From a virus: a DNA stretch of 60,585 bases. The stretch lies in IMG/VR virus record IMGVR_UViG_3300028195_000002. One strand, given 5' to 3'. Numbering within the stretch: the first letter of the stretch is position 1; the number at the start of each line of letters is the position of its first letter. The notes under the pieces are model-generated. The model saw nothing but the letters and a program-made list of their open reading frames with translations. It was not told the origin of the DNA and searched no databases. The position numbers and the translations under genes are program-made. Shown here one piece after another: positions 1-60,585 of this stretch.

Positions 1-127
1 GTTATTTCCACGCTCCAGGAAAGGACAACTCCCCACATTCGTTCTATTATTTTATTATAGCCGTTTTAAAAACTTGCGCAAAATACTGGCAACGACCACA
101 CAAGTATGCAGTCAGTTTGAATCTATG
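1..127. repeat. Terminal overlap, copy 1 (identical to 60459-60585)
   Basis: Direct comparison of the first and last 127 nt shows identity. The region is non-coding. Confidence 0.9.
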
Positions 128-160
128 AAGGCGTACCAATCTATCTTGCCTGGGCCTTGC

Positions 161-616
161 TTATTTAACATCTACGCTCCTGTTATTATATTGGTAAACC
201 GTAAGGCAATTAATAACCTCTTGAACATTAAGACAAATAACACTCAACATTTTTACCATTAATTCTGGTTCACCGTTCTCAAGGATTAAGAACGTAGGCT
301 TACCCTTGCCAGCAGCCCAACCCATTTCAAGCGAAGCAGACCTACCGAATGGTTGTACTCCTACAAAAATTTCAGCCCATTCCATGGCATCATAATCTAA
401 TTTGAATCCTTTTTCGGCTATAGGATGGTCAAGGTGTTCACGATATTTTTCAGGAGTCCAATTTTTCCAATCCGGATCTATTTCTGACCAATGAAATCCT
501 TTTTCGATATTGTTTGGATTCTTAAAATCATATACTTCATGCCCTGCATCTCTTAGTGCTTTTACAACCCCTTGCTGGTGGGTGTTTCTCCATGAACTTG
601 CTACGTATATTCTCAT
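161..616 (-). CDS. Nucleoside 2-deoxyribosyltransferase-like protein
   Basis: 151 aa. N-terminal MRIYVASSW beta-strand and a GRSASLEMGWAAGKGKP segment resemble the Rossmann-like NDT/Rcl family with its catalytic Glu. Confidence 0.55.
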   Translation of the reverse strand: MRIYVASSWRNTHQQGVVKALRDAGHEVYDFKNPNNIEKGFHWSEIDPDWKNWTPEKYREHLDHPIAEKGFKLDYDAMEWAEIFVGVQPFGRSASLEMGWAAGKGKPTFLILENGEPELMVKMLSVICLNVQEVINCLTVYQYNNRSVDVK

Positions 617-647
617 AATTTATATTTCCTCCATTCAACTTATTACA

Positions 648-1451
648 TCATAAAGATGAGGCTATCCGGAACTCTTTCATCTTCCGTCCCCTGATAGCTT
701 CGGCAATTTCAAACACATAATCATAGATATGAAGTCCTTTGGATGATGCAATAATCTCACCGCTTTCAACTCCAATCTGCTCGGCACAATATTGTTTCAT
801 CATTTCAATGGCTGCAAGATTTGCAGGAAATCCGCCAAATAAATCCCAGGACCTGAAATAGGGAAAAAAATGAAGTTTTCCATCCTGGATTCGGGTATCA
901 ATGTGTCTAAGGCAGGGCGGATCTTTTAGGAGCATATCTGAAGGTTGAGCTATTTGTAGGGTCATCTGATTATTTCGATAACCTTTATTTTTATATGTCC
1001 AAATCATTAGCTCCATCTGATTAACCATTTCAATACCTGTTTCTTGATCTTTCCAAACACACTTTTCATGCAAAAAATCTATATCAGGTATTGTTAATTC
1101 GTAATATTCTCCAAAAATATATGACGCCTCCGCATTACATATTCTTTGTCCATAAGTGTAAGCCTCCCCCTCTTTCTCTTCCCCGGTCATGAGATAAGGC
1201 AAATAATCATCCAAGTATCCTTCTTCTACAGGGTCAGGAAAGCCTAAGATAGGATTCACTTTAGGCAGGAGGGGTAATGTCCCAGGATGAGTGATATGGA
1301 TCGTTACATAGTCAAATTCAAGCCTTTTCTGACCTTCAAATGATCCACGATCAATAGTAAACTCCCTCCCTGCTTCAACAGCTCTGTAAAGCGTTTGAAA
1401 CCAGGCATCTGAAAGAGATGTTGCTTTAATAAAAATTGGCTCTAAGTTCAT
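648..1451 (-). CDS. Thymidylate synthase (ThyA)-family enzyme, either dTMP synthase or dUMP hydroxymethylase
   Basis: 267 aa. DPPCLRH (catalytic Cys motif, cf. PPCH), FRSWDLFGGFPANLAA (cf. RSxDxxLGxPFNxA) and GKLH match ThyA-fold signatures. The retained Asn suggests uracil specificity. Confidence 0.75.
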   Translation of the reverse strand: MNLEPIFIKATSLSDAWFQTLYRAVEAGREFTIDRGSFEGQKRLEFDYVTIHITHPGTLPLLPKVNPILGFPDPVEEGYLDDYLPYLMTGEEKEGEAYTYGQRICNAEASYIFGEYYELTIPDIDFLHEKCVWKDQETGIEMVNQMELMIWTYKNKGYRNNQMTLQIAQPSDMLLKDPPCLRHIDTRIQDGKLHFFPYFRSWDLFGGFPANLAAIEMMKQYCAEQIGVESGEIIASSKGLHIYDYVFEIAEAIRGRKMKEFRIASSL

Positions 1452-1473
1452 TTTTTCATTTCCTTTTCTTTAA

Positions 1474-1848
1474 TTACTTTTTCCAAAGATTTCGGACTGT
1501 AGTAATACTGCATCCGCAAATTTCAGCCGTTTCCTTCACTGTTTTTTGTCCCATTAACCCAACAATTTTGTTTATGACTTCTTTCTTTTTTAGCGCCGGG
1601 TTCCTATTGTTCCCCCCTCTCTGTTTTGTCTTAAATTTCCATTTTTTCATCCACTGGTAAATCGGTCCTTTGGTAAGTGACAGCTCTTTTGCGATTTCGA
1701 CGACCGGCATACGTTTAATGTAATACCGATCATAGATATATTGAGATACATAATAAAACTTGTGCTTTTTTATGATCTCTATAAGATCCTTCCTGTAGCA
1801 AAAGCGCTTAAGCGAATCTAACTCTTTAAAATCTATTTTTTTTGTCAT
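1474..1848 (-). CDS. Small DNA-binding protein with two HTH-like segments
   Basis: 124 aa. VVEIAKELSLTKGPIYQWMKK and VKETAEICGCSITTVRNLWKK look like HTH motifs. Confidence 0.5.
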   Translation of the reverse strand: MTKKIDFKELDSLKRFCYRKDLIEIIKKHKFYYVSQYIYDRYYIKRMPVVEIAKELSLTKGPIYQWMKKWKFKTKQRGGNNRNPALKKKEVINKIVGLMGQKTVKETAEICGCSITTVRNLWKK

Positions 1849-1866
1849 GGCTTTTTGCCTTGTCTA

Positions 1867-2631
1867 TTATTTGATAGAAAAACACCTGTCATGCCAATTA
1901 CACATTTTACATTTAAAGAAGTCCGGATCTTGTCCGGCCCCTGGCAATAACTCCCCGGCCTTACAAGACATGATTACCCTGGCGGCCTTCGCGTCCAACA
2001 TCGAAACGTATTCGGGGTTGTATTCTACTTCTTCCCAATGAATTTCCATCCGGTTCATATTGACGGCACAGAAATAAGCAGGGTTATCGGTTAGATTGAG
2101 ATTCTCCATGTAATACTGGCATTGACCGTAATATGTGGGAAATTCTTTTTGTAATTTGTTGCGTTTCAGCGCCAGGAAATATTTTTGTTCCAGACCCTTG
2201 CACTCCCATAGCCTTGGCCACGGCCCTAATTGTTCCGGGCCAGCAACAAAAATTCCGTCAGTATGCCCTTTAACGTGTCCGTCGTGTGAGACAAACCCAA
2301 ACTGGCCACCATCTTTTGGACCCGTTACAAGCCCAAATCCAGCCAGTTTAAGCCATTCGGACATTACAGATTCAATCCAATGGCCGCGAGCAAAGATCCT
2401 TAATATTCGCCCGGTAAGATCTTTATCTGGGTCAACCGGGGTTTTTGTAATTTCATACTGTAAAGCCCTTTCACAATAAGCCCCTATTCTGGACCCGCCC
2501 ATGTAATCCCTGGAAGGCTGAAAAGACCGTTCAAGTTCCAAAGCGGTATCTATCTGTTTGTTGATTTTTTCAGAAATAGATAATTTTCTATTAAAATCAA
2601 TCATTGCCGGCCTCAATGGGAGGATGTCCAC
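1867..2631 (-). CDS. Cas4-like PD-(D/E)XK exonuclease with Fe-S cysteine cluster
   Basis: 254 aa. HTDGI ... WECKG gives a D...ExK motif. One N-terminal Cys (GAYCERA) plus a C-terminal CX2CX5C (CKMCNWHDRC) is typical of Cas4/RecB-like nucleases. Confidence 0.65.
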   Translation of the reverse strand: MDILPLRPAMIDFNRKLSISEKINKQIDTALELERSFQPSRDYMGGSRIGAYCERALQYEITKTPVDPDKDLTGRILRIFARGHWIESVMSEWLKLAGFGLVTGPKDGGQFGFVSHDGHVKGHTDGIFVAGPEQLGPWPRLWECKGLEQKYFLALKRNKLQKEFPTYYGQCQYYMENLNLTDNPAYFCAVNMNRMEIHWEEVEYNPEYVSMLDAKAARVIMSCKAGELLPGAGQDPDFFKCKMCNWHDRCFSIK

Positions 2632-2794
2632 AGGTTAAAACCCTATTCTCTTTGTCATTTTTAATAAAATAGAGACAATCTTCCGTGCAGGCTATTGACC
2701 CAACCTTACAGGCTGCAAGAATCGTTATTCTGGTGCCATGGGGGCAATCAGTTAAAAGCCACCCCTTCTCCGGTTGTTCATATTCAATTTTCAT
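2597..2794 (-). CDS. Hypothetical small Cys-rich protein
   Basis: ATG at 2794 is preceded by GGAAGGAG and overlaps the upstream stop as ATGA (translational coupling). About 65 aa with several Cys. Confidence 0.35.
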   Translation of the reverse strand: MKIEYEQPEKGWLLTDCPHGTRITILAACKVGSIACTEDCLYFIKNDKENRVLTCGHPPIEAGND

Positions 2795-3033
2795 GCAATT
2801 ACTCCTTCCCAATAAACTGCAGATACGACCCTCCTGCCCTTCATAACCACTAAATAATTAAGGAATAGAAAAGCCGTAAGTCTTGCCGCTTTGTTAATAG
2901 TTTTGGTGCCATTTAAAATGACACCCATGATAATTGGCCTGGTTATTCCTGCCATGAGAAGATCCCCGGAAACTCTTTCGCTGATCTTAACCATGTTGTT
3001 TTTCGCCAGGTTTACTTTTTGCCAATCAGTCAT
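2791..3033 (-). CDS. Hypothetical protein
   Basis: Minus-strand ORF in operon context. The internal ATG at 3033 (MTDWQK) is preferred over the longer track ORF. Confidence 0.3.
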   Translation of the reverse strand: MTDWQKVNLAKNNMVKISERVSGDLLMAGITRPIIMGVILNGTKTINKAARLTAFLFLNYLVVMKGRRVVSAVYWEGVIA

Positions 3034-3337
3034 TGTCGCTTTTTGGCGCGTATCTTTCCATAATCTCATCTGATACCTCCATTTCTTGCAATGTTTGCCT
3101 GATTGATTGTCCTGTGGGTTCCCAATATTTATGCTTGGGGTGGGCGTCGGCGGGAATGACTAATGTTCCGTTTTCTTTAATATAAGGAGGGGAATAGGCT
3201 TGGTTAGCAACATAGGTGACAAGTTCTGCCTGCTCGAATAGTTGGAGTATTTCTTCTTTTGTAAAATCTTTTAGGGGCTTGTCCATCAGGTTGTTTTCCA
3301 TTATCCATTCTGCTAATTTGTTCAAGTCTATTTCCAT
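3026..3337 (-). CDS. Hypothetical protein
   Basis: ORF with ATG at 3337 (MEIDLNK), just downstream of the helicase stop at 3348. Confidence 0.4.
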   Translation of the reverse strand: MEIDLNKLAEWIMENNLMDKPLKDFTKEEILQLFEQAELVTYVANQAYSPPYIKENGTLVIPADAHPKHKYWEPTGQSIRQTLQEMEVSDEIMERYAPKSDND

Positions 3338-3347
3338 TTTGTTTCCC

Positions 3348-5045
3348 CTACACCCCCAAAAACCTTTCAATTTTAGATCTATTAAAATGAAACGTCAGAT
3401 AAGCGGCTGCTTGAATTTTACTGAGTATCTGGCACATTCCAAATCTTGCCAACATTTGCATTTGTTTCTGGCTGGCCGGTTGATTCTGCCATGCGGCAGC
3501 CTTTTTTGCCGTCCTATTGCTTTCGTTTTGATGCATAAAATCATCACTGGACGCAATAGCCCCGGATCTGTTTGATATACCCAGAATCTTAACTTCCCGG
3601 CCTTTGCCGCCAATAGAATACCAATCTTCACCATTGGCAGAACAAACACATGCCCAAGCGTCAAAACCATTTGCAATCAGGATCTTTTCGGAATCCCACA
3701 AATTCACCCATCTAAAAGGACTCATATTGAGAAGATCAATTTCGATCAATCGCAATTCCTGGGCTTCATCATAAAAGCCGTCTTCATCAAGCTGAACCTG
3801 GAATTCATACCCGCATAACGGACACACCATAGTTTGGATAGGTATTTCGGCCTGACAATTAGGACATACCTTTTTTTGCTTTTCTTTTTCTTCGCTCTCT
3901 TTGTCGTCTTTCAGGATCACATCAGAATTAAGGTTTCCATGGGTTAAAAGACTGATACCAAAATCAAGAACCAGACAATCCGTTTTGATAACACCTGGAT
4001 AAAGATTCGGGTCCACTTTCCTTAATCCCCGGCCTACCATCTGGATAACAACCGATTTGTGGGAAGATTCCCGGAGAAGGATGATACATGATACTATTTG
4101 ACAATCCCATCCTTCGGTAAGGACTGCCGGGTTAACCATTACAGGGAAATCTCCAGCGTCAAAGGCTTCTAATGTTTCCCGGCGCTTTTTCATTCCTATC
4201 TTGCTGTGTACTGCTCTGGCGTCGACCCCGGCTTCCCGAAAAGCGTCCACAACATCTTCGGCATGAGATATCGTAGATGAAAAAATAACGGTTGGCCGGT
4301 CCTTCGCCTTTTCCAGCCACTTTACGACAACCTGATCGTTATTAATTTTTGTGTTCTGGATGGCCTCTACTTCGGCTTGATCGTAATCGTTTGCAGTTTT
4401 TTTAACATTTTTTAACTGTTTTTGAGTCCCGATATCAATAACCAAGGCTCTTGGCGGGACAAGGTGCCCCGCCCGAATCATTTCAGGAAGAGATACTATG
4501 TCAGCAACTTTGGAAAAAGTTTTTCTTAACCCTTTTTTGTCTGATCTTTCCGGGGTCGCAGTTACTCCAAAGATCTCAACTTTATTGTTCAATTCTACAG
4601 CCCGGCCTATAACCCTCTGGTAAGTTTCACTTGCAGAATGATGGGCTTCATCAATTACCAGGAGGTCAACCGGCCGCATGCTTACAAGATGCTTCTCCAT
4701 AGACAATGTTTGCACCATGGAAAAAACGGTCCTGCCCAAAAACGATTTTTGTTCAGCATTAAATAAGGAGATAGAAATCTCTGGGTTTACTTTTTTAAAT
4801 TTTGTACTGTTTTGTCGGGTAAGTTCATCCCTATGTGCCATAACAAGGGCTTTTTTCTTTTTATTGATTCTTTGCCCGATAACAGCGGACAAGGCAATGG
4901 TTTTTCCAAACCCGGTAACTGCAACGCCCAAAGCGTTTTTGTGTTTTTTTAACACCTCTACGCTATTTTTGACAAATTTCTTTTGCCTGTGCCTTAATAT
5001 GATCACGTTAGAGGCCTTGAGCCATCCGCCATGCGTAACCAGCAA
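3348..5045 (-). CDS. Superfamily-2 DEAH-box DNA helicase with Zn-ribbon insert
   Basis: 565 aa. Walker A TGFGKT, motif II VIDEAHHS, VTATP, late QMVGRGLRK, and a CPNC...CPLC zinc ribbon. The start is uncertain: TTG at 5045 or GTG at 5006. Confidence 0.8.
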   Translation of the reverse strand: MLVTHGGWLKASNVIILRHRQKKFVKNSVEVLKKHKNALGVAVTGFGKTIALSAVIGQRINKKKKALVMAHRDELTRQNSTKFKKVNPEISISLFNAEQKSFLGRTVFSMVQTLSMEKHLVSMRPVDLLVIDEAHHSASETYQRVIGRAVELNNKVEIFGVTATPERSDKKGLRKTFSKVADIVSLPEMIRAGHLVPPRALVIDIGTQKQLKNVKKTANDYDQAEVEAIQNTKINNDQVVVKWLEKAKDRPTVIFSSTISHAEDVVDAFREAGVDARAVHSKIGMKKRRETLEAFDAGDFPVMVNPAVLTEGWDCQIVSCIILLRESSHKSVVIQMVGRGLRKVDPNLYPGVIKTDCLVLDFGISLLTHGNLNSDVILKDDKESEEKEKQKKVCPNCQAEIPIQTMVCPLCGYEFQVQLDEDGFYDEAQELRLIEIDLLNMSPFRWVNLWDSEKILIANGFDAWACVCSANGEDWYSIGGKGREVKILGISNRSGAIASSDDFMHQNESNRTAKKAAAWQNQPASQKQMQMLARFGMCQILSKIQAAAYLTFHFNRSKIERFLGV

Positions 5046-5109
5046 AAACGCCCATAAAAAAAGCCATCACAACAAACATTATCAAATCCTCTTTTCTGAG
5101 CTTTATCAT
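5008..5109 (-). CDS. Candidate 33-aa membrane peptide (below ORF-track cutoff)
   Basis: My own translation gives MIKLRKEDLIMFVVMAFFMGVFAGYAWRMAQGL, preceded by GAGGAG. It has one hydrophobic helix and ends just before GTG 5006 of the helicase. Confidence 0.25.
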   Translation of the reverse strand: MIKLRKEDLIMFVVMAFFMGVFAGYAWRMAQGL

Positions 5110-5110
5110 T

Positions 5111-5233
5111 CTATTTCTCCTCAATAGTTGTTGTTTCGTGCCCACATTTACAGACCCAAAAATACAAGGTAAAGGTAGGCCACTCTCGGTAACCTTTAAT
5201 CCTCATTTGGCAACCGCATTTCCTACATTTCAT
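5111..5233 (-). CDS. Candidate 40-aa zinc-ribbon peptide (below ORF-track cutoff)
   Basis: My own translation gives MKCRKCGCQMRIKGYREWPTFTLYFWVCKCGHETTTIEEK. It has CxxC...CxC, and its ATG overlaps the last codons of the upstream gene. Confidence 0.3.
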   Translation of the reverse strand: MKCRKCGCQMRIKGYREWPTFTLYFWVCKCGHETTTIEEK

Positions 5234-6617
5234 TTTTTAATTGCTCTATGCGGGTTTCAAGCTTGTCTTCGATGAACTTCAAGGCGTGTATCAACCCGTC
5301 GGTGCTTTCCATGATTTTAAGAGAATGTGTTTTGTTCGAAAGAGAAAGGACCATCTCTCCTTTATAGCTCTTGGTTGCAATTTTTTTAATGTTGTTTAAT
5401 CTGGTCTTAGCCCCCTCGATCTGTTCTTGTCTCAAGGGTTCCAAATGCCGTGTTTCTTCTTCCGGCTCCGACGAGATATCTTTTGACGTGGCCCATGTGC
5501 TGACCTTTTTAGGAAGGACTTCTTTGATGGTTTCTTCTTTTTCTTCTGGTTCCGGTTCCGGTTCTGGCGTTTCCGTTTTTAAAGCAGCAGCCTTTTCTTT
5601 TTCAGCCTTTTCAAAAGCTTCTGTCTCTATCCGGATACGTTCCTTTTCGGCATTGGCCGCCCTGGCAGCGACAAGGATATCTTGCGCCTGTATCTTTTGG
5701 CCTTCTATCATTTCCGAAAGATGATCGGCAAATGTGCTGTTTTCAAGAAGTTCAAGGCTGTCTTCCATATCAAGAAGATCTGCACCCCATCCAAAAGCCT
5801 TATTGAACCATGCAACCTGGCCATTGATTTCTTTTTGCTTTTCCAGTGCCGCCAGTTCTTCCTGTCTTTTGACTTCTTCGGCTTCCCATTTTTGCCTTGC
5901 ATCAAGGTTTTCTTTTGCAGTGGATATTGCATGCCCCAAAAGGTCACAGGCTACTTGATATTTTTCCTGAAAAACTTCTTTAGGGATCATTAACCCTTCT
6001 AAGGTTTCCAGCCTTTCGGTAATCTCAGCGGCATCCAGCCCGCTCCGCAGGCCATGTTCACAATGATTCGTGAGTATCCGCATATTTTCATTAATTTTTT
6101 TAACCCTGGCAGCCTCTTCTATCCGGGCAGCTTCGGCAAGCTTTGCTTTATGGTCAATGTCCTTTTGGAGCTCTGCTTTTAAATAATCCTCGGTTATTTT
6201 TATTTCGCTGGTGATGGTTAAAGCGTCGGTCTTTAAGGTCTTTCTTTTGCTGACCAGATCCGTATCAATTTCTTTTTGCCGTCTCTGGACTTTTAATCTT
6301 AATGCCCTGACTTCCGTTTTTGCCTTTGTTGCTTTCTTAACAGTTTCAGGATCTTCCACATTAACAACAATCGACTGATATCCTTTTATTTTATTGAGGG
6401 CAGCCCGCTGAATATCAAACTGGACAAGAGGGCTTACTTCTATCGGGTCTGCCTCTTCGATGCCAGAGAGTTCCTCTGTCGGCAGACTTTCAAATTTCCT
6501 GGTGATGTCTGCTTCTTGGGGGTCTATAACGTTCGGGGCAGTTTCTTTTAATGGTTTAAATGTTTGACCAGGGGCTTCGTTATATGCTTTGTTTCCCCAT
6601 CCACGACGATTATCCAT
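5223..6617 (-). CDS. Coiled-coil, highly charged hypothetical protein of the replication/recombination module
   Basis: 464 aa with long Glu/Lys-rich heptad-like stretches and a PEPEPEPEE linker. No enzymatic motif recognised. Confidence 0.55.
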   Translation of the reverse strand: MDNRRGWGNKAYNEAPGQTFKPLKETAPNVIDPQEADITRKFESLPTEELSGIEEADPIEVSPLVQFDIQRAALNKIKGYQSIVVNVEDPETVKKATKAKTEVRALRLKVQRRQKEIDTDLVSKRKTLKTDALTITSEIKITEDYLKAELQKDIDHKAKLAEAARIEEAARVKKINENMRILTNHCEHGLRSGLDAAEITERLETLEGLMIPKEVFQEKYQVACDLLGHAISTAKENLDARQKWEAEEVKRQEELAALEKQKEINGQVAWFNKAFGWGADLLDMEDSLELLENSTFADHLSEMIEGQKIQAQDILVAARAANAEKERIRIETEAFEKAEKEKAAALKTETPEPEPEPEEKEETIKEVLPKKVSTWATSKDISSEPEEETRHLEPLRQEQIEGAKTRLNNIKKIATKSYKGEMVLSLSNKTHSLKIMESTDGLIHALKFIEDKLETRIEQLKNEM

Positions 6618-6633
6618 TTATTCTCTCCTTTTT

Positions 6634-6663
6634 ATAAGCCCGCCATACCTGTGACGGGCTTAT
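6634..6663. other. Intergenic stem-loop (9-bp stem ATAAGCCCG/CGGGCTTAT, 12-nt loop)
   Basis: Perfect inverted repeat between the genes ending at 6693 and starting at 6617. No adjacent U-tract on either strand. Confidence 0.3.
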
Positions 6664-6692
6664 CTCACGGGTTATTCTTTATGTTGTCTGGG

Positions 6693-7400
6693 TTACGCCA
6701 TGATAGGCAATTCGATCTGCTTTTGTTCGAAAAAAGATTTAATGCTTTGGATTGCAACCTGCTTCCATCCTTCTCCGTCGCAACTATGCAGGGAACAATA
6801 TGGAACATCATCAGCCCCAATCTTTAACCTGAAAACAAAATCCGTTGCAGGCTGATCAATTTCATTCAAGGTTCTGAATGGCTTAAGGCCCACCAGTGGT
6901 TTGATGGGTGTCGATGTCATTAGGGAAGACGTCCCTTGTCTGGCGGTAATAGTTTGAGAAACGCCGTCGTCTTCAACTTTTGCGTTCTTGTCTATTTTGA
7001 CACCGCTGACGAAGGTCAGGAGATAGGACAGATCATCAGAAGGGACAAACTGCCCTCTTAATGAAATGATAAATTCCTCAACGCTCATCTGTCTGCCAAA
7101 AGCAAACTCGCAAGGACGGGATCGAGCTATAGCGATAGCATTCCTTTGGTTGAAAGGACCTGCCATGGATTGGTACAAAACGACCCGGTTAAAATCCCGG
7201 ACATGGATAAAAAGGTCTTTCCAAGATTCAGGATTGTTATTGATGAAATTAACGATGCCGGTAAGATTGTTGATTTCAAGGGCATCAGGATAAGTATCCA
7301 GCAAAGGACTGTATTCGTCTTTCCTGTACGTTTTCCCGTCAATCATGATAGCTTCCGGCTGTTTCAAAGAAATAATCTTCTCAATGGCTTCTTTAATCAT
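6693..7400 (-). CDS. Hypothetical protein
   Basis: 235-aa ORF in the operon. No motif recognised. Confidence 0.5.
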   Translation of the reverse strand: MIKEAIEKIISLKQPEAIMIDGKTYRKDEYSPLLDTYPDALEINNLTGIVNFINNNPESWKDLFIHVRDFNRVVLYQSMAGPFNQRNAIAIARSRPCEFAFGRQMSVEEFIISLRGQFVPSDDLSYLLTFVSGVKIDKNAKVEDDGVSQTITARQGTSSLMTSTPIKPLVGLKPFRTLNEIDQPATDFVFRLKIGADDVPYCSLHSCDGEGWKQVAIQSIKSFFEQKQIELPIMA

Positions 7401-7749
7401 TAATCGTGCCTCCCTTTTTCATTTGGGTTATATTGTCTATTTCCGGAAACAGTGTCGGCTGTATTACTTCGCTTGCCTCCGGCGTCCCGTGAATATCCGT
7501 GCCGATGTAAAGCTGTGTGATGTGTTCAATTGCCGGAGCCAGCTTTGATGTAGCCTGGATAGTAACCGACGCAACGCTTCTATCATCAGACGGCTTGATC
7601 TTTACCTTGAGGTTAATTTCACGGATAGCAATAGGACTCGTATTCGCGTCTAAAATGTTTTCTAAAACGGTTTGTAGCTCAAGATTTAACCTTTCAACGG
7701 CAGCACCGTTTGAGATTGAATCGACTGTAACTTTTTCCATTTTCGGCAT
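7393..7749 (-). CDS. Hypothetical protein
   Basis: 118-aa ORF preceded by AAGGAA and the conserved intergenic block. Confidence 0.5.
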   Translation of the reverse strand: MPKMEKVTVDSISNGAAVERLNLELQTVLENILDANTSPIAIREINLKVKIKPSDDRSVASVTIQATSKLAPAIEHITQLYIGTDIHGTPEASEVIQPTLFPEIDNITQMKKGGTIND

Positions 7750-7767
7750 TATTTTTTCCTTTATTGT

Positions 7768-7781
7768 TTCCCATTTGGGAA
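7768..7781. promoter_or_regulatory. Palindromic site TTCCCA-TT-TGGGAA
   Basis: Perfect 6+2+6 inverted repeat in the intergenic region upstream of gene 7393-7749. Confidence 0.5.
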
Positions 7782-7803
7782 TTCATTAATCAAAAAAAAG
7801 AAG

Positions 7804-8514
7804 TTATTTCGCCCATGCCGGGCCGCCCCCGGTTCCTGCCTGTTGTTGGCTTTGCTGCCCGCCGGGATTAAAGTTTTGTTGTTGTTGGCCGGTGTTCGAT
7901 GGGGCCTGGTATCCCTTTTTGGCTGCCCCCGATGTTCCTGTCGTATGGCTTGACTCCGGGATTGCAGGCAAAGGCAAGTCAGAAATATATTCTCCGCCAC
8001 CCATAACCACGCTGTAATCTTCTTTTTCCATAGTGATGACCCTCATAAGGGAATTATTCAGATAAACATCCCCTGATTTGGGTTTAGTAATGCCCATCAT
8101 GCCGGGAAACCGCATCCCTTGAAAATCAACCCAATCGTTAATATTTCGAGCATTGACAGAGGCAGGGGCGCTATCGTTAGGGTCTATCCCCCTGGCAGCC
8201 TCTATAATTGCCCGTAGTTTAGCAAAAGACCCTTCACAAATGCCCTTTTGCCCCTTTGTCATTTGAATTGTTTGAAATTCCGGGCAAAGAAAAAGGTTTT
8301 CCCATATTTTATTGCCTTCAAAGGTCCCGCATTCAACATCAAACTGGCAATCAAGACCCAGGAGCCCAGAAGAGTACGTGGTAATCAAAGGGTGGTGTTC
8401 ATAAGCTTTGTTTGAGCTTGGCTCCCTGATTGTCATTTTCAACAGGACAACACTTTTGGGTGGAATCGTTCCGCCCCCGGTCTTTTGCGCCGGTGCATTG
8501 TTAAAATCTATCAT
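7804..8514 (-). CDS. DUF669-like putative single-strand DNA-binding/annealing accessory protein
   Basis: 236 aa, placed directly downstream of the AAA_24 ATPase as in Sak4-type modules, with a Gly/Gln-rich C-terminal tail. Family assignment is from memory only. Confidence 0.45.
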   Translation of the reverse strand: MIDFNNAPAQKTGGGTIPPKSVVLLKMTIREPSSNKAYEHHPLITTYSSGLLGLDCQFDVECGTFEGNKIWENLFLCPEFQTIQMTKGQKGICEGSFAKLRAIIEAARGIDPNDSAPASVNARNINDWVDFQGMRFPGMMGITKPKSGDVYLNNSLMRVITMEKEDYSVVMGGGEYISDLPLPAIPESSHTTGTSGAAKKGYQAPSNTGQQQQNFNPGGQQSQQQAGTGGGPAWAK

Positions 8515-8533
8515 TGTTTTTTTCCTTTATTGT

Positions 8534-8547
8534 TTCCTATTTGGGAA
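8534..8547. promoter_or_regulatory. Palindromic site TTCCTA-TT-TGGGAA
   Basis: One-mismatch version of the motif, lying in a roughly 50-bp block nearly identical to 7752-7800. Confidence 0.45.
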
Positions 8548-8572
8548 AAGGTTAATCAAAAAAAAGGCGCGG

Positions 8573-9400
8573 CTATGCGGTGGCTGCGCTTTTTTCAACG
8601 GATTGTTGATACCTGCCATCCGTGGCCTTATTCAGTGCTGCATGGAATCCTGCCCAACCCTTATCTTGCCCTATATAAATTTCTGCCGGCAATCCCCACC
8701 TGTTTTTTGCCCGGTATGCTGGTCGCTCTTCTGTATAGACCACCCTTTCTCCAGATCCGGTACCTCTTTTGACTTCTTTATTGAACCCGGTCTCTGTTTT
8801 TTTTACGACGGTTTTATAATTTGCAAACAAAACCATGTCTGCCCATTCCTGCCAGAATTCACTGGCCCTTTTATGCAGCTTAATTTGATACCGGTCATAT
8901 GGATCTGTCTCTGGGGGTGTATGGGTCTTAATCTCAGAATGGGCAACAAGGACGATGCTCATGCCTTTGTTTATCCGCAAGCTATCAAACCCGCCCTGTA
9001 GGTATCGCCACCAATCATCGACCATGGCGTATCCTTTCCCATATCCATAATCCTCTATATTGTTAATTTCAATCCCCTTGTCCGACAAAGGCCTTTCTTG
9101 TATCTGTTTTGCCCAGATTAGAGGTTCAAGCCAATCAAGAGAGTCCACAACCATTGTTCTATAGATATGGTCACCATGCAGTGCATTTATTACGGATTCC
9201 ATATCAGCAAAACTTTCTACCAATTGAGGGAAAGTGGGGACGTCGATAGCACAAGCTCCATCCTCAGTCCTCACCAGTATTGGGGCCTCAAAAGTTGAAC
9301 CAAACGTCGTTTTCCCCAAGCCCTGTGGACCGTAAAACACAATTTTTTGAGCCTTCCAGTCTAAATTTGCAGGGCAAATATTTCCAATTTCAAATGTCAT
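8573..9400 (-). CDS. AAA_24-type (Sak4-like) RecA-fold ATPase
   Basis: 275 aa. Walker A YGPQGLGKTTF, then MVVDSLD (Walker B-like). The size and context are typical of phage Sak4/AAA_24 proteins. Confidence 0.7.
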   Translation of the reverse strand: MTFEIGNICPANLDWKAQKIVFYGPQGLGKTTFGSTFEAPILVRTEDGACAIDVPTFPQLVESFADMESVINALHGDHIYRTMVVDSLDWLEPLIWAKQIQERPLSDKGIEINNIEDYGYGKGYAMVDDWWRYLQGGFDSLRINKGMSIVLVAHSEIKTHTPPETDPYDRYQIKLHKRASEFWQEWADMVLFANYKTVVKKTETGFNKEVKRGTGSGERVVYTEERPAYRAKNRWGLPAEIYIGQDKGWAGFHAALNKATDGRYQQSVEKSAATA

Positions 9401-9508
9401 TAAATCTCCTTTTTCCCCATTATTGTTATGTAGTAGGTATTTCTACCTATATACAAACCGACAAATTAAGTATAAAATTACACAAAATCTATTAAAAAAC
9501 CAATTGGG

Positions 9509-9522
9509 TTCCTTTTTGGGAA
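9509..9522. promoter_or_regulatory. Palindromic site TTCCTT-TT-TGGGAA
   Basis: Lies in the intergenic region upstream of the AAA_24 gene. The sequence is identical to the site at 56221-56234. Confidence 0.4.
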
Positions 9523-9582
9523 AGAAAGCCCGCAAAAAAATTCCACGGCAAATTCTCTATTTTTTGAGCAGAGAACACAGGA

Positions 9583-9978
9583 CTAACCCTTTCCTCTTCT
9601 TTCTCTCTCAAGCCGGATAAGCTCAATAACGTCAATTCCATCATCAAAAGCTGCCGTAACCTCCTTTCTAAGTTTTTTGTCTTCATAAAACTTCAGTGTG
9701 CCAATATATTTATCTTCTGCCTGGTTAAGATCTACCCCTTTTTGAATTTCAGATATGCTCACTATACCACTCCCTATGAATGCTGCCAAAAATGTTTCGT
9801 TAATTGGTCGATTGTATTTTTTAAAATTTTTAATTTCAGTCAATCTGTTTTGTGGGATTCCACACTTCTCCGAAATTTCTTTGTCTGTCCACCTTTCTAC
9901 CTTGCCTTTGTAGATAAGGGTGTTGCCAACAAAAACCGTTATTTTTTCGAATAAAAGCTTCAGTTCATTTTTTCTCAT
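9583..9978 (-). CDS. HTH transcriptional regulator (candidate lysogeny repressor)
   Basis: 131 aa with the HTH-like segment DKEISEKCGIPQNRLTEIKN. Divergent from the integrase, with a strong RBS (GGGAGGG). Confidence 0.5.
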   Translation of the reverse strand: MRKNELKLLFEKITVFVGNTLIYKGKVERWTDKEISEKCGIPQNRLTEIKNFKKYNRPINETFLAAFIGSGIVSISEIQKGVDLNQAEDKYIGTLKFYEDKKLRKEVTAAFDDGIDVIELIRLERERRGKG

Positions 9979-10043
9979 AACCTATTGCCCTCCCCGTTCT
10001 CTCTGCTTGAATTTTGTATTAGACTTTTCTTTCCCATAAATCC

Positions 10044-10072
10044 TATTTACAGAACAAAAAAAGACTTGTCAA
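10044..10072 (-). promoter_or_regulatory. Sigma70-like promoter for the regulator gene (TTGACA-17-TAAATA)
   Basis: Read on the minus strand, -35 is 10072-10067 and -10 is 10049-10044. Confidence 0.5.
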
Positions 10073-10089
10073 CTCTTTTCCCATTTTTT

Positions 10090-10103
10090 TTCCCAAAAAG
10101 GAA
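10090..10103. promoter_or_regulatory. Degenerate palindromic site TTCCCA-AA-AAGGAA
   Basis: Lies between the divergent promoters. Additional TTCCCA half-sites are at 10031-10036 and 10078-10083. Confidence 0.4.
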
Positions 10104-10107
10104 TCTC

Positions 10108-10136
10108 TTGACTTTTCCCATTTGGGAAACTATAAG
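10108..10136 (+). promoter_or_regulatory. Sigma70-like promoter upstream of integrase (TTGACT-17-TATAAG)
   Basis: -35 is 10108-10113 and -10 is 10131-10136. The perfect palindrome at 10115-10128 fills the spacer. Confidence 0.5.
10115..10128. promoter_or_regulatory. Palindromic operator-like site TTCCCA-TT-TGGGAA inside the promoter spacer
   Basis: Perfect inverted repeat, with the same sequence as 7768-7781. Confidence 0.55.
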
Positions 10137-10279
10137 GGTTAAAACGCTCTTTTTTGAGTGCATTAGCCAGTAAAAGATGGTTTCAACTTAATATACAAAG
10201 GAGTAACCCCTTGACATTTCCCAACAATTTACCCAAGATGGATGCAGGCAACAATTATTCTTTTGGGGAGGGACTTTGT

Positions 10280-11500
10280 ATGCAAGGTCGGATATACACC
10301 GAACAAAAATGTTTTTTTTGTGCCCAGAAAGGACAGCCGGGAAAATTAAACCATATAGAAGGCCGGGGCTTTCTGCAATGCCCCATCCACCTAGAAGTCA
10401 AATGGACAGGATTGTGCATTGTCCGGTTTGGCCGGTCCCATACTAAGCGATTTAAAACCGTAGAAAAAGGGGAAAGACATCTGACCTCTTTGAGATATCA
10501 ACTTGACCAGGGTAAAGTGTTTGATCAAAGGGAATGGGCAAAAACCCAACCGCTTTCCTTCCTGGCTTTGCGTGAAAAATTTTTAAAATCAAAAGACGTA
10601 AAAGACATTACAGATAAGCAGAAAGTCCACATCGGAATGGTTTTAGGTAAAGCCGGGGAAGAATGGGACCGGATGCAAATTAAAGATATTATGGAAAGTG
10701 AAATAGATGATTTTTTTATAAAAATAAAAAAAGGCAGGGGTAACAAAACCCTGGCAAATTATAAAACCGTTTTACATGATTTTTGGGCATGGGTTGTTAA
10801 GCGGGAAAAAAGAAAAAGCAAATTGGAAATGCCGGGGTTTCCAGACATCACATACAAATTGGGCTGGCGGACCATTGTTAAAATGGAAGACCAGAAAAAA
10901 ATTCTTGACGAATTGTGGGAGATTACTGAAAACGAAAACCCTCGTATTTGGTTGGGGGTTAAATTACTTTCCATGTATCCAAAAGTTCGCCCAGGTGAAA
11001 TGCGGGATATCAAAGAGGGGCATATAAATTTATCAGACGGTTGGATTTTTTTTCCTGACCCCAAGGAAGGGGACAAGGGGAAATTTGTCCATCTGGCCCC
11101 AAAGGATTGCCAATTGATCGAATCTTTATGGAATCCGAAAGGCTTGCCGGGTATGTTTTTTTTCCGGCATCTAAAATCAAAAAAAGGAACTAAGGCCGGC
11201 AAACGATTCGGCCCCAAATATTTTAAAGTTTGGTGGGATAAGGCATGTAAAAATGTAGGCATTGAAAACGTGGATTTATACGGCGGCACAAAACATTCAA
11301 CAGTCACGGCCCTTGGTCAACTTATGACCCCTGAACAAATTCAAAGGGGTGTAACCGGCCACGCTTCAGACGCTTTCAAAAGGTATATGTTACCGGACGT
11401 AAACGAGGCAATAATCGGTAACCAAAACGTGGCAAAGATCCAAGGGGGGACCGAACAACGACCGAACAACCTTTTGACCCTGGAAAAAAAGACTAACTAA
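10280..11500 (+). CDS. int: Tyrosine recombinase/integrase
   Basis: The C-terminal catalytic region has RPGEMRD, HLAP, GGTKHS, GHAS and FKRYM (R..H..R..H..Y pattern). ATG at 10280 is preceded by GGGGAGGG and is preferred over the track start at 10154. It is the only clear plus-strand gene. Confidence 0.8.
   Translation: MQGRIYTEQKCFFCAQKGQPGKLNHIEGRGFLQCPIHLEVKWTGLCIVRFGRSHTKRFKTVEKGERHLTSLRYQLDQGKVFDQREWAKTQPLSFLALREKFLKSKDVKDITDKQKVHIGMVLGKAGEEWDRMQIKDIMESEIDDFFIKIKKGRGNKTLANYKTVLHDFWAWVVKREKRKSKLEMPGFPDITYKLGWRTIVKMEDQKKILDELWEITENENPRIWLGVKLLSMYPKVRPGEMRDIKEGHINLSDGWIFFPDPKEGDKGKFVHLAPKDCQLIESLWNPKGLPGMFFFRHLKSKKGTKAGKRFGPKYFKVWWDKACKNVGIENVDLYGGTKHSTVTALGQLMTPEQIQRGVTGHASDAFKRYMLPDVNEAIIGNQNVAKIQGGTEQRPNNLLTLEKKTN
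11451..11471 (+). repeat. Tandem pair of CCGAACAAC(G/C), candidate integrase arm-type sites, left
   Basis: CCGAACAACG at 11451-11460 and CCGAACAACC at 11462-11471, at the 3' end of int. Confidence 0.4.
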
Positions 11501-11520
11501 TTGAAATCATTGCATAAAAT

Positions 11521-11550
11521 TGGTGGAGGCGGCGGGAGTTGAACCCGCCG
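11521..11550 (-). other. attP core candidate: 3' fragment of a tRNA/tmRNA gene (T-arm, acceptor 3' strand, CCA)
   Basis: The reverse complement reads GCGGG-TTCAACT-CCCGC-CGCCTCC-A-CCA. There is no matching 5' acceptor strand upstream, so it is only a fragment. It starts 21 nt downstream of the int stop. Confidence 0.6.
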
Positions 11551-11582
11551 CTATCCTTTATTACCAAGGGTTTTCAGAGTAA

Positions 11583-11603
11583 CCGAACAACGCCCGAACA
11601 ACG
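11583..11603 (+). repeat. Tandem pair of CCGAACAACG, candidate integrase arm-type sites, right
   Basis: CCGAACAACG at 11583-11592 and 11594-11603, on the other side of the tRNA-like core. Confidence 0.4.
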
Positions 11604-11663
11604 CTTTTATTAAAATCGTACCCATAAAATAGGACCACGGTTCAATTCCCGAAATCATAAAAA

Positions 11664-11701
11664 CCCCTCAAAAGAAACATGCTCTCTTGAGGGGTTTTTT
11701 A
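11664..11701. terminator. Bidirectional rho-independent terminator
   Basis: Stem CCCCTCAA/TTGAGGGG, flanked by an A5 run upstream and a T6 run downstream. Confidence 0.6.
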
Positions 11702-11720
11702 TGATCAATTATTAAAGCAC

Positions 11721-11990
11721 TCAGCCAGGTTCTAAAAGGGCTCTTCGGTTATTATATGCGATCCTATTTTCATCCTGAGTACTTGCGCTTATATCCGGCA
11801 AAAAGGCCGGTTCAATTTTAACGGTTTCCAGCCCTCCATGGCACTGGACATAAGGGCCGGCATTATAAGAAAAAAGCTTTTGATTTTCAATGGCCTCAAC
11901 GACCACTTTAGGGCCTGCCCTATTCCCTGGGAAAAGCAAAATAATCAATAAAAAAACGATAAAACCAATAAAACAATAAAATTTTTTCAA
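11721..11990 (-). CDS. Small secreted/membrane-anchored protein (possible lysogenic-conversion moron)
   Basis: 89 aa with an N-terminal hydrophobic signal-like segment, MKKFYCFIGFIVFLLIILLF. It lies between attP and the lysis genes, bounded by the terminator. Confidence 0.4.
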   Translation of the reverse strand: MKKFYCFIGFIVFLLIILLFPGNRAGPKVVVEAIENQKLFSYNAGPYVQCHGGLETVKIEPAFLPDISASTQDENRIAYNNRRALLEPG

Positions 11991-12061
11991 CTTTTTTTAA
12001 TCCTTTCCTTTTTGGGTTAACTTCTGGGAAAACATACCATAAAAAAATAGTTTATCAAAGT

Positions 12062-12550
12062 TTATTTTTTCTTCCAGGGCCATTTGAATTTCTTCTTCAT
12101 GGCCGGAATGGCCGGAGTATTGATAGCATTTGTCTTTACTTTTTTAATACCTTCAGCCGTCCTCATTGCCCCCAAGCCCAACATACCCATAATAATAGGA
12201 TATAATTCTGTAGCGTTTATAGTAGGCGGCTGATCAACGTCAGAAGGTATCCAGTTCTTTGCCTGGCACAAACACCATATCCATATTAAAAGAGGATGGA
12301 ATAAAAACTTATACCCCAGGGCAAAACCACCCACCCAACCGATAAAAGGCCGCCATCCTGCTACAAAAATTGATTTGTGTTCTGCTTCAACTTTATTAAT
12401 ATCCATCTGGCCAGCCTGTAATTTGGCATCAATTTCTTTTTCTTGCAGGTTTATAGACATTCTTTCTTCGTCTGACGTGAACATATCGTCCAGGATATTA
12501 CCGCCTGCTTTTATCACACTACCCAGATCCACATTGATTAATCCTGCCAT
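12062..12550 (-). CDS. Holin (3-TM, GTA-holin-like)
   Basis: 162 aa. N-terminal MAGLI...FTSDEER and a coiled region are followed by hydrophobic helices. The gene sits immediately downstream of the endolysin with overlapping stop/start. Confidence 0.6.
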   Translation of the reverse strand: MAGLINVDLGSVIKAGGNILDDMFTSDEERMSINLQEKEIDAKLQAGQMDINKVEAEHKSIFVAGWRPFIGWVGGFALGYKFLFHPLLIWIWCLCQAKNWIPSDVDQPPTINATELYPIIMGMLGLGAMRTAEGIKKVKTNAINTPAIPAMKKKFKWPWKKK

Positions 12551-13101
12551 TATTCAAGCCCTCCCTGTACCCGGTTTATCCATCCACACAAAAACTTTTG
12601 ATTACTAAAAAGCTTGTCTCGGGATCTGCGTTTGTCATTCATGCAAATATTTTTATACCGGAAAACTTTAAAAAGGCTGAAAGTAACAACAAAGATCCTC
12701 TCGTCTTTTTCATCTTCAAGCATTTCATTCATGCATTGGAATGTTTTGTTGCCAAGTATTCCATCCGGAGTTGCACCGATAACCCTTTGCATCATTCTGA
12801 TAGATGTTTTTAACCCGGCATTCACTGCAAAGGCATAAATATGGTAGGCGACGTCCTGGGCTCCGATATCATCACCCCGTATCCGGTCCCAGAACTCTTT
12901 TTTATAAAATCCCCGGACCATGCCCGTTAATTCTCCGTCAAGCTCCCCTGCATCAACCTTAAGCCACCCAGGCCATTGAGGCCAAAAGTTTCTTGCGATG
13001 CCAGCATATGTCATGCCGCCACGATCACCAGAGACGTCATGGAGCTTATAACCACCTTCTAATACCATCACTTTATCAAAACACGGTTTAAAATCTGCCA
13101 T
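12550..13101 (-). CDS. Endolysin, glycoside hydrolase family 108-like muramidase with PG-binding region
   Basis: 183 aa. The FDKVMVLEGGYKLHDVSGDRGGMTYAGI signature (EGGY...D.GG.T..GI) is typical of GH108. Confidence 0.75.
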   Translation of the reverse strand: MADFKPCFDKVMVLEGGYKLHDVSGDRGGMTYAGIARNFWPQWPGWLKVDAGELDGELTGMVRGFYKKEFWDRIRGDDIGAQDVAYHIYAFAVNAGLKTSIRMMQRVIGATPDGILGNKTFQCMNEMLEDEKDERIFVVTFSLFKVFRYKNICMNDKRRSRDKLFSNQKFLCGWINRVQGGLE

Positions 13102-13112
13102 TGTTTTCCCCT

Positions 13113-13295
13113 TTATTTTTTTTCAGGATAGGCAATCTGTTTAAAACTCAAACCCATAATCAAAAAGAGACAGGCCCAATATAAAAAACTTGCACTCTTA
13201 CCGAAAAACATGATGACCGGCACAAAATTAAGCAGTAAAAGCAAACAGCCAGACAGAAAAATAACTATAAATGTTTTCATTTCAAAACGCTCCAA
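13113..13295 (-). CDS. Small two-TM membrane protein (holin/antiholin or spanin-like)
   Basis: 60 aa, almost entirely hydrophobic, located in the lysis cassette. Confidence 0.45.
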   Translation of the reverse strand: MERFEMKTFIVIFLSGCLLLLLNFVPVIMFFGKSASFLYWACLFLIMGLSFKQIAYPEKK

Positions 13296-13593
13296 ATGCT
13301 TTTAATAGTGACGTTGTGGTTATTGTCGCCAACAAGGCAATAGCCAGCCATTGCCCGTTTAGCGTCGACTTTATAGACTCTCGCGGGCATTCTTTTTGGA
13401 ATTCTTTCATTTTAGTCACAACTCCATCTTTCGGGTTAAAGGCAAGATCATTGTTTTTAAATAAAGTTTTCACTTGTTTTTGTAAGGTAAGTATCTTTTC
13501 ATCCTGGCGGACCATTTTCGCCATTGCAACCTCTATATTAGAAAGTCGGTTTGCTTGTTCATCAAGCTTTTTCAGTATCAGTTCAGTAGACAT
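13282..13593 (-). CDS. Coiled-coil protein with C-terminal TM anchor (lysis-associated)
   Basis: 103 aa with the C-terminal segment WLAIALLATITTTSLL, adjacent to the lysis genes. Confidence 0.4.
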   Translation of the reverse strand: MSTELILKKLDEQANRLSNIEVAMAKMVRQDEKILTLQKQVKTLFKNNDLAFNPKDGVVTKMKEFQKECPRESIKSTLNGQWLAIALLATITTTSLLKAFGAF

Positions 13594-13602
13594 GAAATCC
13601 CT

Positions 13603-16600
13603 TTATAAATCTCTTAGCCGTTCTCGTTTAGGTGCTTTAACATTCCGCCTCATTGCATCTTTAATGCTTTTCTCAGTGATTAATAATCCAAGCCGGGTAA
13701 GTTTTTTATCCCTAATCTCGGAATTAAAATCACGGATATCCGCTTTAATTTTGAGAATATCATGCCGGCTACGTTTTTCAATTGTTTTGTTCATTGCGGC
13801 CTTGAACCGTTTGATAATCTCTGATTTTTTCGTCCTATATCGGGTCTGGGTTTTGTATTCTCCCCATTGGATTTCTTTTTTTGTGGAAACATTTGTCGGG
13901 TTAAAGGAGAGCATCCTTAAGATCATATCAATAGTATCTCCTTTCAACTGCTCCCTACCCCAAAAGACGGGAGAACCTGTCCTCGTTGTTACCCCTGTTG
14001 TAGATTCCCGGATACCTTTTGATATATTCGCTATAGCGGCAGGCGCCATCTTCTCAAATCCTTCTTGAAAATGGCCTTTTGTTATATTCTTGCCACCCTC
14101 AATCCAATCTGCCACGACAGAACCCGGAGCGCCAAAGATATCATAAAATGCGCTCGGTACTCCAAATCGAGTAGCTAAGGACCCCCGTAAATTCACGCCG
14201 TGATCCCCAATGCCCATGATACCATTTCTTGCAATATCGCCCATGCCAAAGGAAGATTCAGCCAGTTTGATTAAACCCTCTTCCGGATCATCTCCGCCCA
14301 GGACGTTGGAAATAGCTTTTGCCACCCCTATAGGCAGAGTTGCCCCGATCCCAAAAATAGCAGGAGCAAAGGCCATGTATGCCGCTGCCTTGTATTGTTT
14401 TTTATCCCATCCCAGGCGAAACATTTCTTGCATATAATTATGTTCAAACGTATGGAAAACATAGCTTGCCTGTAAAACCCGCCCGGCAAGATTCCCGCCC
14501 CTCATTTGATAAGGCCGGTTCGCCTTGGAATAATCACCATGGGCCTTATCAGAGATTTCTTTTGATTTCTCCATCATGGCTGCGTGATCCCATTCGCCCT
14601 TGTGCACCTCTTTCATGGCAAAATATGTGGCTGCAATGGTCGATGCCCGGTTTAATTCCTCTGCTTTGCCAAACATCCACATTGACTTTTCAAGAGCCCA
14701 ATTCCAACCCTTTCCAAGCTTTGAGGATAAAACGTCGAAAGCCTCCCTATTAAACACGGGGGCATCCCACCCTTTTAATTTAATTTCATCAAAGACGTTC
14801 TTTTGTTCTCCTTCAAGCTTATTAGCTCGGTGAAGACTAAAGTTTTTCATTGATCTAACTATGTGGCCAATTGCCTTTTTCAAAGAAACCTGATTGTCTG
14901 TTTCCCCATTCATTGCAGCCGGGACACCAAACGCCATGTTCGTCACATTAACGGCGGCGGAACTGACCCTTAATCCTAAATACTGCCAAACAGCAACCCC
15001 CTTTACCACGCCCAAAACCCTGTCTGCAAATTCTTCATTCCTGAGGATATCCTTTAAGGCTGCCGTTGCTTCTTTATGAGCCACTGCTTGAGTCTTTGCG
15101 TCAAGCTTTCTTTTATCGACAAGGGCAAGGTATTCTTCATAAAGGCCGGTTTTTGCCTGGGTAATGTTTTGCTGTATTTTTCTTGCTTTGGAAACATCCG
15201 ACCATTTCCCAAGAGTCTTTAATTTATCCTGTATTTTTTTAATCTGCCTTTGTTTGGTAATGATATAGTTAGGCGTAGGATTAAAATTAGATTCAAGATC
15301 CCTCCGGAGCCCTTGTAATTGTTTTAATAAATCCCCTTTTAGCTTTTCATCCGCCGGGGAATTTAGGTTTAACTCAGCGAGGTCTCCTTCAAGATCTTCT
15401 ACAGGGCCTTTCTTCTCTTCTTTAAAGTCTTTCCACTTGATATCTCTTCCTGATATGGCGGCGGAGCCCTCTTTCGCAATAATGGCCTTTGCTTTGCTGC
15501 CGGCAGCGGCCTGCATAGCTGACGTTATGGCCGTCACTGGATCAAGTTCATACCCCTGGACAACATCCATGCCTATCGAATCAGACCTTGCAAGCATCCT
15601 GGATCTTGCTCCCCGGCCTTTCAATATGGCATCGTATTGTTTCACCATGGCATCAGCAAAGGCCAAATCCATATCGACTTCAAGCCCGCCTGAATGTAGG
15701 ATAGCGCTTGTCACTTTTTGTTCAAATTCATAAGGGTCTTGCCCTTCGATGTCCTCAAAAGCAATCTCTGGACGATAAGTGTTTTTTAGCCACCGTTCTT
15801 TAAATTTTCCTCCCAGGTGTCTAACTGACTCTTCTATATCATCCTTGAGAGCGCCATATAATATAAAGGTATCTCCTTCCCATTTTGCTTTAATATTTGC
15901 ATCTTCAAGTATCCTTTGTTTGCCCTCATTGCTGATATCTTTCATGGCTTTGTTCAATATCTGCTGCTGTGCAAGGAGAGGTTCAAGGGATTGAAAAAGG
16001 TCTTCCGAAAGTTTTCCGACTTTTTCTATTTCAGTTTTAAACCCTTTCCTTTCGAGTCCTGCCCGATAAGCATTCGCTCCACCGGGAAGCCGACGAGTAT
16101 CAAAGAATTGCATTTGCTTTGCAGACCCTTTTTTATGCCCGATAACGCGCCATTTCCCGGAATTCCTTAGCCTGGGGAAGTAAGACCCCCTCAAGTCACC
16201 CATTCTTTCAGCGGCGGCCCTCAAATCTATTTGAGTGACCCCTTCTTCTGTCTGAATGGTTATTTGTGGTAACGGTTGACCTGCCTTTTCATATGCGGCG
16301 ATAGATTCTTCCAGATTTATGGCAAAATGATGATACAGGTTATGTGACATTTTCCTAAAAGCGATTAAAGCCTCCTGTCCTTCAGGGGAAAAGCCAGACT
16401 CTTCAGCCTCAATCAAAACTCCGTCTTCCCATGCGGCTTCTTTTGTGCCATATGTTCCTATGATTTTTCGAACGCCATTCTTTTTTTTCCAATGCAAAAG
16501 AGTGAATTCATCGTTGTCTTTTTTAACCAAAAAGCCTTTTTTCTCGATATCCCTTTGGGTCAAATATTCTTTGATCTCGGCATATTCTTCTTTGTGCTTT

Positions 16601-19600
16601 TTGGCAAAAGCCTTAAACGTCTCCAAAAGGGAATGGTCCCCTTCATACCACAAGTCCCTTTGAGCATTAAACTTGTGATCGTTTTGTTTTCTTATTACGT
16701 TCCAAAGGCGCTTGTATGCTCCACCAATCTTCTCAGCATTATACATGGTCGTTTTGAAAATGTGCGCCATGGCGGATATATCTTCATTATAATTTTTACC
16801 CTTGTCTTTTCTGTGTTTGATAAGCCCAGTATAAAGATCCGTGGCTTTTTGGATGAAGGTGTCTTCCTGTTCTTCATATTCTAAGTCTGCTGTGGTTTGG
16901 AATTTTCCCTCTTTAGAACCTTTTTGGGACGCTTCACGCGAAAAAATACCACCGCTTTCAACTTGTCTGGCCATCTTTCTTTCGGTCATGCTGGCTATAT
17001 GGAAAAACCCGTCAATTATGTCTGCAATCTTCTGTAAAATTTTACCGATTGCAGTACCTCGATATTGCTCCCGGTCTTCAAGGAGTTGCGCCAGGGCATT
17101 GACCCTGTTTTCCTCTTTATCCTTTCCAAGCTTAAATCTAAGCTGCCCTTTTTTCTTTAATGCTGCAATCTTTCCGTCAAGGACGAATAAATCAGATTGC
17201 GTCAGCATTCCATTGTCAATAAGGAAATGGCCTAACTCATGGTCTCTGGTAAAGTTGCTGGCAAGGTCTTTATTCAGGGTGATCGTATCCCTTTTATGCT
17301 TACCTAGAATAATGCCATCCTTGCCCATTCTGCCGGTTTCAATGGCAAACTGTGTATCGCCTTTGCCCATATCATTTGTGCGGACAATACGCAGGCCATG
17401 GCCATTTTTAAGGCGAATTGATATCTGCCCGTCTTTGGATATAAAAACTTTTTGGCCTTTAAAGCGGGATTGAATATCTTTTAAGCTCACGCCCTGGCCG
17501 GGGAGTTGATCTGTGGAGAAAACAGACGTATCTACTTGTCCTTTCTTTTTATCATAAATGGAAGAATCAACCCATATGTCATCACCCGGGACGTAAGATA
17601 TTGCACCTTCATCCTCCAGCCTCCGCCACATTTTTGTGGGGATCTTCCTGCCGGTCCAATTAGCGTTTCCTTTATTGTCAATATATGCAAGTCCACTTTC
17701 TTGGTCCCGGATACCCTCAAGAATCTCTTTCCTGGAAAGGGGTTTTATATCATCGGATGTGGAGAGTTTTGTAGGAGTGTCGTTGTCTTCTGTATCAGCT
17801 TCTCCTATCCCCAATTCTTCGGGAGAGACTTCTTTGCCTTCGTCTTCAAGCTCTTTTTCCAAGGAGCGCAACTCTTCATGCTTTTCATTCAGCTCTCTAA
17901 GATTTTCAAAGGGAAGCCCTATAAGTTTTTGGGCACGTTCGTTTTCTTCTGTCTTGTCCTTGATCTGCCTTTCCATCGTGGAAATTGCAGAGGGTATCCT
18001 GTTTAACATATTTAAAGATTTGGTAGCGATATTGGAATCATCAAAATATTCATTAAACCTGCCCTCATAAATTCTGGATTCACCAATTATATCAGAGAAC
18101 CCGTTCACAATTCCGAGACTGGCTGTCATTTGAAATTCTTGCCATCCCTTTTCAATGACAACGATAATTTTTGCACCATTGATATCTGCTATTTCTACCT
18201 TTTTGGCCGCCTTAAATTTCCCATCTTTCGTCATGACCGCTTTTTTAACGGCGACTTTTAAGGCCTGGTTAAAATCTTTTTTATTGTCAAATTTCTTTTT
18301 ACCAATGGTGGCATCAAGTTTTGATATGTATTCTGGAAATTTTTCTTGAGCTTTTTGAAGGGTCTTTAAACGTTTTTCATACCGCTCTATATCCCACCCA
18401 TTATCTTTTATGGACCTGGCTATTACCCCCTGATTCCGTCTATGTGCAACTGAAAGAGTTTCGAGCCTTTTCACATCTGCCTGGAGGCCAACCATTTGGA
18501 TTAATCTTTGATCACCCGAAGCTAATGCCGAGGCCATGGCATACTGTGAAGTTTTTGAAACATCCTCTATGGTTCTGACTCCCTTTTCTCCTGCCCAAGC
18601 CTGCTCAATAAATCTGGATTTTCTGGCGACCATTTGCCACATAGTAGAGTCATAACTACCCTCTGTCGCATACCATTTTATAGATACTTCTTCATTCTGA
18701 TTGCCCTGTCTGACAATGCGACCTTGTGGTTGTTCAACGTCTGCCGGGAACCATGGCGGATCAAGATAATGAAGATTCGTTAATCGTGTCTGAGCATTAA
18801 CACCCGTCCCCATTTTTTTTGCAGATCCAAGCATGATTCTCTTTTTGCCTTCCCTGACAGCCTTAAAAAGCCCCTGTTTTTTTTCTGCGGTATTATAATC
18901 GTCAATCCATGCGACATGGCTTCCAGGTATTCCAGCCTCAGTGAATCTTTTTGTTGCCCAGGCCCTGGCATTAAATCCCCTGGTTGCTGCAACATTCTTC
19001 CCAAACCCGACATTATAAAAACAAATAATCCCACCGCCAGGAACAATAGATTTTTTTTCTGACCCGGGGAGAAGGTATTGATTATCTTTTGTCTCTTTGT
19101 ATGATTTGATAATGTCATCAATATATTTATTAAGCTTGCTGTCCGGGTTACTCTTTGCCCCATTCTCCACAAACCGGATATCAATTGCCGCCAGCCTGCC
19201 GTCTGTGATTATATTGATAAGAGGGTCAGGATTGCCGGGTTGTTCTTTTGACGGTTTCCATTTTCGACTTGTTTCTATCCTTGGTTGCAAAACATTTGTC
19301 TGGTATTCTAATAATTCCGGCGTTTTTGATGTCGCCACTATCTCAGGGGAACCGCCTTTAATTTTTGGTCTTTTTACCCTTGTGCCAAGTTGCTTACTTG
19401 TCAGGACATCCGTGAATCGTCTTACTCTGGACATCATTTCCGGAATATTCACAAACTTTGAAAACCTTTCAACTACTTCATATCTACCTGCCGAATTCAT
19501 TTCATAGTCAGATGCCACCAGACCGAACATGCTGGCCCATGCGTCAAAATGCTCAAGCCCGTCACTATCAAGCCCGTTGCGATCGAAAAACCTGTTTATG

Positions 19601-22600
19601 GTATACATTTCACCAATTGTATTTACAATCGGTGTGCCAGAGGCAAACACATGGGACCGATCTTTATTTATGCTTGAAAGCCAAAGGGTCTTAATATAAA
19701 GATCAATGGCCTTTTTTGATCCATTGGTATCTATGCCCTTTACCCGACGGTTTGTTGCAAAATCAAGCTTCCTGAATTCATGTGCTTCATCCACAAACAA
19801 AAAGTCTATACCCATATCTTCAAAGGAAACGACATCATCCCCTTCTCCTATCAGAGAATCAAACCTTTGTTCCGCCTTTTCGATCATTGATTCCATTTTC
19901 TTTATTTTCATTCTTGGAGCATCTTCGTCCTGCATAGTTTCAAGGGCATACTCCATATTGCCGATAAATTCTTTTCGGACAGGTTTGATATTCTCTTCGT
20001 TTGATTTGATAAGATTGAAAGAAGAGTGTGTCATGATGACGGCATCAGGACTATTTAATGTTGCCTGGGAAACAAAGTTTTTTCTATTCTCTTTTTTAAA
20101 ATCCACTTCATCTGCCACCATAATATTAGCCATGGGATAAAGCTCCTGGAATTCCTGCGAAAACTGCCCAAGCATATGGTTAGGTACAACATACATAGGC
20201 TTCCTAACCATCCCTAAGCGTTTCATTTCCATTCCGGCAGCTATCATAGTAAATGTCTTTCCTGACCCGACTGCATGGTTCAAGTATGTATTGCCGGATT
20301 GAATGATTCTCCAAATAGCATCTTTTTGGTGTTGATAAAGAGATATTTTTGTCGTGACCCCGGGCAAGGTTAAATGAGAGCCATCGAACTTCCGTGGGGC
20401 CAGGTTGTTATATTTTCTATTGTATAAGTCAAGGAGCTCTGTTGATCGTTCCATATCGCGCCATACCCATGAAGAAAATTCTTTTCTCATTTTGCTGGCT
20501 TTTTCGTTGGCTTCAGTAGTTGCCTCTTGGTCGACGATTGTTCTTTTCCCGCCATCCGCCGTTTCAATAGCTGCAGTGATCCGGATAGGGTTATTATTGA
20601 CAACGGCCATAAGAATTTCGTTCTTTCCTCTAGCGGTTGTGCTCCAATCGTCAGACGCACTTCTTAACCCCTGGGCTGCCCCTCTGTAATCTAAACCCCA
20701 TGTACCGATTCTTTTGTCATATGACAAATTAGCGGACCTTATACCTAATACGTCCCTGGCAAATTCATTATAGTATTTGGAAGGTATCCATGTCCCACCC
20801 ATCATGACGGAAATATCGCTTGATGATAACGGGTCCGGCTGAACGGCCTTTAATGCTTTTACATTCCTTTGGTATTCAGGGTCCAGTTTCACTGCAAGAG
20901 TTGCCTCTTCAAGCTTTGTGACGACATCCCCAGATAAATATTCATCAGCAAGGACATATTCCTCGTTATCGGGGGCTTTATATATCAGGTCCCCAAGGAC
21001 TTCTAATGTTTCTTTTGCAGGCTTGCCGGCCAATTCCGCAACATGGTCAAGATCAAGGTGCCCTATGCTGTTCAAGGACACTGCAAGGGCATCCGGCACT
21101 GTTTTGATTTTTGGAGTAACTGGCCGCATGATGGTCCGGTCCTTGAGGATGGACGATTTTACAATATTCCCATCATCAAGAATCTTTTCAAGCTGCCATA
21201 CGAGGGTGTATTCTGCGTCATGCCTAAGCGTACTCTTTTTCTTATATCGACGTTCTTCAACCTTCTCTTTAGTGCCATCCTCATTTTTAACCGTTTTCCA
21301 TGCGGAATTATATGCATGAATATTCCCATGTTTTTTAACAAATTTTTTGTATTCCCCTTGAAGATCCTTTAGGGCCGCTTTCCAATCGCCATCGTTTAGC
21401 TGTGCATGATGAGAAAGTTTGATTTTGTCCCTTAACCCGATACAATCTTTAAGCATTACAGCGTCCCGTGCTGATATTTTTTTACGGGAACTTAATGCAA
21501 CGCCTGATCCAAAATTAACCTGCATAAGAGTTTTGTCATCTTTTCCGATATACAGGCCACCTTCTTTTTTGTTCTTTGGATTAAAATCCCTCTCTATTAT
21601 TTCCTTGGCATCGTGGACGGCTTTTTCTTTTGCAGTGGTAGCAGAATAAATTTTCTTTGGAAGTCTTTTTATTGCCTTCCCGAAATGGTCTTCGATATCT
21701 CCATCCAAAGGCATAACCGTATATTCATTTTTGGAATACATTTTCCCGGCCAATGAATTTTGCCCCAGGACCATCTCAGGGTGTTTCTTGAAATATTCAT
21801 TAATCTGGACATCTTTATCATTCCCAAGAGAATCTTTTAATGTTATTCCTGTGGTCCCTGCCCATGCTTCTCCGGATGGTTTTGTGTTTTTCTCTCTTTT
21901 CTTTAAAAACAAGACATCGGTAACGACGTCGGTCCCGGCATTCTTCTTAAAGGCTGTCTGTGGCAACCGGATTGCGCCCACAAGATCTGCACGATCCGTC
22001 ATATACTTTCTTGCCCTGTCATTGACCGCATCCATTGTATATCTACTGGTGACAAAAACAAGCAATCCTCCCGGACGAACCCGGTCAATTGCTTTTGCAA
22101 AAAAATAATTATGGAGAGAAAAAGAATGTTTTCTATATTCCGGGTCCGCAAGAATGGGGATACTGCCAAAGGGTGGATTGCCTATAGCAGCATCAAAGAA
22201 GTTTTTAGGAAGAGACTGTTTGGTAAAATCTGCCTGCATAATATTCTGATTCGGATAAAGCAGCTTTGCAATGCCAGCAGAAACGTGATCCATTTCAATG
22301 CCGGTATATTTTGAATACTTTCTCATTTTTTCAGGGAGAAGACCCACAAAATTACCGACACCCATACCAGGCTCAAGGATTTTGCCACCCTTAAAGCCCA
22401 TGTCATTAAGAGCTTTATAAATAGATGTTATAACTTTTTCGCTTGTGTAATGGGCGTATTGTGTGCTTTTCGCTGCGGTTTTGATCTCTTCCGGCGTAAG
22501 AAGTTTGGTCAACCGGGTAACTGAATCTTTCCACTCATAACTTGCCCAATTTGGCAAAACTTCTTTTTGTTGGGCATACCCAGGAAACATATTGTTGGCA

Positions 22601-25600
22601 AGTTCTGACGAACCCCACCCAACATATTGAGCAAGAATTTTTTGTTCGTTCTGTGTGGCAAATCTCTTTTCTTCTACAATTTTTTTATACAGGGCTATGG
22701 CAGCGAGGTTGCTTTCAGCCGTTTTTTTCCAGCCTCCGGAACGATCTATGCTTCCGGGCTCGATTCGGTGATCTCTTCCTCGTCGCTGAATTCCAGATGG
22801 TTTGCCAGAACTTCCTCCCACGCCTGGTGTAGCCCCGTCTCCATCGCCTGTACTGCGCTTTGAAGATTTTCGTTTTCCGGTGGATTTGTCCTGCACGTCA
22901 TCAACACTTGATCGCTCACCTGATCGTAATCCTCCATCAACGCTTTTTCCGTCTGCGTCAAGAATTGATTCAGGCCCATTGTTTTCTTTAGCTGCAGGAA
23001 CGTCTTCGGCGCTTTTGCTTCCAGGGCTTGAGATATCATCTTCTTTCTTTGATCCTGATACACTTGCCCTTCTACTGTTATCGGCATTACCATTTTCTAT
23101 GTCCTCCTTGGTTTTAACTCCATCATATTCCTCGGTTACTTCTTCGTCAACCCATCTGTGAAAATAAGGGGTCGCTTTATGAGAAAGATTTTCAATTGCC
23201 ACTGCCACAAATTCAGCAATTGATTTGCCCGTATCCTTGGCATGACCCCATGCTGAATTCAGCCGGTCCTTGACCTGGGCATAAATATTTTCATCCAGTT
23301 CCTCGGTAGAAAAAGAACCCCTTTCCCCAAAAAGGGCATTGATGGCCTTGAAATCATCCATCATCTTCCCGGCGCTTTCTTTTATTTTATCCTTGGCCGC
23401 CTTTATTTTCTCTTTATCTTTCTGGGCCTGGGCCTGCTTGTCCCATTCTGCTTTCAGCTTTTCTTTTGTAGTGGGTTTCTTCTCGGGCTCTGATTTTGCC
23501 TGGGGTTCGGGTTGGATGTCTCCGACGGTTTCCTTTATATCTTCATTTATTTGATTTTCTTCTGCATCAAGAGCCTCGACACCGGTGGTCTCATCTATCA
23601 AAGAAACAAGCCCGTCCCGATCAGTCCACGCCTCTTTGGCTTTTTTATAATCAATCCGCCCGCCATCTATAAGCCTTGCTGCATATTCCCTTGCTTTTAT
23701 AAGGTTTCCTCTCCAATCGGAAGGCGGTTCATAACTATCGACAAAGCCATCGATTTCTTCTGAAGTTAACATCTCATAGCTTTTCTTTTCAAAAAGGGTG
23801 TCAAGAGAATCAAATGTCGAAACCCCGCCGGGGACAAGCCTTCCCTTTTGATGAACAATAATGCCGGGGGAAGCTTCATAAGACCTCATGCCATCTTTAT
23901 CTTGATATACGTTTTCGCCGTCTTTATTTTTTCCGACAAGAGAGGTTGTGTCTTTTGGTATCCCCTTGTTGCTTTTGGGTTCGGTCCCTTTCTGTTCTTC
24001 CTCAATACGGTCATATTCGGCTTGAACATTTTTATTATAATCAGGGTCAGCAAGCTTGGTTTCTTCTTTTTTTGCCTGATCTAACATCTGAAAGGCTTCA
24101 TTTTTATATTGAGGAGTGACGCCTGAAACGTCGATATCATACTTTTTGAATTCTGTAATTTCTTCGGCTTTAAAAAGGGCCTCGCCTTTGGCTTCTGGTT
24201 TTTTCTTTTTATCATCAGCAAAAAAAGAATCCATTGCATCAAGCATTTCTTCTTTTGTCTGCTCAGGCTCTTCCTTCTTCACAAAAGGCTCTTTAATCAG
24301 AGTCTCCCGCCCGGTATCATCTTTTTTGACCCGCCAGTTTTTCCCCTCTTTTTTCACAATGGTTCCAGATTGAACACCTTTTGTTTTGGTATCCCAGGAA
24401 ACGGCCTGGCCAACTTGAAAGCCGTCAACCTTTTTATCCGGACTATGGGCATCAAGGGGTTTAGAGTTTTTAAAAGAACCATCAAGGCCGCCGGCCAATG
24501 GCTTTTTAGTCCTCTTTCCGTCTTTGACCCAACCCCTGAAAGTCTCTGTATCCATTTCAGTGATTTCCCCAAAACCATTCCAGCCCTTCTCATAATTGGA
24601 CAGATACAAGTCTTTGGCTTCTTTGGCTGATTCAGTCCCCATTATGACTTTATGCTCATCAAACTGGCCCTGCTCATTCACCTGATCTACAACGAACACC
24701 TTGGGGCTTGTTTCTGTTTTCGGCTTTACAACAACGTCAACTTGATCACCATCTTTCCCAAGAGTTCTTTTGAAATATCCATAGTGGCCGTGCATTTTGG
24801 ATTCCCACTTTTTGCCGGATTTGTTTGTCCCTTTTCTTACAGATCCATCCGGGTTTTCAATGGAGATATCAAAGTTATCTATCTTAATATGGACTTTCTT
24901 GTAATTCCCGGCTTCTTTCTGTGCATCTGTCGGATCTGTCTCGACCTCTTCTGGGGATACCTCATGTTCAGGACCAGGCTCCTTGGGTTCCGGTTTCTTT
25001 CTTTGCTGGATGATAATGCCTTCGTCTGTTTTTATTGCTCTATGTTCTACGTCAACAAACCCTTCGTCCATTTTTTTGGCTTCTTGCTTTCCACCACCCA
25101 GTGTGGTTTTTTCTGATACGGCAAGAGACGCCCATTCTCCACTATCAAACAAGGCTTTTTGCTTTTTATCATATCTGCCCCAATCTTCGCCTCTTTTCGA
25201 TACTTTTTGAGTAGCAGGAGTAGTCCTTTCTTCTTTTCCCTCTATATCGGCCTGTTTTGGGCTCATAAAAGGATCGTCTTGACCCACCATTGCGTTTATG
25301 GCATCAATCTCGTTTTGTTGATCAATCTCGCCTTGCGCGATAATATGGGCTTGTTCTTCTTCCGATATCTCCCTTATTGGTTCCTGAGGTATGGATTGTG
25401 TTTCTACATGGGGCGCTTCTGGTTTTTTCTGAACAGGCGGCATAAAGGCATTAAGATTTTTTACGGACTTGTCCTCGATATCCCCGAGTTCTTTTTTTGT
25501 ATCTTTTGCCAAAACATTGAAAGCATTTTTTAATCTCGGATCATCGGCTTGGACTTCTTCTTCCTCAACAATGGGAATACTACCCCCAGGTTCATCGTCT

Positions 25601-26628
25601 GCAGTCGGCGGCGGATTCTTTTTCTCTTTTATCCCGGATATTACACCATGAGGCACAGCACCCATAAAACCGCCAACGGCACCAGCCCCGGCGGATTCTC
25701 CAATTCTTAAAAAATTATCCTTGGTCAATAATTTTTCATCAGTGTTGGCAACAACATTGAGGATGGCAAATGTTTCCTGCCCGGCTTCCTGCAATGCCTC
25801 TGCCGGCATGGTCTTTATTAATTGTTTGGCAATGGCCTTTGTGATACTGCCTTTTCCGTTTTTAACGGCATCAAACATGGTATCAATCAGCCTGACATTA
25901 CCACCAGTAAATTCAAGGGCGGTCGCAAGGCTTCCAAAAAAGACGGCGGACCACGGAGCCTTTACTCCATGCTCGTTTCTAAGCTCCCCATACATACTGC
26001 CGGTTTCAAGAGGAAATATGCCTGCCGCGACACCGGTCTTGGCGCCTATCTTTGTAGCTTGCTTTTTAATGCCTTTTTTAATAGCAACTTCCATGCCCTG
26101 TTTTATAAACTGTTTTCCGGCAACTAACCCGGCTCCACCACCCAGAACAGAGCTAATGGCAACCCCGCCCATTATAGGGACAAGGTCTGCCCCAGTGCCC
26201 AAGATCCATCCTGTCTTACTGTCTGAAAATTTATCTTTTGGGTGAAGGGAGGCTTCATGCTCATGTTCCTTATACCCTTCCATGCCAAAGCCTTGGATCG
26301 CTTTTCCGGTATCTTCAGCCCCCATGTTTTGCAAGACGTTACCGCCAAGAGCCGCCATACCATATGTAGAACTTGCAATACCATGGGCGCCACGAACAAC
26401 GCCCCTTTGGACATCTCCCATGTTCTGCTCGTTAAAGTTCCGGGTAACAACATCCTCATAATCGGTTTTCTCCATTTTAAGGATATTCCGGTTTATATCG
26501 GCATCTGTGAAATTATTCTCTTTTAAGGAAGCATAATCCTTTTCAGTATACCCATTCTCATTCAAGAGATACTGAGCGATCTCGCTTTCAGACATTTCCT
26601 TTAAGGCTGATTTTAAGTCAAAAGGCAT
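13603..26628 (-). CDS. Giant 4,341-aa polyvalent virion/ejected protein (DarB-like N6-adenine MTase + SNF2 helicase core, zincin motif, hydrophobic termini)
   Basis: A single uninterrupted ORF of 13,026 nt. The sub-features below list the motifs. It has Gly-rich hydrophobic segments near both ends and sits among structural genes. Confidence 0.85.
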   Translation of the reverse strand: MPFDLKSALKEMSESEIAQYLLNENGYTEKDYASLKENNFTDADINRNILKMEKTDYEDVVTRNFNEQNMGDVQRGVVRGAHGIASSTYGMAALGGNVLQNMGAEDTGKAIQGFGMEGYKEHEHEASLHPKDKFSDSKTGWILGTGADLVPIMGGVAISSVLGGGAGLVAGKQFIKQGMEVAIKKGIKKQATKIGAKTGVAAGIFPLETGSMYGELRNEHGVKAPWSAVFFGSLATALEFTGGNVRLIDTMFDAVKNGKGSITKAIAKQLIKTMPAEALQEAGQETFAILNVVANTDEKLLTKDNFLRIGESAGAGAVGGFMGAVPHGVISGIKEKKNPPPTADDEPGGSIPIVEEEEVQADDPRLKNAFNVLAKDTKKELGDIEDKSVKNLNAFMPPVQKKPEAPHVETQSIPQEPIREISEEEQAHIIAQGEIDQQNEIDAINAMVGQDDPFMSPKQADIEGKEERTTPATQKVSKRGEDWGRYDKKQKALFDSGEWASLAVSEKTTLGGGKQEAKKMDEGFVDVEHRAIKTDEGIIIQQRKKPEPKEPGPEHEVSPEEVETDPTDAQKEAGNYKKVHIKIDNFDISIENPDGSVRKGTNKSGKKWESKMHGHYGYFKRTLGKDGDQVDVVVKPKTETSPKVFVVDQVNEQGQFDEHKVIMGTESAKEAKDLYLSNYEKGWNGFGEITEMDTETFRGWVKDGKRTKKPLAGGLDGSFKNSKPLDAHSPDKKVDGFQVGQAVSWDTKTKGVQSGTIVKKEGKNWRVKKDDTGRETLIKEPFVKKEEPEQTKEEMLDAMDSFFADDKKKKPEAKGEALFKAEEITEFKKYDIDVSGVTPQYKNEAFQMLDQAKKEETKLADPDYNKNVQAEYDRIEEEQKGTEPKSNKGIPKDTTSLVGKNKDGENVYQDKDGMRSYEASPGIIVHQKGRLVPGGVSTFDSLDTLFEKKSYEMLTSEEIDGFVDSYEPPSDWRGNLIKAREYAARLIDGGRIDYKKAKEAWTDRDGLVSLIDETTGVEALDAEENQINEDIKETVGDIQPEPQAKSEPEKKPTTKEKLKAEWDKQAQAQKDKEKIKAAKDKIKESAGKMMDDFKAINALFGERGSFSTEELDENIYAQVKDRLNSAWGHAKDTGKSIAEFVAVAIENLSHKATPYFHRWVDEEVTEEYDGVKTKEDIENGNADNSRRASVSGSKKEDDISSPGSKSAEDVPAAKENNGPESILDADGKSVDGGLRSGERSSVDDVQDKSTGKRKSSKRSTGDGDGATPGVGGSSGKPSGIQRRGRDHRIEPGSIDRSGGWKKTAESNLAAIALYKKIVEEKRFATQNEQKILAQYVGWGSSELANNMFPGYAQQKEVLPNWASYEWKDSVTRLTKLLTPEEIKTAAKSTQYAHYTSEKVITSIYKALNDMGFKGGKILEPGMGVGNFVGLLPEKMRKYSKYTGIEMDHVSAGIAKLLYPNQNIMQADFTKQSLPKNFFDAAIGNPPFGSIPILADPEYRKHSFSLHNYFFAKAIDRVRPGGLLVFVTSRYTMDAVNDRARKYMTDRADLVGAIRLPQTAFKKNAGTDVVTDVLFLKKREKNTKPSGEAWAGTTGITLKDSLGNDKDVQINEYFKKHPEMVLGQNSLAGKMYSKNEYTVMPLDGDIEDHFGKAIKRLPKKIYSATTAKEKAVHDAKEIIERDFNPKNKKEGGLYIGKDDKTLMQVNFGSGVALSSRKKISARDAVMLKDCIGLRDKIKLSHHAQLNDGDWKAALKDLQGEYKKFVKKHGNIHAYNSAWKTVKNEDGTKEKVEERRYKKKSTLRHDAEYTLVWQLEKILDDGNIVKSSILKDRTIMRPVTPKIKTVPDALAVSLNSIGHLDLDHVAELAGKPAKETLEVLGDLIYKAPDNEEYVLADEYLSGDVVTKLEEATLAVKLDPEYQRNVKALKAVQPDPLSSSDISVMMGGTWIPSKYYNEFARDVLGIRSANLSYDKRIGTWGLDYRGAAQGLRSASDDWSTTARGKNEILMAVVNNNPIRITAAIETADGGKRTIVDQEATTEANEKASKMRKEFSSWVWRDMERSTELLDLYNRKYNNLAPRKFDGSHLTLPGVTTKISLYQHQKDAIWRIIQSGNTYLNHAVGSGKTFTMIAAGMEMKRLGMVRKPMYVVPNHMLGQFSQEFQELYPMANIMVADEVDFKKENRKNFVSQATLNSPDAVIMTHSSFNLIKSNEENIKPVRKEFIGNMEYALETMQDEDAPRMKIKKMESMIEKAEQRFDSLIGEGDDVVSFEDMGIDFLFVDEAHEFRKLDFATNRRVKGIDTNGSKKAIDLYIKTLWLSSINKDRSHVFASGTPIVNTIGEMYTINRFFDRNGLDSDGLEHFDAWASMFGLVASDYEMNSAGRYEVVERFSKFVNIPEMMSRVRRFTDVLTSKQLGTRVKRPKIKGGSPEIVATSKTPELLEYQTNVLQPRIETSRKWKPSKEQPGNPDPLINIITDGRLAAIDIRFVENGAKSNPDSKLNKYIDDIIKSYKETKDNQYLLPGSEKKSIVPGGGIICFYNVGFGKNVAATRGFNARAWATKRFTEAGIPGSHVAWIDDYNTAEKKQGLFKAVREGKKRIMLGSAKKMGTGVNAQTRLTNLHYLDPPWFPADVEQPQGRIVRQGNQNEEVSIKWYATEGSYDSTMWQMVARKSRFIEQAWAGEKGVRTIEDVSKTSQYAMASALASGDQRLIQMVGLQADVKRLETLSVAHRRNQGVIARSIKDNGWDIERYEKRLKTLQKAQEKFPEYISKLDATIGKKKFDNKKDFNQALKVAVKKAVMTKDGKFKAAKKVEIADINGAKIIVVIEKGWQEFQMTASLGIVNGFSDIIGESRIYEGRFNEYFDDSNIATKSLNMLNRIPSAISTMERQIKDKTEENERAQKLIGLPFENLRELNEKHEELRSLEKELEDEGKEVSPEELGIGEADTEDNDTPTKLSTSDDIKPLSRKEILEGIRDQESGLAYIDNKGNANWTGRKIPTKMWRRLEDEGAISYVPGDDIWVDSSIYDKKKGQVDTSVFSTDQLPGQGVSLKDIQSRFKGQKVFISKDGQISIRLKNGHGLRIVRTNDMGKGDTQFAIETGRMGKDGIILGKHKRDTITLNKDLASNFTRDHELGHFLIDNGMLTQSDLFVLDGKIAALKKKGQLRFKLGKDKEENRVNALAQLLEDREQYRGTAIGKILQKIADIIDGFFHIASMTERKMARQVESGGIFSREASQKGSKEGKFQTTADLEYEEQEDTFIQKATDLYTGLIKHRKDKGKNYNEDISAMAHIFKTTMYNAEKIGGAYKRLWNVIRKQNDHKFNAQRDLWYEGDHSLLETFKAFAKKHKEEYAEIKEYLTQRDIEKKGFLVKKDNDEFTLLHWKKKNGVRKIIGTYGTKEAAWEDGVLIEAEESGFSPEGQEALIAFRKMSHNLYHHFAINLEESIAAYEKAGQPLPQITIQTEEGVTQIDLRAAAERMGDLRGSYFPRLRNSGKWRVIGHKKGSAKQMQFFDTRRLPGGANAYRAGLERKGFKTEIEKVGKLSEDLFQSLEPLLAQQQILNKAMKDISNEGKQRILEDANIKAKWEGDTFILYGALKDDIEESVRHLGGKFKERWLKNTYRPEIAFEDIEGQDPYEFEQKVTSAILHSGGLEVDMDLAFADAMVKQYDAILKGRGARSRMLARSDSIGMDVVQGYELDPVTAITSAMQAAAGSKAKAIIAKEGSAAISGRDIKWKDFKEEKKGPVEDLEGDLAELNLNSPADEKLKGDLLKQLQGLRRDLESNFNPTPNYIITKQRQIKKIQDKLKTLGKWSDVSKARKIQQNITQAKTGLYEEYLALVDKRKLDAKTQAVAHKEATAALKDILRNEEFADRVLGVVKGVAVWQYLGLRVSSAAVNVTNMAFGVPAAMNGETDNQVSLKKAIGHIVRSMKNFSLHRANKLEGEQKNVFDEIKLKGWDAPVFNREAFDVLSSKLGKGWNWALEKSMWMFGKAEELNRASTIAATYFAMKEVHKGEWDHAAMMEKSKEISDKAHGDYSKANRPYQMRGGNLAGRVLQASYVFHTFEHNYMQEMFRLGWDKKQYKAAAYMAFAPAIFGIGATLPIGVAKAISNVLGGDDPEEGLIKLAESSFGMGDIARNGIMGIGDHGVNLRGSLATRFGVPSAFYDIFGAPGSVVADWIEGGKNITKGHFQEGFEKMAPAAIANISKGIRESTTGVTTRTGSPVFWGREQLKGDTIDMILRMLSFNPTNVSTKKEIQWGEYKTQTRYRTKKSEIIKRFKAAMNKTIEKRSRHDILKIKADIRDFNSEIRDKKLTRLGLLITEKSIKDAMRRNVKAPKRERLRDL
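17227..17241 (-). other. HEXXH zincin metallopeptidase motif (HELGH) in the giant protein
   Basis: DHELGHFLI at about aa 3129-3137. Confidence 0.4.
18500..20400 (-). other. SNF2/SF2 helicase domain of the giant protein (approximate bounds)
   Basis: Motif I AVGSGKTF (20251-20274), motif II DEAHEFRK (about 19768-19791), ASGTPIVN, and motif VI QPQGRIVRQGNQ (18697-18732). Confidence 0.7.
21700..22650 (-). other. N6-adenine DNA methyltransferase domain of the giant protein (approximate bounds)
   Basis: SAM motif ILEPGMGVGNFVG (about 22343-22380) and catalytic GNPPFG (22165-22179). It is preceded by the QYVGWGSS segment typical of N12-class/DarB-like methylases. Confidence 0.7.
24637..24909 (-). 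other. Inorganic-pyrophosphatase-like segment within the giant protein (approx. aa 574-664)
   Basis: HYGYFKRTLGKDGDQVDVVV resembles the family I PPase core NYGYI..TL..DGDPVDVLV. An upstream IENPDG and a downstream DEHKV are also present. Confidence 0.4.
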
Positions 26629-26633
26629 TTTGT

Positions 26634-28550
26634 CTATAATCCTTTCTTTGCAGATTGTTTGATCATCTTGATTATTTGATCTTCCGTGGCGTTCTCGAAT
26701 CTACTTTTTAGCGTTTTGACGATTGTTTTTATTTTTTGAAGATCCGTTTCAATTCCGGCATCCCTTAATGCTTTTCCTATTTTCCCTTCGCCCCATTTCG
26801 GAAAATCAGGATGAACGTTCTTGTTTATGAGTCCTTGCACAATGGTCAAAGGAGTTGTGCCGGGCTCATCGCTCCCGGGCATGGCACTGAACCTGTAAAT
26901 ATTTTTAATTTCTTCTTTTGACATCTGGTATATGGGTTGCTTGCCTTTGGTCTCTTTAACGTCGGTTCCCATGGCGTTTGGTTTTTTCTCAAGTTCATCC
27001 TCTTTTTTTGCAGAAGAATTAAACTTATCCCCTTTTTTTTTATTTTCAACCGGGTCCACCCCAATCCGTTTTGTGCCTGGGGGTAACACTGAAACCTTGA
27101 AGGCTTCTTTTTTACCGCCTGGCATCCATCCGTTTTCATCAATCACCTGTCCGCCCTCATCATAAAGAGAAAGGCCCAACCCATTGGCAATCTTTAAAAG
27201 CTGAGGCATATCCGTTGCTCTCACCGTGCCGGAAACGTCTCCGGTTTCAAGATCTTGTTCCATCCCGAACCCCGCCGCCTGCATAGCAAAAGACTTCACG
27301 TTTGCAGCGTCTATGCCTTTATCCCGTTTCGGATTAATTCTTGTAAGGCCCATCTTGATATAATTATCAAACTCTGCCTTGCTTTTGGCTGTATAGCTAT
27401 TCCCCTTATCATCATAAAGTTTTTCATCTATGACCTTATCGCCCAGGGCATTCGTTTTTTTTGTGTAATAATTTTTTTCAGCATCGCTTTTATTGGCAGA
27501 CGCCGTCCTTTGGATCGCCAAAGCTTTTTCTGAATCAATCCCGGCAAGATCTTTCTCTCGTTTGAGATCTTCAACAGAATTCCCAGAAGAATAAAAAGCG
27601 TCCCATGATTTATATTCTCCCAATAACTCTCCGGTTTTTTCATCTTTAACCCTGATATCCACCCCGCCGGTTTGGTCTGTGACTTTTACCTGGGGTATCA
27701 CAAGAGTTGATTTCCCGGTACTCGTTTTGCCATGCCGGGGGTTTGCTTCTGCCACAAGGTTCTCTTGTCGCTTAGCTTCCATTTTAGATGCCGCAACAGA
27801 AATAAATTCTTTTTCTCCCAAAGCATTCATTTCCGTTATGACTTCATCAATGTGTTTTGTTCCGTTGTTCTGAAGTTTTCCTGTTCTCCTGTCAAAATAT
27901 TCCAAAGAAAATGATTTTGTTTCTGGATCATATTCTCCGAGCTGGTACGGGGAAAAAGTTAATTCTTTTGACATTTGTACCAATCCATTAACCGCCATAT
28001 CAGTTTTCCCGGCTTTCAAGGCATCATTAACAAGGTTTCTGCTATTAAAAAAGTTTTTAGCATGCTTCTCGATAATGGGAAGCCGATTTTGCATAAATGT
28101 TTTTTGGGCCTCAGCGGTCTTCCCGTAAAGCCCTATCACATTTGCCAAAGATTTTTGGCCTACAACCCCTGCCGTTAAATTTGTAGGGATTTTATCAAAT
28201 GGTTGCCCAGGGTTCTCTGACATCCATGTGGATATTTCGCTGCTTCTTCCCCTAACACCGTCGGCCTCTTGAGCGTCAGCAATTCCCAGGTCCGTATCAA
28301 GTCCCTTTAAATAATCTTCTTTTACGGAGATGCCGATATCTGCAGGCGTACCTTCCGGCAATTTCCCTGTTTCCTGCATCGTGCCCAAGGCGGACCTGTG
28401 TTGATCTTTTTCATCCAGCCGGGTTTTTCTGTCGTCCTGCTGATGCTTGAATGTGGTGTTCCTCTGCCCCATGGCCTGAATGCTGTTTAAGGTATTGGCA
28501 ACTCCCATTAAGCTTGCCCCGATTTCATCCCGTGGATGTCTGTAAGTCAT
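26634..28550 (-). CDS. Hypothetical virion-associated protein
   Basis: 638-aa ORF immediately upstream of the giant gene (5-nt gap). No motif recognised. Confidence 0.55.
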   Translation of the reverse strand: MTYRHPRDEIGASLMGVANTLNSIQAMGQRNTTFKHQQDDRKTRLDEKDQHRSALGTMQETGKLPEGTPADIGISVKEDYLKGLDTDLGIADAQEADGVRGRSSEISTWMSENPGQPFDKIPTNLTAGVVGQKSLANVIGLYGKTAEAQKTFMQNRLPIIEKHAKNFFNSRNLVNDALKAGKTDMAVNGLVQMSKELTFSPYQLGEYDPETKSFSLEYFDRRTGKLQNNGTKHIDEVITEMNALGEKEFISVAASKMEAKRQENLVAEANPRHGKTSTGKSTLVIPQVKVTDQTGGVDIRVKDEKTGELLGEYKSWDAFYSSGNSVEDLKREKDLAGIDSEKALAIQRTASANKSDAEKNYYTKKTNALGDKVIDEKLYDDKGNSYTAKSKAEFDNYIKMGLTRINPKRDKGIDAANVKSFAMQAAGFGMEQDLETGDVSGTVRATDMPQLLKIANGLGLSLYDEGGQVIDENGWMPGGKKEAFKVSVLPPGTKRIGVDPVENKKKGDKFNSSAKKEDELEKKPNAMGTDVKETKGKQPIYQMSKEEIKNIYRFSAMPGSDEPGTTPLTIVQGLINKNVHPDFPKWGEGKIGKALRDAGIETDLQKIKTIVKTLKSRFENATEDQIIKMIKQSAKKGL

Positions 28551-28562
28551 TGTTATAACTCC

Positions 28563-28838
28563 TTATGAAAGTAAATATGAACCAATACCAAGCGCTGCAC
28601 CAATGCCAAGAGTAATAGGCCCTCCTATAGCCGCCATCCCGACGGCACCCGGTGCTGCCATCAGGCTCCCGACCGTTGCCGCTGCCCCTACGCCACCCAT
28701 GCCAGCATTTATAGCACCCCCGACGCTCGGCCCAGGATCTCGATTCGCCGGGATATTCTTCATCATATTCCCGTAAGTTCCTGCAGCCTGGCCCATTCCG
28801 TTCATAGCTTTGCCAATTGGATTTTCAATCTCATACAT
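28563..28838 (-). CDS. Gly/Ala-rich small membrane protein
   Basis: 91 aa with a GGVGAAATVGSLMAAPGAVGMAAIGGPITLGIGAALGIG hydrophobic glycine-zipper-like region. Confidence 0.45.
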   Translation of the reverse strand: MYEIENPIGKAMNGMGQAAGTYGNMMKNIPANRDPGPSVGGAINAGMGGVGAAATVGSLMAAPGAVGMAAIGGPITLGIGAALGIGSYLLS

Positions 28839-28840
28839 TT

Positions 28841-29515
28841 TTAATACCCCATCGCATTCGTTAATCGAGCGTATTTTTCTTGCTCCGCTCCGCTCCTTGC
28901 CGTTGTTCTCGCCCCACTTATTGATTTTGCACGGTTTATAGCGTTTGTATTCGTCATAGACGCGAACCTGCCCGAATTCGGATTAATTCCCATTCTTGCA
29001 GCATCACGACCCATGACAGCCCGTGACCCGGCAAATGCCTGTGCAGCGTCCGCGCCAGCTTGATTCACTCGGTCCGTAACGTTAACTCCATCTATCGACT
29101 CTTTAAAAAAAGCATTCCTGACCGGTGCTTTTTCTCCTATGGCGGTTAGATCATCTGCATTCTTTGCCATCGCTAAGTCTGTTTGCCCGGGAAGAAGGGA
29201 GAGAGCCGATTTGCTTTGAGCCGCCCCAAGCTCGACTTGTCCTGGAAGCAAATCCCTGTCTGCTTGCATTTTTTCTGTATTGTAGGCAGTTTCAAGCGGT
29301 ATCATATCCATGTTGGCCTTAATTTTGGCTTGTTCCATGGGCTTATAATCGGTTTCCCAAAATTTATAATACTCGTCCGCCATGCCCTGCTGGGACTCAG
29401 CAATCGTAGCCATTCGAGCGTTATATGCGGCATCATAGGTATCCCCGGCAGAACTCCCGCCTTTAAAATAAAGCAATTTGCGTCTAAATTTAAACGGCCC
29501 CATTCGATTTGTCAT
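28841..29515 (-). CDS. Hypothetical virion-associated protein
   Basis: 224-aa ORF in the structural operon. Confidence 0.5.
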   Translation of the reverse strand: MTNRMGPFKFRRKLLYFKGGSSAGDTYDAAYNARMATIAESQQGMADEYYKFWETDYKPMEQAKIKANMDMIPLETAYNTEKMQADRDLLPGQVELGAAQSKSALSLLPGQTDLAMAKNADDLTAIGEKAPVRNAFFKESIDGVNVTDRVNQAGADAAQAFAGSRAVMGRDAARMGINPNSGRFASMTNTNAINRAKSISGARTTARSGAEQEKYARLTNAMGY

Positions 29516-30039
29516 GCGTCACCTCTTGTATAATATATAAATACTGCGTCTTCACTTTTTTGTTTTTCCTGATTCCATATGGCATTAGGTATAACCCCGT
29601 GGGTTTGTGCCCCGCAATTTAAGGCAAAATCAATCGCAAGCTTATTCCAGACAGGGATAAACCCGGTAAAAAGATCAAAGATATAGTGACCAGACCTGTC
29701 TTTCATCCGAATTAATTGGGAAATAGCCTTTCTCCCAAGGACAACGGATTGCCCCCACACTTCCGAAAACCCACAAAAATGATTCCTTGCGGTATGGTTT
29801 TCAAAACGATTGAGCCATGTATACCCCACTATATCAGCCCCTAAATACAAAACATAAAAAAGAACCTGGGGGGATTTCATCGCTGTCAAAAATTCATCGC
29901 TTGTTAATATGGTCCCTTCGTAGAAAACAATTTTATCCGATCCGTCGTTGACAGTCCTATCAAAAAGCCTTTTCATGTCTGAATCTGAGATTGTCCGTAT
30001 CCCGTCTATCTCTGTGTATGGAAATAATTTAAAATTCAA
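29512..30039 (-). CDS. Possible GNAT-like acetyltransferase
   Basis: 175 aa. Weak resemblance to the GNAT fold (VGYTWLNRF ... WGQSVVLGRKAISQLI). Low certainty. Confidence 0.3.
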   Translation of the reverse strand: MNFKLFPYTEIDGIRTISDSDMKRLFDRTVNDGSDKIVFYEGTILTSDEFLTAMKSPQVLFYVLYLGADIVGYTWLNRFENHTARNHFCGFSEVWGQSVVLGRKAISQLIRMKDRSGHYIFDLFTGFIPVWNKLAIDFALNCGAQTHGVIPNAIWNQEKQKSEDAVFIYYTRGDA

Positions 30040-30114
30040 TATTGTGACGCTCCTTGTAGAAACCCGTTTTTATTACTGCATTAAACCTTTCTGGCAATAA
30101 ACTATCAAACCTTT

Positions 30115-31341
30115 TTATTCCCCTGTTGCTATCCATTTAATTTCTCCGGCTGCTTCTTGGCCATCAGGGGTGAAAGTATATCCAACATTTAAATTTTCTA
30201 ACAATTGATTAGTGGTTATACTGTTTTCCCACGCAAGGGCATAAAAATTTGCTGTAAAATACACATCATGAACACCCGATGTAACATCTATTACCTCGTT
30301 GGACCAATCCGATATAAGAGTATATGGATCTGTATTGTAAAGTGAAGTCCATGTTTTTGTTGCAATTTGAGTACTGTCTCCGTCAACCACTGCAAATACC
30401 ACTATCCTTAATCCATGAATATACCCATTGCCGGACTCAGATGCCTTGCCGGATAGTATAATTTGGGTTGTATTTGATGGAGATGTGACTGTTGCCGATG
30501 TAAGTGTTTTAACTAATGTTTCATGGTTCCAATAGAGCATTCGTGTATCAGTGCCAGACACAATAGCTACTGGATCACTAAAAACCCCGGCACTGGATGC
30601 AATCAACAAGCATTTAACAGTGAAGCGCCATCGCGCCGATGAATATTCAGTGATATTTTCTGCATTACATTGCAATACTTGATCCACGCCATAAGCGGCA
30701 AGGGCAACACTGTATGTTTGGGTTGATTTTGGAATAACATCTACTTTCGGAATTTCTTTAAAATATCCAGGAATATTAATAACATCATCATGTTCGCCAA
30801 CACCTTCTTCCCGTCTTTTCAGGCTTTTATATTGAACATGAGTGGAACCTATCCAATAATAAAAATCAATATCTCCGGCATCAATGCGGCAATAATCACC
30901 ATTTATCAAATTGCCAATGTTGATCTGGCTACCAGCATATATCTTGCCACCATCAATCATAGTGGTGTCGGAACCATGCCTAATGTCTGCATCATTCGTG
31001 GCTCCCGGTTCGCTCCAAGCTTCCGTATAAGCCTGGGCGGCATCAGCCTTGGCCTGAGCATCAGCTATGGCCCTTGCTTCTTCAGCAGTGACTATTCCAT
31101 CTGCGTAGGCTTTTGCAATTACTTCTGCCAGATGCGCCTTGGCTGCCGCCAGAACACTAACGGACTGTGCAACAGGCATTAACGACCCGTCAGGCCTGAC
31201 AGTCTGGCTTAAAATCCCAGCTTCTTTGGAAGAATAGACTTTGATTTTAGTTAGCGTAATTGGAACTGATCCGGCAGACCATGCTTTAATGGAATTAACA
31301 CCCTGGATCAAGGCCGATGATGGCAATGCAAGATAAGGCAT
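30115..31341 (-). CDS. Tail fibre/receptor-binding protein paralog (shared N-terminal anchor domain)
   Basis: 408 aa. The N-terminal roughly 60 aa are homologous to those of 35111-36268 and 36268-38274. It shares the AYADGIVTAEEARAIADAQAKADAAQA module with 35111-36268. Confidence 0.6.
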   Translation of the reverse strand: MPYLALPSSALIQGVNSIKAWSAGSVPITLTKIKVYSSKEAGILSQTVRPDGSLMPVAQSVSVLAAAKAHLAEVIAKAYADGIVTAEEARAIADAQAKADAAQAYTEAWSEPGATNDADIRHGSDTTMIDGGKIYAGSQINIGNLINGDYCRIDAGDIDFYYWIGSTHVQYKSLKRREEGVGEHDDVINIPGYFKEIPKVDVIPKSTQTYSVALAAYGVDQVLQCNAENITEYSSARWRFTVKCLLIASSAGVFSDPVAIVSGTDTRMLYWNHETLVKTLTSATVTSPSNTTQIILSGKASESGNGYIHGLRIVVFAVVDGDSTQIATKTWTSLYNTDPYTLISDWSNEVIDVTSGVHDVYFTANFYALAWENSITTNQLLENLNVGYTFTPDGQEAAGEIKWIATGE

Positions 31342-31342
31342 T

Positions 31343-31753
31343 CTATAATCCTATTTTCTCTTTTTCTGTCCGGCCCCAGGCTCGGCAGCTTTCAATATGC
31401 TCTATATATTCCTGGCACTCGGCTCCCTGGGCAAGCTGTCGCAACATTTTCATTTCATCATTTTCAGAATATTTTTTTCTGATTTTTTCCACCACCCGGG
31501 TATTGATCAAGCGCATGTGTGGAGATACAGCAGAAATTTCCGCCCTCATTTCATCCGTGAGCACAATCGATTCCATGGTGACATCCATGTCAAAAGGTTG
31601 TTCCGGTAAAACCATAGAGTCAGGCACATGCACATATGTGTCATCTCCAATCGTGCACAATTCTGTTATACGCTGGGCATCTTCTTGGTAATCCGGTTCA
31701 ATAAGCGTACGTGTTGTATAATCGTCGATAATTTTTTGGTATTTTAATATCAT
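31343..31753 (-). CDS. Hypothetical protein between RT and fibre gene
   Basis: 136-aa ORF. It overlaps the RT 3' end by 56 nt and abuts the fibre gene start. Confidence 0.4.
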   Translation of the reverse strand: MILKYQKIIDDYTTRTLIEPDYQEDAQRITELCTIGDDTYVHVPDSMVLPEQPFDMDVTMESIVLTDEMRAEISAVSPHMRLINTRVVEKIRKKYSENDEMKMLRQLAQGAECQEYIEHIESCRAWGRTEKEKIGL

Positions 31754-32711
31754 TTTTAACCTCTTTTAAGATTTTAAGCATGTATGGCAAAGAATTGGTA
31801 TATTTTGCATGGCCAAGGATAGACGCGACAGCCGCCTGATCACTTTTTTTGACCATGCGTTTAAATTTATAAAGACTGAATTTTCGAATAAATTTTTTAT
31901 TTTTCCAGGTGCGGTACCCGACAAAGTTCAAACCCTTTTTGACTTTTTGGATGGTTGATTTTGAAAGCCTTAAGACCAGGCCATCCTTTAAAAATTGAAT
32001 AATTTTTTCCCGGAACAAAAGACATTGATCCCGGGTGATGCCAATCAAAATAAAATCATCCACATACCTGACATAATGTTTTATTTTCAACACCCGTTTT
32101 ACAAAATGATCAACAGGGTTCATATAAAGCAGGGCATAAATCTGGCTTAAAAGGTTGCCTATTGGGATGCCGTCCGGAGCATCTATAAAAGCAAATGCCA
32201 TCATAATATCGACAAATCGTTTGTCCTTGATTTTTCGTTCTATCAATTTTCTGAGAATATTCCGATTGATAGAATAAAAAAACTTTCTGATATCAAGTTT
32301 TAATGTGTATTCATCCCCTGAGCAAGATTGCAAAGCCCTTTGTGTATAAACACAAGCCTTGTGGGTACTCATACCCTTACGACAGGCAAAAGACGTATTG
32401 ATAAAAGTACGATCAAAAATGGAATATATAACTCTATAAATGGCATGTTGCACCACGATATCCCGAAATGTTGGCGCATAAATCAACCGGTCTTTTGGCT
32501 CATACACTTTAAACGTCCTGTATGGTGCCGGTTGATAAATGCCGGAATGCAATTCTTCATGCAGCATGGCAAGGTTATTACCCAGGCTGACCTCAAAATT
32601 AAAACAAGCCTGTTTTTTTCTTTTCCCTTTTCGGGCATCCAGATACGCCTGATACAGATTTTCTGGAGTAAATGCTATTTCAAATAAATTCCCGATCCGT
32701 TTCAATTTCAA
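31698..32711 (-). CDS. DGR reverse transcriptase
   Basis: YVRYVDDFILIG (YxDD), PIGNLLSQIYALLY (the DGR-type IGxxxSQ motif), and a GNLFEIAFTPENLYQAYLDARKGKRKK N-terminus. The likely start is TTG at 32711 or 32705 after GGAGAA. The track ORF extending to 32984 runs through the TR. Confidence 0.85.
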   Translation of the reverse strand: MKLKRIGNLFEIAFTPENLYQAYLDARKGKRKKQACFNFEVSLGNNLAMLHEELHSGIYQPAPYRTFKVYEPKDRLIYAPTFRDIVVQHAIYRVIYSIFDRTFINTSFACRKGMSTHKACVYTQRALQSCSGDEYTLKLDIRKFFYSINRNILRKLIERKIKDKRFVDIMMAFAFIDAPDGIPIGNLLSQIYALLYMNPVDHFVKRVLKIKHYVRYVDDFILIGITRDQCLLFREKIIQFLKDGLVLRLSKSTIQKVKKGLNFVGYRTWKNKKFIRKFSLYKFKRMVKKSDQAAVASILGHAKYTNSLPYMLKILKEVKNDIKIPKNYRRLYNTYAY

Positions 32712-32844
32712 TTCTCCGTGTTTGGCGCATCTGGTCTTCGAGCTATTAAATCCTACCAAAAAGATGCTGCCTATTGATTTCGCATAATGCAGGAAAGACA
32801 CATCCCTGTAATTCCACTTTCTCGTATTTGAGTTTGAGGATTTG

Positions 32845-32957
32845 CAGTCGCAGCGGAACCCAACATTGTTGTTCGAATTCGTACGATAATTGTTCCAATT
32901 CGAATTCCAAACCCCGGCATTCGAACTGTTGTTCCAATTCTCGCCGGATAGCACACA
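32845..32957 (-). repeat. DGR template repeat (TR)
   Basis: Aligns to 33414-33526 at a constant offset of 569 nt. It contains 12 AAY codons, and I counted 30 sense-strand adenines in 32845-32949. Confidence 0.85.
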
Positions 32958-32974
32958 TTTTGAGGCGCTTCCCT

Positions 32975-33370
32975 TTATTTCCATTGTTGTTCTTCTTTTA
33001 TTTTTTTTATCCAGCCGCCAATCATTTTACCCAGCTCATCTATGAGCCTGGAAATTGCGGCATGCCTGACCCGTTCAAGCTGGCCCGGGCTTTTTTCTGA
33101 TTTTTTACCATCTTTAAAGCGGAAATATCCCAATTCAGCGGCCAGATAAATTTGCATTCTTAATTTTTCATGGGCAATATCCAGGTTGGTGAGCGTGGTC
33201 TTTTTAAAATACCTTTTTTGGCCCTCCGTGATATAATCATATACCTCATATGCAGTGCTCCTTATTCTATTTGCCAAGGCATATTTTTCAGCCTTGGGGA
33301 AATGGTTCAGATATACATTCAGCAATTTTGCTGTTTCCATAAATTTTCTATTTAAGCCTGGCTCTGACAT
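32975..33370 (-). CDS. avd: DGR accessory variability determinant (Avd, four-helix-bundle protein)
   Basis: 131 aa, basic and predicted helical. It occupies the canonical position between the target gene and the TR. Confidence 0.7.
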   Translation of the reverse strand: MSEPGLNRKFMETAKLLNVYLNHFPKAEKYALANRIRSTAYEVYDYITEGQKRYFKKTTLTNLDIAHEKLRMQIYLAAELGYFRFKDGKKSEKSPGQLERVRHAAISRLIDELGKMIGGWIKKIKEEQQWK

Positions 33371-33385
33371 TCAGTTTCCTTTAAT

Positions 33386-33401
33386 GGGCACTATCGTGCC
33401 C
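33386..33401 (-). promoter_or_regulatory. GC hairpin immediately 3' of VR (GGGCAC-GATA-GTGCCC on the sense strand)
   Basis: Perfect 6-bp stem with a 4-nt loop; its 5'-most sense-strand base (33401) is the last base of the target-gene stop codon (TAG, 33403-33401). Analogous to DGR target-recognition hairpins. Confidence 0.6.
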
Positions 33402-35107
33402 TATACAGGGTAACAGGCGCAGCGGAACCCAGCACTGTCGCTCGAATGCGCACGATAATAGTACCAATACGAATTCCAAACCCCGGCATACGAACTGTAG
33501 CTCCAAGCCCCGCCGGAGCGCGCACAGAGTTCATTGGTAATCTTTTGATAAAAATAATCTTTCCCGAAAATGTTGGCGCCAGTGGTGTCCACTCCGCCTG
33601 AGTCTTTTGGCACACCAAGACAGGTCAGTAAAAACGGGTTCCCGCTTACAGCTTCAGACAGCACTTGATTAGCACCTGACCCCATGCGCTGAGCAAAACC
33701 ATTGCTGGAATACCCGGTTTCAAACATCATATCAAAGGCATCCATCATGGCAGCCACGCCGGTTGCGCCCCAGTGATCAGTTGACAATGAATTGCCACTG
33801 GTAAAATCTTTCATGGCGGCTGCGTCTTTGGCTACGTAAAAATCACCAACAGTTGCCGAGCCCCCGGATGAATATGCAGCGAACGCAGTTGAGTCAACTC
33901 CATCCAATGTAAAATTATCCGCATCAACAACAGTGATTGTAAAAATTTTGTCATTAATTTCTGTCATACCACCAACGGACGTGATCATAGCGGGATCACC
34001 GGTTGCCCTTCCATGCCCTACTGCTGTTATCTTACAGGGGTTTGCGTTTGTTGCAGCAGTGATTGTTTTGCCGGCCGCTATGCAGGTAACGCCGATCATA
34101 ATTTCATACATTAGCCCATTAAGATCTGCTACCCCGCAGGCCTGGCCGTTATGGGTTGTTTTTGCAAACGGCACGCCGGACCCGGTCTTCCCGCAGTTTG
34201 AATATCCATCGCTGGTATAGGACACATTTCCATCATCTGTGTCACCAAGAGCGTTGTCATTACACCCCTTTGGATAATTATAAGTTGCGTCATACCATGC
34301 ACAATAAGTGGTTGCTGTTGCGGCCTGGCCGTGTGCCATGGAAAGAATAGCAAGGGCAGAATTGATAAATTGTGATTTTACAAAGAAGATCGAACTTGCA
34401 TTAACAGCCCCATTGACCCCATCCCTGGCATGGGCAGCATTAATTGCTTCATAATAATAATTACCCCCGCAGGCTGTCAGATCAGCTATGGGATTATGCG
34501 TTGACGCGGTCGATATAGGCAAGCCAGAGGCAATAGAGCTTGCAATATATCCCGTGCCCCAGGCGCGTTTTGAACATTTATATTTATCAACAAAAAACCC
34601 AATCTGCTCATTATTGTCATCAATAAAAGCACGGTGCAGTGCATACCCGGCAGAGTTCGCCTCCGCAGTTGAACCAAAATAGCTGGCTGGCTTTACATCA
34701 ATAACATTAATATCCAAGCCATTCGATCCTGTACCGATTTTATAAAAAAACTTTGGCACAAACACCATGACTGATCCGTCTGGGTATTGATAATTACCAT
34801 AATTATTATTGGCAACATCATCATATCCAGCCATGGGTGTCATGCCGGTTGGCAAATAGTCCTCCGGACAAATACCAACACCAAACCCGGCTGCGCCTGG
34901 TGTACCTATTTCCATAAGCGGTCCGGTTAATTCGGCAAGGGTGTGCGTGTGATCTTCCCTGGCTGCTGGAAACCCGCCAGCAGTCACTCCGTCATGGACC
35001 ACAAGGGCTTTCTTTGTGGTGTCAACGGTAATTTCCTTGTTTATACCTGTAAAGCTTGCATGTTCCGTGGTTGTGCCACCCCGGCGGGCTATTGCTGTTC
35101 CACTCAT
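33401..35107 (-). CDS. DGR target protein, Mtd-like receptor-binding protein with C-type-lectin-fold VR
   Basis: 568 aa. As I recall it, the N-terminus (RRGGTTTEHASFTGINKEITVDTTKKALVVHDGVTAGGFPAAR) closely resembles the Bordetella phage BPP-1 Mtd N-terminus. The C-terminus ...GVWNSYWYYYRAHSSDSAGFRCA is the VR. Confidence 0.8.
   Translation of the reverse strand: MSGTAIARRGGTTTEHASFTGINKEITVDTTKKALVVHDGVTAGGFPAAREDHTHTLAELTGPLMEIGTPGAAGFGVGICPEDYLPTGMTPMAGYDDVANNNYGNYQYPDGSVMVFVPKFFYKIGTGSNGLDINVIDVKPASYFGSTAEANSAGYALHRAFIDDNNEQIGFFVDKYKCSKRAWGTGYIASSIASGLPISTASTHNPIADLTACGGNYYYEAINAAHARDGVNGAVNASSIFFVKSQFINSALAILSMAHGQAATATTYCAWYDATYNYPKGCNDNALGDTDDGNVSYTSDGYSNCGKTGSGVPFAKTTHNGQACGVADLNGLMYEIMIGVTCIAAGKTITAATNANPCKITAVGHGRATGDPAMITSVGGMTEINDKIFTITVVDADNFTLDGVDSTAFAAYSSGGSATVGDFYVAKDAAAMKDFTSGNSLSTDHWGATGVAAMMDAFDMMFETGYSSNGFAQRMGSGANQVLSEAVSGNPFLLTCLGVPKDSGGVDTTGANIFGKDYFYQKITNELCARSGGAWSYSSYAGVWNSYWYYYRAHSSDSAGFRCACYPV
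33414..33526 (-). repeat. DGR variable repeat (VR) at the 3' end of the target gene
   Basis: 113-nt alignment with the TR has 19 mismatches. Sixteen are at TR adenines. Three are not: TR positions 32863, 32950 and 32953. Confidence 0.85.
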
Positions 35108-35110
35108 GTT

Positions 35111-36268
35111 TTATAATCCTCCATATTCATAAGATCCTGTGCCATTTGCCATGGCCAGGTCAATATACTCAACTTCGGGTTCATCGGAAAAAACAAAACC
35201 CGTGTCTATGTCTCCGTAATCGGACGTGTTTACTATTCTTTCGACAGTTAAATGACTGTCATTCAGGGCTATTTCCAGAACACCATCTCCCTCATATTCA
35301 ACAAACACCAAACTCCCATCACAAAAAATTTCATCAACAGAAAATTCCCATTCATCGGCCCCGTTAATGTCTGTACTCAGGGGCACCACATGGCTTGCGG
35401 TCAAATCATAAACCTTCATTGCATCAGCAGCGGCAGTAACTTCAGCGGCAGCCTGGGCAGCATCCGCTTTGGCCTGGGCATCTGCTATGGCCCGGGCTTC
35501 TTCATCAGAGACAATTCCGTCTGCGTAGGCATCAGCTCTTGTCTGCTCAAGAACATCCTGGGCGACGGCATAAGCGTTGGCAGCGGCTTCGGCAGCATCA
35601 GCTTTGCTTGTTGCATCAGCAGCGGCAGTAACTTCAGCGGCAGCCTGGGCAGCATCCGCTTTGGCCTGGGCATCTGCTATGGCCCGGGCTTCTTCATCAG
35701 AGACAATTCCGTCTGCGTAGGCATCAGCTCTTGTCTGCTCAAGAACATCCTGGGCGACGGCATAAGCGTTGGCAGCGGCTTCGGCAGCATCAGCTTTGCT
35801 TGTTGCATCAGCAGCGGCAGTAACTTCAGCGGCAGCCTGGGCAGCATCGGCCTTGGCCTGGGCATCTGCTATGGCCCGGGCTTCTTCAGCAGTAACTATT
35901 CCATCCGCGTAGGCGCTGGCAGTAATTTCTGCCAAATCAGCTTTTGCCTGGGCCGCCTCTATGGCACGGGCTTCAGCCTCTGTCACCATTCCGTCAGCAT
36001 AAGCCCTTGCTTTGACTTCGGTTAATGTGGCCTGTTCTGCGGTTATAGCTCTAATTATCGGCGTGGATTGCTGATTTGATATTGCCGGGGATTGAGCGTT
36101 TGTGGACAAAGATCCATCTGAATTAAACGATTGGTTTAATAAACCAGCCTCTTCAGATGTGTATACTCTAATTTTTTTAATTGTGCCGGAGACACCACCA
36201 GTAGACCAGATTTTTAAACTATTGGTTCCAGCCACCAATTCTTTTGCTGTAATCGCTTTCCAGGCCAT
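35111..36268 (-). CDS. Tail fibre paralog with Ala-rich tandem repeats
   Basis: 385 aa with the shared N-terminal anchor domain, 2.4 copies of a 64-aa repeat, and the shared C-terminal roughly 100-aa domain. Confidence 0.6.
   Translation of the reverse strand: MAWKAITAKELVAGTNSLKIWSTGGVSGTIKKIRVYTSEEAGLLNQSFNSDGSLSTNAQSPAISNQQSTPIIRAITAEQATLTEVKARAYADGMVTEAEARAIEAAQAKADLAEITASAYADGIVTAEEARAIADAQAKADAAQAAAEVTAAADATSKADAAEAAANAYAVAQDVLEQTRADAYADGIVSDEEARAIADAQAKADAAQAAAEVTAAADATSKADAAEAAANAYAVAQDVLEQTRADAYADGIVSDEEARAIADAQAKADAAQAAAEVTAAADAMKVYDLTASHVVPLSTDINGADEWEFSVDEIFCDGSLVFVEYEGDGVLEIALNDSHLTVERIVNTSDYGDIDTGFVFSDEPEVEYIDLAMANGTGSYEYGGL
35421..35890. repeat. 192-bp tandem repeat, about 2.4 copies
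   Basis: Units start at 35421, 35613 and 35805. The first two are nearly identical and the third is partial and diverging. Confidence 0.85.
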
Positions 36269-38274
36269 TATATCACCGTCCCGTAGTCATATTCACCGGC
36301 ACCGCTTTTTAATGACAGATCAATATATTGGTTTGTCTCAGGTTCATCATTAAAAGCAGAGCCTGAATCTAAATCACCATAATTATCAGTTGACGTTAAA
36401 AGATCCTGTTCCAATTGTGTCTCGTTCAAGGCCACTGATAAATTATCCGTACCCTCGTATTCGATGTGAATCAAAGAGCCTTCTGATAATAAGTCAACAG
36501 AGAATTCAAACTCATCGGCCCCGTCAATGTCGGTGTTGATGTTGACTGCTTCATCAGGATCAGAAGAAAAAATAAGACGTGCCGCATTGTCTGCATAAGT
36601 GTTGATGGTATCATAATCAGTCACGTCTGCCACGCCAATCCAATCGTCGGAAGCGTATGCGCCCCCCTCAGCCTTAGCCGTTTGACATCGTTTGACCCCG
36701 GCCCCTGTATCCCACAAATCCCCGGCATCATACGGCGGGACAGGGTTTGATACAGGCAGAAATACTCTGCGCTTTCCGTCTGCCGTGTCCTGGGCTGTTG
36801 CGGCGGCGGCCAAGGCTGCCGTAATATCTGAATCAGTCAATTTAAGCCAGGAATAGGTTGTGCTTACCACCCTGAAACGATAGGCGTATCCGGTTAAATT
36901 GTCATAATACAGGTCGCCCAGGTGCTGATCTTTTAATGCTGTTGTTGTCCAATCCACAGCAGGAACATTTGATAATGTCGGGACACCATCGTCAAACCAA
37001 CTTTCAATAGAATTTTGAATAATATTATATTCGCCTGAATTAATATCATTTAGAGAAGTTGGTTTGTCTGTCAGATTGTCATACCCGGAACTCCCCGCCG
37101 TAAATTTCATTACTATACTGTTAAATTCTGCCAATCCACCTTCTATCTTCCATCCGGTAATGCCTTCCACATAATTTGTGGATTGCATTTTCAAGCCGAC
37201 AAAAATCTCATTCGTATCAATATGTGCAGCCTTTATTGCGTCTGCCTGGATTGCATGTGCCAAAATGGAGCCATCTACCAAAAGATTACCATTAACACCA
37301 ACCGCACTAACGCCATCCACGTCACCGACGACGAACGGCACCATGGGCGTCTCTCCAACCTCCGCACCCGGCTTTACGATAGAAAACTTATCAGAAAGAA
37401 GGATAAATTCACTTGTAGGCACTCCATCATTGTCTGTTGAGATTAACCCAAAGCCAGAAACATACCCATTGTTATCAATCTTGACGGCATATTTACCCTC
37501 TATCCCGTTGATGCTGGTAAGGTTGGCACTGATAGCCGTGGTATTGCCACCAGCGGTTGATTGTACTGTAGTAATGGCCTCTGATAAAGCCGTATCCGCT
37601 GTCGCCCTGGTCGTTGCTTCTGTGCTGATTGCTGCCGTATTGTCACCGACACCAGTTTCAAGGACCGAAATACTTTCCGCCTGGGACGTAAGGCCTCCCT
37701 CATTATCCGTGATCCTAACATCAAGAGCTGTTATCGCCGTCCCCTGTGCCGCAACTCCCGTAGCTTCATCATCAACGGTGGTTTCTAAAGCAGTAATTTT
37801 GCTCGCACTGGTCGTTATGTTATCCTCGGACGTGGTAACCCGAGTATCCAAAGACTCCAGACCATTTGCGGTCACAGCCACGCCAGTCTCTGCATCGTTG
37901 ACGGTACTTTCCAGGGCGGTTATATCGAAAGCCATAGCGGAATCCGCAGAAACCCTGGCCGCTGTCTCAGAAACGATATCCGCCACATTGCTATTAACCG
38001 CAGCCTTTACTACGGTTATTTCCCCTGCAATCGCAGAATTTTCAGCTACCCTCGCCCGCGACTCTGACAGAACATACGCCATTGACGACGCTTGGACAAC
38101 CGGAGAAAGCGTCCCGTCCGGCATTACTGTCCGGTTTAAAATGCCTGCCTCTTTAGACGCAAATATTTTTATTTTTTTTATTGTTGCGGGAATATCGCCT
38201 GTTGACCAAACCTTAAGAGTGTTTGCATCTACTCCTTGTGCAAGGGATTTAGACGGAAGCGATAACCAGGTCAT
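36268..38274 (-). CDS. Tail fibre/receptor-binding protein paralog
   Basis: 668 aa with the shared N-terminal anchor domain, a Thr/Ala-rich repeat shaft, and the shared C-terminal domain (DIDGADEFEFSV...IEYEG). Confidence 0.6.
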   Translation of the reverse strand: MTWLSLPSKSLAQGVDANTLKVWSTGDIPATIKKIKIFASKEAGILNRTVMPDGTLSPVVQASSMAYVLSESRARVAENSAIAGEITVVKAAVNSNVADIVSETAARVSADSAMAFDITALESTVNDAETGVAVTANGLESLDTRVTTSEDNITTSASKITALETTVDDEATGVAAQGTAITALDVRITDNEGGLTSQAESISVLETGVGDNTAAISTEATTRATADTALSEAITTVQSTAGGNTTAISANLTSINGIEGKYAVKIDNNGYVSGFGLISTDNDGVPTSEFILLSDKFSIVKPGAEVGETPMVPFVVGDVDGVSAVGVNGNLLVDGSILAHAIQADAIKAAHIDTNEIFVGLKMQSTNYVEGITGWKIEGGLAEFNSIVMKFTAGSSGYDNLTDKPTSLNDINSGEYNIIQNSIESWFDDGVPTLSNVPAVDWTTTALKDQHLGDLYYDNLTGYAYRFRVVSTTYSWLKLTDSDITAALAAAATAQDTADGKRRVFLPVSNPVPPYDAGDLWDTGAGVKRCQTAKAEGGAYASDDWIGVADVTDYDTINTYADNAARLIFSSDPDEAVNINTDIDGADEFEFSVDLLSEGSLIHIEYEGTDNLSVALNETQLEQDLLTSTDNYGDLDSGSAFNDEPETNQYIDLSLKSGAGEYDYGTVI

Positions 38275-39779
38275 TACTGTATTCCCCCATAATTAAAGGC
38301 TCCACTGCCAATTTCTTGAGAAAGATCAATTATTTCAGTCGATTCTATCTCACCCGAAAAGACTTGAGCATCAGTAACATCACCATAGTTTGACGTGGTT
38401 GAAATCTTTGCGGTGGTAAGGTCTTCACCGTTAAAATTGACATCAAGAACACCGTCTCCCTCATATTCAATATAAACAAGCGCCCCATCCGCCATGGCAT
38501 CCTCTAAACTGAATATCCACGCGTCCGCCCCATCAATATCTGTTGATAAGTTAACTGGCTCATCTGGATCTATCTCATAAACAAGAAGAGCCTTTTCGTC
38601 TGCATATGACTTTGCGTCAGCATAGACCGTATCTATCAATCCAGCCTGAGAAACAAGGCCATCCTCCGTATCTTCTACCCTCGTATCAAGACTTGACAAT
38701 CCTGTGGCTGTAGCATCAACCCCGGTCGTCGGGTCGTTGACGGTGGATTCTAAAGCAGTAATCTTGCCGGAGCTAACCGAGATACCCCCTTCATTATCCG
38801 TAACTCTGATATCAAGAGACTCTATCCCAATTGCATTATTCGCAAGATTCTCGGCCAAAGTAGAGGACTCTCCTACTTTTTTCCAATAATCTGTGTCCGT
38901 CGGCAAGGGGGAAGGAGCCGTCGTGGTCACAATACATTTATAAATTTTGCTTTCATAAGAGACAAGATCATTAAGAGAGTATGCCGTATTTGTCTCAAAA
39001 TCACCGATACTGCCGAGATCCACTTCCACGGCAGACAATCTATCCAGCAAGCCCGTTTCTGCTGTTTCGACTTCCTCCCGTAATGTCGCGACCCTAGTGA
39101 CAAGACCCGTGGAATCGGCATCTATCAAATCGATTCTGGTAGAAAGATCCGCATAAAGCTGGCTTTCTGTTATTTCCCCGGTCAAGACGGCAAGAAGTTT
39201 TGTAACCGTTTCCTGCACCGAATCTTCCCCAGGGACCACATACCCACCTTGGATCTCAGGAGGACACCATACAGAATGTTTCCCCGCATAAGAAACCGAT
39301 CTTATCCAATAAGTGAAATCGCTGGTAACGTCAAAGCCGGAATGTTTAAAAAGGCCTGCCCCGGCCCTTATCGCTTCAGTGACGGTAAAAATACCAATTC
39401 TTTGAGCATCGGTTCTATCCTGACTTGCCTCCGCCGCCCAAATCTCAACATGAGAAACAATTTCATCCGCCGGGTTAGTCCAATTAAGGGCGTGAACGAA
39501 AGCTCCTGTTGCCGCTGTTAAATTTTTAGGAGGATTTGGCGTATCCATAGAACCAGAAGAAGAAGGGATTATGGCGTATGGGGTTTTCTTTGAACTCCGT
39601 AAAAACTGACCTACATCTATGCCCAGGCTTTCGAGTTCTGATATTCTTAAGGCACGATTTCCGTCAGTGTTTCTGCCTTGTCCGGATAATGCTTCAAGGC
39701 ATGTCTTTACTGCGGTAAAAAATTGGGTTTGGTCTGGGCTCACCGAAAAAGGAATATTCGGGATATTAGGATCAGCCAT
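38274..39779 (-). CDS. Tail fibre/host-specificity protein with FN3-like segment
   Basis: 501 aa. PPKNLTAATGAFVHALNWTNP looks FN3-like. The C-terminal domain is homologous to those of 36268-38274 and 35111-36268. Confidence 0.55.
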   Translation of the reverse strand: MADPNIPNIPFSVSPDQTQFFTAVKTCLEALSGQGRNTDGNRALRISELESLGIDVGQFLRSSKKTPYAIIPSSSGSMDTPNPPKNLTAATGAFVHALNWTNPADEIVSHVEIWAAEASQDRTDAQRIGIFTVTEAIRAGAGLFKHSGFDVTSDFTYWIRSVSYAGKHSVWCPPEIQGGYVVPGEDSVQETVTKLLAVLTGEITESQLYADLSTRIDLIDADSTGLVTRVATLREEVETAETGLLDRLSAVEVDLGSIGDFETNTAYSLNDLVSYESKIYKCIVTTTAPSPLPTDTDYWKKVGESSTLAENLANNAIGIESLDIRVTDNEGGISVSSGKITALESTVNDPTTGVDATATGLSSLDTRVEDTEDGLVSQAGLIDTVYADAKSYADEKALLVYEIDPDEPVNLSTDIDGADAWIFSLEDAMADGALVYIEYEGDGVLDVNFNGEDLTTAKISTTSNYGDVTDAQVFSGEIESTEIIDLSQEIGSGAFNYGGIQ

Positions 39780-41389
39780 TATGCCCCCTTTGTGACTTCA
39801 GATACAGAGCGACCTATTAATATCTGGTCAATTGTCGCTTTTCCTACTGCCTTTATTTGGAAAGAAGTACCCCCTTTAAGATTTACCCTAAAAAGGTTGT
39901 CATCACCGATAACTTTGGATGTATCCAGAACACCATCAACGTAGAAACTAAGAGTAACGTTCCCCGCCGCAAAAGCTCCCTGGACCTTGCCTGCCGTAAA
40001 AATTTGCCGGGATCGGAATTCAAAGACTTTTGATATCCAGGTATAATCGACATTTGATCCGGTCCTATAAGAAACTATCTCTCTGACAGCATCTTTCGTC
40101 TGGATCAGATATAAAAGATCTGCGTCGGAAGAATAGGCCCCGCCATAAACATTTTGTGCCGACGTGATCGCCTGATATTCTCCGGTTTCCAAATGGAGGG
40201 AAAACCCTGACGTTGTGCCAGAGAAGAAACCTATATAATATTCGTTATAATAAACCCCAAACAGGTTCTCAGGAGAAAGAGCTTTCCATTGATTCTTTGT
40301 GAATATTTTTTCCGTGACCAATAAACCCAGGCCCGCTTCATTGATAAGATAAAGACCATCTGGGCTGGCATACATGACACCACCGGGGACATTAACGATG
40401 GACCGGGCAGAAACGCACTTTTGTTGATATCCCAACCGACGCAAAGACAATGTCTCAGGGTCTTGGCCTATCAACATATATGGAACTGTCTGGGTGAGAA
40501 CAACGACAAGGCTCCCCGTGTACCCAAGGCCCACAATATCGGATTCAGTCACAAGGCTGTATTCAGCCGGGAAAGCGTAAGGAATAAAAATCTCAGAAGG
40601 ATAAATGGTATTCCCCACAAACCCAAAGACAAGGCCATGTGATGTGGCAACTAATCCCGAAAGGGCTGCATCAGGTGAAGTCCATCCCACCGTGGGCAAA
40701 ACTTCTCCCAGGTCATCATCGGTCTTTTCATCGTCATATTGAGTTGTAGCAACCGCCATTTCATCAACATATTGGTACTCTGCCCCGACATTGCCGGAAT
40801 TCAACCTGTATATCCTGAAATGAGTGGTATACGCTCCATCCGCTGTGGCATCAGTAAACCCGGTCAACCTGGGGGTAATGCCCCCATAAACATCAAAGAC
40901 AGCCGTAGGGGAAGACGGGCCAGATTCAACCTCGCTGCCATCGGCCCATTTACCAACAATCGTGTAAACATAAGAGGAGGCGTGGACAACATCATCCCCC
41001 GGCGTGCCAATTAAAGCGACGGTTAAGGCGTTTGTAGGGGCCGGAATACCCAAACGCCGGACATTCGTCGGGAAAGGAGAAGAAACCAACGACAAAGCAG
41101 CATTTGTTTCTTTAGGATACCCGGCCCCGGTAAATAAAATTCTGTCTCCTGAATCTGCAACAAGAGCTTTTACCACGCTCACATTTTCATCCCATTGCAA
41201 AAAGGAATCATCCATCCTGAAAATAGTTGTTATTGCCGCCCCAACATCCTGGATGGCAGTTGACCCTTTAACCGGCTGAATATTACCGGATTCAAGGTTG
41301 CAATTAATAGCACTGGCCGCATAATTTTCAGGCAACAACTTATCTGAAAGCCTGGGGATTTCTCCCTTAAAGCCGCTAATATTAATCAA
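39779..41389 (-). CDS. Hypothetical tail structural protein
   Basis: 536-aa ORF between the head-completion-like genes and the fibres. Function is inferred from position only. Confidence 0.45.
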   Translation of the reverse strand: MINISGFKGEIPRLSDKLLPENYAASAINCNLESGNIQPVKGSTAIQDVGAAITTIFRMDDSFLQWDENVSVVKALVADSGDRILFTGAGYPKETNAALSLVSSPFPTNVRRLGIPAPTNALTVALIGTPGDDVVHASSYVYTIVGKWADGSEVESGPSSPTAVFDVYGGITPRLTGFTDATADGAYTTHFRIYRLNSGNVGAEYQYVDEMAVATTQYDDEKTDDDLGEVLPTVGWTSPDAALSGLVATSHGLVFGFVGNTIYPSEIFIPYAFPAEYSLVTESDIVGLGYTGSLVVVLTQTVPYMLIGQDPETLSLRRLGYQQKCVSARSIVNVPGGVMYASPDGLYLINEAGLGLLVTEKIFTKNQWKALSPENLFGVYYNEYYIGFFSGTTSGFSLHLETGEYQAITSAQNVYGGAYSSDADLLYLIQTKDAVREIVSYRTGSNVDYTWISKVFEFRSRQIFTAGKVQGAFAAGNVTLSFYVDGVLDTSKVIGDDNLFRVNLKGGTSFQIKAVGKATIDQILIGRSVSEVTKGA

Positions 41390-41943
41390 ATTCCCATTCT
41401 CCGGTCTATTCTTTTCTTTGTCGATGTGCCGTTCTGGAAAGATTCAGCCGCCCGCGATCCCACATAGTCCATATATTGTTTTTCATAATACATGGCCAAT
41501 TCTGCATTGGTCCAAGATTTTCCAGGGGAAAGGAACAACCGCCTTTTAACTCCGGTCACAATCGCATCAAGATGATCCCTTAATAAAAAATCAGGCAAGG
41601 TTGTGGCAGTTAACGCGGGCTTGACTGCAAGTACCAACTCGATATCAAAATCCAGTGTCGCAACATTATCCAAAAGGATAGAATCCCCTGTTACCGAAAT
41701 ATCCAAGAATTCACTATCGTTAACTTCGGCAGTTACAATCCCGACCAATTGCGTACCATCGGGAAGGCTCACTTCTTTTTCTTGGTCTCCCACCGAAATA
41801 GACACTTCCGCCTCATGCCTATACACCCATCCGTCATTACAATATTCATTTGCCACCCGAATAAGCTCAATGTCGATGGCAATCTCTGGGCATTTCGGCA
41901 AATCAGGGACAATAAAGGGGTAGTACGTAGCCAATGTTGTCAT
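41386..41943 (-). CDS. Hypothetical structural protein
   Basis: 185-aa ORF with overlapping stop/start with its neighbour. Confidence 0.45.
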   Translation of the reverse strand: MTTLATYYPFIVPDLPKCPEIAIDIELIRVANEYCNDGWVYRHEAEVSISVGDQEKEVSLPDGTQLVGIVTAEVNDSEFLDISVTGDSILLDNVATLDFDIELVLAVKPALTATTLPDFLLRDHLDAIVTGVKRRLFLSPGKSWTNAELAMYYEKQYMDYVGSRAAESFQNGTSTKKRIDRRMGI

Positions 41944-41946
41944 GTG

Positions 41947-42594
41947 TTACCTCTCGATTTCAGCTATCTTGGTATCCGTGCTTATTTTAGCCCGTAGGGC
42001 ATTATAAAAAGTTTGCATATGGGCCTGTGCAACCGACGCGTTTGCCCCTTCCGCTTCCATAGACATGCATCTGTACATGACCCATTCCAATAATGGTGAG
42101 ATATAAATATCATCGACCCCGATAGAATCCGTAGTGACTGTCAATTGTACTGGTGCCTTAGAATAAGACAACTCAACATTTAAGGTTCCAATGCTCGGCG
42201 TTGGATAGACCCAAAAGACTTTAGGTGTAGTTGGATCAAAAATATACCGTTTAACCTCTGTCGCTGATTCATCCGATGTCCATGTAGGGTAATATCCATC
42301 AATCTCATTTCTGGATATTTTTTTGATATGTCTACCGGGCACTGCCCCGTCTATTCCTAAATTCCTTACGCAATCTATAAACCGGACACCCCCCGCAGGA
42401 ATCTCTTGCTTTGCAGATTGAGCAAGGACAAAAGGTCCAGTAACCCCTGTGGCATCTGGCCTGAGTGATGCAATTTGGTTCTGAGCTTCCGACAAATAAG
42501 ACAATAATAACGATTCCGACCAAATATCCTGGCCTACGTCATGTAGTTGTTGTCCTAAAAGATCGACAAGATTGCCTGCTGTATAAGTTGACAT
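41947..42594 (-). CDS. Hypothetical structural protein (possible head-tail adaptor)
   Basis: 215-aa ORF. Function is inferred from position only. Confidence 0.4.
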   Translation of the reverse strand: MSTYTAGNLVDLLGQQLHDVGQDIWSESLLLSYLSEAQNQIASLRPDATGVTGPFVLAQSAKQEIPAGGVRFIDCVRNLGIDGAVPGRHIKKISRNEIDGYYPTWTSDESATEVKRYIFDPTTPKVFWVYPTPSIGTLNVELSYSKAPVQLTVTTDSIGVDDIYISPLLEWVMYRCMSMEAEGANASVAQAHMQTFYNALRAKISTDTKIAEIER

Positions 42595-42636
42595 CGTTCA
42601 TGCTCCTTGTTACTTTTTTGTTTTAAATTTCAATTT

Positions 42637-43038
42637 TTATCCTTCTTGAATCGGTTGGTTGAAACCTTCGACACCTGCTTTGACCCGGTTCTTGGTTCTC
42701 TTTTCTTGCCATGCCATTGCCTCTTCAAGTTTAGTAATGGTTAAGGCATTCTCCCGGCAGGGGAAACGAGCATTAAGGGATTCAACCAGGCATTTTGCAT
42801 ATTCAATAATCTCTGGGGGCTGGCATCCATCGACTCCCACCTGCCCAACCGGATCTGATTGAATTTCAAAAAGAACGCCAGGTGCCAAGCCTTCGGGTGT
42901 ATCAAAAAGGCTGACATATTCTTTTAATGGCGAATCCATCCTCTTCAAAGCGTCTACTATGTGACAGACTGGCTTTTCCTGGGTCATACAAGAGGCTCCG
43001 GCACATCCTTTTTCCTGATCCAAATCCGATTCTTCCAT
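42637..43038 (-). CDS. Hypothetical protein
   Basis: ATG at 43038 (MEESDLDQ), 8 nt after the upstream stop, is preferred over the overlapping track start at 43203. Confidence 0.4.
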   Translation of the reverse strand: MEESDLDQEKGCAGASCMTQEKPVCHIVDALKRMDSPLKEYVSLFDTPEGLAPGVLFEIQSDPVGQVGVDGCQPPEIIEYAKCLVESLNARFPCRENALTITKLEEAMAWQEKRTKNRVKAGVEGFNQPIQEG

Positions 43039-43045
43039 CTCTAAA

Positions 43046-43546
43046 TCAGGTTCTTTCCAGAACTGGAAAAAAAATATCATTTTGATTAAACCCATAAACA
43101 GCGGATTGAAGAAGAAACCCCATAAGAAACCAGATTTTATCCTTGATTTTTTCCATACAGGCTTCTGCCCCAATTTTTTCACTGTAGTTGTTCGGGTCCA
43201 CACATGCGATTGACTCCGTAATTACAAAACCATTTTTCAAAACACATTGAACAAGTGTCGTTTTGGACTTTGTCCCTTCTGGAAAAATCGTTGATACATC
43301 ACGGCTTGCGATCATACTTTCAACATCTTCATGGCTGACTTTATTGTCCTTCCCAACGATTTGAAAGTTTTGGTCTTCAAACCGCTCTTTCGGACACCAG
43401 GAAACATAGTCGTCTGAATATTGGACAAGATATCCCTCTCTTTCCGGATCTTCATCTGGCGGAATAGTCCAGCCTCTTAATATATTATAATCTCCAAGGG
43501 TAATTGGTCTTGCTTCAACTAATTTTACTCCAATAAAGCTATTCAT
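43046..43546 (-). CDS. N4 gp49 / Sf6 gp66-like phage protein
   Basis: 166 aa. IGVKLVEARPITLGDYNILRGW...EGYLVQYSDDYVSWCPKERFE and TTLVQCVLKNGFVITESIACVDPNNYSEKIG match my recollection of this family. Confidence 0.45.
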   Translation of the reverse strand: MNSFIGVKLVEARPITLGDYNILRGWTIPPDEDPEREGYLVQYSDDYVSWCPKERFEDQNFQIVGKDNKVSHEDVESMIASRDVSTIFPEGTKSKTTLVQCVLKNGFVITESIACVDPNNYSEKIGAEACMEKIKDKIWFLMGFLLQSAVYGFNQNDIFFPVLERT

Positions 43547-43557
43547 TTCTTCTCCTT

Positions 43558-43809
43558 TTAATTAATATCCATGATTCTTACTTTTTTTTGTCCGGCTCCT
43601 TGCTTGGTTTTTTTGTCCGGCTCCGGCTTCTTCATGGGCTCTGGTTCCGGCTCAATCTCTGTGAAAGCCGTCGGAAATTCTTTAACCAGATATTTCCCGT
43701 CACCTTCTGTAACTTTTACTGGTTTGTTTTCTTTGAAATGATATTTTTTTTCCAGTTCTGGGCGGGTGAGTTTTAATTCTTTTTTACTTCCGGTATAAAT
43801 TAAAAGCAT
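43558..43809 (-). CDS. Hypothetical protein
   Basis: 83-aa ORF downstream of the capsid terminator. Confidence 0.4.
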   Translation of the reverse strand: MLLIYTGSKKELKLTRPELEKKYHFKENKPVKVTEGDGKYLVKEFPTAFTEIEPEPEPMKKPEPDKKTKQGAGQKKVRIMDIN

Positions 43810-43825
43810 TTGTGTCTTTTCTCCT

Positions 43826-43856
43826 TGAAAAGCGGGGCAGGGAAAACCCCGCCCCG
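43826..43856 (-). terminator. Rho-independent terminator after the capsid/decoration genes
   Basis: On the minus strand it reads CGGGGCGGGG-TTTT-CCCTGCCCCG (10-bp stem, one mismatch), followed by CTTTTC. Confidence 0.65.
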
Positions 43857-43878
43857 AATTATTTAATGATTACTGAGG

Positions 43879-44301
43879 CTACGCCTCTTCGTCGACGATA
43901 CTATCAGCCATCTTGTACCAAACGTGCAGGGACAAGACCGCTTCATCAGGAAGGGCCGCTCCAAGGATCTTCATCTGGACGTCTTCATCAGCCGTCAACT
44001 CAAGATCCATAATAGCTGACGCGCTGCCGGCCGCTGCACAATCCGCACCATCAAAGTATTTATCAATGGTTGTGTCGTCACCAATATCAACAGTAACGCC
44101 TGTATCCAGGGCTGACGTTATATAGTCAACCTTGATAACCCTGGCGCCGGAAGGCAGGGGCACCATTTTGATAATACTGTTGGCATCTTTCGCGCCATCA
44201 TTCACATATTTTGCAGACCGGCAATAAACGACACCGGCCTTTCTCTGATCAATCATTAAGCTGTTTTTTACAGCATCTGTGGAGTCTGTTACTGCTGCCA
44301 T
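43879..44301 (-). CDS. Hypothetical head protein (possible decoration protein)
   Basis: 140-aa ORF immediately after the major capsid gene. Function is inferred from position only. Confidence 0.4.
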   Translation of the reverse strand: MAAVTDSTDAVKNSLMIDQRKAGVVYCRSAKYVNDGAKDANSIIKMVPLPSGARVIKVDYITSALDTGVTVDIGDDTTIDKYFDGADCAAAGSASAIMDLELTADEDVQMKILGAALPDEAVLSLHVWYKMADSIVDEEA

Positions 44302-44321
44302 ATCTTGGCTCCTTATTTGAA

Positions 44322-44342
44322 GGGGTGGCTATTAACCACCCC
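44322..44342 (-). other. Stem-loop between the capsid and downstream gene (GGGGTGG/CCACCCC)
   Basis: 7-bp GC stem with a 7-nt loop and no clear U-tract. It may act as an attenuator or mRNA stabiliser. Confidence 0.35.
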
Positions 44343-44348
44343 TATCGG

Positions 44349-45437
44349 TTAGGCGTTAGGATCTATGCAAGCGGTATCAACCGCAATTACACCAGGGTCC
44401 AAACTGTTAAAGGTCGCTTTTTTGATGCCGTAAATAGAACCGGCTGTGATTACCAATCTATTGCCACGGTCATCAGTCTCTTCATTCCAGGAATATCGGC
44501 CAAAATCACCGTTTTTACCCCACGCGGCCATACCTGCATGGGCTCCAAGAAAAAGGGCTCTTGCGGCACCAACATCAGCACCGGCTCCATAATCACTGAA
44601 ACGGATAACATTCCTGTGTTTATGAAGGATAACGCCATTCCAAACACCCAGAGCATTCCGATAGACAAGAGATTTCTGTCCGTCAGTATTCTTATGGATA
44701 TCCAGCCAGTCATTTGTGGAAGTAGCTCCCCGCAAAGAAAAAGCCTGGAATGTGTGCATCAAGAGAACAAACTGGCCGCTGTCACCATCAGAAACAGGCC
44801 TGATAAGAGGAGAGGTTGTCTCCGCCTTGGCCGTACATCTTTCAATGGTGTTCAGGGTCATGATGTCACCAACCGCAAGATCAGCCTTTGAGGATGCCTT
44901 TGTTCCGGTTGTGTCTCCATAAACGGTATAGGCCGGGGCTGTCATGGCATTATTCGCTCTGCCGGTCCATGTAAGTGGGAAATGGAAATTTGTATTCACT
45001 CCCCTGGCTCCAGCAAGATACATCATCATCTGCTGGTCATAATCCTCACCGAACCAGACACCAAGTGCATCCCGTCCCATTTTCCGCAGATTGTAAGGAA
45101 CTCTCTGCTCGGACATTTTGCCTTTGGATTTTGTGGACTTTCTTCGCTGATCAATGTAAACCGCATCAGGGAAATGAGACAGGCCCTCTTCTGCGCTGGT
45201 CCCTTCGATATCTGCATCACCTTCGATACCGTCCCCGGACAATTTCATCTGAAGACCAACCGTGATTTTCTCTCCGGCACTGGTCTTTTTAAGATCCTGC
45301 TGAACTTTGATGACACTGTTTTTACCAGTGCCCATGAATTTTCTGAAATACTGCTGGTCTTCAGCTTCAATCGCTAGACCAGGTTCCCATACCTGGCGTG
45401 CCAGGCTACTATTTAATGCAAAATCAGTTGCACCCAT
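44349..45437 (-). CDS. Major capsid protein (N4 gp56-like family, HK97 fold)
   Basis: 362 aa following the scaffold gene. An N-terminus of this kind (ALNSSLARQVWEPGL...FRKFMG...IKVQQDLKK..GEKITVGL...LSGDGIEGD) is characteristic of that family as I recall it. Confidence 0.7.
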   Translation of the reverse strand: MGATDFALNSSLARQVWEPGLAIEAEDQQYFRKFMGTGKNSVIKVQQDLKKTSAGEKITVGLQMKLSGDGIEGDADIEGTSAEEGLSHFPDAVYIDQRRKSTKSKGKMSEQRVPYNLRKMGRDALGVWFGEDYDQQMMMYLAGARGVNTNFHFPLTWTGRANNAMTAPAYTVYGDTTGTKASSKADLAVGDIMTLNTIERCTAKAETTSPLIRPVSDGDSGQFVLLMHTFQAFSLRGATSTNDWLDIHKNTDGQKSLVYRNALGVWNGVILHKHRNVIRFSDYGAGADVGAARALFLGAHAGMAAWGKNGDFGRYSWNEETDDRGNRLVITAGSIYGIKKATFNSLDPGVIAVDTACIDPNA

Positions 45438-45449
45438 CTGTTATAATCC

Positions 45450-46508
45450 TTATGACCCCTCGTAATAGGCGTCACGATCTTTCTGTGACATCGCCCGTAA
45501 CTCCGCCTCCGTTTTTGGCGCCCATCCTTTTGGTGCTCCATTGTCGGAGGAGGGAACGTCGTCTAAACCTATCCCAGAGGGATTGTCTTTAAATTTGGTT
45601 AAAAGTTCTTTGGTCACTCTTTCTGTGACCTCTTTTTCAATATCTGCCCTCGAACTCTCTGGGGCTGTCATTGAATCATTACAGAACTTGACAAAGGACA
45701 CTGCAGCCTTGCCTAACGCAACAGGTTTGTTTGATCCAGGAACGATTACCATTGTTGCCGGATTTGAGAGGACTGCCAGGGCTTCATTGTCAAAGCCCTT
45801 TTCCACTGCATAGTCAGTCAATTTTTGCCCGACTGCTGCATTCTCATAGACACCAGGTACCGCAAGAGAAATTTGTTCAAGACTATCGGCAATAAGAGAA
45901 TCCATGCTTTCCTTCTCAGCCGCCACCGTGTCTGCTTGCGTTTTTGCTGCAAAGGCTGCCTCTTTATGCGTCTGCAAATCGTGCATATATTGCAGGGCAT
46001 CCATTGCGCTTTCTTCTTTAAGCGTCTCAAACTCTTCCTTGGATAAAACTTTAAAATCCGGGTCCACCTTTGGGGTCTCGCCGGCTTCAACTTCGGCAGG
46101 TTGTGCAGATTCTTTTTGATCGACCATGAATTGAAGGGATTTATTTTTGGCCCTCGCCTCTGCCAATGCTTTTTCAAGATTGGTTTTATGTTCGGTCAAT
46201 TTAGTCACATCGTCCGGTTCTTTGGGGATTTTGTCTTCTTCCTTGACTTCCCCTTCCTCTTCTCCGGGTTTTATGACTTCTTCCTGCTTTGACTGTTCAT
46301 CAGGGTCCACGACTTCTTTATCAGCTGACGACTGTGAAGATGCCGGGTCATCTACTTCACTTGATGATTCTTCAACGTCTGGAACTGATTCCCCGAACAA
46401 GCTGTCGTCTGAACCTTCATCCGACTGTCCGGGAGTCAATGTCTCGCTGCCTTCCACGATAATTTCTGTTGCTGTTGCCACTTCTGCTGCTGTTGCCTCT
46501 TCTCCCAT
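45450..46508 (-). CDS. Scaffolding protein
   Basis: 352 aa, very acidic, with coiled-coil stretches. It lies between the portal region and the capsid gene. Confidence 0.6.
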   Translation of the reverse strand: MGEEATAAEVATATEIIVEGSETLTPGQSDEGSDDSLFGESVPDVEESSSEVDDPASSQSSADKEVVDPDEQSKQEEVIKPGEEEGEVKEEDKIPKEPDDVTKLTEHKTNLEKALAEARAKNKSLQFMVDQKESAQPAEVEAGETPKVDPDFKVLSKEEFETLKEESAMDALQYMHDLQTHKEAAFAAKTQADTVAAEKESMDSLIADSLEQISLAVPGVYENAAVGQKLTDYAVEKGFDNEALAVLSNPATMVIVPGSNKPVALGKAAVSFVKFCNDSMTAPESSRADIEKEVTERVTKELLTKFKDNPSGIGLDDVPSSDNGAPKGWAPKTEAELRAMSQKDRDAYYEGS

Positions 46509-46611
46509 GTTCTTTTCTCCTTGCTGTTTAACGGATCAGCTCCCGATTGTTTGATTTACACGGCTATAACGCTGCCGGTAGCGAATTAAAATGTATATAT
46601 TCCTTATTTGG

Positions 46612-46625
46612 TTCCATTTTAGGAA
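46612..46625. promoter_or_regulatory. Degenerate palindromic site TTCCAT-TT-TAGGAA
   Basis: Lies in the 180-bp intergenic region upstream of the scaffold gene. Confidence 0.3.
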
Positions 46626-46689
46626 AGCATACCCCAAAAAAAATAAAAATTGTACCCTGTGTCAAACTAAATAATTGAATTTCTTTTTC

Positions 46690-47106
46690 TTACTCCTGCA
46701 TTTCGCTAAGTTGAAGGATCTCTTCATCAATGGAAAGACAAGAAGAATCAAACCCTAAAGGGTTCTCGTCAATTGGCAATGGCCATCGTGGTTTTTCCCC
46801 AAAAAGAGACGTCTTGTCGCTAAAAAGGGCAGGATCAAAGTATTCATCATCCCGTGGCCCAAACTTTCTATCAAGCCAAGATTTACTCCCCGGGGCCTCC
46901 GGGAATGTGTCATCAAAATTTTCATTTATTTTATCAATCGGCCTTTCACCTGGCTTTCCATGCGCCTCAAATCTGAAAGTATTCCACCTGAAATCACGAC
47001 CTTTTGGAATTTCCCTCTGTGACCTGAAATGTTTTTCCGCTTTAATATCAAAAGCCCTTTCCTGTGCCGCTGTCATATCCATTGTCATATTATTGCCTCC
47101 CCACAT
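46690..47106 (-). CDS. Hypothetical protein
   Basis: 138-aa ORF in the head module. Confidence 0.45.
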   Translation of the reverse strand: MWGGNNMTMDMTAAQERAFDIKAEKHFRSQREIPKGRDFRWNTFRFEAHGKPGERPIDKINENFDDTFPEAPGSKSWLDRKFGPRDDEYFDPALFSDKTSLFGEKPRWPLPIDENPLGFDSSCLSIDEEILQLSEMQE

Positions 47107-47302
47107 CTTCCAAAACCATATCAGCCGCCATCCCTAACACATGCTGTCGGCCACGCTTCGTGTTCCATGGCAGGGTTATTTTTTTTTTAAACCTATCTCC
47201 TTTGTAAAAACCAGAAACCTTGTAAACAACTGTTCTTTCTTTCTCCTCTGTTTCAAACCGTTTAAAGGAAAAATCTTTATACTTTTCACCTGATAATTCC
47301 AT
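47090..47302 (-). CDS. Hypothetical protein
   Basis: 70-aa ORF directly after the portal gene. Confidence 0.4.
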   Translation of the reverse strand: MELSGEKYKDFSFKRFETEEKERTVVYKVSGFYKGDRFKKKITLPWNTKRGRQHVLGMAADMVLEDVGRQ

Positions 47303-47304
47303 AC

Positions 47305-49392
47305 TTACCGCTCCTTTTCACTTTCCGACGTTGCCGCCGAATACATTTTGTCCCCAATATCTATCCCCTTTTCCGTTGAATCCAGCATAAAAGCCGCTTT
47401 ATCCATTTCATGCTTTTCCGCTTTAATCCCGCCGTCCTGACTTGCTCCTTGTGTGTCGGCCCTCGCCTTATCCGCTTTTGCAATAATCTCTTCAATCTGA
47501 GCCTTGATTTTTTCATTTTCCAGGGTCTTCTTATTTAATTCCAGTTCAACCGCCATATTTTCAAGCTCTGCCTGGTGCGCCTGGGCCTGCTTTTCTGCCT
47601 CAAGCTGCTCAACCAATTTTTGTTTCCTTTCGTCTGCATCCATATCTTCTTCAAGGGGATCATAACCAAGCAAGGGTTTAATTTTTTCAAGGAATTGTTC
47701 TTTGTTCGGCAGGTCTGCCATTTCAAAGGCAATATTCATCAAATGGGGAATAACTTCCGGCGGAGATTTTTTGACCCATTCGATAATCAGGCTCATGTTT
47801 TTCTCACGGACAGTATCGGACTTGGGAGAATCAGAAACAACATAATCATACCGGCCCTGGGTAAGATTGTTTTTAATTCCGCCCTCAAACCGTTTGTTAA
47901 TCTCAAGGAATTTATCAGCACCCGTCATGCGGTCAGTGACTCTCAAAACTTTTGGCCCGGTCCATTCCTTTTGAATGCCGGCACCAATCCTTTCCCCGAC
48001 CATCTTAACGGATCTTCTTAGATTATCGAACAATGGGGCAGTCATTACTCCTGATTGATTCATTTTCTTGTCCAGGGCTACGCCTGATGTTACGTTTGTC
48101 TGATATCCTGACGCCTCACCATTCGCCCCTGATATTTCCTGGATCTCTTTCTCGGATTGTCCCAAAATACCAATCTGGGAGACGGCAAGCTCTTCATTTT
48201 CGTCTATCTTGATTTTACTAATGCCGCCATTTTTAACAACAACCATACCATCAAGAGAATTAGCTTCCTTATGGATTGCATCCCATTCCTTTTTCGTACT
48301 TGCAATGCCTTCTTCCGCGATAATCCGCCTGGTATTCATCAAAGCCAATGCCATGGACCGTCTTTTATTTACTTCTATATCCTGGCCCCGGATCTGCCTG
48401 GGCACTCCATAAGGAAACCCGTATCTATCCACATACCCGACAAAAGGAACAAAGGGATATTGATCGTGCCCCAAGTCCGACGGAGTTTCATCTCTCAAGA
48501 TAACAGTTGAACAAAAAACAGCGGAAAACATTTTAGGGACCGTCGCCCGGATCAATTCTGAGGAATGCCGGACCATAAGCATCTGTTCTCTTGGGTCTTT
48601 GCTGTCGTCTATCTCTTTAACCGATCCATCTTCAAACGTGGCAAAAAGAACAGTTGTCGGCTTAGTGTACCAAATTTCAACCGGGCGAACCCTTCTCCTC
48701 GTCCCATCAACCCAGGGAACACCAACGGCAATTTGTTTTAATTCTTCCACTTCCTCTGCTTCATCAGCATCATAAGAATATGTTTCTTTGACTTTTTCAG
48801 TTAATGTCGAAAACATCCCGTCAAGATCTTTCTTTTTCTCCGGGTAGGCTGCTTGCAAGGCATCAAGATCAACCCATTTTTGCCAGAATTTATACCGGCA
48901 AGTGTCCGCCTCAGCCCAAATATCCGCAAAAGGATCAGAAAAACATTCTTTCCAATCTCTATACTTTACAGAAACAACTTCATGCCGGGGATCTCTATTT
49001 TTCCCAACAAAGATATTGCCGACACCTGGAATGATCTGATTTTTAAACGCCTGGGCAATAAGATAATACCCGGAACTTTGATCCATCACAAATTTAACCG
49101 ACTCCGACATCGTTTGGGATATCTCTGAATCTTTCGACGTCCTGGCCTTGGCTGTAATGTCATGCCGGTTGATAGCCTGGGAGCCTAAAATCAGATTTAC
49201 CGCAGGAAAGGTCCGGTTAATGGTGATAAGGTCAATACCTTTCATTTTGTAATCTTCTATCTCGGCTGGCGTGGCCTGTAATCCATCATACATTTCTTCA
49301 TCGGTCCAAGATTCCCCTCGCCATGCCTTGCTTACTAAATGCGCCTCTTCTACATACGCTGCCCATTTCCTCAATCTTTTTGGTATCATCAT
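47305..49392 (-). CDS. Portal protein
   Basis: 695 aa, immediately downstream of the large terminase with a 4-nt overlap. A long C-terminal coiled-coil barrel-like tail is present. Confidence 0.75.
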   Translation of the reverse strand: MMIPKRLRKWAAYVEEAHLVSKAWRGESWTDEEMYDGLQATPAEIEDYKMKGIDLITINRTFPAVNLILGSQAINRHDITAKARTSKDSEISQTMSESVKFVMDQSSGYYLIAQAFKNQIIPGVGNIFVGKNRDPRHEVVSVKYRDWKECFSDPFADIWAEADTCRYKFWQKWVDLDALQAAYPEKKKDLDGMFSTLTEKVKETYSYDADEAEEVEELKQIAVGVPWVDGTRRRVRPVEIWYTKPTTVLFATFEDGSVKEIDDSKDPREQMLMVRHSSELIRATVPKMFSAVFCSTVILRDETPSDLGHDQYPFVPFVGYVDRYGFPYGVPRQIRGQDIEVNKRRSMALALMNTRRIIAEEGIASTKKEWDAIHKEANSLDGMVVVKNGGISKIKIDENEELAVSQIGILGQSEKEIQEISGANGEASGYQTNVTSGVALDKKMNQSGVMTAPLFDNLRRSVKMVGERIGAGIQKEWTGPKVLRVTDRMTGADKFLEINKRFEGGIKNNLTQGRYDYVVSDSPKSDTVREKNMSLIIEWVKKSPPEVIPHLMNIAFEMADLPNKEQFLEKIKPLLGYDPLEEDMDADERKQKLVEQLEAEKQAQAHQAELENMAVELELNKKTLENEKIKAQIEEIIAKADKARADTQGASQDGGIKAEKHEMDKAAFMLDSTEKGIDIGDKMYSAATSESEKER

Positions 49393-50813
49393 CTTTTTGG
49401 CCTATACCCTACGTTATTTGTTTCAATTTCTGGCGTTATAAGTGACATCATCACCGCATCGGCCAAGTTGGGGCTTTCAATTTTCAATAATCGTTTCATT
49501 TCTATTTTTGTCATTATCTGAATCAATCCGTTGCCGGTTGGCTTCCGTGGGATACGGCAAATCTCTGAGCGCAACTGCTGCAAGTCTTTTATATCTGAAG
49601 AAAAGGAAATCATGGTGTCTGGGTCAAAATACTGGCCCTTTATGACAGCCAAGTATGTCCGATAAACCCTATCTCGCAAATACCAGTAATATTGCGCGCG
49701 TCTATTCCTAAAAGTTTCATAGTTTGACCGGCTTTTATTCTCATCTGTAATCATTTTGCCGGGATCTTCATAAATTTCATCCGGGTTTTCTACGCCGTTG
49801 CTGCCTTTGAACTCTACAGCCTTAATAGCCTTGCCTTTAAAAGAGTCTCTAACCTGACGACGCAAAGAAACACCCATGCCATCGCAATCCCAGACAAAAT
49901 GATCTGCACCGTTTTCAATGGCAAAATCCGTGGCCCAATCGCAACCGTCATTGACATCCCCAAATTTTTTAGACTGAGCATCTAAAAAAACAGACCCATG
50001 CCGGAAAGCCAAGCCTTTATCATCCGGCCCCAGGTCAGACGGATCATGCGAGGCAATCTTTGCGCCCCTGGGCTTGAATCCTAACTTTTTGTGAGCATCT
50101 ATGCAGGCGTCAAACCAATCAGCTGATATGATCGAATTCTCAATAGAATCGTTGTATTTTCCCTCCCAGACATGATCATAAAGCGCCCTTTCAAGGGTTT
50201 CATAGTCGTATTTTCTTTCTTTCTCCAGAACAGCGGGAAACCAGGGGTTGTCGGAGTGGTTGACGATAATAATTAAGTGCATATCGTCCTCAAAATATCC
50301 GTCACGATCCAATGCTGTTTGATATGGGACTATGAATCGCTGAGAGAAAGGGTCAGCACTGGACATCACATTACCCGTAAACCAAATTTCAGAATCTTCT
50401 ACCCTGACAGTAGGCGTTAATATTTTAATCGAATCCTTGGATAGAAATTGGGCTTCTTCCACCCAGAAATATTTAAATCCCTGCATAGATTTAATGCCGC
50501 CAATGGATCTGGCCAGGCCCCTAAAACGCAATTTCCCGCCATCATTGTGATCGATATATGATTTCTGAATTATAAACCCAGGGATTGCCAGTCGTTCAAT
50601 TTCTTCTTGAAGCAGAGCGTGGACAGAATCCTCAATACTGTTCTGATATTCCCGGAAACAACCGACTTTCGCAGCCTCAGTCTGAACTTTCATGGCCATG
50701 ATGTCTCCAATGGTGGTGCTTTTTGCACTGCCACGTCCGCCGATAATAACCTTGAACCTTTTCGGAATCTCAATTAATGGCAATAACTTCTCTGGGATAT
50801 CCATTGCAGGCAT
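49389..50813 (-). CDS. terL: Terminase large subunit
   Basis: 474 aa with Walker A IIGGRGSAKST, a Walker B-like FWVEEA, and a C-terminal nuclease-like region with conserved acidic residues. Confidence 0.85.
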   Translation of the reverse strand: MPAMDIPEKLLPLIEIPKRFKVIIGGRGSAKSTTIGDIMAMKVQTEAAKVGCFREYQNSIEDSVHALLQEEIERLAIPGFIIQKSYIDHNDGGKLRFRGLARSIGGIKSMQGFKYFWVEEAQFLSKDSIKILTPTVRVEDSEIWFTGNVMSSADPFSQRFIVPYQTALDRDGYFEDDMHLIIIVNHSDNPWFPAVLEKERKYDYETLERALYDHVWEGKYNDSIENSIISADWFDACIDAHKKLGFKPRGAKIASHDPSDLGPDDKGLAFRHGSVFLDAQSKKFGDVNDGCDWATDFAIENGADHFVWDCDGMGVSLRRQVRDSFKGKAIKAVEFKGSNGVENPDEIYEDPGKMITDENKSRSNYETFRNRRAQYYWYLRDRVYRTYLAVIKGQYFDPDTMISFSSDIKDLQQLRSEICRIPRKPTGNGLIQIMTKIEMKRLLKIESPNLADAVMMSLITPEIETNNVGYRPKR

Positions 50814-51433
50814 TAAGGATTTCCCCCGCCAGGCCGAATAGCATTAACAGTCCAGACCATATCTCTCTTTTTCCCATCATCAGGCTCAGCATCATCCTTG
50901 ATGTTATACGCCTGCCTCTCAAGGGCAATCCTTTGCGCCCTGACGGCTGCCAGATCTTTCAACGTTTTAGCTTTTTCGGATACTGTAAGATCAACATCGA
51001 TGGAGCTAATATCTCCCTGAAATGATGCAAACTGGCCTCTCTGGGGCTTGGCTCCAAGCTCAATTAAAAAAGTCTCTTCCAGTTCACACAGGGCTCTGAT
51101 CTCTACCCTGTGCCGCAGTTGGACATTGGTTCCGACATCGGCAGCCGTTTCGATATACTCATCATCTGATATCTTGTTACCTGTAACCGAACTTGTAACT
51201 AAACTTGTAACCAGTTTTTCTTTGATCCGCTTTTGCACTTTTTCAGCAAAGTTTCGGGTCCAGCTTTTTTGCTTGGCTTTTTTGATAATGGCAACATGAG
51301 TGACGGTTGTTTTCCAAACCTGTGAATTGACATGATCTGCTTCATACTGGGCGCAAATTTCGTTCAAAGATAGAGACCCAGCTCTATAAAGCTGTTCTAT
51401 GCTGTCCCAATCTATGTACTTCCTTTTAGCCAT
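50813..51433 (-). CDS. terS: Terminase small subunit (HTH)
   Basis: ATG at 51433 after GGAGAG. The N-terminus MAKRKYIDWDSIEQLYRAGSLSLNEICAQY is HTH-like. The stop overlaps the terL start. Confidence 0.55.
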   Translation of the reverse strand: MAKRKYIDWDSIEQLYRAGSLSLNEICAQYEADHVNSQVWKTTVTHVAIIKKAKQKSWTRNFAEKVQKRIKEKLVTSLVTSSVTGNKISDDEYIETAADVGTNVQLRHRVEIRALCELEETFLIELGAKPQRGQFASFQGDISSIDVDLTVSEKAKTLKDLAAVRAQRIALERQAYNIKDDAEPDDGKKRDMVWTVNAIRPGGGNP

Positions 51434-51606
51434 CAGTGAATCTCTCCATATTGGGGGTATCTTGAAAGTATGAGATTTATACTGAAAAGAGGATGCTCTT
51501 TTTTTATCAAGTCCCAATCAATCAGTTTTCTTTTAGTTTTTGTGGTAGGTGGGGTCAAAATTAATACATTTTCCCTTTTAGGTTATTATTTGGGAAATGT
51601 AAGCTT

Positions 51607-51647
51607 AAAAAAAAAGACAATCAATTATTTTTATTGATTGTCTTTTT
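51607..51647. terminator. Bidirectional rho-independent terminator
   Basis: 12-bp stem AAGACAATCAAT/ATTGATTGTCTT, flanked by an A-run and a T-run. It separates the Bro gene from the packaging operon. Confidence 0.6.
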
Positions 51648-51681
51648 ACTTTAGGGTGAAAACTCTTTAAAAAATTAAAAT

Positions 51682-52278
51682 CTACCTCATTTCAATCTCA
51701 AGAGGTATTTTGTCAAAATCTCCAAGCAGGTTACAATTCTCGCTGGCCAAAGGGAAAGCCTTCCTGATTGACCTGATGACAATCGACGTATCTCTTCTGG
51801 CTTTTTTAAGATTGTCTTTCACAGCTTCATACTCAACCAAAGCTTTTTCAATGTTCCAGAACGTATCCATGGTGGCCTGGAGGAACGATGCCACGGCCAG
51901 GGGTGATATTGCATCACGTCGGGTTGGTTCCTGGATATATGCCCCTGTTTTGCGGATCTGGGGCAAAACTTCAGATGTTACCCATTTGCGGAATTTCTTG
52001 GCCTGGGGTTTTCGGGATCTCATGATAAGAGAGTATAGGCCGGATTCTGAGATAATTGTTAATCCCTGTTTCCCACCAAGGGTGTCGGTTTTAACTATAC
52101 CCTTTTCATCATCTTCTAACATTTTGATTGCATGTCTTGGGTTTTTAATGTCAAGCGTCTTACAAACGTCAACATTAACAAACCAAACTGAACCGTCTGC
52201 TTTCTGAATGGTTCTAACTTCATGGTATGTGCTGTTCTTAAATTGGAAGGTAAATACTGAAGTGGATTGATCTTTCAT
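51682..52278 (-). CDS. Bro-N domain protein (antirepressor-like)
   Basis: 198 aa. VWFVNVDVCKTLDI, GLYSLIMRSRKPQAKKFRKWVTSEVLPQIRKTGAY is the classic Bro-N signature. Confidence 0.75.
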   Translation of the reverse strand: MKDQSTSVFTFQFKNSTYHEVRTIQKADGSVWFVNVDVCKTLDIKNPRHAIKMLEDDEKGIVKTDTLGGKQGLTIISESGLYSLIMRSRKPQAKKFRKWVTSEVLPQIRKTGAYIQEPTRRDAISPLAVASFLQATMDTFWNIEKALVEYEAVKDNLKKARRDTSIVIRSIRKAFPLASENCNLLGDFDKIPLEIEMR

Positions 52279-52579
52279 AGCGGATCTCCTTGAGTAAAAA
52301 AAATTTATTTTTCCGCCATTATGTTCTTAATCAAAAATGGCGGGCCATGTTCGGTTAAGAAACCGGCACCCAAGGAAACCGGCAGGCTTTTCAGCCTCCG
52401 CACATGACCCGCCAAGAAGATACAAATAAAAAAAACGCCGTACTTTTGGTGGGCGCTCATGCGCCTCGAGTATTCCCGGTTCTTAATCCGGGTCCAGGAT
52501 TTTGCCTGAACTTTGTTACCATTGCACGATTGTTTTTCCATGTCAAGTATTTATTTTTATTAGTTAATTCCAAAAAAGT

Positions 52580-52593
52580 TTCCCATCTGGGAA
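52580..52593. promoter_or_regulatory. Palindromic site TTCCCA-TC-TGGGAA
   Basis: Perfect half-sites, in the intergenic region between the TA module and the structured region upstream of the Bro gene. Confidence 0.45.
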
Positions 52594-52638
52594 AACACAA
52601 GCCAAAAAAAGAGCAACTAAAATAGTCACTCTTTAAAA

Positions 52639-52971
52639 TTAATCCTGTAATTGATCAGCAGATAACGCCATTGCATTGGCAAGCTTTTCAAGAGTTGCAG
52701 ATCTATTCGTATTTTCAACCCGTTCCATCTGAGAAAAAGCAGCTTGTGTTATCCCTGCTTTTTTTGCCACCTCTTTTTGAGTCAACCCCAGATAAAGTCT
52801 CCATGCCTTCACCAGGTTATAATTTTTTTTAATAACAAGCCCCACGACTTCATGGGGTACTAATCCGCTGTCTTTGTTTGGTACCATGGACAAATATTCG
52901 TCATAAGGGATAACCGCAAAAGCAGGAAGCCCATTTTGTTCAATTATTTGAATATTAGTAGGTCTGTTCAT
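52639..52971 (-). CDS. XRE-family HTH antitoxin
   Basis: HTH LGLTQKEVAKKAGITQAAFSQME. ATG at 52971 overlaps the toxin 3' end by 17 nt. Confidence 0.65.
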   Translation of the reverse strand: MNRPTNIQIIEQNGLPAFAVIPYDEYLSMVPNKDSGLVPHEVVGLVIKKNYNLVKAWRLYLGLTQKEVAKKAGITQAAFSQMERVENTNRSATLEKLANAMALSADQLQD

Positions 52972-53203
52972 CTCTTTTTTTAACCTCCTCAATTTGAATT
53001 ATTTCAAGGTCAGCAGTAAAGATAACTCTCCAACTACCAACTCTAAGTCTATAATCATCCCGGTTTGCAAGTTTTTTAATATTTCGGCAATTTGGGAAAG
53101 ACGATAACATACCAACCGCATCATAGATTTTATTTTTTGTTTGAAGATTCTTTATTTTTCGAATCTGCTTAACTGCTTTTTTATGCCATTTAATTTGCTT
53201 CAT
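52955..53203 (-). CDS. RelE/ParE-family toxin
   Basis: 82 aa. KKAVKQIRKI...YRLRVGSWRVIFTADLEIIQIEEVKKRDE is a typical RelE/ParE-superfamily pattern. The toxin is encoded first (HigBA-like order). Confidence 0.65.
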   Translation of the reverse strand: MKQIKWHKKAVKQIRKIKNLQTKNKIYDAVGMLSSFPNCRNIKKLANRDDYRLRVGSWRVIFTADLEIIQIEEVKKRDEQTY

Positions 53204-53209
53204 AATTTA

Positions 53210-53252
53210 TAATTAAACTTATATTTTAGCATTGTCAACTTATATTATAAGT
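53210..53252 (-). promoter_or_regulatory. Putative TA promoter (TTGACA-17-TAATTA) with overlapping palindrome ACTTATA-T-TATAAGT
   Basis: -35 is 53238-53233 and -10 is 53215-53210. The inverted repeat at 53238-53252 abuts the -35 element, and a third ACTTATA lies at 53217-53223. The -10 ends only 6 nt from the ATG. Confidence 0.4.
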
Positions 53253-53260
53253 CTATCTCC

Positions 53261-53659
53261 TTATTTTATAAGTTTAATCCCCAAATAATCCTTAATCAAC
53301 TCGATTGCCTCAGCGTGTCCCCGGCAAACAAGAGCTAAATATCCTTGCTCATTTAACAGCTTCATATATCTTTTTTGATCAATACTCACCACGCCACGGA
53401 AAACCCGTTTTAATTCAATATACAAACCCGAATAACGTCCAGTACAACTTTTAGCAGGCAAGACAATATCCGGGACTCCTTTTCGATTTCCTTGCAGGTA
53501 CATTTTTTTTCTAAGCTTAGGAGCCAACCTGACGCCATTCAATGTTCCATATGCCAATTGTAATTTTGAATATCGGATCTGGTTGGCTCTGATCCATTTG
53601 AAAATTATTTGTTGTTCTGTTTCTTCCAGGAGAGTTTTATCTTTTGTTGCTTTTTTCAA
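53261..53659 (-). CDS. VRR-NUC domain nuclease
   Basis: 132 aa. EQQIIFKWIR...GVPDIVL...GLYIELKR...SIDQKRYM matches the VRR-NUC PD-(D/E)XK pattern. Confidence 0.7.
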   Translation of the reverse strand: MKKATKDKTLLEETEQQIIFKWIRANQIRYSKLQLAYGTLNGVRLAPKLRKKMYLQGNRKGVPDIVLPAKSCTGRYSGLYIELKRVFRGVVSIDQKRYMKLLNEQGYLALVCRGHAEAIELIKDYLGIKLIK

Positions 53660-53769
53660 TTTTTATTTTTCCTTTTTTATTCTTTTTTATTTTCTATCTT
53701 CACACACAAAATCATAAATATGTTTTCCAGTCTTAAGCTGGAAATATATATATTTATATATACTCTCGT

Positions 53770-54067
53770 CCGGATAACCGGATAAGCAAAAAATTCAATG
53801 ATTTCAGATAGTTTCCTTATCCGGATGGCCCGTCCGGATAAGCACCCGTCCGGATAAGCAAAAATGGCCATTCTTTATCCGGATGACAAATCCGGATAAG
53901 CCCGGATAAGAAATTATTTTTTTTATTAATCAATAATATCAATGGTTTAAAACCATTCTTTATCCGGATGACAAATCCGGATAAGCCCGGATAAGGAATC
54001 GGGTTTTTTGTAACTCTTATCCGGATGGCCCGTCCGGCAGAGTCCGGATAAGCAATATCCGGATAAG
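53770..54067. repeat. Iteron array / putative replication origin
   Basis: Ten exact CCGGATAAG, one CCGGATAAC, and four inverted copies ((C/T)TTATCCGG) in about 300 bp. There is a 43-bp direct repeat (53868-53910 and 53953-53995) and a central AT-rich tract (53911-53950). Confidence 0.6.
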
Positions 54068-54106
54068 CAAATGCTATTTTTGCCATAAAATATGTGTCTT
54101 TTTTGA

Positions 54107-56170
54107 TCATTTTTTTATGATATCCAGGACTGTTTTATTACTGTTACCTGTGCCGGTTTTTATCCACTTTGCCACACCCTTTTTAACCATAAAATCTGTT
54201 ATATCTTTATAGCTTTTTGTTCTTTCAAATGATGAGTGATTTTCTTTCATGGTGTTGGCAATTTCTTTTGTTTGCGATCCTTCTCCAAGTGCATAAAGGG
54301 TATATAGCCCTTTATCATCTTTAAGCAGTCCATGCAGAGTATTAGCCATTTCAGATAACTCTGTATTCTGTAAAGTCGTATATTCCAATACGCCGCCTTC
54401 TCCTCTTTTAAAATAAAGAGGGTGGCTTCCCCTGGGTGAATAATTATTCTTAGGTGCATCAAAAATTACAAAATTATGTGGATCTGTAATCCTATAATAG
54501 TCTGCCGTATTTTTATCCATGGGAATCATACCAGCCTGCCAACGACAACCATCGACAACCGACGACGCACCCCTGTTCATAGCCTGAGACAGCTTTCCTG
54601 CTTTATCTTCTGCCGTATGGGCAGCAAACAGGATGTTTGTATTATACCTTTTTCTAAGAGTTTCAAGACACCCAACCCATTGGGTGCCATGGTCATTGTT
54701 ATTCTCTTCCAGGCCATAAAAACGGCTTTTAGGGTCAAGGATAACAACGTCCACTCCTGGATGCCCTTTTATAGTTTCATCCAACCAATAGAAACCATCT
54801 GCTCGGACCGGATTCTTTCCATCCATTTTCATTAAAGGCCCCACCTCACCATACACACTGGCTGCATAAAGATTTTTAGAGGGTTTCCCCTTGCAGATAT
54901 CCCAAAAACGCCGCCCTAGTTCGTCCTGGTCATCCTCTCCAAAGATACAAAGGGTTTTAAGTGGCTTCGGCGCCTTGATCGGCCCAAAACTGCCCCCGGT
55001 TGCAAAGGCCTGTGCCAAAGACATCAGAAAAAAGGTTTTCCCGGTCCCGCCCGTGGCTGCCAGAACGCCCACTACGCCCTTTGGCATAAAACCTACACCA
55101 TTAAGGGTTAATATGTATTTCCTGGGTGCAGGTTTTTTGATTAGCCAGCTTGTAAGGGCTGTGCTGTTTTCCATAAAAGGGGGAATGATTTGCCGTTCTG
55201 CCTCCACTCCCGTCTTCACTAATTGAGCAACAACAGCGGTTGGCCCTTCCATGGCAAAAAGATCATTAAAGTCAGTAGGCGGTTTGTCACCTGGATCTAC
55301 ATTCTGAAACACTGGCCATACAAAAGGCACCCCGATATCTAAGGCCGCCTCTTTGGCTTTTGTAACACCAGGATTGCCAGGAACGTGTCTGTCGTCATCT
55401 GCTGCAATGGTAATATAGTGAGACGGGAATATTTCCCTTATAACTTTTGCAACCCTGGGCAGGTTCCCAGAATCAAAGGCACATATAACCGTTGCCCCGG
55501 TTGCCTCATGAATTGACGCCCCGGTTGAATAACCTTCACAAATATAAAGCTTATTATTACCCTGGGCTCCCTCAAATTCAAAGAAAAACCCCTTCCTTGC
55601 TCCTAAAGGCTGATATTTCTTATCCCCGTTTGGTTTGATGTATTGAAGGGAGTGGATCTCTTTATTCCCATCAATAGAAGGAATTAAAAGCCGATCTTTT
55701 TTATCAACTCTTAAATGATGAGAATTCACACCCTTTTTTTCAAGGTATGAATGGGCCATACCGATAACCGGCATAGCAGCACCCCATTCTTTTTTGGCAA
55801 TTATTTTAGCCTGGGCATGGTTCTTTTTTTCCTGTGCCTTCCTGATAGCCTTGGCCGCTTCCATGTCCTTTCTGTATTTTTCACGCTGTTTATATGTCAA
55901 CGTGCCTTCAGAGACAGAACACCAGGTTCCTTTTATCCCCTTTTGCCAATCTCCGAAAGCGGCTCCGCATATGTCGCCCTGGAAAAACACATACCAGCAG
56001 GCCTTCTTTTTACCAAGCCTGTGTAATTCTCCATCAGCGATAATCCCCCCGGGGTCAAGGCCATGCTCTGCCAGTTTTTCGGCGAAAGCCTGAATAGGAT
56101 CTTGAGGGGCTTGGTTGCTATCTTCCTTCGGCTCTCTTTGTGGCGGTGCATTGTTAAAATCTATTGGCAT
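54107..56170 (-). CDS. Bifunctional Toprim primase / RecA-fold (AAA_25-like) replicative helicase
   Basis: 687 aa. Toprim motifs LYICEGYSTGASIHEATG and TIAADDD, followed by Walker A LAATGGTGKTFF and IFGEDD. Confidence 0.75.
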   Translation of the reverse strand: MPIDFNNAPPQREPKEDSNQAPQDPIQAFAEKLAEHGLDPGGIIADGELHRLGKKKACWYVFFQGDICGAAFGDWQKGIKGTWCSVSEGTLTYKQREKYRKDMEAAKAIRKAQEKKNHAQAKIIAKKEWGAAMPVIGMAHSYLEKKGVNSHHLRVDKKDRLLIPSIDGNKEIHSLQYIKPNGDKKYQPLGARKGFFFEFEGAQGNNKLYICEGYSTGASIHEATGATVICAFDSGNLPRVAKVIREIFPSHYITIAADDDRHVPGNPGVTKAKEAALDIGVPFVWPVFQNVDPGDKPPTDFNDLFAMEGPTAVVAQLVKTGVEAERQIIPPFMENSTALTSWLIKKPAPRKYILTLNGVGFMPKGVVGVLAATGGTGKTFFLMSLAQAFATGGSFGPIKAPKPLKTLCIFGEDDQDELGRRFWDICKGKPSKNLYAASVYGEVGPLMKMDGKNPVRADGFYWLDETIKGHPGVDVVILDPKSRFYGLEENNNDHGTQWVGCLETLRKRYNTNILFAAHTAEDKAGKLSQAMNRGASSVVDGCRWQAGMIPMDKNTADYYRITDPHNFVIFDAPKNNYSPRGSHPLYFKRGEGGVLEYTTLQNTELSEMANTLHGLLKDDKGLYTLYALGEGSQTKEIANTMKENHSSFERTKSYKDITDFMVKKGVAKWIKTGTGNSNKTVLDIIKK

Positions 56171-56212
56171 TGTTTTCCCCTTCTATCTATAAGGACCGTC
56201 CTGAAAACTTCC

Positions 56213-56242
56213 ATAATTGTTTCCTTTTTGGGAAAAAAGCAA
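56213..56242 (-). promoter_or_regulatory. Putative promoter upstream of primase (TTGCTT-18-AATTAT) with palindrome in the spacer
   Basis: The palindrome TTCCTT-TT-TGGGAA at 56221-56234 sits inside the spacer, the same architecture as at 10108-10136. Confidence 0.4.
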
Positions 56243-56662
56243 TTAAAAAAATAGAGAATCCCATTTCTCTACAAGATTTTCCGTGCCTCTGTCAAAATAA
56301 AGAGAGAGGGAATTCAACAGATTCAGGACTGCTTGATCACAATATTTTATAGTGGCCCCGCCTGGGGGACAAAGAATCGAAGTATTTGTCCTTTCCAATA
56401 ATTTAAAACAAAAAGCCGCCCCGTCACAGTTTAAGGCAATTCCACCGCCAAATTCTTCAAAAAGGACATTTATTTCGTCTATGTAGGCCGCATCTGGTTG
56501 CGGTAATTGACGCAGGCGGTTATCAATCTGATGCATCAACGCCCGGCACAATCTACGGATTTTCCCTTGTGGGAGCCCAATCTTAATTGCATTTTCCGGC
56601 ATTGACTTAATTAAAAACAATGTGGACATTCTTTTCTTTTGATCATTTGTTAAGAAATTCAT
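56243..56662 (-). CDS. Hypothetical protein
   Basis: 139-aa ORF whose start overlaps the upstream stop. Confidence 0.45.
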   Translation of the reverse strand: MNFLTNDQKKRMSTLFLIKSMPENAIKIGLPQGKIRRLCRALMHQIDNRLRQLPQPDAAYIDEINVLFEEFGGGIALNCDGAAFCFKLLERTNTSILCPPGGATIKYCDQAVLNLLNSLSLYFDRGTENLVEKWDSLFF

Positions 56663-57186
56663 ACTAAATACTCCTTCATTTTAATTTCTATATTCTTTTT
56701 AAAGGCTTCCATGGTTGAATTATTCTCTATTTCAATATCATATGAGTATTCCCCATACAGCCGGTCCCCGGTTAAATTCAACCCGTTCTTTTCGGCTTTA
56801 AGCTCGGCCTGGGTATTAATAACCCTGACGGCAACGCAAGGGAGTCCGACGGTTTTGCAATGAGTTACCAGTTTTTCAATTTCGTCTGGTTCCCGGATAT
56901 CGACAAAAAGCAGGTCTATTTTAAAAACAATTGCCGATTCAATTTCCAAGATCACCTTTTTAGTGGGAATATCATTGTATGCAATGGCAACCTGTTTTAA
57001 CCCGGCCAAAAGGTTCCTGCCCCTTGCGTCTTTGACTCCATCCCATCCAAACTCTTTTTTTGCCACTTTTTTGATCCAATCTATTGAAGAGTAGGAATGG
57101 GTGTCCAGCCATGTTGATTCCTTGAAATATTCAACAAGGGTTCCCTTGCCTGCCTCTGCCGGTCCGTTCAGTATAAAAATTTTCAT
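56659..57186 (-). CDS. P-loop dNMP-kinase-like protein
   Basis: ATG at 57186 after AAGGAA. Walker A LNGPAEAGKGT at the extreme N-terminus; the size and layout are those of phage deoxynucleotide kinases. Confidence 0.5.
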   Translation of the reverse strand: MKIFILNGPAEAGKGTLVEYFKESTWLDTHSYSSIDWIKKVAKKEFGWDGVKDARGRNLLAGLKQVAIAYNDIPTKKVILEIESAIVFKIDLLFVDIREPDEIEKLVTHCKTVGLPCVAVRVINTQAELKAEKNGLNLTGDRLYGEYSYDIEIENNSTMEAFKKNIEIKMKEYLV

Positions 57187-57196
57187 TATTTCCTTA

Positions 57197-57484
57197 TTAA
57201 ATGCCTTTGTATTTAGCTTCAAGTTTACCTATCATTTGTTCAATCGCAGAGAGAATTCTCCATTGGTTTCGGGTGTACCTTCCTGTAAACAGAAAACTCA
57301 CTTGCTCGAATTTGCCGTTGACAAACACGATGGTCACCTCTCCGTTGGTTTTGACCATAAGGTTTCCACCAGAGTTGATGGTAAGCTTGTAAACGTCTGT
57401 CCGTGTTAATTCCATGCCATATAAAAGTTTTTGTTGGCTCATAATGCGATAGTTAACTTTCAAGCGTAGAGCAGTAAAGTTCAA
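57197..57484 (-). CDS. Hypothetical protein
   Basis: 95-aa ORF. Confidence 0.4.
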   Translation of the reverse strand: MNFTALRLKVNYRIMSQQKLLYGMELTRTDVYKLTINSGGNLMVKTNGEVTIVFVNGKFEQVSFLFTGRYTRNQWRILSAIEQMIGKLEAKYKGI

Positions 57485-58753
57485 CTACTTATTAGCGGTT
57501 TCGTGATTCTTACCGCCCCATTGTTCTGCCATTGCCTTTGCTATTCCTGAATAAGTTTTTGACCTAAGCTTTGCCCGATTTTCAGACGGAGCCATTTTCC
57601 AGATTTTTTGTTCTCTACCTTTAACTATATTTGTAGGCTCAAGTTTAGGCAGGCCAAAAAGCCATAGACAAGTTGATTTTGTTTCACCATGTCCGTGCTG
57701 CCAAGGCTGTATTATCTGATCGGGTTTTCTATATTTCGTTGACATTATACCGATAGGGCTCTCTATTGCTTTTTTCCTGCAAGGATATCCAGCAAACATC
57801 ATAAAAAAATCAATCGCTTTTTGTTGCCTACCGTCTGCAATCTTTTCTTTAAACCACCTTGCCCCAGAAACACACAAATCAGTGCATGGTGGGAAAGCAA
57901 TTACAATATCCCACTTCTGGAAAAATAAAGCGGATGCAGCATCATTCTTTAGATGCCATTCTGGATGCCCACCAGAACATTGTTCGATATCACAAGAATA
58001 AGCTTCATGCCCGAGCCTCCTAAACTCTTTCGCTACTGCTTGACTTTCTTCACATGCAATCAAAACTTTCATATTTTTCCTCTTATGTTTGTACTTTACC
58101 CTGCCCAAGTACGGCTTTTGCTTTTGCCTTTTCGTGATGTTACCACCCCACTGTTCTGCCATCGCTTTTGCTATACCTATGAACGTTTTTGACCTGTTCT
58201 TAGAATCACCACCCGCCCTTTTTGCAGCTCCATACTTTGTTTTATCTTTTCTTCCTGTCCCACTCGGAACAAATGGCCCAGTATTTTCAACGATATTAGA
58301 CGGCTCCAATGGTTTGACACCTCGAACCCATAGACGAGTCTTTTTGCTCCATGGGTGGCCATGCTCATACGGTTGTATCTCCTGCGTGTGTTGCGGCATT
58401 TTAAAGACCTTGCTTGACACAGGGTTTTCTATTACCACTTTTTCGCATGGGTGATTATAAAAAAGCATAAAAAAGTCCTTAGCCTTTAGGCCTTTTTGGT
58501 ATCTCACTGGATCAATATTGCCTTTCGTTGGGTATAGACGACAAGCACCGGCATTTGATAGAAACGTGCATGGCGGAAAAGCAATTATCATATCCCATGA
58601 ATCTTTTAACAGCTCAACCACGTCATACTGGAAGTGCCATTCAGGGTGACCGCCAGAACACGGTTCTGTATCACCTGAATAAGCTTCATGCCCGAGCCTC
58701 CTAAACTCTTTTGTTACTGCTTGGCTTTCTTCACAAGCTACTAAAATTTTCAT
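57485..58753 (-). CDS. Tandem-duplicated minimal C5-methyltransferase-like protein (two fused paralogous domains)
   Basis: 422 aa. Copy 1 is about aa 1-205 and copy 2 is aa 228-422. Each copy has (I/V)ACEESQ, AFPPCT(F/D)L (a PPC catalytic-Cys-like motif), IENP/IESP (ENV-like) and GIAKAMAEQWGG. The internal ATG at 58072 retains an AGAGGA RBS. Confidence 0.55.
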   Translation of the reverse strand: MKILVACEESQAVTKEFRRLGHEAYSGDTEPCSGGHPEWHFQYDVVELLKDSWDMIIAFPPCTFLSNAGACRLYPTKGNIDPVRYQKGLKAKDFFMLFYNHPCEKVVIENPVSSKVFKMPQHTQEIQPYEHGHPWSKKTRLWVRGVKPLEPSNIVENTGPFVPSGTGRKDKTKYGAAKRAGGDSKNRSKTFIGIAKAMAEQWGGNITKRQKQKPYLGRVKYKHKRKNMKVLIACEESQAVAKEFRRLGHEAYSCDIEQCSGGHPEWHLKNDAASALFFQKWDIVIAFPPCTDLCVSGARWFKEKIADGRQQKAIDFFMMFAGYPCRKKAIESPIGIMSTKYRKPDQIIQPWQHGHGETKSTCLWLFGLPKLEPTNIVKGREQKIWKMAPSENRAKLRSKTYSGIAKAMAEQWGGKNHETANK

Positions 58754-58838
58754 ATATTCTGTTCCTTTTAAGGGTTCAGCGGTTTTTGTCCGCTGTAATA
58801 ATTTATTATCTCTGGCAGTTTTAGAGCTAACAATAAAC

Positions 58839-60332
58839 TCACTTATAGCTATGGAGCGGAGCGTAATAGCTATTAAGTGCAGTGTCCTCGTTACGTATTT
58901 TTTCTATTTTTTTAAAACAGTTTGTTTTGTATATTTCTTTAATTATTGCTTTCAGAACATTTACTGCTACACTATTGCCAAATTGTTTGTAGGACTCAGA
59001 AAGAGAAGAGGTTATTTTAAAGCTATCAGGAAAACCTTGAGCTCTAGCACATTCTCTAAGGCTTAATTTTCTGATAATATTGTTAATAAAATATAATCCT
59101 GTTTTTGCACCTGCACCTCCACCATATGCTGATAGTGTTATTGCATGTCCATAAGGACTATAAATTCGTTCTCCTTGTCCACCTTTATTTACATATCCAA
59201 TTTGAATTGGTTTATTTGGAAGATCAATTTTTCCAAAAAGATCTATTTGTGGTGTGAATGATTTTGTAAATACAGTATCAGGTCTATTTATTATTTTTGC
59301 ATCAGTTGGATTATCTTCAATAATATCTAAAAGACTCGTTCTTTTATTATAAGATTTGGGAAAATTAAACTTTTCTATTGGTAAGCCATTTCTAAAACAA
59401 ACAATGAAAATTCGTTCTCTATTTTGTGGAAGCCCATAATTTCTAGCATTTAAAACTTTATAAAAAACATTATAATCTAGTCTTTGTAAAGTTGAAATTA
59501 CCTTTTCAAGAGTTCTGCCATCATCATGTTTTTCAAAGTTTCTAACATTTTCAAGGAGTATAACTTTGGGCTTGTGATACTGTACGATGCGTGCAATATC
59601 AAAAAATAGTGTTCCTCTCGTATCTTCAAATCCTTTCTGTTTTCCAGAAATAGAAAATGCTTGACATGGAAATCCTCCACAAAGCATATCATGTTTTGGA
59701 ATTGTTTTTTCGTCAATCTTTGTAATATCACCCTTTGGCATTATTCCATAATTGTCATAATAAGTTTTGGCAGCATGTCTATCCCACTCTGAAGCTAATA
59801 CACACTTTGCACCAAATTCATTCATAGCTTGATGAAAACCACCAATGCCAGCAAACAAGTCTATATATTTTATATCTTTAGAATTATTGTTCATTAAATA
59901 ACTCCAAAGGATTAATATTGAATTGTAGGCTTTTTGGGTCTGGAGTTCCTCCTTTTTTATATTTGCCTCATTCCATTTAAATATCAAAGTCCCGTACACA
60001 TCAAGAACCCTATAGCATTCATTAAACCCAGATATTAAATCTTCTTTCCAAGTTTCTTTATCCAATAGTCCATACTTCATATTAATTACGCCTTTCATTG
60101 ATCCACTGGTTAGATGAGGCGGGTCATAAATAACCAACTTGAAAGAACAATCATCAAATGGCATATTCCTAAAGTCTCCTTTATAATCAGGTTTAATACA
60201 CCAATTAGGGTTCCATCCGTTTTTAAAAGCCCCTTTATCAACATCCCTGCAATCCATATACAATGTGTCTTTATTGTTCTTTTGATACCAAAACATTCTA
60301 CCACCACAGCACGCATCCAGTATTAATTTCAT
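58839..60332 (-). CDS. Fusion of an amino-methyltransferase-like domain (DPPH) and a DNA cytosine-5 methyltransferase
   Basis: 497 aa. N-terminal part: ILDACCGGR and IYDPPHL. C-terminal part: DLFAGIGGF (I), GGFPCQAFS (IV), LLENV (VI), QNRERIF (VIII), FGNSVAV (X). Confidence 0.8.
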   Translation of the reverse strand: MKLILDACCGGRMFWYQKNNKDTLYMDCRDVDKGAFKNGWNPNWCIKPDYKGDFRNMPFDDCSFKLVIYDPPHLTSGSMKGVINMKYGLLDKETWKEDLISGFNECYRVLDVYGTLIFKWNEANIKKEELQTQKAYNSILILWSYLMNNNSKDIKYIDLFAGIGGFHQAMNEFGAKCVLASEWDRHAAKTYYDNYGIMPKGDITKIDEKTIPKHDMLCGGFPCQAFSISGKQKGFEDTRGTLFFDIARIVQYHKPKVILLENVRNFEKHDDGRTLEKVISTLQRLDYNVFYKVLNARNYGLPQNRERIFIVCFRNGLPIEKFNFPKSYNKRTSLLDIIEDNPTDAKIINRPDTVFTKSFTPQIDLFGKIDLPNKPIQIGYVNKGGQGERIYSPYGHAITLSAYGGGAGAKTGLYFINNIIRKLSLRECARAQGFPDSFKITSSLSESYKQFGNSVAVNVLKAIIKEIYKTNCFKKIEKIRNEDTALNSYYAPLHSYK

Positions 60333-60458
60333 TTTTGTCCTTTCCTATAACCGGTTTATCCGGTTCATGCAGTTGATTAGCCTGGTTCGCCCAGAGCTAA
60401 TGTTATGATGACCGATGTGGGGATTGAGCGTTCCAACTGACGAAATCCACTATCCCGA

Positions 60459-60585
60459 GTTATTTCCACGCTCCAGGAAAGGACAACTCCCCACATTCGT
60501 TCTATTATTTTATTATAGCCGTTTTAAAAACTTGCGCAAAATACTGGCAACGACCACACAAGTATGCAGTCAGTTTGAATCTATG
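60459..60585. repeat. Terminal overlap, copy 2 (identical to 1-127)
   Basis: Same as copy 1. Most likely an assembly overlap of a circular or circularly permuted molecule. Confidence 0.9.

Follow-up and report, generated by a model that had tools for sequence, protein, structure and literature searches.

A single late gene of a podophage-like genome encodes a predicted 4,341-residue polyvalent protein with a DarB-like methyltransferase-helicase core

The window, which is the whole 60,585-nt stretch of DNA that was analysed, carries a giant gene at 13603..26628 on the minus strand, and all features described below lie on the same strand. The ORF starts with ATG and encodes a protein of 4,341 aa with a mass of 485.6 kDa (~486 kDa) and a pI of 8.5. 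The first 127 nt of the window are identical to its last 127 nt; thus, the assembly is circular, with a length of about 60,458 bp (~60.46 kb), of which the giant ORF occupies 21.5%. The GC content of this genome is 43%. The frame of the ORF contains the terminal stop only, whereas the other five frames over the same stretch contain 107-381 stops. The gene starts 5 nt past the end of the upstream ORF and the next ORF begins 9 nt past its stop codon, and these short gaps place it in a tightly packed late operon.

We considered whether a chimeric assembly, or an artefactual fusion of several adjacent genes, could account for the ORF. The window is a short-read metagenome assembly, as shown by its 127-nt terminal overlap. 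In addition, the only other assembly of the same phage, an independent ENA contig with 99.6% identity across the first ~620 codons of the giant gene and 7.7 kb of upstream genes, breaks within the gene at codon ~622 and is followed there by 217 nt of unrelated AT-rich sequence. However, a fusion of this kind is hard to reconcile with zero stops in 4,341 codons, and at each module junction of the protein, at least one independent homologue aligns across the junction in a single BLAST alignment. One such homologue (P0012) aligns over aa 1160-2960 and 2998-4341 with 54-73% identity, and others cover aa 1-785 (P0013), aa 878-2923 (P0044) and aa 1247-3256 (P0042). Furthermore, cultured phages have single ORFs of 4,602-4,877 aa with the same order, and the agreement of the ENA contig with the first ~620 codons speaks for a real gene. 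Because of the junction-spanning alignments, we rejected an assembly artefact, which is highly improbable; the genome looks temperate and podophage-like, and the giant ORF is a single, genuine late gene in it.

The region upstream of the giant gene contains tail and virion genes. The adjacent upstream ORF (26634..28550) encodes a 638-aa, cysteine-free product without a family match, which is probably a co-transcribed virion protein. An internal virion protein is encoded at 39779..41389 (phrog_511, E 4e-109) and shares about 30-31% identity with Bcep22 gp67, POI1126 gp21 and VPAG_00068 of Vibrio phage douglas, and the best cultured matches of the portal are those of POI1126, CSP3, JC1 and Bcep22 at 28-30%. 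The nearest cultured relatives of both proteins are therefore found in the same phages as the homologues of the giant protein. Downstream of the giant gene are a 103-aa ORF and the lysis cassette (12062..13101; phrog_315 and phrog_3427), which consists of an endolysin with GH108 (Glyco_hydro_108) and PG_binding_3 domains (12550-13101) and a holin of the GTA_holin_3TM type (12062-12550). In the window, one ORF of >3,000 aa thus closes the virion module and directly precedes the lysis genes. We also considered a tape-measure protein for this position but rejected it, since genes for a tail tube or sheath are lacking and the related phages are podophages. An earlier note, made from the letters of the window, had described a single uninterrupted 13,026-nt minus-strand ORF of about 21.5% of the genome, lying between the structural genes and the lysis cassette where a large ejected internal protein would be expected, and our results agree with this description in full.

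The protein begins with a Gly/Ala-rich, partly hydrophobic module (aa ~65-335; 25624..26436) that is conserved N-terminally in 17 metagenomic giant proteins and reaches 72-74% identity in the close fragments P0002 and P0003. Within aa 70-340, 16% of the residues are G and 12% are A, and hydrophobic peaks are located at 139-175, 222-240 and 312-333. This N-module had no match in Pfam, PHROG or NCBIfam, and its profile did not detect the Bcep22, Y7, POI1126 or Vibrio phage douglas protein. It is followed by an InPase domain, the family-I pyrophosphatase of polyvalent proteins (aa 568-702; 24523..24927), which matched PF18823 over the full profile length (E 4.4e-50, 169.5 bits versus a cutoff of 26.8) and has the motif DGDQVD at aa 626. 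Against the PDB, the InPase segment matched the C-terminal part of a phage portal protein of solved structure (9b41_L, E 2.6e-29), and the InPase segments of POI1126, PBC5, Atu_ph08 and Vibrio phage douglas are 45-51% identical to it. Next come, as judged by composition, a Lys/Glu/Asp-rich middle region (aa 720-1189; 23062..24471), without family matches in Pfam, PHROG or NCBIfam and partly common to a few metagenomic proteins only, and a Ser/Gly/Asp-rich linker (aa 1190-1295; 22744..23061) with 18% S, 17% G and 12% D. Pfam and NCBIfam scans of aa 1-560 and aa 700-1310 gave no match even at E <= 1, and hence no peptidoglycan hydrolase domain; thus, a wall-cutting role like that of T7 gp16 is either absent or located elsewhere.

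The linker leads into the DarB-like core (17839..22857), which comprises an N6-adenine methyltransferase (MTase, aa ~1300-1700), a connector, an SNF2/SF2 helicase (aa ~2094-2660) and a post-helicase segment reaching aa ~2930. The core was assigned by motifs, Pfam and phrog_10089 ('DarB-like antirestriction'), which matched with 1,888.6 bits. In the MTase, EPGMGVGNF at aa 1419 corresponds to the AdoMet-binding motif I and NPPFG at aa 1484 to motif IV; Pfam Eco57I scored 31.4 and 33.5 bits in two scans (cutoff 25.3), and a weak match to TaqI was obtained against the PDB (E 0.003). The helicase, which follows the MTase on the one polypeptide chain, has GSGKT at 2121, DEAH at 2280 and QPQGRIVRQG at 2633 (motifs I, II and VI), and when its region was scanned as a piece, ResIII, SNF2-rel_dom and DEAD were above the Pfam cutoff and Helicase_C was below. 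Neither LPD3 after the helicase nor LPD38/LPD39 near the C-terminus was found by Pfam in the window protein. Bcep22 gp75 (aa 1542-3176) is 45.4% identical to the core over a 1,698-aa alignment, the phage Y7 protein is 40.4% identical, and P1 DarB matched the giant protein in three collinear HSPs at 22-28% identity (E 1e-11 to 2e-18). The catalytic motifs of the MTase, the helicase and the InPase are all intact, which argues for selection on activity. These motif and family matches identify the giant protein as polyvalent, with a DarB-like MTase-helicase core.

Beyond the core, a module at aa ~3035-3250 (16879..17526) contains the motif HELGH at aa 3130. H3130, E3131 and H3134 are invariant (100%) and E3173, the candidate third ligand, is 98% conserved across 84 homologous segments, and these residues are also invariant in an 18-sequence alignment (A2). 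This HExxH module had no Pfam, NCBIfam or PHROG family match: against PDB profiles, thermolysin appeared at a non-significant E of 1.3, and against Pfam there were scattered, non-significant single-member matches to M76, Tox-MPTase3 and DUF5700 (E > 0.06). In an hhalign comparison with the metallopeptidase region of P1 DdrB, a weak match was obtained (38% probability over 33 columns). An AlphaFold (AF2) model of aa 2940-3550, built from the single sequence without an alignment, had a pLDDT of 35.8 and was discarded as unusable. We refer to the module as zincin-like on the conservation of its motif. The following module, here called B (aa ~3251-3740; 15409..16878), contains the motifs MGDxRGxYxPRxR and RGxR...GYExD, conserved in a 70-sequence alignment. 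It is present in 77 of the 102 large representative proteins, had no match in the Pfam, NCBIfam and PHROG libraries, and no counterpart of it was detectable in Bcep22, Y7, POI1126 or Vibrio phage douglas. A tblastn search with the region found neither the HExxH module nor module B in 50,697 cultured phage records.

The protein ends in a PLxRFG ('tail-700') domain with hydrophobic helices (aa ~3845-4325; 13654..15096), which has an invariant GGDDPEE motif in alignment A1. It matched NCBIfam NF032893 (104.7 bits versus a cutoff of 100, for aa 3980-4341 alone) as well as the C-terminal positions of phrog_10089, and shares 22-25% identity with the C-terminal ends of the Y7, POI1126, Vibrio phage douglas and Itty13 proteins. 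Its hydrophobic segments are at 3871-3906, 4079-4112 and 4155-4173. An AF2 model based on eight sequences was all-helical with a pLDDT of 58, and Foldseek against the PDB returned none at E < 0.1 and only helical membrane transporters with a TM-score of ~0.13; because of both values, we concluded nothing from this model. A literature search on PLxRFG found nothing functional. The earlier note had picked out by eye Gly-rich hydrophobic N-terminal segments, a family-I pyrophosphatase-like segment, a long Ser/Gly/Asp-rich linker, a DarB-like N6-adenine MTase with two motifs, an SNF2-type helicase with three, an HELGH motif and C-terminal hydrophobic helices, and all of these were recovered at the positions given above. 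The significant MTase and helicase matches on which it had made its reading depend were also found, with Eco57I, ResIII, SNF2 and DEAD all above cutoff.

An exhaustive HMMER scan with aa 2940-3850 gave 389 relatives. A word-index search with the same region was empty, which we attribute to a sensitivity artefact in view of the HMMER result. Megablast of the giant gene against the 50,697 phage records gave no match, and IMG/VR scans with the giant protein and alignment A2 gave no usable loci. The N-module, the zincin-like module and module B were found in uncultivated giant proteins only. Among these uncultivated giants, the zincin-B-PLxRFG succession is a constant backbone and the enzyme cargo is variable: module B and PLxRFG are each present in about 76 of the 102 large relatives, whereas the MTase and helicase are present in only about 24, and some relatives have MuF_C, LPD1, RadC-JAB, 2H phosphoesterase or DUF3560 in place of the MTase-helicase pair. 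Phage Itty13 has a stand-alone 630-aa PLxRFG protein adjoining its lysis genes. The giant protein is also depleted of cysteine, with 2 in 4,341 residues (0.05%) compared to 1.13% in the remaining proteome (p = 8e-19). Four cultured homologues have 0 cysteines in 3,026-4,841 residues, and the median for the 102 metagenomic giants is 0.03%. A literature search on cysteine depletion in ejection proteins found no paper. We tentatively propose, as a possibility that we rate somewhat less likely than not, that the C-terminal ~1,300 aa (HExxH, B and PLxRFG) may be the conserved, cysteine-free 'delivery chassis' of a very large, mostly uncultivated group of short-tailed phages, by which interchangeable enzyme cargo (DarB core, InPase, MuF_C, RadC-JAB or 2H phosphoesterase) would be sent into the host through the tail, with the HExxH module freeing the cargo after entry.

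The predominance of the non-enzymatic modules B and PLxRFG over the enzymes could also mean that the protein has a mainly structural role in ejection or in the core, functionally analogous to T7 gp14/15/16 or P22 gp7/16/20. It would then form or gate a trans-envelope conduit and carry the enzyme domains as dispensable passengers without an antirestriction role. The stand-alone PLxRFG protein of Itty13, the cysteine depletion and the hydrophobic helices would fit such a function, as would the N-terminal wall hydrolases of Bcep22 and POI1126, which recall T7 gp16. However, no similarity to the T7 or P22 ejection proteins was detectable with Pfam, PHROGs, PDB or Foldseek, and the preserved catalytic motifs of the cargo enzymes are unexpected in mere passengers. 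We regard a mainly structural protein as rather unlikely, and such a function is compatible with an antirestriction protein and does not exclude it.

That the gene is real, where it lies, which domains it encodes and to what it is homologous are shown here, and the explanation that we favour overall, and consider likely, is that this genuine late gene encodes a giant DarB-like polyvalent virion protein that would be packaged, ejected with the DNA and active in antirestriction. By analogy with its homologues and from the position of its gene, the protein probably travels into the host with the DNA and blunts restriction there. The 486-kDa protein would be made alongside the other virion proteins and packed inside the capsid. 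At infection, it would exit in an extended form through the portal and the short tail, together with the DNA or ahead of it, and its near-total lack of cysteine fits such an exit. The Gly-rich N-module and the hydrophobic helical PLxRFG domain may serve packaging, ejection or envelope crossing, and the conservation pattern suggests that the zincin-B-PLxRFG part would be the constant delivery backbone. Inside the cell, the MTase-SNF2 helicase pair may track the incoming DNA and protect it in cis, by methylation or shielding, from type I-like restriction, which is the action proposed for P1 DarB, while the InPase may clear pyrophosphate or a nucleotide-derived signal. The HExxH module may cut the polyprotein into working pieces or may be needed for encapsidation, as in N4 vRNAP, which has an HExxH domain inside the region needed for encapsidation (PMC5512222).

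A different fate would be that of an unpackaged cytoplasmic MTase-helicase that modifies or replicates progeny DNA and is merely encoded in the late operon. MTase-helicase fusions are known in non-virion contexts too (PMC5512222), and in Atu_ph08, the DarB-like protein (gp21, 4,877 aa) is, according to the authors, the only replication-like function in the genome (PMC6630229). However, homologues were detected in purified virions: JC1 gp69, which accounts for 22.1% of the JC1 genome, was represented by 51 unique peptides when CsCl-purified virions were analysed by mass spectrometry, and the JC1 paper refers to Gill et al. for virion mass spectrometry of Bcep22 (PMC9144972). Moreover, the giant gene lies between the virion and lysis genes in every relative examined, including Bcep22, POI1126 and JC1, in several phages the PLxRFG domain carries a structural-protein annotation, and such extreme cysteine depletion would be unexpected in a purely cytoplasmic enzyme. 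A cytoplasmic role is therefore improbable. P1 DarB is internal to the head and guards the incoming DNA in cis from type I restriction (PMC5512222), and its packaging requires DarA, Hdf, DdrA and others (PMC9144972). A tblastn search of the window with DarA, Hdf, DdrA, DdrB and Ulx of P1 gave no match at E <= 0.1; thus, the packaging route, if the protein is packaged, is unlike that of P1. The Dar accessory proteins are also absent in Lessieviruses according to the JC1 paper (PMC9144972), and DarA is also absent in Atu_ph08 and Bcep22 (PMC6630229).

With this gene, the giant virion proteins of the Bcep22 and PBC5 types extend to a phage lineage that is low in GC and probably marine or from sediment. 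The gene also displays the modularity of such proteins, with a constant C-terminal backbone and swappable enzyme cargo. The family-wide near-absence of cysteine is a simple and testable clue that these half-megadalton proteins pass unfolded through the tail and the periplasm. If the backbone delivers cargo, it could be used for sending chosen enzymes into bacteria together with phage DNA. To our knowledge, antirestriction activity has been demonstrated for no giant homologue of a podophage.

P1 is a myovirus, and its DarB (2,255 aa) has the order MTase then helicase, as in the window protein, with collinear similarity of 22-28%. However, P1 DarB is half as large, has none of the InPase, HExxH, B and PLxRFG modules, and contains 0.4% Cys compared to 0.05% in the window protein. 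The domain types found here all appear in the polyvalent-protein paper of Iyer, Burroughs, Anand, de Souza and Aravind (2017), in which unrelated enzyme domains are joined in one phage polypeptide linked to packaging genes, and the InPase, the methylase-helicase pair and HExxH metallopeptidase-like modules are named themes (PMC5512222). In the same way, the window protein combines at least two unrelated enzymatic domains (InPase, MTase and helicase, plus the HExxH module) in a late operon; its HExxH module has no significant match to Pfam metallopeptidase models. The likeness to polyvalent proteins such as P1 DarB that the earlier note had suggested is thus borne out by phrog_10089, Bcep22 gp75 (45%), the collinear P1 DarB matches and the presence of the InPase and HExxH. 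N4 vRNAP is another giant ejected podophage protein with an HExxH domain, but the window protein has no RNA polymerase.

Giant DarB-like proteins (3,000-4,900 aa) whose genes close the virion module and immediately precede the lysis genes are documented in Bcep22-like Burkholderia podophages together with Ralstonia phages, in PBC5-like alphaproteobacterial phages and in Pseudoalteromonas phage Y7. In the PBC5-like giants (Ochrobactrum POI1126 gp30, 4,841 aa; Agrobacterium Atu_ph08 gp21; Sinorhizobium PBC5), the order InPase-MTase-SNF2 helicase-PLxRFG-like C-terminus is that of the window, in one polypeptide before the endolysin, and a 3TM GTA-type holin, as in the window, is likewise described for Atu_ph08 (PMC6630229). 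However, their core is only ~35% identical to that of the window; POI1126 carries Hydrolase_2, Peptidase_M15 (N-terminal), LPD3 and LPD39, none of which is in the window protein, and the region of its HEAFH motif is undetected by the profile of the zincin-like module.

The Lessievirus gp75-type proteins (Bcep22, BcepIL02, DC1, BcepMigl and JC1) and those of Ralstonia phages, where the tblastn matches fall in genes annotated as DarB-like, and of vB_PalP_Y7 resemble the window protein in being encoded by a single giant ORF, which in these phages has 4,500-4,700 aa (4,602 aa in Bcep22 gp75). It takes up about 22% of a ~60-kb podophage genome and completes the virion module in front of the lysis genes. 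Their MTase-helicase core is 40-46% identical to that of the window over ~1,700 aa, and they share a related C-terminal domain, portal and internal virion protein and have essentially no cysteine. In contrast, Bcep22 has an N-terminal SLT, LPD3 and LPD38, whereas the window protein is without SLT or another wall hydrolase, LPD3 and LPD38 and has the InPase that is absent in Bcep22. The N-module, the zincin-like module and module B are undetectable in Bcep22 or Y7, BLASTP matches outside the core are limited to the C-terminus of Y7, with none in Bcep22, and the GC content is ~65% in the Burkholderia phages compared to 43% in the window. The earlier note had called the size and domain combination unfamiliar for a podovirus-like genome; this does not hold, because giant proteins of the DarB type, encoded at this place, are a published hallmark of Bcep22-like and PBC5-like podophages, and POI1126 has the InPase, MTase and helicase together. 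Since the existence, size and core domain set of such proteins are already in the literature, our finding is mostly confirmatory. On sequence comparison, the giant protein is a divergent new member of the known giant DarB-like class, which only its core (45%) and its C-terminus (about 22%) connect to cultured examples.

The ORF listing of the window shows the giant gene as a single ORF on the minus strand (13603..26628) that starts with ATG and encodes a protein of 4,341 aa with a computed mass of 485.6 kDa and pI of 8.5. Its translation contains zero internal stops, and the ORF is not due to chance because the remaining five frames of the same 13 kb hold 107-381 stops each. Nucleotides 1-127 of the window are identical to 60459-60585, which is a signature of circular short-read assembly; the genome is therefore about 60,458 bp, and the giant gene makes up 21.5% of it. 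The window is thus a circularly closed assembly and probably a complete genome. The earlier note had described one uninterrupted ORF filling about 21.5% of the genome, and a single stop-free frame was indeed found.

Nearly all genes of the window lie on the minus strand, and no tRNA genes were found in it. In transcription order, the large terminase (49389-50813) is followed by the portal (47305-49392), the major head protein (44349-45437), the internal virion protein (39779-41389), tail-fibre-like genes (36268-39779) and, inside the tail module, a diversity-generating retroelement (31698-35107), all on the minus strand. Four small or unassigned ORFs and then a 638-aa ORF (26634-28550), also on this strand, stand between the retroelement and the giant gene, which begins 5 nt from the end of the upstream ORF. 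Its stop is 9 nt from the next ORF (103 aa), downstream of which are an endolysin with GH108 and PG_binding_3 domains (12550-13101) and a 3TM GTA-type holin (12062-12550), again all on the minus strand. Because virion genes lie upstream and lysis genes downstream, the giant gene ends the virion module and sits between structural genes and lysis cassette, as had been claimed.

The retroelement is complete. A 568-aa tail-like target gene (33401-35107) carries the variable repeat at its C-terminus (33414-33526), and a bAvd-like ORF (32975-33370; PF22296), the template repeat (32845-32957) and the reverse transcriptase gene (31698-32984; phrog_1423, E 6e-107; RVT_1) follow on the same minus strand. 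Identity between the variable and template repeats is 83%, with 16 of their 19 differences at template adenines. The neighbouring 385-aa ORF of the tail module (35111-36268, minus strand) has a short match to the anti-sigma-type zinc finger zf-HC2 (E 2.5e-6) and repeats in common with large 'tail protein' PHROGs. The sole sizeable plus-strand gene, a 448-aa ORF at 10154-11500 where GC and AT skew are locally reversed, matched an integrase weakly (phrog_216, E 3e-5) and nothing in Pfam; it may be a sign of a temperate lifestyle.

With regard to a fusion created during assembly, BLAST showed that every module junction is bridged within one alignment by one or more independent proteins. Metagenomic relatives provided alignments spanning aa 1-785 (P0013), aa 878-2923 (P0044), aa 1247-3256 (P0042) and aa 2998-4341 (P0012). 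In addition, an independent ENA contig (ERZ27250242 k141_135559) is 99.6% identical to window 24762-34327. Past window 24762, within the stretch of the giant gene that encodes InPase, this contig continues with 217 nt of unrelated AT-rich sequence (its positions 9567-9783), which yields a truncated call of 628 aa. We read this divergence as a chimeric contig end or junction artefact, or as a real variant or insertion, in the ENA assembly and not in the window. We conclude that the giant gene is real and was correctly characterised by the earlier note.

Every landmark that had been recognised by eye was located in the protein. The Gly-rich N-terminal module (aa 65-335, with limits taken from BLAST alignments of the full-length protein to the 150 best of 389 relatives) contains 16% Gly and 12% Ala over aa 70-340, and its hydrophobicity peaks at 139-175, 222-240 and 312-333. 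It is followed by an InPase domain (PF18823, aa 568-702, E 4.4e-50), a middle region that is rare among the relatives by BLAST and lies before the MTase-helicase core, and a linker (aa 1190-1295) of 18% Ser, 17% Gly and 12% Asp. The MTase carries EPGMGVGNF at aa 1419 and NPPFG at aa 1484, and the helicase carries GSGKT (2121), DEAH (2280) and QPQGRIVRQG (2633). When the significance of the MTase and helicase matches was checked, Eco57I, ResIII, SNF2 and DEAD scored above the Pfam cutoffs and Helicase_C below. The HExxH module (aa 3035-3250, HELGH at aa 3130) and module B (aa 3251-3740, from BLAST against relatives) precede C-terminal hydrophobic segments at aa 3871-3906, 4079-4112 and 4155-4173.

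A nucleotide search with the giant gene against phage records gave no match, and tblastn with aa 1300-2950 matched 156 phage records. The best matches were Bcep22-like Burkholderia podophages, whose alignments covered 99% of the query at 45-46% identity, together with Ralstonia phages (~45%) and, at 41%, Pseudoalteromonas phage vB_PalP_Y7. The Bcep22 match is gp75, a 4,602-aa 'DarB-like antirestriction' protein flanked by virion structural genes and holin/endolysin/spanin genes; the matches in phage Y7 and Ochrobactrum phage POI1126 have 4,675 aa and 4,841 aa, the latter encoded before an endolysin. By BLASTP, only aa 1258-2930 aligned with Bcep22 gp75, and the C-terminus (aa 3874-4337, 22%) also aligned with the Y7 protein. 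The DarB-like identity of the core is confirmed by the PHROG profile phrog_10089 ('DarB-like antirestriction', 4,647 positions; 1,888 bits) and by three collinear matches to P1 DarB in the MTase (28%), helicase N-lobe (22%) and helicase C-lobe (27%). Furthermore, the portal has its closest cultured relatives (28-30%) in this same set of phages, namely POI1126, CSP3, JC1, Bcep22, Microcystis phage Mwe-JY07 and Klebsiella phage LASTA. The internal virion protein shows 30-31% identity to gp67 of Bcep22, gp21 of POI1126 and its Vibrio phage douglas counterpart.

NCBIfam NF032893 ('PLxRFG domain-containing protein', model name 'tail-700') recognises the C-terminal ~480 aa, scoring 104.7 bits where the cutoff is 100, and the same residues match the C-terminal positions of phrog_10089. 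By tblastn (21-25% identity), this domain occurs in large proteins encoded by F116/H66-like Pseudomonas phages, by Klebsiella phage LASTA, by Erwinia phage Stean and by further phages. Several of these proteins carry a structural-protein annotation, and phage Itty13 has the domain as a stand-alone 630-aa protein adjoining lysis genes. Its AF2 model is all-helical (pLDDT 58), with no significant Foldseek match.

Gluzincin ligands follow the pattern HExxH plus a Glu ~40 residues downstream. Across 84 aligned sequences of the HExxH module, H3130, E3131 and H3134 never vary and E3173 is kept in 98%, and an 18-sequence subset gave the same conservation. A profile search reached thermolysin only at E 1.3, and single family members had scattered weak matches to M76, Tox-MPTase3 and DUF5700. 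P1 DdrB (ddrB, 24542-27529 of the P1 locus) contains WHELGHHLEY, with an identical HELGH pentapeptide, in a region termed metallopeptidase by Iyer et al. (2017; PMC5512222). The module profile did not detect DdrB, and hhalign aligned a strand-plus-HExxH segment of the two with a probability of 38%. Because this probability is low, profile searches leave the fold unconfirmed and the single-sequence AlphaFold model was unusable, we call the module zincin-like from its motif. The HEAFH segment found in Bcep22 and POI1126 is of a different family.

The region aa 2940-3850 had no match in Pfam, NCBIfam or PHROG and no tblastn match among cultured phages. When 1.84 billion representative proteins were scanned exhaustively with HMMER, 389 relatives of it were found, nearly all of 2,000-5,600 aa. 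Among the 102 relatives with lengths of 2,000 aa or more, which were chosen by similarity to this region so that proportions are biased toward C-terminal modules, module B was present in 77, PLxRFG in 76, the HExxH module in 64, MTase-helicase in about 24, InPase in 18 and the N-module in 17; none of the 102 carried the complete set. The closest, P0012 (3,636 aa), shows 54% identity to aa 1160-2960 of the giant protein and 73% to aa 2998-4341. Two relatives without the DarB core carry InPase, LPD1, MuF_C and RadC-JAB (P0013) or 2H phosphoesterase and DUF3560 (P0015). These sequences suggest that the C-terminal backbone stays constant while the enzyme cargo varies.

The giant protein is depleted of cysteine, with 2 Cys in 4,341 residues (0.05%) versus 1.13% in the other 41 minus-strand ORFs (binomial p = 8e-19). 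No Cys occurs in Bcep22 gp75 (4,602 aa), POI1126 gp30 (4,841 aa) or the giant proteins of phage Y7 (4,675 aa) and Vibrio phage douglas (3,026 aa); the median of the 102 metagenomic relatives is 0.03%, and P1 DarB has 9 in 2,255 (0.4%). The 638-aa ORF upstream of the giant gene has zero Cys. Avoidance of disulfides would fit unfolded passage via a narrow channel and the oxidising periplasm. A literature search found no published account of cysteine depletion in ejection proteins.

In JC1, a Bcep22-like phage, the giant protein takes up 22.1% of the genome and gave 51 unique peptides by mass spectrometry of CsCl-purified virions (PMC9144972). With homologues occurring in virions, the giant protein may likewise be packaged in the head and ejected at infection in an extended state. 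Packaging, ejection or envelope crossing could be the task of the N-module together with the PLxRFG domain, which is helical and hydrophobic. As has been proposed for DarB, the MTase-SNF2 pair would counter type I-like restriction by working in cis on the DNA as it enters; DarB typifies the 'DNA methylase-helicase dyad' (Iyer et al., 2017; PMC5512222). In the account of the same authors, the InPase domain has no beta-hairpin, occurs fused to portals and is predicted to be packaged; here it might clear pyrophosphate or a nucleotide signal (PMC5512222). Zincin-like metallopeptidases are the commonest hub domain, with a proposed role in polyprotein autoprocessing; the HExxH module may process the polyprotein, or be needed for encapsidation as in N4 vRNAP (PMC5512222).

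Polyvalent proteins were defined by Iyer et al. (2017; PMC5512222), and Atu_ph08 gp21 is a 4,877-aa DarB-like protein with N-terminal wall-hydrolase and peptidase domains, common among PBC5-like phages, in a paper that also noted the SLT domain of Bcep22 gp75 (PMC6630229). The earlier remark that this size and domain combination is unfamiliar for a podovirus therefore falls, because size, position and domain types are already in the literature (JC1, Atu_ph08, Bcep22, Iyer et al.). Only the pattern of backbone and cargo and the depletion of cysteine across the family go beyond the published accounts found. Unlike the proteins of Bcep22 and POI1126, the giant protein has no peptidoglycan hydrolase domain, and the accessory Dar proteins encoded by P1 have no homologues in the window. 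The giant protein is a divergent addition to a known kind, set apart by its module set and by modules so far found only in uncultivated phages.

Follow-up and report, generated by a model that had tools for sequence, protein, structure and literature searches.

Among diversity-generating retroelements (DGRs), the arrangement target-avd-TR-RT is the commonest architecture and has been designated type B1 (Wu et al. 2018, PMC5758913). The DGR of Bordetella phage BPP-1 (mtd-avd-TR-brt) is the prototype, and the gene order and spacing of the locus described here are the same. In both, the variable repeat (VR) lies at the 3' end of the target gene, a gap of ~30 nt leads to avd, the template repeat (TR) runs on from the avd stop codon, and a spacer (144 nt in BPP-1, 139 nt here) precedes a reverse transcriptase (RT) of ~330 aa. 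The two targets share an Mtd_N domain, and in both elements a GRNA-loop hairpin overlaps or follows the TAG stop codon.

The window, i.e., the whole 60,585-nt stretch of DNA analyzed (IMG/VR record IMGVR_UViG_3300028195_000002), represents a Bcep22-like podophage genome of ~60.5 kb, assembled as a circle from an anoxic marine inlet. Its tail-fibre block almost certainly contains a complete, currently active DGR of BPP-1 architecture (target-avd-TR-Sp-RT), all components of which are read on the minus strand in the order target, avd, TR, 139-nt spacer (Sp) and RT. Every DGR-defining feature that could be tested is present, and the element is a real, active and ordinary example of a known system. 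The initial annotation, made from the raw sequence, had proposed a DGR, and this reading is borne out by a bRT-like RT, Avd, an A-specific TR/VR pair, a lectin-like target, an IMH with its hairpin and four VR alleles. The same annotation had called the phage temperate, a description that we do not retain: an integrase was sought in the phage genome and none was found, the only related feature being an Ant/C4-RNA immunity-like module. The present work establishes the anatomy and A-specificity of the element and the fold of its target, and shows that the VR turns over in nature while the TR stays fixed and that the DNA hairpin and RNA helices are conserved and covary.

The TR (32845..32957; 113 nt, 30 adenines) and the VR (33414..33526, ending 13 nt short of the end of the stop codon) align without gaps at a constant offset of 569 nt, with 19 mismatches, and realignment reproduced the initial figures exactly. 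Sixteen of these mismatches fall on TR adenines (32848, 32866, 32870, 32872, 32879, 32882, 32891, 32894, 32900, 32921, 32930, 32932, 32938, 32939, 32941 and 32949), and TR thymines account for the remaining three (32953 T>C, 32950 T>G and 32863 T>C). Given 30 adenines in 113 nt, the hypergeometric probability of at least 16 of 19 mismatches on A is P = 8.2e-9, and the differences are thus essentially confined to TR adenines. The mutable adenines stand first and second in AAY codons, of which the TR has 12; a recount confirmed that only one of these is kept in the VR, where the other 11 encode Y, S, H, D or A. The VR forms the 3' end of the target ORF, and a check of all codons reachable by adenine mutagenesis of the TR found no stop codon among them. 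No further VR-like copy occurs within the window.

At its end the VR carries a GC-rich, IMH-like stretch (33418-33430), GGGTTCCGCTGCG, which comprises the last 13 bases common to TR and VR; the two repeats diverge immediately after it. The A>C difference at TR position 32848 is identical in all four VR alleles seen; a fixed difference between IMH and IMH* accounts for it better than mutagenesis does. Downstream lies a hairpin, GGGCAC-GATA-GTGCCC (33386..33401), the first base of which is the last base of the target stop codon. Phage DGR hairpins follow a 5'-GRNA loop rule and have stems of 7-10 bp (Guo et al. 2011, PMC3240598); the GATA loop fits this rule, whereas the 6-bp stem falls below that range. 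In the relatives, a GATA, GGTA, GAGA or GACA loop is kept, and the GC-rich stems differ yet stay complementary, i.e., they covary.

The avd gene (32975..33370) codes for 131 aa and, as had been proposed, is a genuine accessory variability determinant: it matches Pfam bAvd (PF22296) at 1.2e-15 and 58.3 bits, above the cut-off of 40, while its score against the NCBIfam DivGenRetAVD equivalog (68.2 bits) lies under the cut-off of 80. Avd adjoins the TR, as in architecture B1. The RT (335 aa, 31698..32705) carries Pfam RVT_1, together with the two motifs noted at the outset, YVDD (residues 214-217) and IGxxxSQ, here IGNLLSQ (residues 182-188). Its best PDB match is BPP-1 bRT (8ub7, E = 6.8e-50), the best group II RT reaching 1.1e-20, and by its sequence it would belong to the DGR clade, being bRT-like with [I/L]GxxxSQ and YxDD motifs. 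A longer RT ORF of 428 aa (31698-32984) had been listed, which runs in frame through the TR. This frame is open in only 3 of 28 relatives; the read-through is a chance one, the upstream extension not being conserved. The most likely start codon of the RT is TTG 32705, homologous to the start of the relatives, [A/T]TGAAACG; it sets the spacer at 139 nt, against roughly 130 nt in the initial annotation.

Natural variation was surveyed in the window and 11 other metagenome contigs that are ~99% identical in the DGR region (n = 12). The VR occurs in four alleles among these genomes, and the TR is invariant in 11 of the 12, that of the twelfth (L077) not having been extracted. Turnover is read here from consensus contigs, several of which share an allele, and the sample thus amounts to four independent alleles rather than twelve. 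Over the four alleles, TR adenines account for 64 of the 68 differences between VR and TR, and 28 of the 30 TR adenines are variable. Non-adenine changes occur in two alleles, that of the window and L079 (T>C, T>G, T>C) and that of L074, L075 and L078 (G>T). The same layout recurs at 40 of 43 related RT loci, with mismatches 85-100% A-specific, the remaining three being cut off upstream of the RT. As judged from consensus assemblies, a VR that diversifies while its TR stays constant points to mutagenic retrohoming.

The repeat pair might, in principle, be an ordinary paralogous repeat or a product of gene conversion, its copies driven apart by ordinary mutation or by selection for diversity at the fibre tip, with no reverse transcription involved. 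Such selection is common on fibre tips, and three or four non-adenine changes are indeed present, yet adenines make up 27% of the non-coding copy and take 64 of the 68 differences, these adenines coincide with positions 1 and 2 of the AAY codons, the non-coding copy itself never changes, and the A-specific pattern returns at 40 related loci. The data already contradict this explanation, and its probability is negligible. A second alternative accepts the DGR but regards it as a relic, intact in sequence and no longer mobile, whose VR differences arose in an earlier phase of activity. The small number of alleles, four in 12 contigs, speaks in its favour. Against it, the window and IMG/VR contig L001 differ at 26 positions over 8,879 shared nt, 21 of them in the VR and none in the TR; outside the VR, such genomes are thus separated by ~5 substitutions in 8.8 kb, and within its 113 nt by 21. 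All ORFs and catalytic motifs of the cassette are, moreover, intact, and the TR is identical in every contig from which it was extracted. We regard a relic as very improbable, if somewhat less so than ordinary paralogy.

It could also be argued that the RT is of some other prokaryotic type (group II intron, retron, or a defence RT such as DRT or Abi) and stands beside the repeat by coincidence. The best NCBIfam match, below threshold, is indeed to a group II RT/maturase, accompanied by weak Drt3a and retron matches, and several GenBank relatives are annotated as "retron-type" or "group II". However, the match to bRT is 30 orders of magnitude above that to any group II RT, a search for a maturase or endonuclease domain and for intron RNA (Rfam) found none, and Avd and a TR adjoin the RT in 40 of the 43 relatives. 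At the position of IGxxxSQ, a group II RT would have a motif of its own type. A coincidental RT of another class is accordingly given hardly any credence, and an active DGR remains the preferred reading.

The spacer (32706..32844) was compared with the RNP structure of BPP-1 (bioRxiv 10.1101/2023.10.23.563531), and it appears from sequence and covariation to hold BPP-1-like cis-priming elements. Its 5' part pairs with the 3' end of the TR, anchored by an invariant U32846:A32807 pair; A32807 is, by analogy, the candidate priming adenosine. An apical hairpin is located at ~32821-32833, a stem-loop succeeded by GCGAAAT at 32777-32790, and the 3' domain is closed by pairing of 32763-32767 with 32727-32731. 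A further duplex joins spacer positions 32792-32804 to 32962..32974, a strand made up of the avd 3' end and the bases before the TR, and this is the analogue of the avd:Sp duplex termed "cPRT Stop" in BPP-1. Over 22 relatives, the avd:Sp helix has 12 pairs, with 91.7% of cells paired and compensatory changes at eight pairs. No duplex in the family is weaker than that of the window (-13.8 kcal/mol vs a shuffled mean of -10.6), which is interrupted by a single bulge and a single mismatch. Taken over the RNA helices, 81.7% of cells are paired, compared to 44-50% in slid controls, and the covariation score is 0.474, compared to 0.07-0.10 in controls, a value reached by none of 500 shuffles. The helices expected for cis-primed cDNA synthesis are thus conserved and covarying, and by analogy with BPP-1 such synthesis would take place here.

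By the same analogy, a mechanism can be proposed in which an RNA reaching from the avd 3' end through the TR and the 139-nt spacer would fold around an RT-Avd complex. Pairing of the spacer with the avd 3' end would form a stop or positioning duplex, and its pairing with the TR 3' end a template:primer duplex, whereby the invariant A32807 would be placed to prime the cDNA. The RT would copy the TR faithfully, adenines excepted, and the cDNA would replace the VR, with the GC-rich IMH-like end and the GRNA-loop hairpin downstream of it as guides. In one fibre protein, up to 12 Asn (AAY) codons and five others of the C-type-lectin-like tip could be recoded in this manner, allowing for ~3e16 peptide variants, all of them without a stop codon, and the receptor specificity of the phage would change as a result. 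Cis-priming at A32807, the role of Avd, the mechanism of homing and the tropism-switch phenotype are all presumed here on the model of BPP-1.

The target (568 aa, 33401..35107) had been described as Mtd-like, which holds for its N-terminal ~55 aa only. Pfam matches are to the attachment domain Mtd_N (aa 9-42, 7.9e-10) and to an inserted E1_FCCH domain (aa ~340-425, 4.8e-8), and the VR encodes the C-terminal tip. The PDB comparison with Mtd (E = 7.7e-14) is confined to residues 3-56 of the target, aligned with Mtd residues 2-55, with no significant sequence match to Mtd past residue 56; of the Mtd family features, the N-terminal domain is present, while the intermediate and C-type-lectin domains are not recognized. 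In the AlphaFold2 model (pLDDT 82, pTM 0.85; 57-86 in the VR segment, which is of lower pLDDT), the variable residues are predicted to lie on a C-type-lectin fold. The top Foldseek match of the model is TaqVP (5vf4, E = 8.9e-10); E1 FCCH domains also match well, whereas Mtd (1yu3) is a weak match (E ~ 0.01, probability 0.10). Structure prediction thus upholds the lectin fold proposed initially, with TaqVP rather than the lectin domain of Mtd as its nearest likeness. On this model, the body of the target is predicted to be C-type-lectin-like, with an E1_FCCH beta-barrel inserted, and to resemble TaqVP and not the Mtd architecture.

The neighbouring fibre gene occurs in 385, 321 and 257-aa forms in near-identical genomes, differing by a 64-aa coiled-coil repeat. 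The host-recognition apparatus may be varied by two independent mechanisms in adjacent fibre genes, namely mutagenesis by the DGR at one fibre's lectin tip and gain or loss of the coiled-coil repeat next door. The template specificity of the DGR may also be relaxed, since two of the four natural alleles carry non-adenine changes. A reading that combines two-mechanism fibre variation with relaxed specificity appears rather doubtful. No new question is opened by this locus: DGRs built in this way are well known, as are their tail-fibre targets in phages and their activity in metagenomes, and the locus itself has already been catalogued. Its value lies in one more well-resolved natural case of a phage retargeting its tail-fibre tip, in an oxygen-depleted marine inlet, and in a comparative data set of a complete genome, four natural VR alleles and ~40 relatives with a covarying DNA hairpin and RNA helices, which supports the generality of the BPP-1 cis-priming model. 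With an RT only 36% identical to bRT, the strong covariation of the avd:Sp and TR:Sp helices constitutes a clean, independent comparative test of the BPP-1 RNA architecture. The case also illustrates that a DGR can be recognized correctly from a first-pass reading of raw sequence.

Comparison with known systems places the element as follows. The initial description of the genome as apparently novel is justified insofar as isolated phages include no close relative of it. Its DGR is not novel, because the same element is listed in the catalogue of Roux et al. 2021 (PMC8144416) as RT cluster Meta_3300022888_Ga0233428_100044527, classed as viral, of biome Aquatic:Inlet, with target Phage_struct:PC_00002 and 17 members. 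Genes on scaffolds Ga0233440_1000357 and Ga0233446_1000317 belong to this cluster; these scaffolds underlie L074 and L078, whose identity to the window over the DGR is 99.1-99.2%. The catalogue entry is a table row, in which alleles, cis elements, RNA structure and genome context are left undescribed. The closest RT in an isolated phage is that of Pseudomonas phage Bise (OR683401), with 58% identity over 98% of the protein, in a different phage of 38 kb. TaqVP of Thermus aquaticus (PDB 5vf4) matches the target model with probability 1.0 and a target-normalized TM of 0.55, at 13% sequence identity, in an alignment that leaves out the Mtd_N domain and, probably, the FCCH insert. Both proteins are DGR-diversified, the PDB entry naming TaqVP a DGR variable protein; by the name of that entry TaqVP is cellular, whereas the target is a phage protein. 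In comparison with BPP-1, the residue numbers of the catalytic YxDD and IG...Q motifs are equal in the two RTs, yet the TR has 113 nt with 30 A (134 nt with 23 A in BPP-1), the hairpin has a 6-bp stem and GATA loop (8 bp and GAAA in BPP-1), and the ~60-kb Bcep22-like host phage is unrelated. The fold of TaqVP is that of a C-type lectin, and the 568-aa target of the present element, with a TaqVP-like lectin body and an FCCH barrel insert, is unlike the Mtd architecture of the prototype.

Read on the minus strand, the diversity-generating retroelement (DGR) of the window runs from a tail-fibre target gene through avd, the template repeat (TR) and the spacer (Sp) to the reverse transcriptase (RT). 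A repeat search of the window returned a sole 113-nt direct repeat, TR at 32845-32957 and the variable repeat (VR) at 33414-33526, with 83% identity and a spacing of 569; no second VR-like copy and no second target was found in the 60.6-kb window. Base-by-base alignment on the minus strand gives 19 mismatches, of which 16 fall at TR adenines (7 A>G, 5 A>T and 4 A>C) and three at TR thymines. Given 30 adenines among the 113 TR bases, the hypergeometric probability of 16 or more such mismatches on A is 8e-9. In the target frame, TR carries 12 AAY codons, 11 of which are changed in VR; no stop codon can be reached through A-to-N changes in the TR codons, and the theoretical target repertoire is about 3e16 peptides. 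Re-alignment thereby returned, at identical coordinates, the adenine-biased mismatches described in the initial annotation, together with its count of 12 AAY codons and 11 changes, and the first-pass finding of a DGR was correct, being both accurate and well observed.

Natural genomes allow the VR to be followed beyond a single sequence. A degenerate TR pattern gave no matches against metagenome contigs, and further alleles were obtained through exact-protein look-up of Avd, which is encoded identically by two IMG/VR contigs and nine other metagenome contigs, all of which share 99.0-99.8% identity with the window where they align in the DGR region. An ungapped alignment of 8,879 nt between the window and one of these related contigs, L001, shows 26 differences: 21 fall within VR (113 nt), and TR has none. 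Of the 21, eighteen coincide with TR adenines, and the remaining three are the window's own non-adenine mismatches, where L001 has the TR base. Across the 12 genomes there are four VR alleles, which differ from TR at adenines in 64 of 68 cases and among which 28 of the 30 TR adenines vary, while TR itself is identical in all 11 genomes compared (L077 was left out). Standing in for read mapping, these assembled contigs show that VR has been rewritten recently, repeatedly and with adenine specificity in nature. The A>C change at TR 32848 is seen in every allele and is therefore a fixed difference between the GC-rich VR end and its TR counterpart (IMH/IMH*). Two of the four natural alleles also carry non-adenine differences from TR: T>C, T>G and T>C (VR 33522, 33519 and 33432) in the allele shared by the window and L079, and G>T at VR position 63, converting a conserved Trp to Cys, in that shared by L074, L075 and L078. 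Infrequent errors of the RT at non-A bases may account for these substitutions, or else point mutations acquired later.

The protein partners of the repeats are readily recognized. The avd gene (32975-33370, minus strand, 131 aa) has an above-threshold match to bAvd in Pfam, and the open reading frame downstream of TR matches RVT_1. Among solved structures, the RT is best matched by the reverse transcriptase of the Bordetella phage BPP-1 (8ub7, E = 6.8e-50), followed by group II intron RTs at 1e-20 or weaker. The YVDD and IGxxxSQ motifs previously reported are present, YVDD at residue 214 and IGNLLSQ at residue 182, in a numbering that equals that of the catalytic D215/D216 and of I181/G182/Q187 in the BPP-1 enzyme (bRT). 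The start of the RT depends on how the TR is read. In the ORF list, as in public gene calls, the RT is a 428-aa protein, whose ATG overlaps the avd stop and whose frame runs through TR, such that TR would be translated as an N-terminal extension; this frame is open through TR in only 3 of 28 relatives, and the extension was rejected. Homology to bRT starts at residue 95 of the 428-aa ORF, and the relatives share an [A/T]TGAAACG start, which together with the rarity of the open frame argue for a start at TTG 32705, giving a predicted RT of 335 aa and an Sp of 139 nt (32706-32844, minus strand).

Of 43 loci whose RTs are related (26-100% identity), 40 have this arrangement, the other three being contigs that end just upstream of the RT. 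In these loci TR lies about 140 nt upstream of the RT and VR precedes TR by about 170-750 nt (typically about 570 nt), and 85-100% of TR/VR mismatches are at TR adenines. The order target-avd-TR-RT is architecture B1, the commonest (PMC5758913), and DGR activity in metagenomes has been described before (PMC8144416); DGRs, the B1 architecture, phage tail-fibre targets and activity in metagenomes are thus all established. The element itself is also already known. The supplementary tables of PMC8144416 contain the RT cluster Meta_3300022888_Ga0233428_100044527 (17 members, viral, Aquatic:Inlet, target Phage_struct:PC_00002). Among its genes are some from scaffolds Ga0233440_1000357 and Ga0233446_1000317, the source contigs of L074 and L078; identity of these two to the window is 99.1-99.2%, and the window's DGR is the element listed there.

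The target (33401-35107, minus strand, 568 aa) contains Mtd_N and E1_FCCH domains (Pfam) and belongs to a very large family: of the 8,000 candidates scored, at least 2,677 reach E <= 1e-5. An AlphaFold2 model built with 52 homologues reached a pLDDT of 82 and a pTM of 0.85, with the first 61 residues poorly placed and the VR-encoded tip at intermediate confidence. The best PDB match to the model was TaqVP, the DGR variable protein of Thermus aquaticus (E = 8.9e-10), followed by ubiquitin-E1 FCCH domains, which fit the inserted barrel; Mtd was a weak match. The sequence match to Mtd is limited to residues 3-56, and the description of the target as Mtd-like is therefore apt for its attachment domain and for the system's logic, and does not hold for the body of the protein.

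Three further fibre genes lie nearby and have in common a motif at the N-terminus and a repeat region rich in Ala; in the DGR target, Mtd_N is present instead. The fibre gene adjacent to the target (35111-36268, minus strand) contains three tandem 192-nt repeats (64 aa, Ala-rich) at 35419-35994, and in near-identical contigs it encodes 321 or 257 aa, corresponding to two repeat copies or one, so that this fibre comes in different lengths within the population, a variation separate from that of the adjacent DGR. On the other side, a 136-aa ORF (31343-31753, minus strand) overlaps the 3' end of the RT by 56 nt. Neither Pfam nor PHROG yields a match for this ORF, which all related contigs have among their gene calls and which in L002 carries a compensating 9-nt insertion and deletion. 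It may belong to the downstream fibre gene at 30115-31341.

The phage carrying these genes has no close isolated relative among GenBank phages, and megablast of the 5-kb DGR region against them gave no matches. An exact 127-nt direct repeat at the window ends (1-127 and 60459-60585) marks it as a complete genome of about 60.46 kb, assembled as a circle and encoding terminase, portal, major head, internal virion and tail-fibre genes. The portal (47305-49392) is 28-30% identical to those of Bcep22, BcepIL02, DC1 and POI1126, and the Bcep22-like podophages matched in this way have genomes similar in size to the window's. A single giant ORF (13603-26628, minus strand, 4,341 aa) is matched in PHROG by families of DarB-like antirestriction proteins, DNA methyltransferases and helicases, and its residues ~555-715 are transglycosylase/endolysin-like; it presumably resembles the very large virion-associated proteins that Bcep22-like podophages encode. 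The genome ends are flanked by two DNA methyltransferase genes, a nucleoside deoxyribosyltransferase-like gene and a thymidylate-synthase-like gene (57485-58753, 58839-60332, 161-616 and 648-1451, all minus strand), which, with the DarB-like giant protein, suggests a heavy investment in anti-restriction or DNA modification. The ORFs scanned yielded neither an integrase nor any other lysogeny gene. A C4 antisense RNA (52333-52419, minus strand; Rfam 63.8 bits, E = 4.5e-10) lies directly upstream of an Ant anti-repressor gene (51682-52278, minus strand), and the two form a P1/P7-type immunity-like module. A target protein of 97% identity is attributed to a Desulfobacula MAG. The longest contig of its cluster measures 61,700 nt, as does the contig behind L072, so the MAG contig probably represents the phage genome, and no host is assigned on this ground.

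At the DNA level, VR terminates in GGGTTCCGCTGCG, beyond which VR and TR diverge. Twelve nt past the VR end stands the hairpin GGGCAC-GATA-GTGCCC (33386-33401, minus strand), the first base of which is the last base of the TAG stop; relatives have a 4-nt loop (GATA, GGTA, GAGA or GACA) on differing complementary GC-rich stems. The conserved target-recognition hairpin defined in BPP-1 has a 5'-GRNA loop on a 7-10 bp stem, 4-34 bp after VR (PMC3240598), and the hairpin of the window is, judged from its sequence, that same element, albeit with a stem one base pair below this range.

Sp is no mere spacer: it combines invariant blocks with covarying helices; the DGR region contains no known RNA families (Rfam). 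A TR:Sp duplex begins at a U32846:A32807 pair that is invariant in 25 of 25 sequences, followed by one or two non-canonical positions and then by covarying pairs (position 3: AT 13, GC 10, in anchored counts). Directly 3' of A32807, the segment 32792-32804 pairs over 12-13 bp with the last bases ahead of TR (32962-32974). This avd:Sp duplex is present in every relative, at a mean of -19.4 kcal/mol versus -11.7 for shuffled spacer segments, the window's own helix being the weakest of the family. In an alignment of 22 relatives, 81.7% of cells are paired versus 44-50% with partners slid, the covariation score is 0.474 versus 0.07-0.10 (reached in none of 500 shuffles), and the avd:Sp helix shows compensatory changes in 8 of 12 pairs. 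At the TR end, MAFFT placed GACT off register by one column in seven sequences, so the TR:Sp helix is under-counted in this alignment and the anchored count is the better estimate. A local Sp hairpin proposed by RNAalifold (GGGAU...UUCC) was superseded by the long-range avd:Sp duplex, which has far more covariation; the two may be alternative conformations. The avd:Sp-pairing segment is followed in Sp by a short stem-loop and then GCGAAAT.

[quoted passage not shown] Both duplexes, and the stem-loop with its adenosines, have counterparts in the RNA of the window, and by analogy with the BPP-1 RNP A32807 is a candidate priming nucleotide. The likeness extends to the layout of the prototype element (mtd-avd-TR-brt), the spacing of which is nearly nucleotide-for-nucleotide equal to that of the DGR described here.
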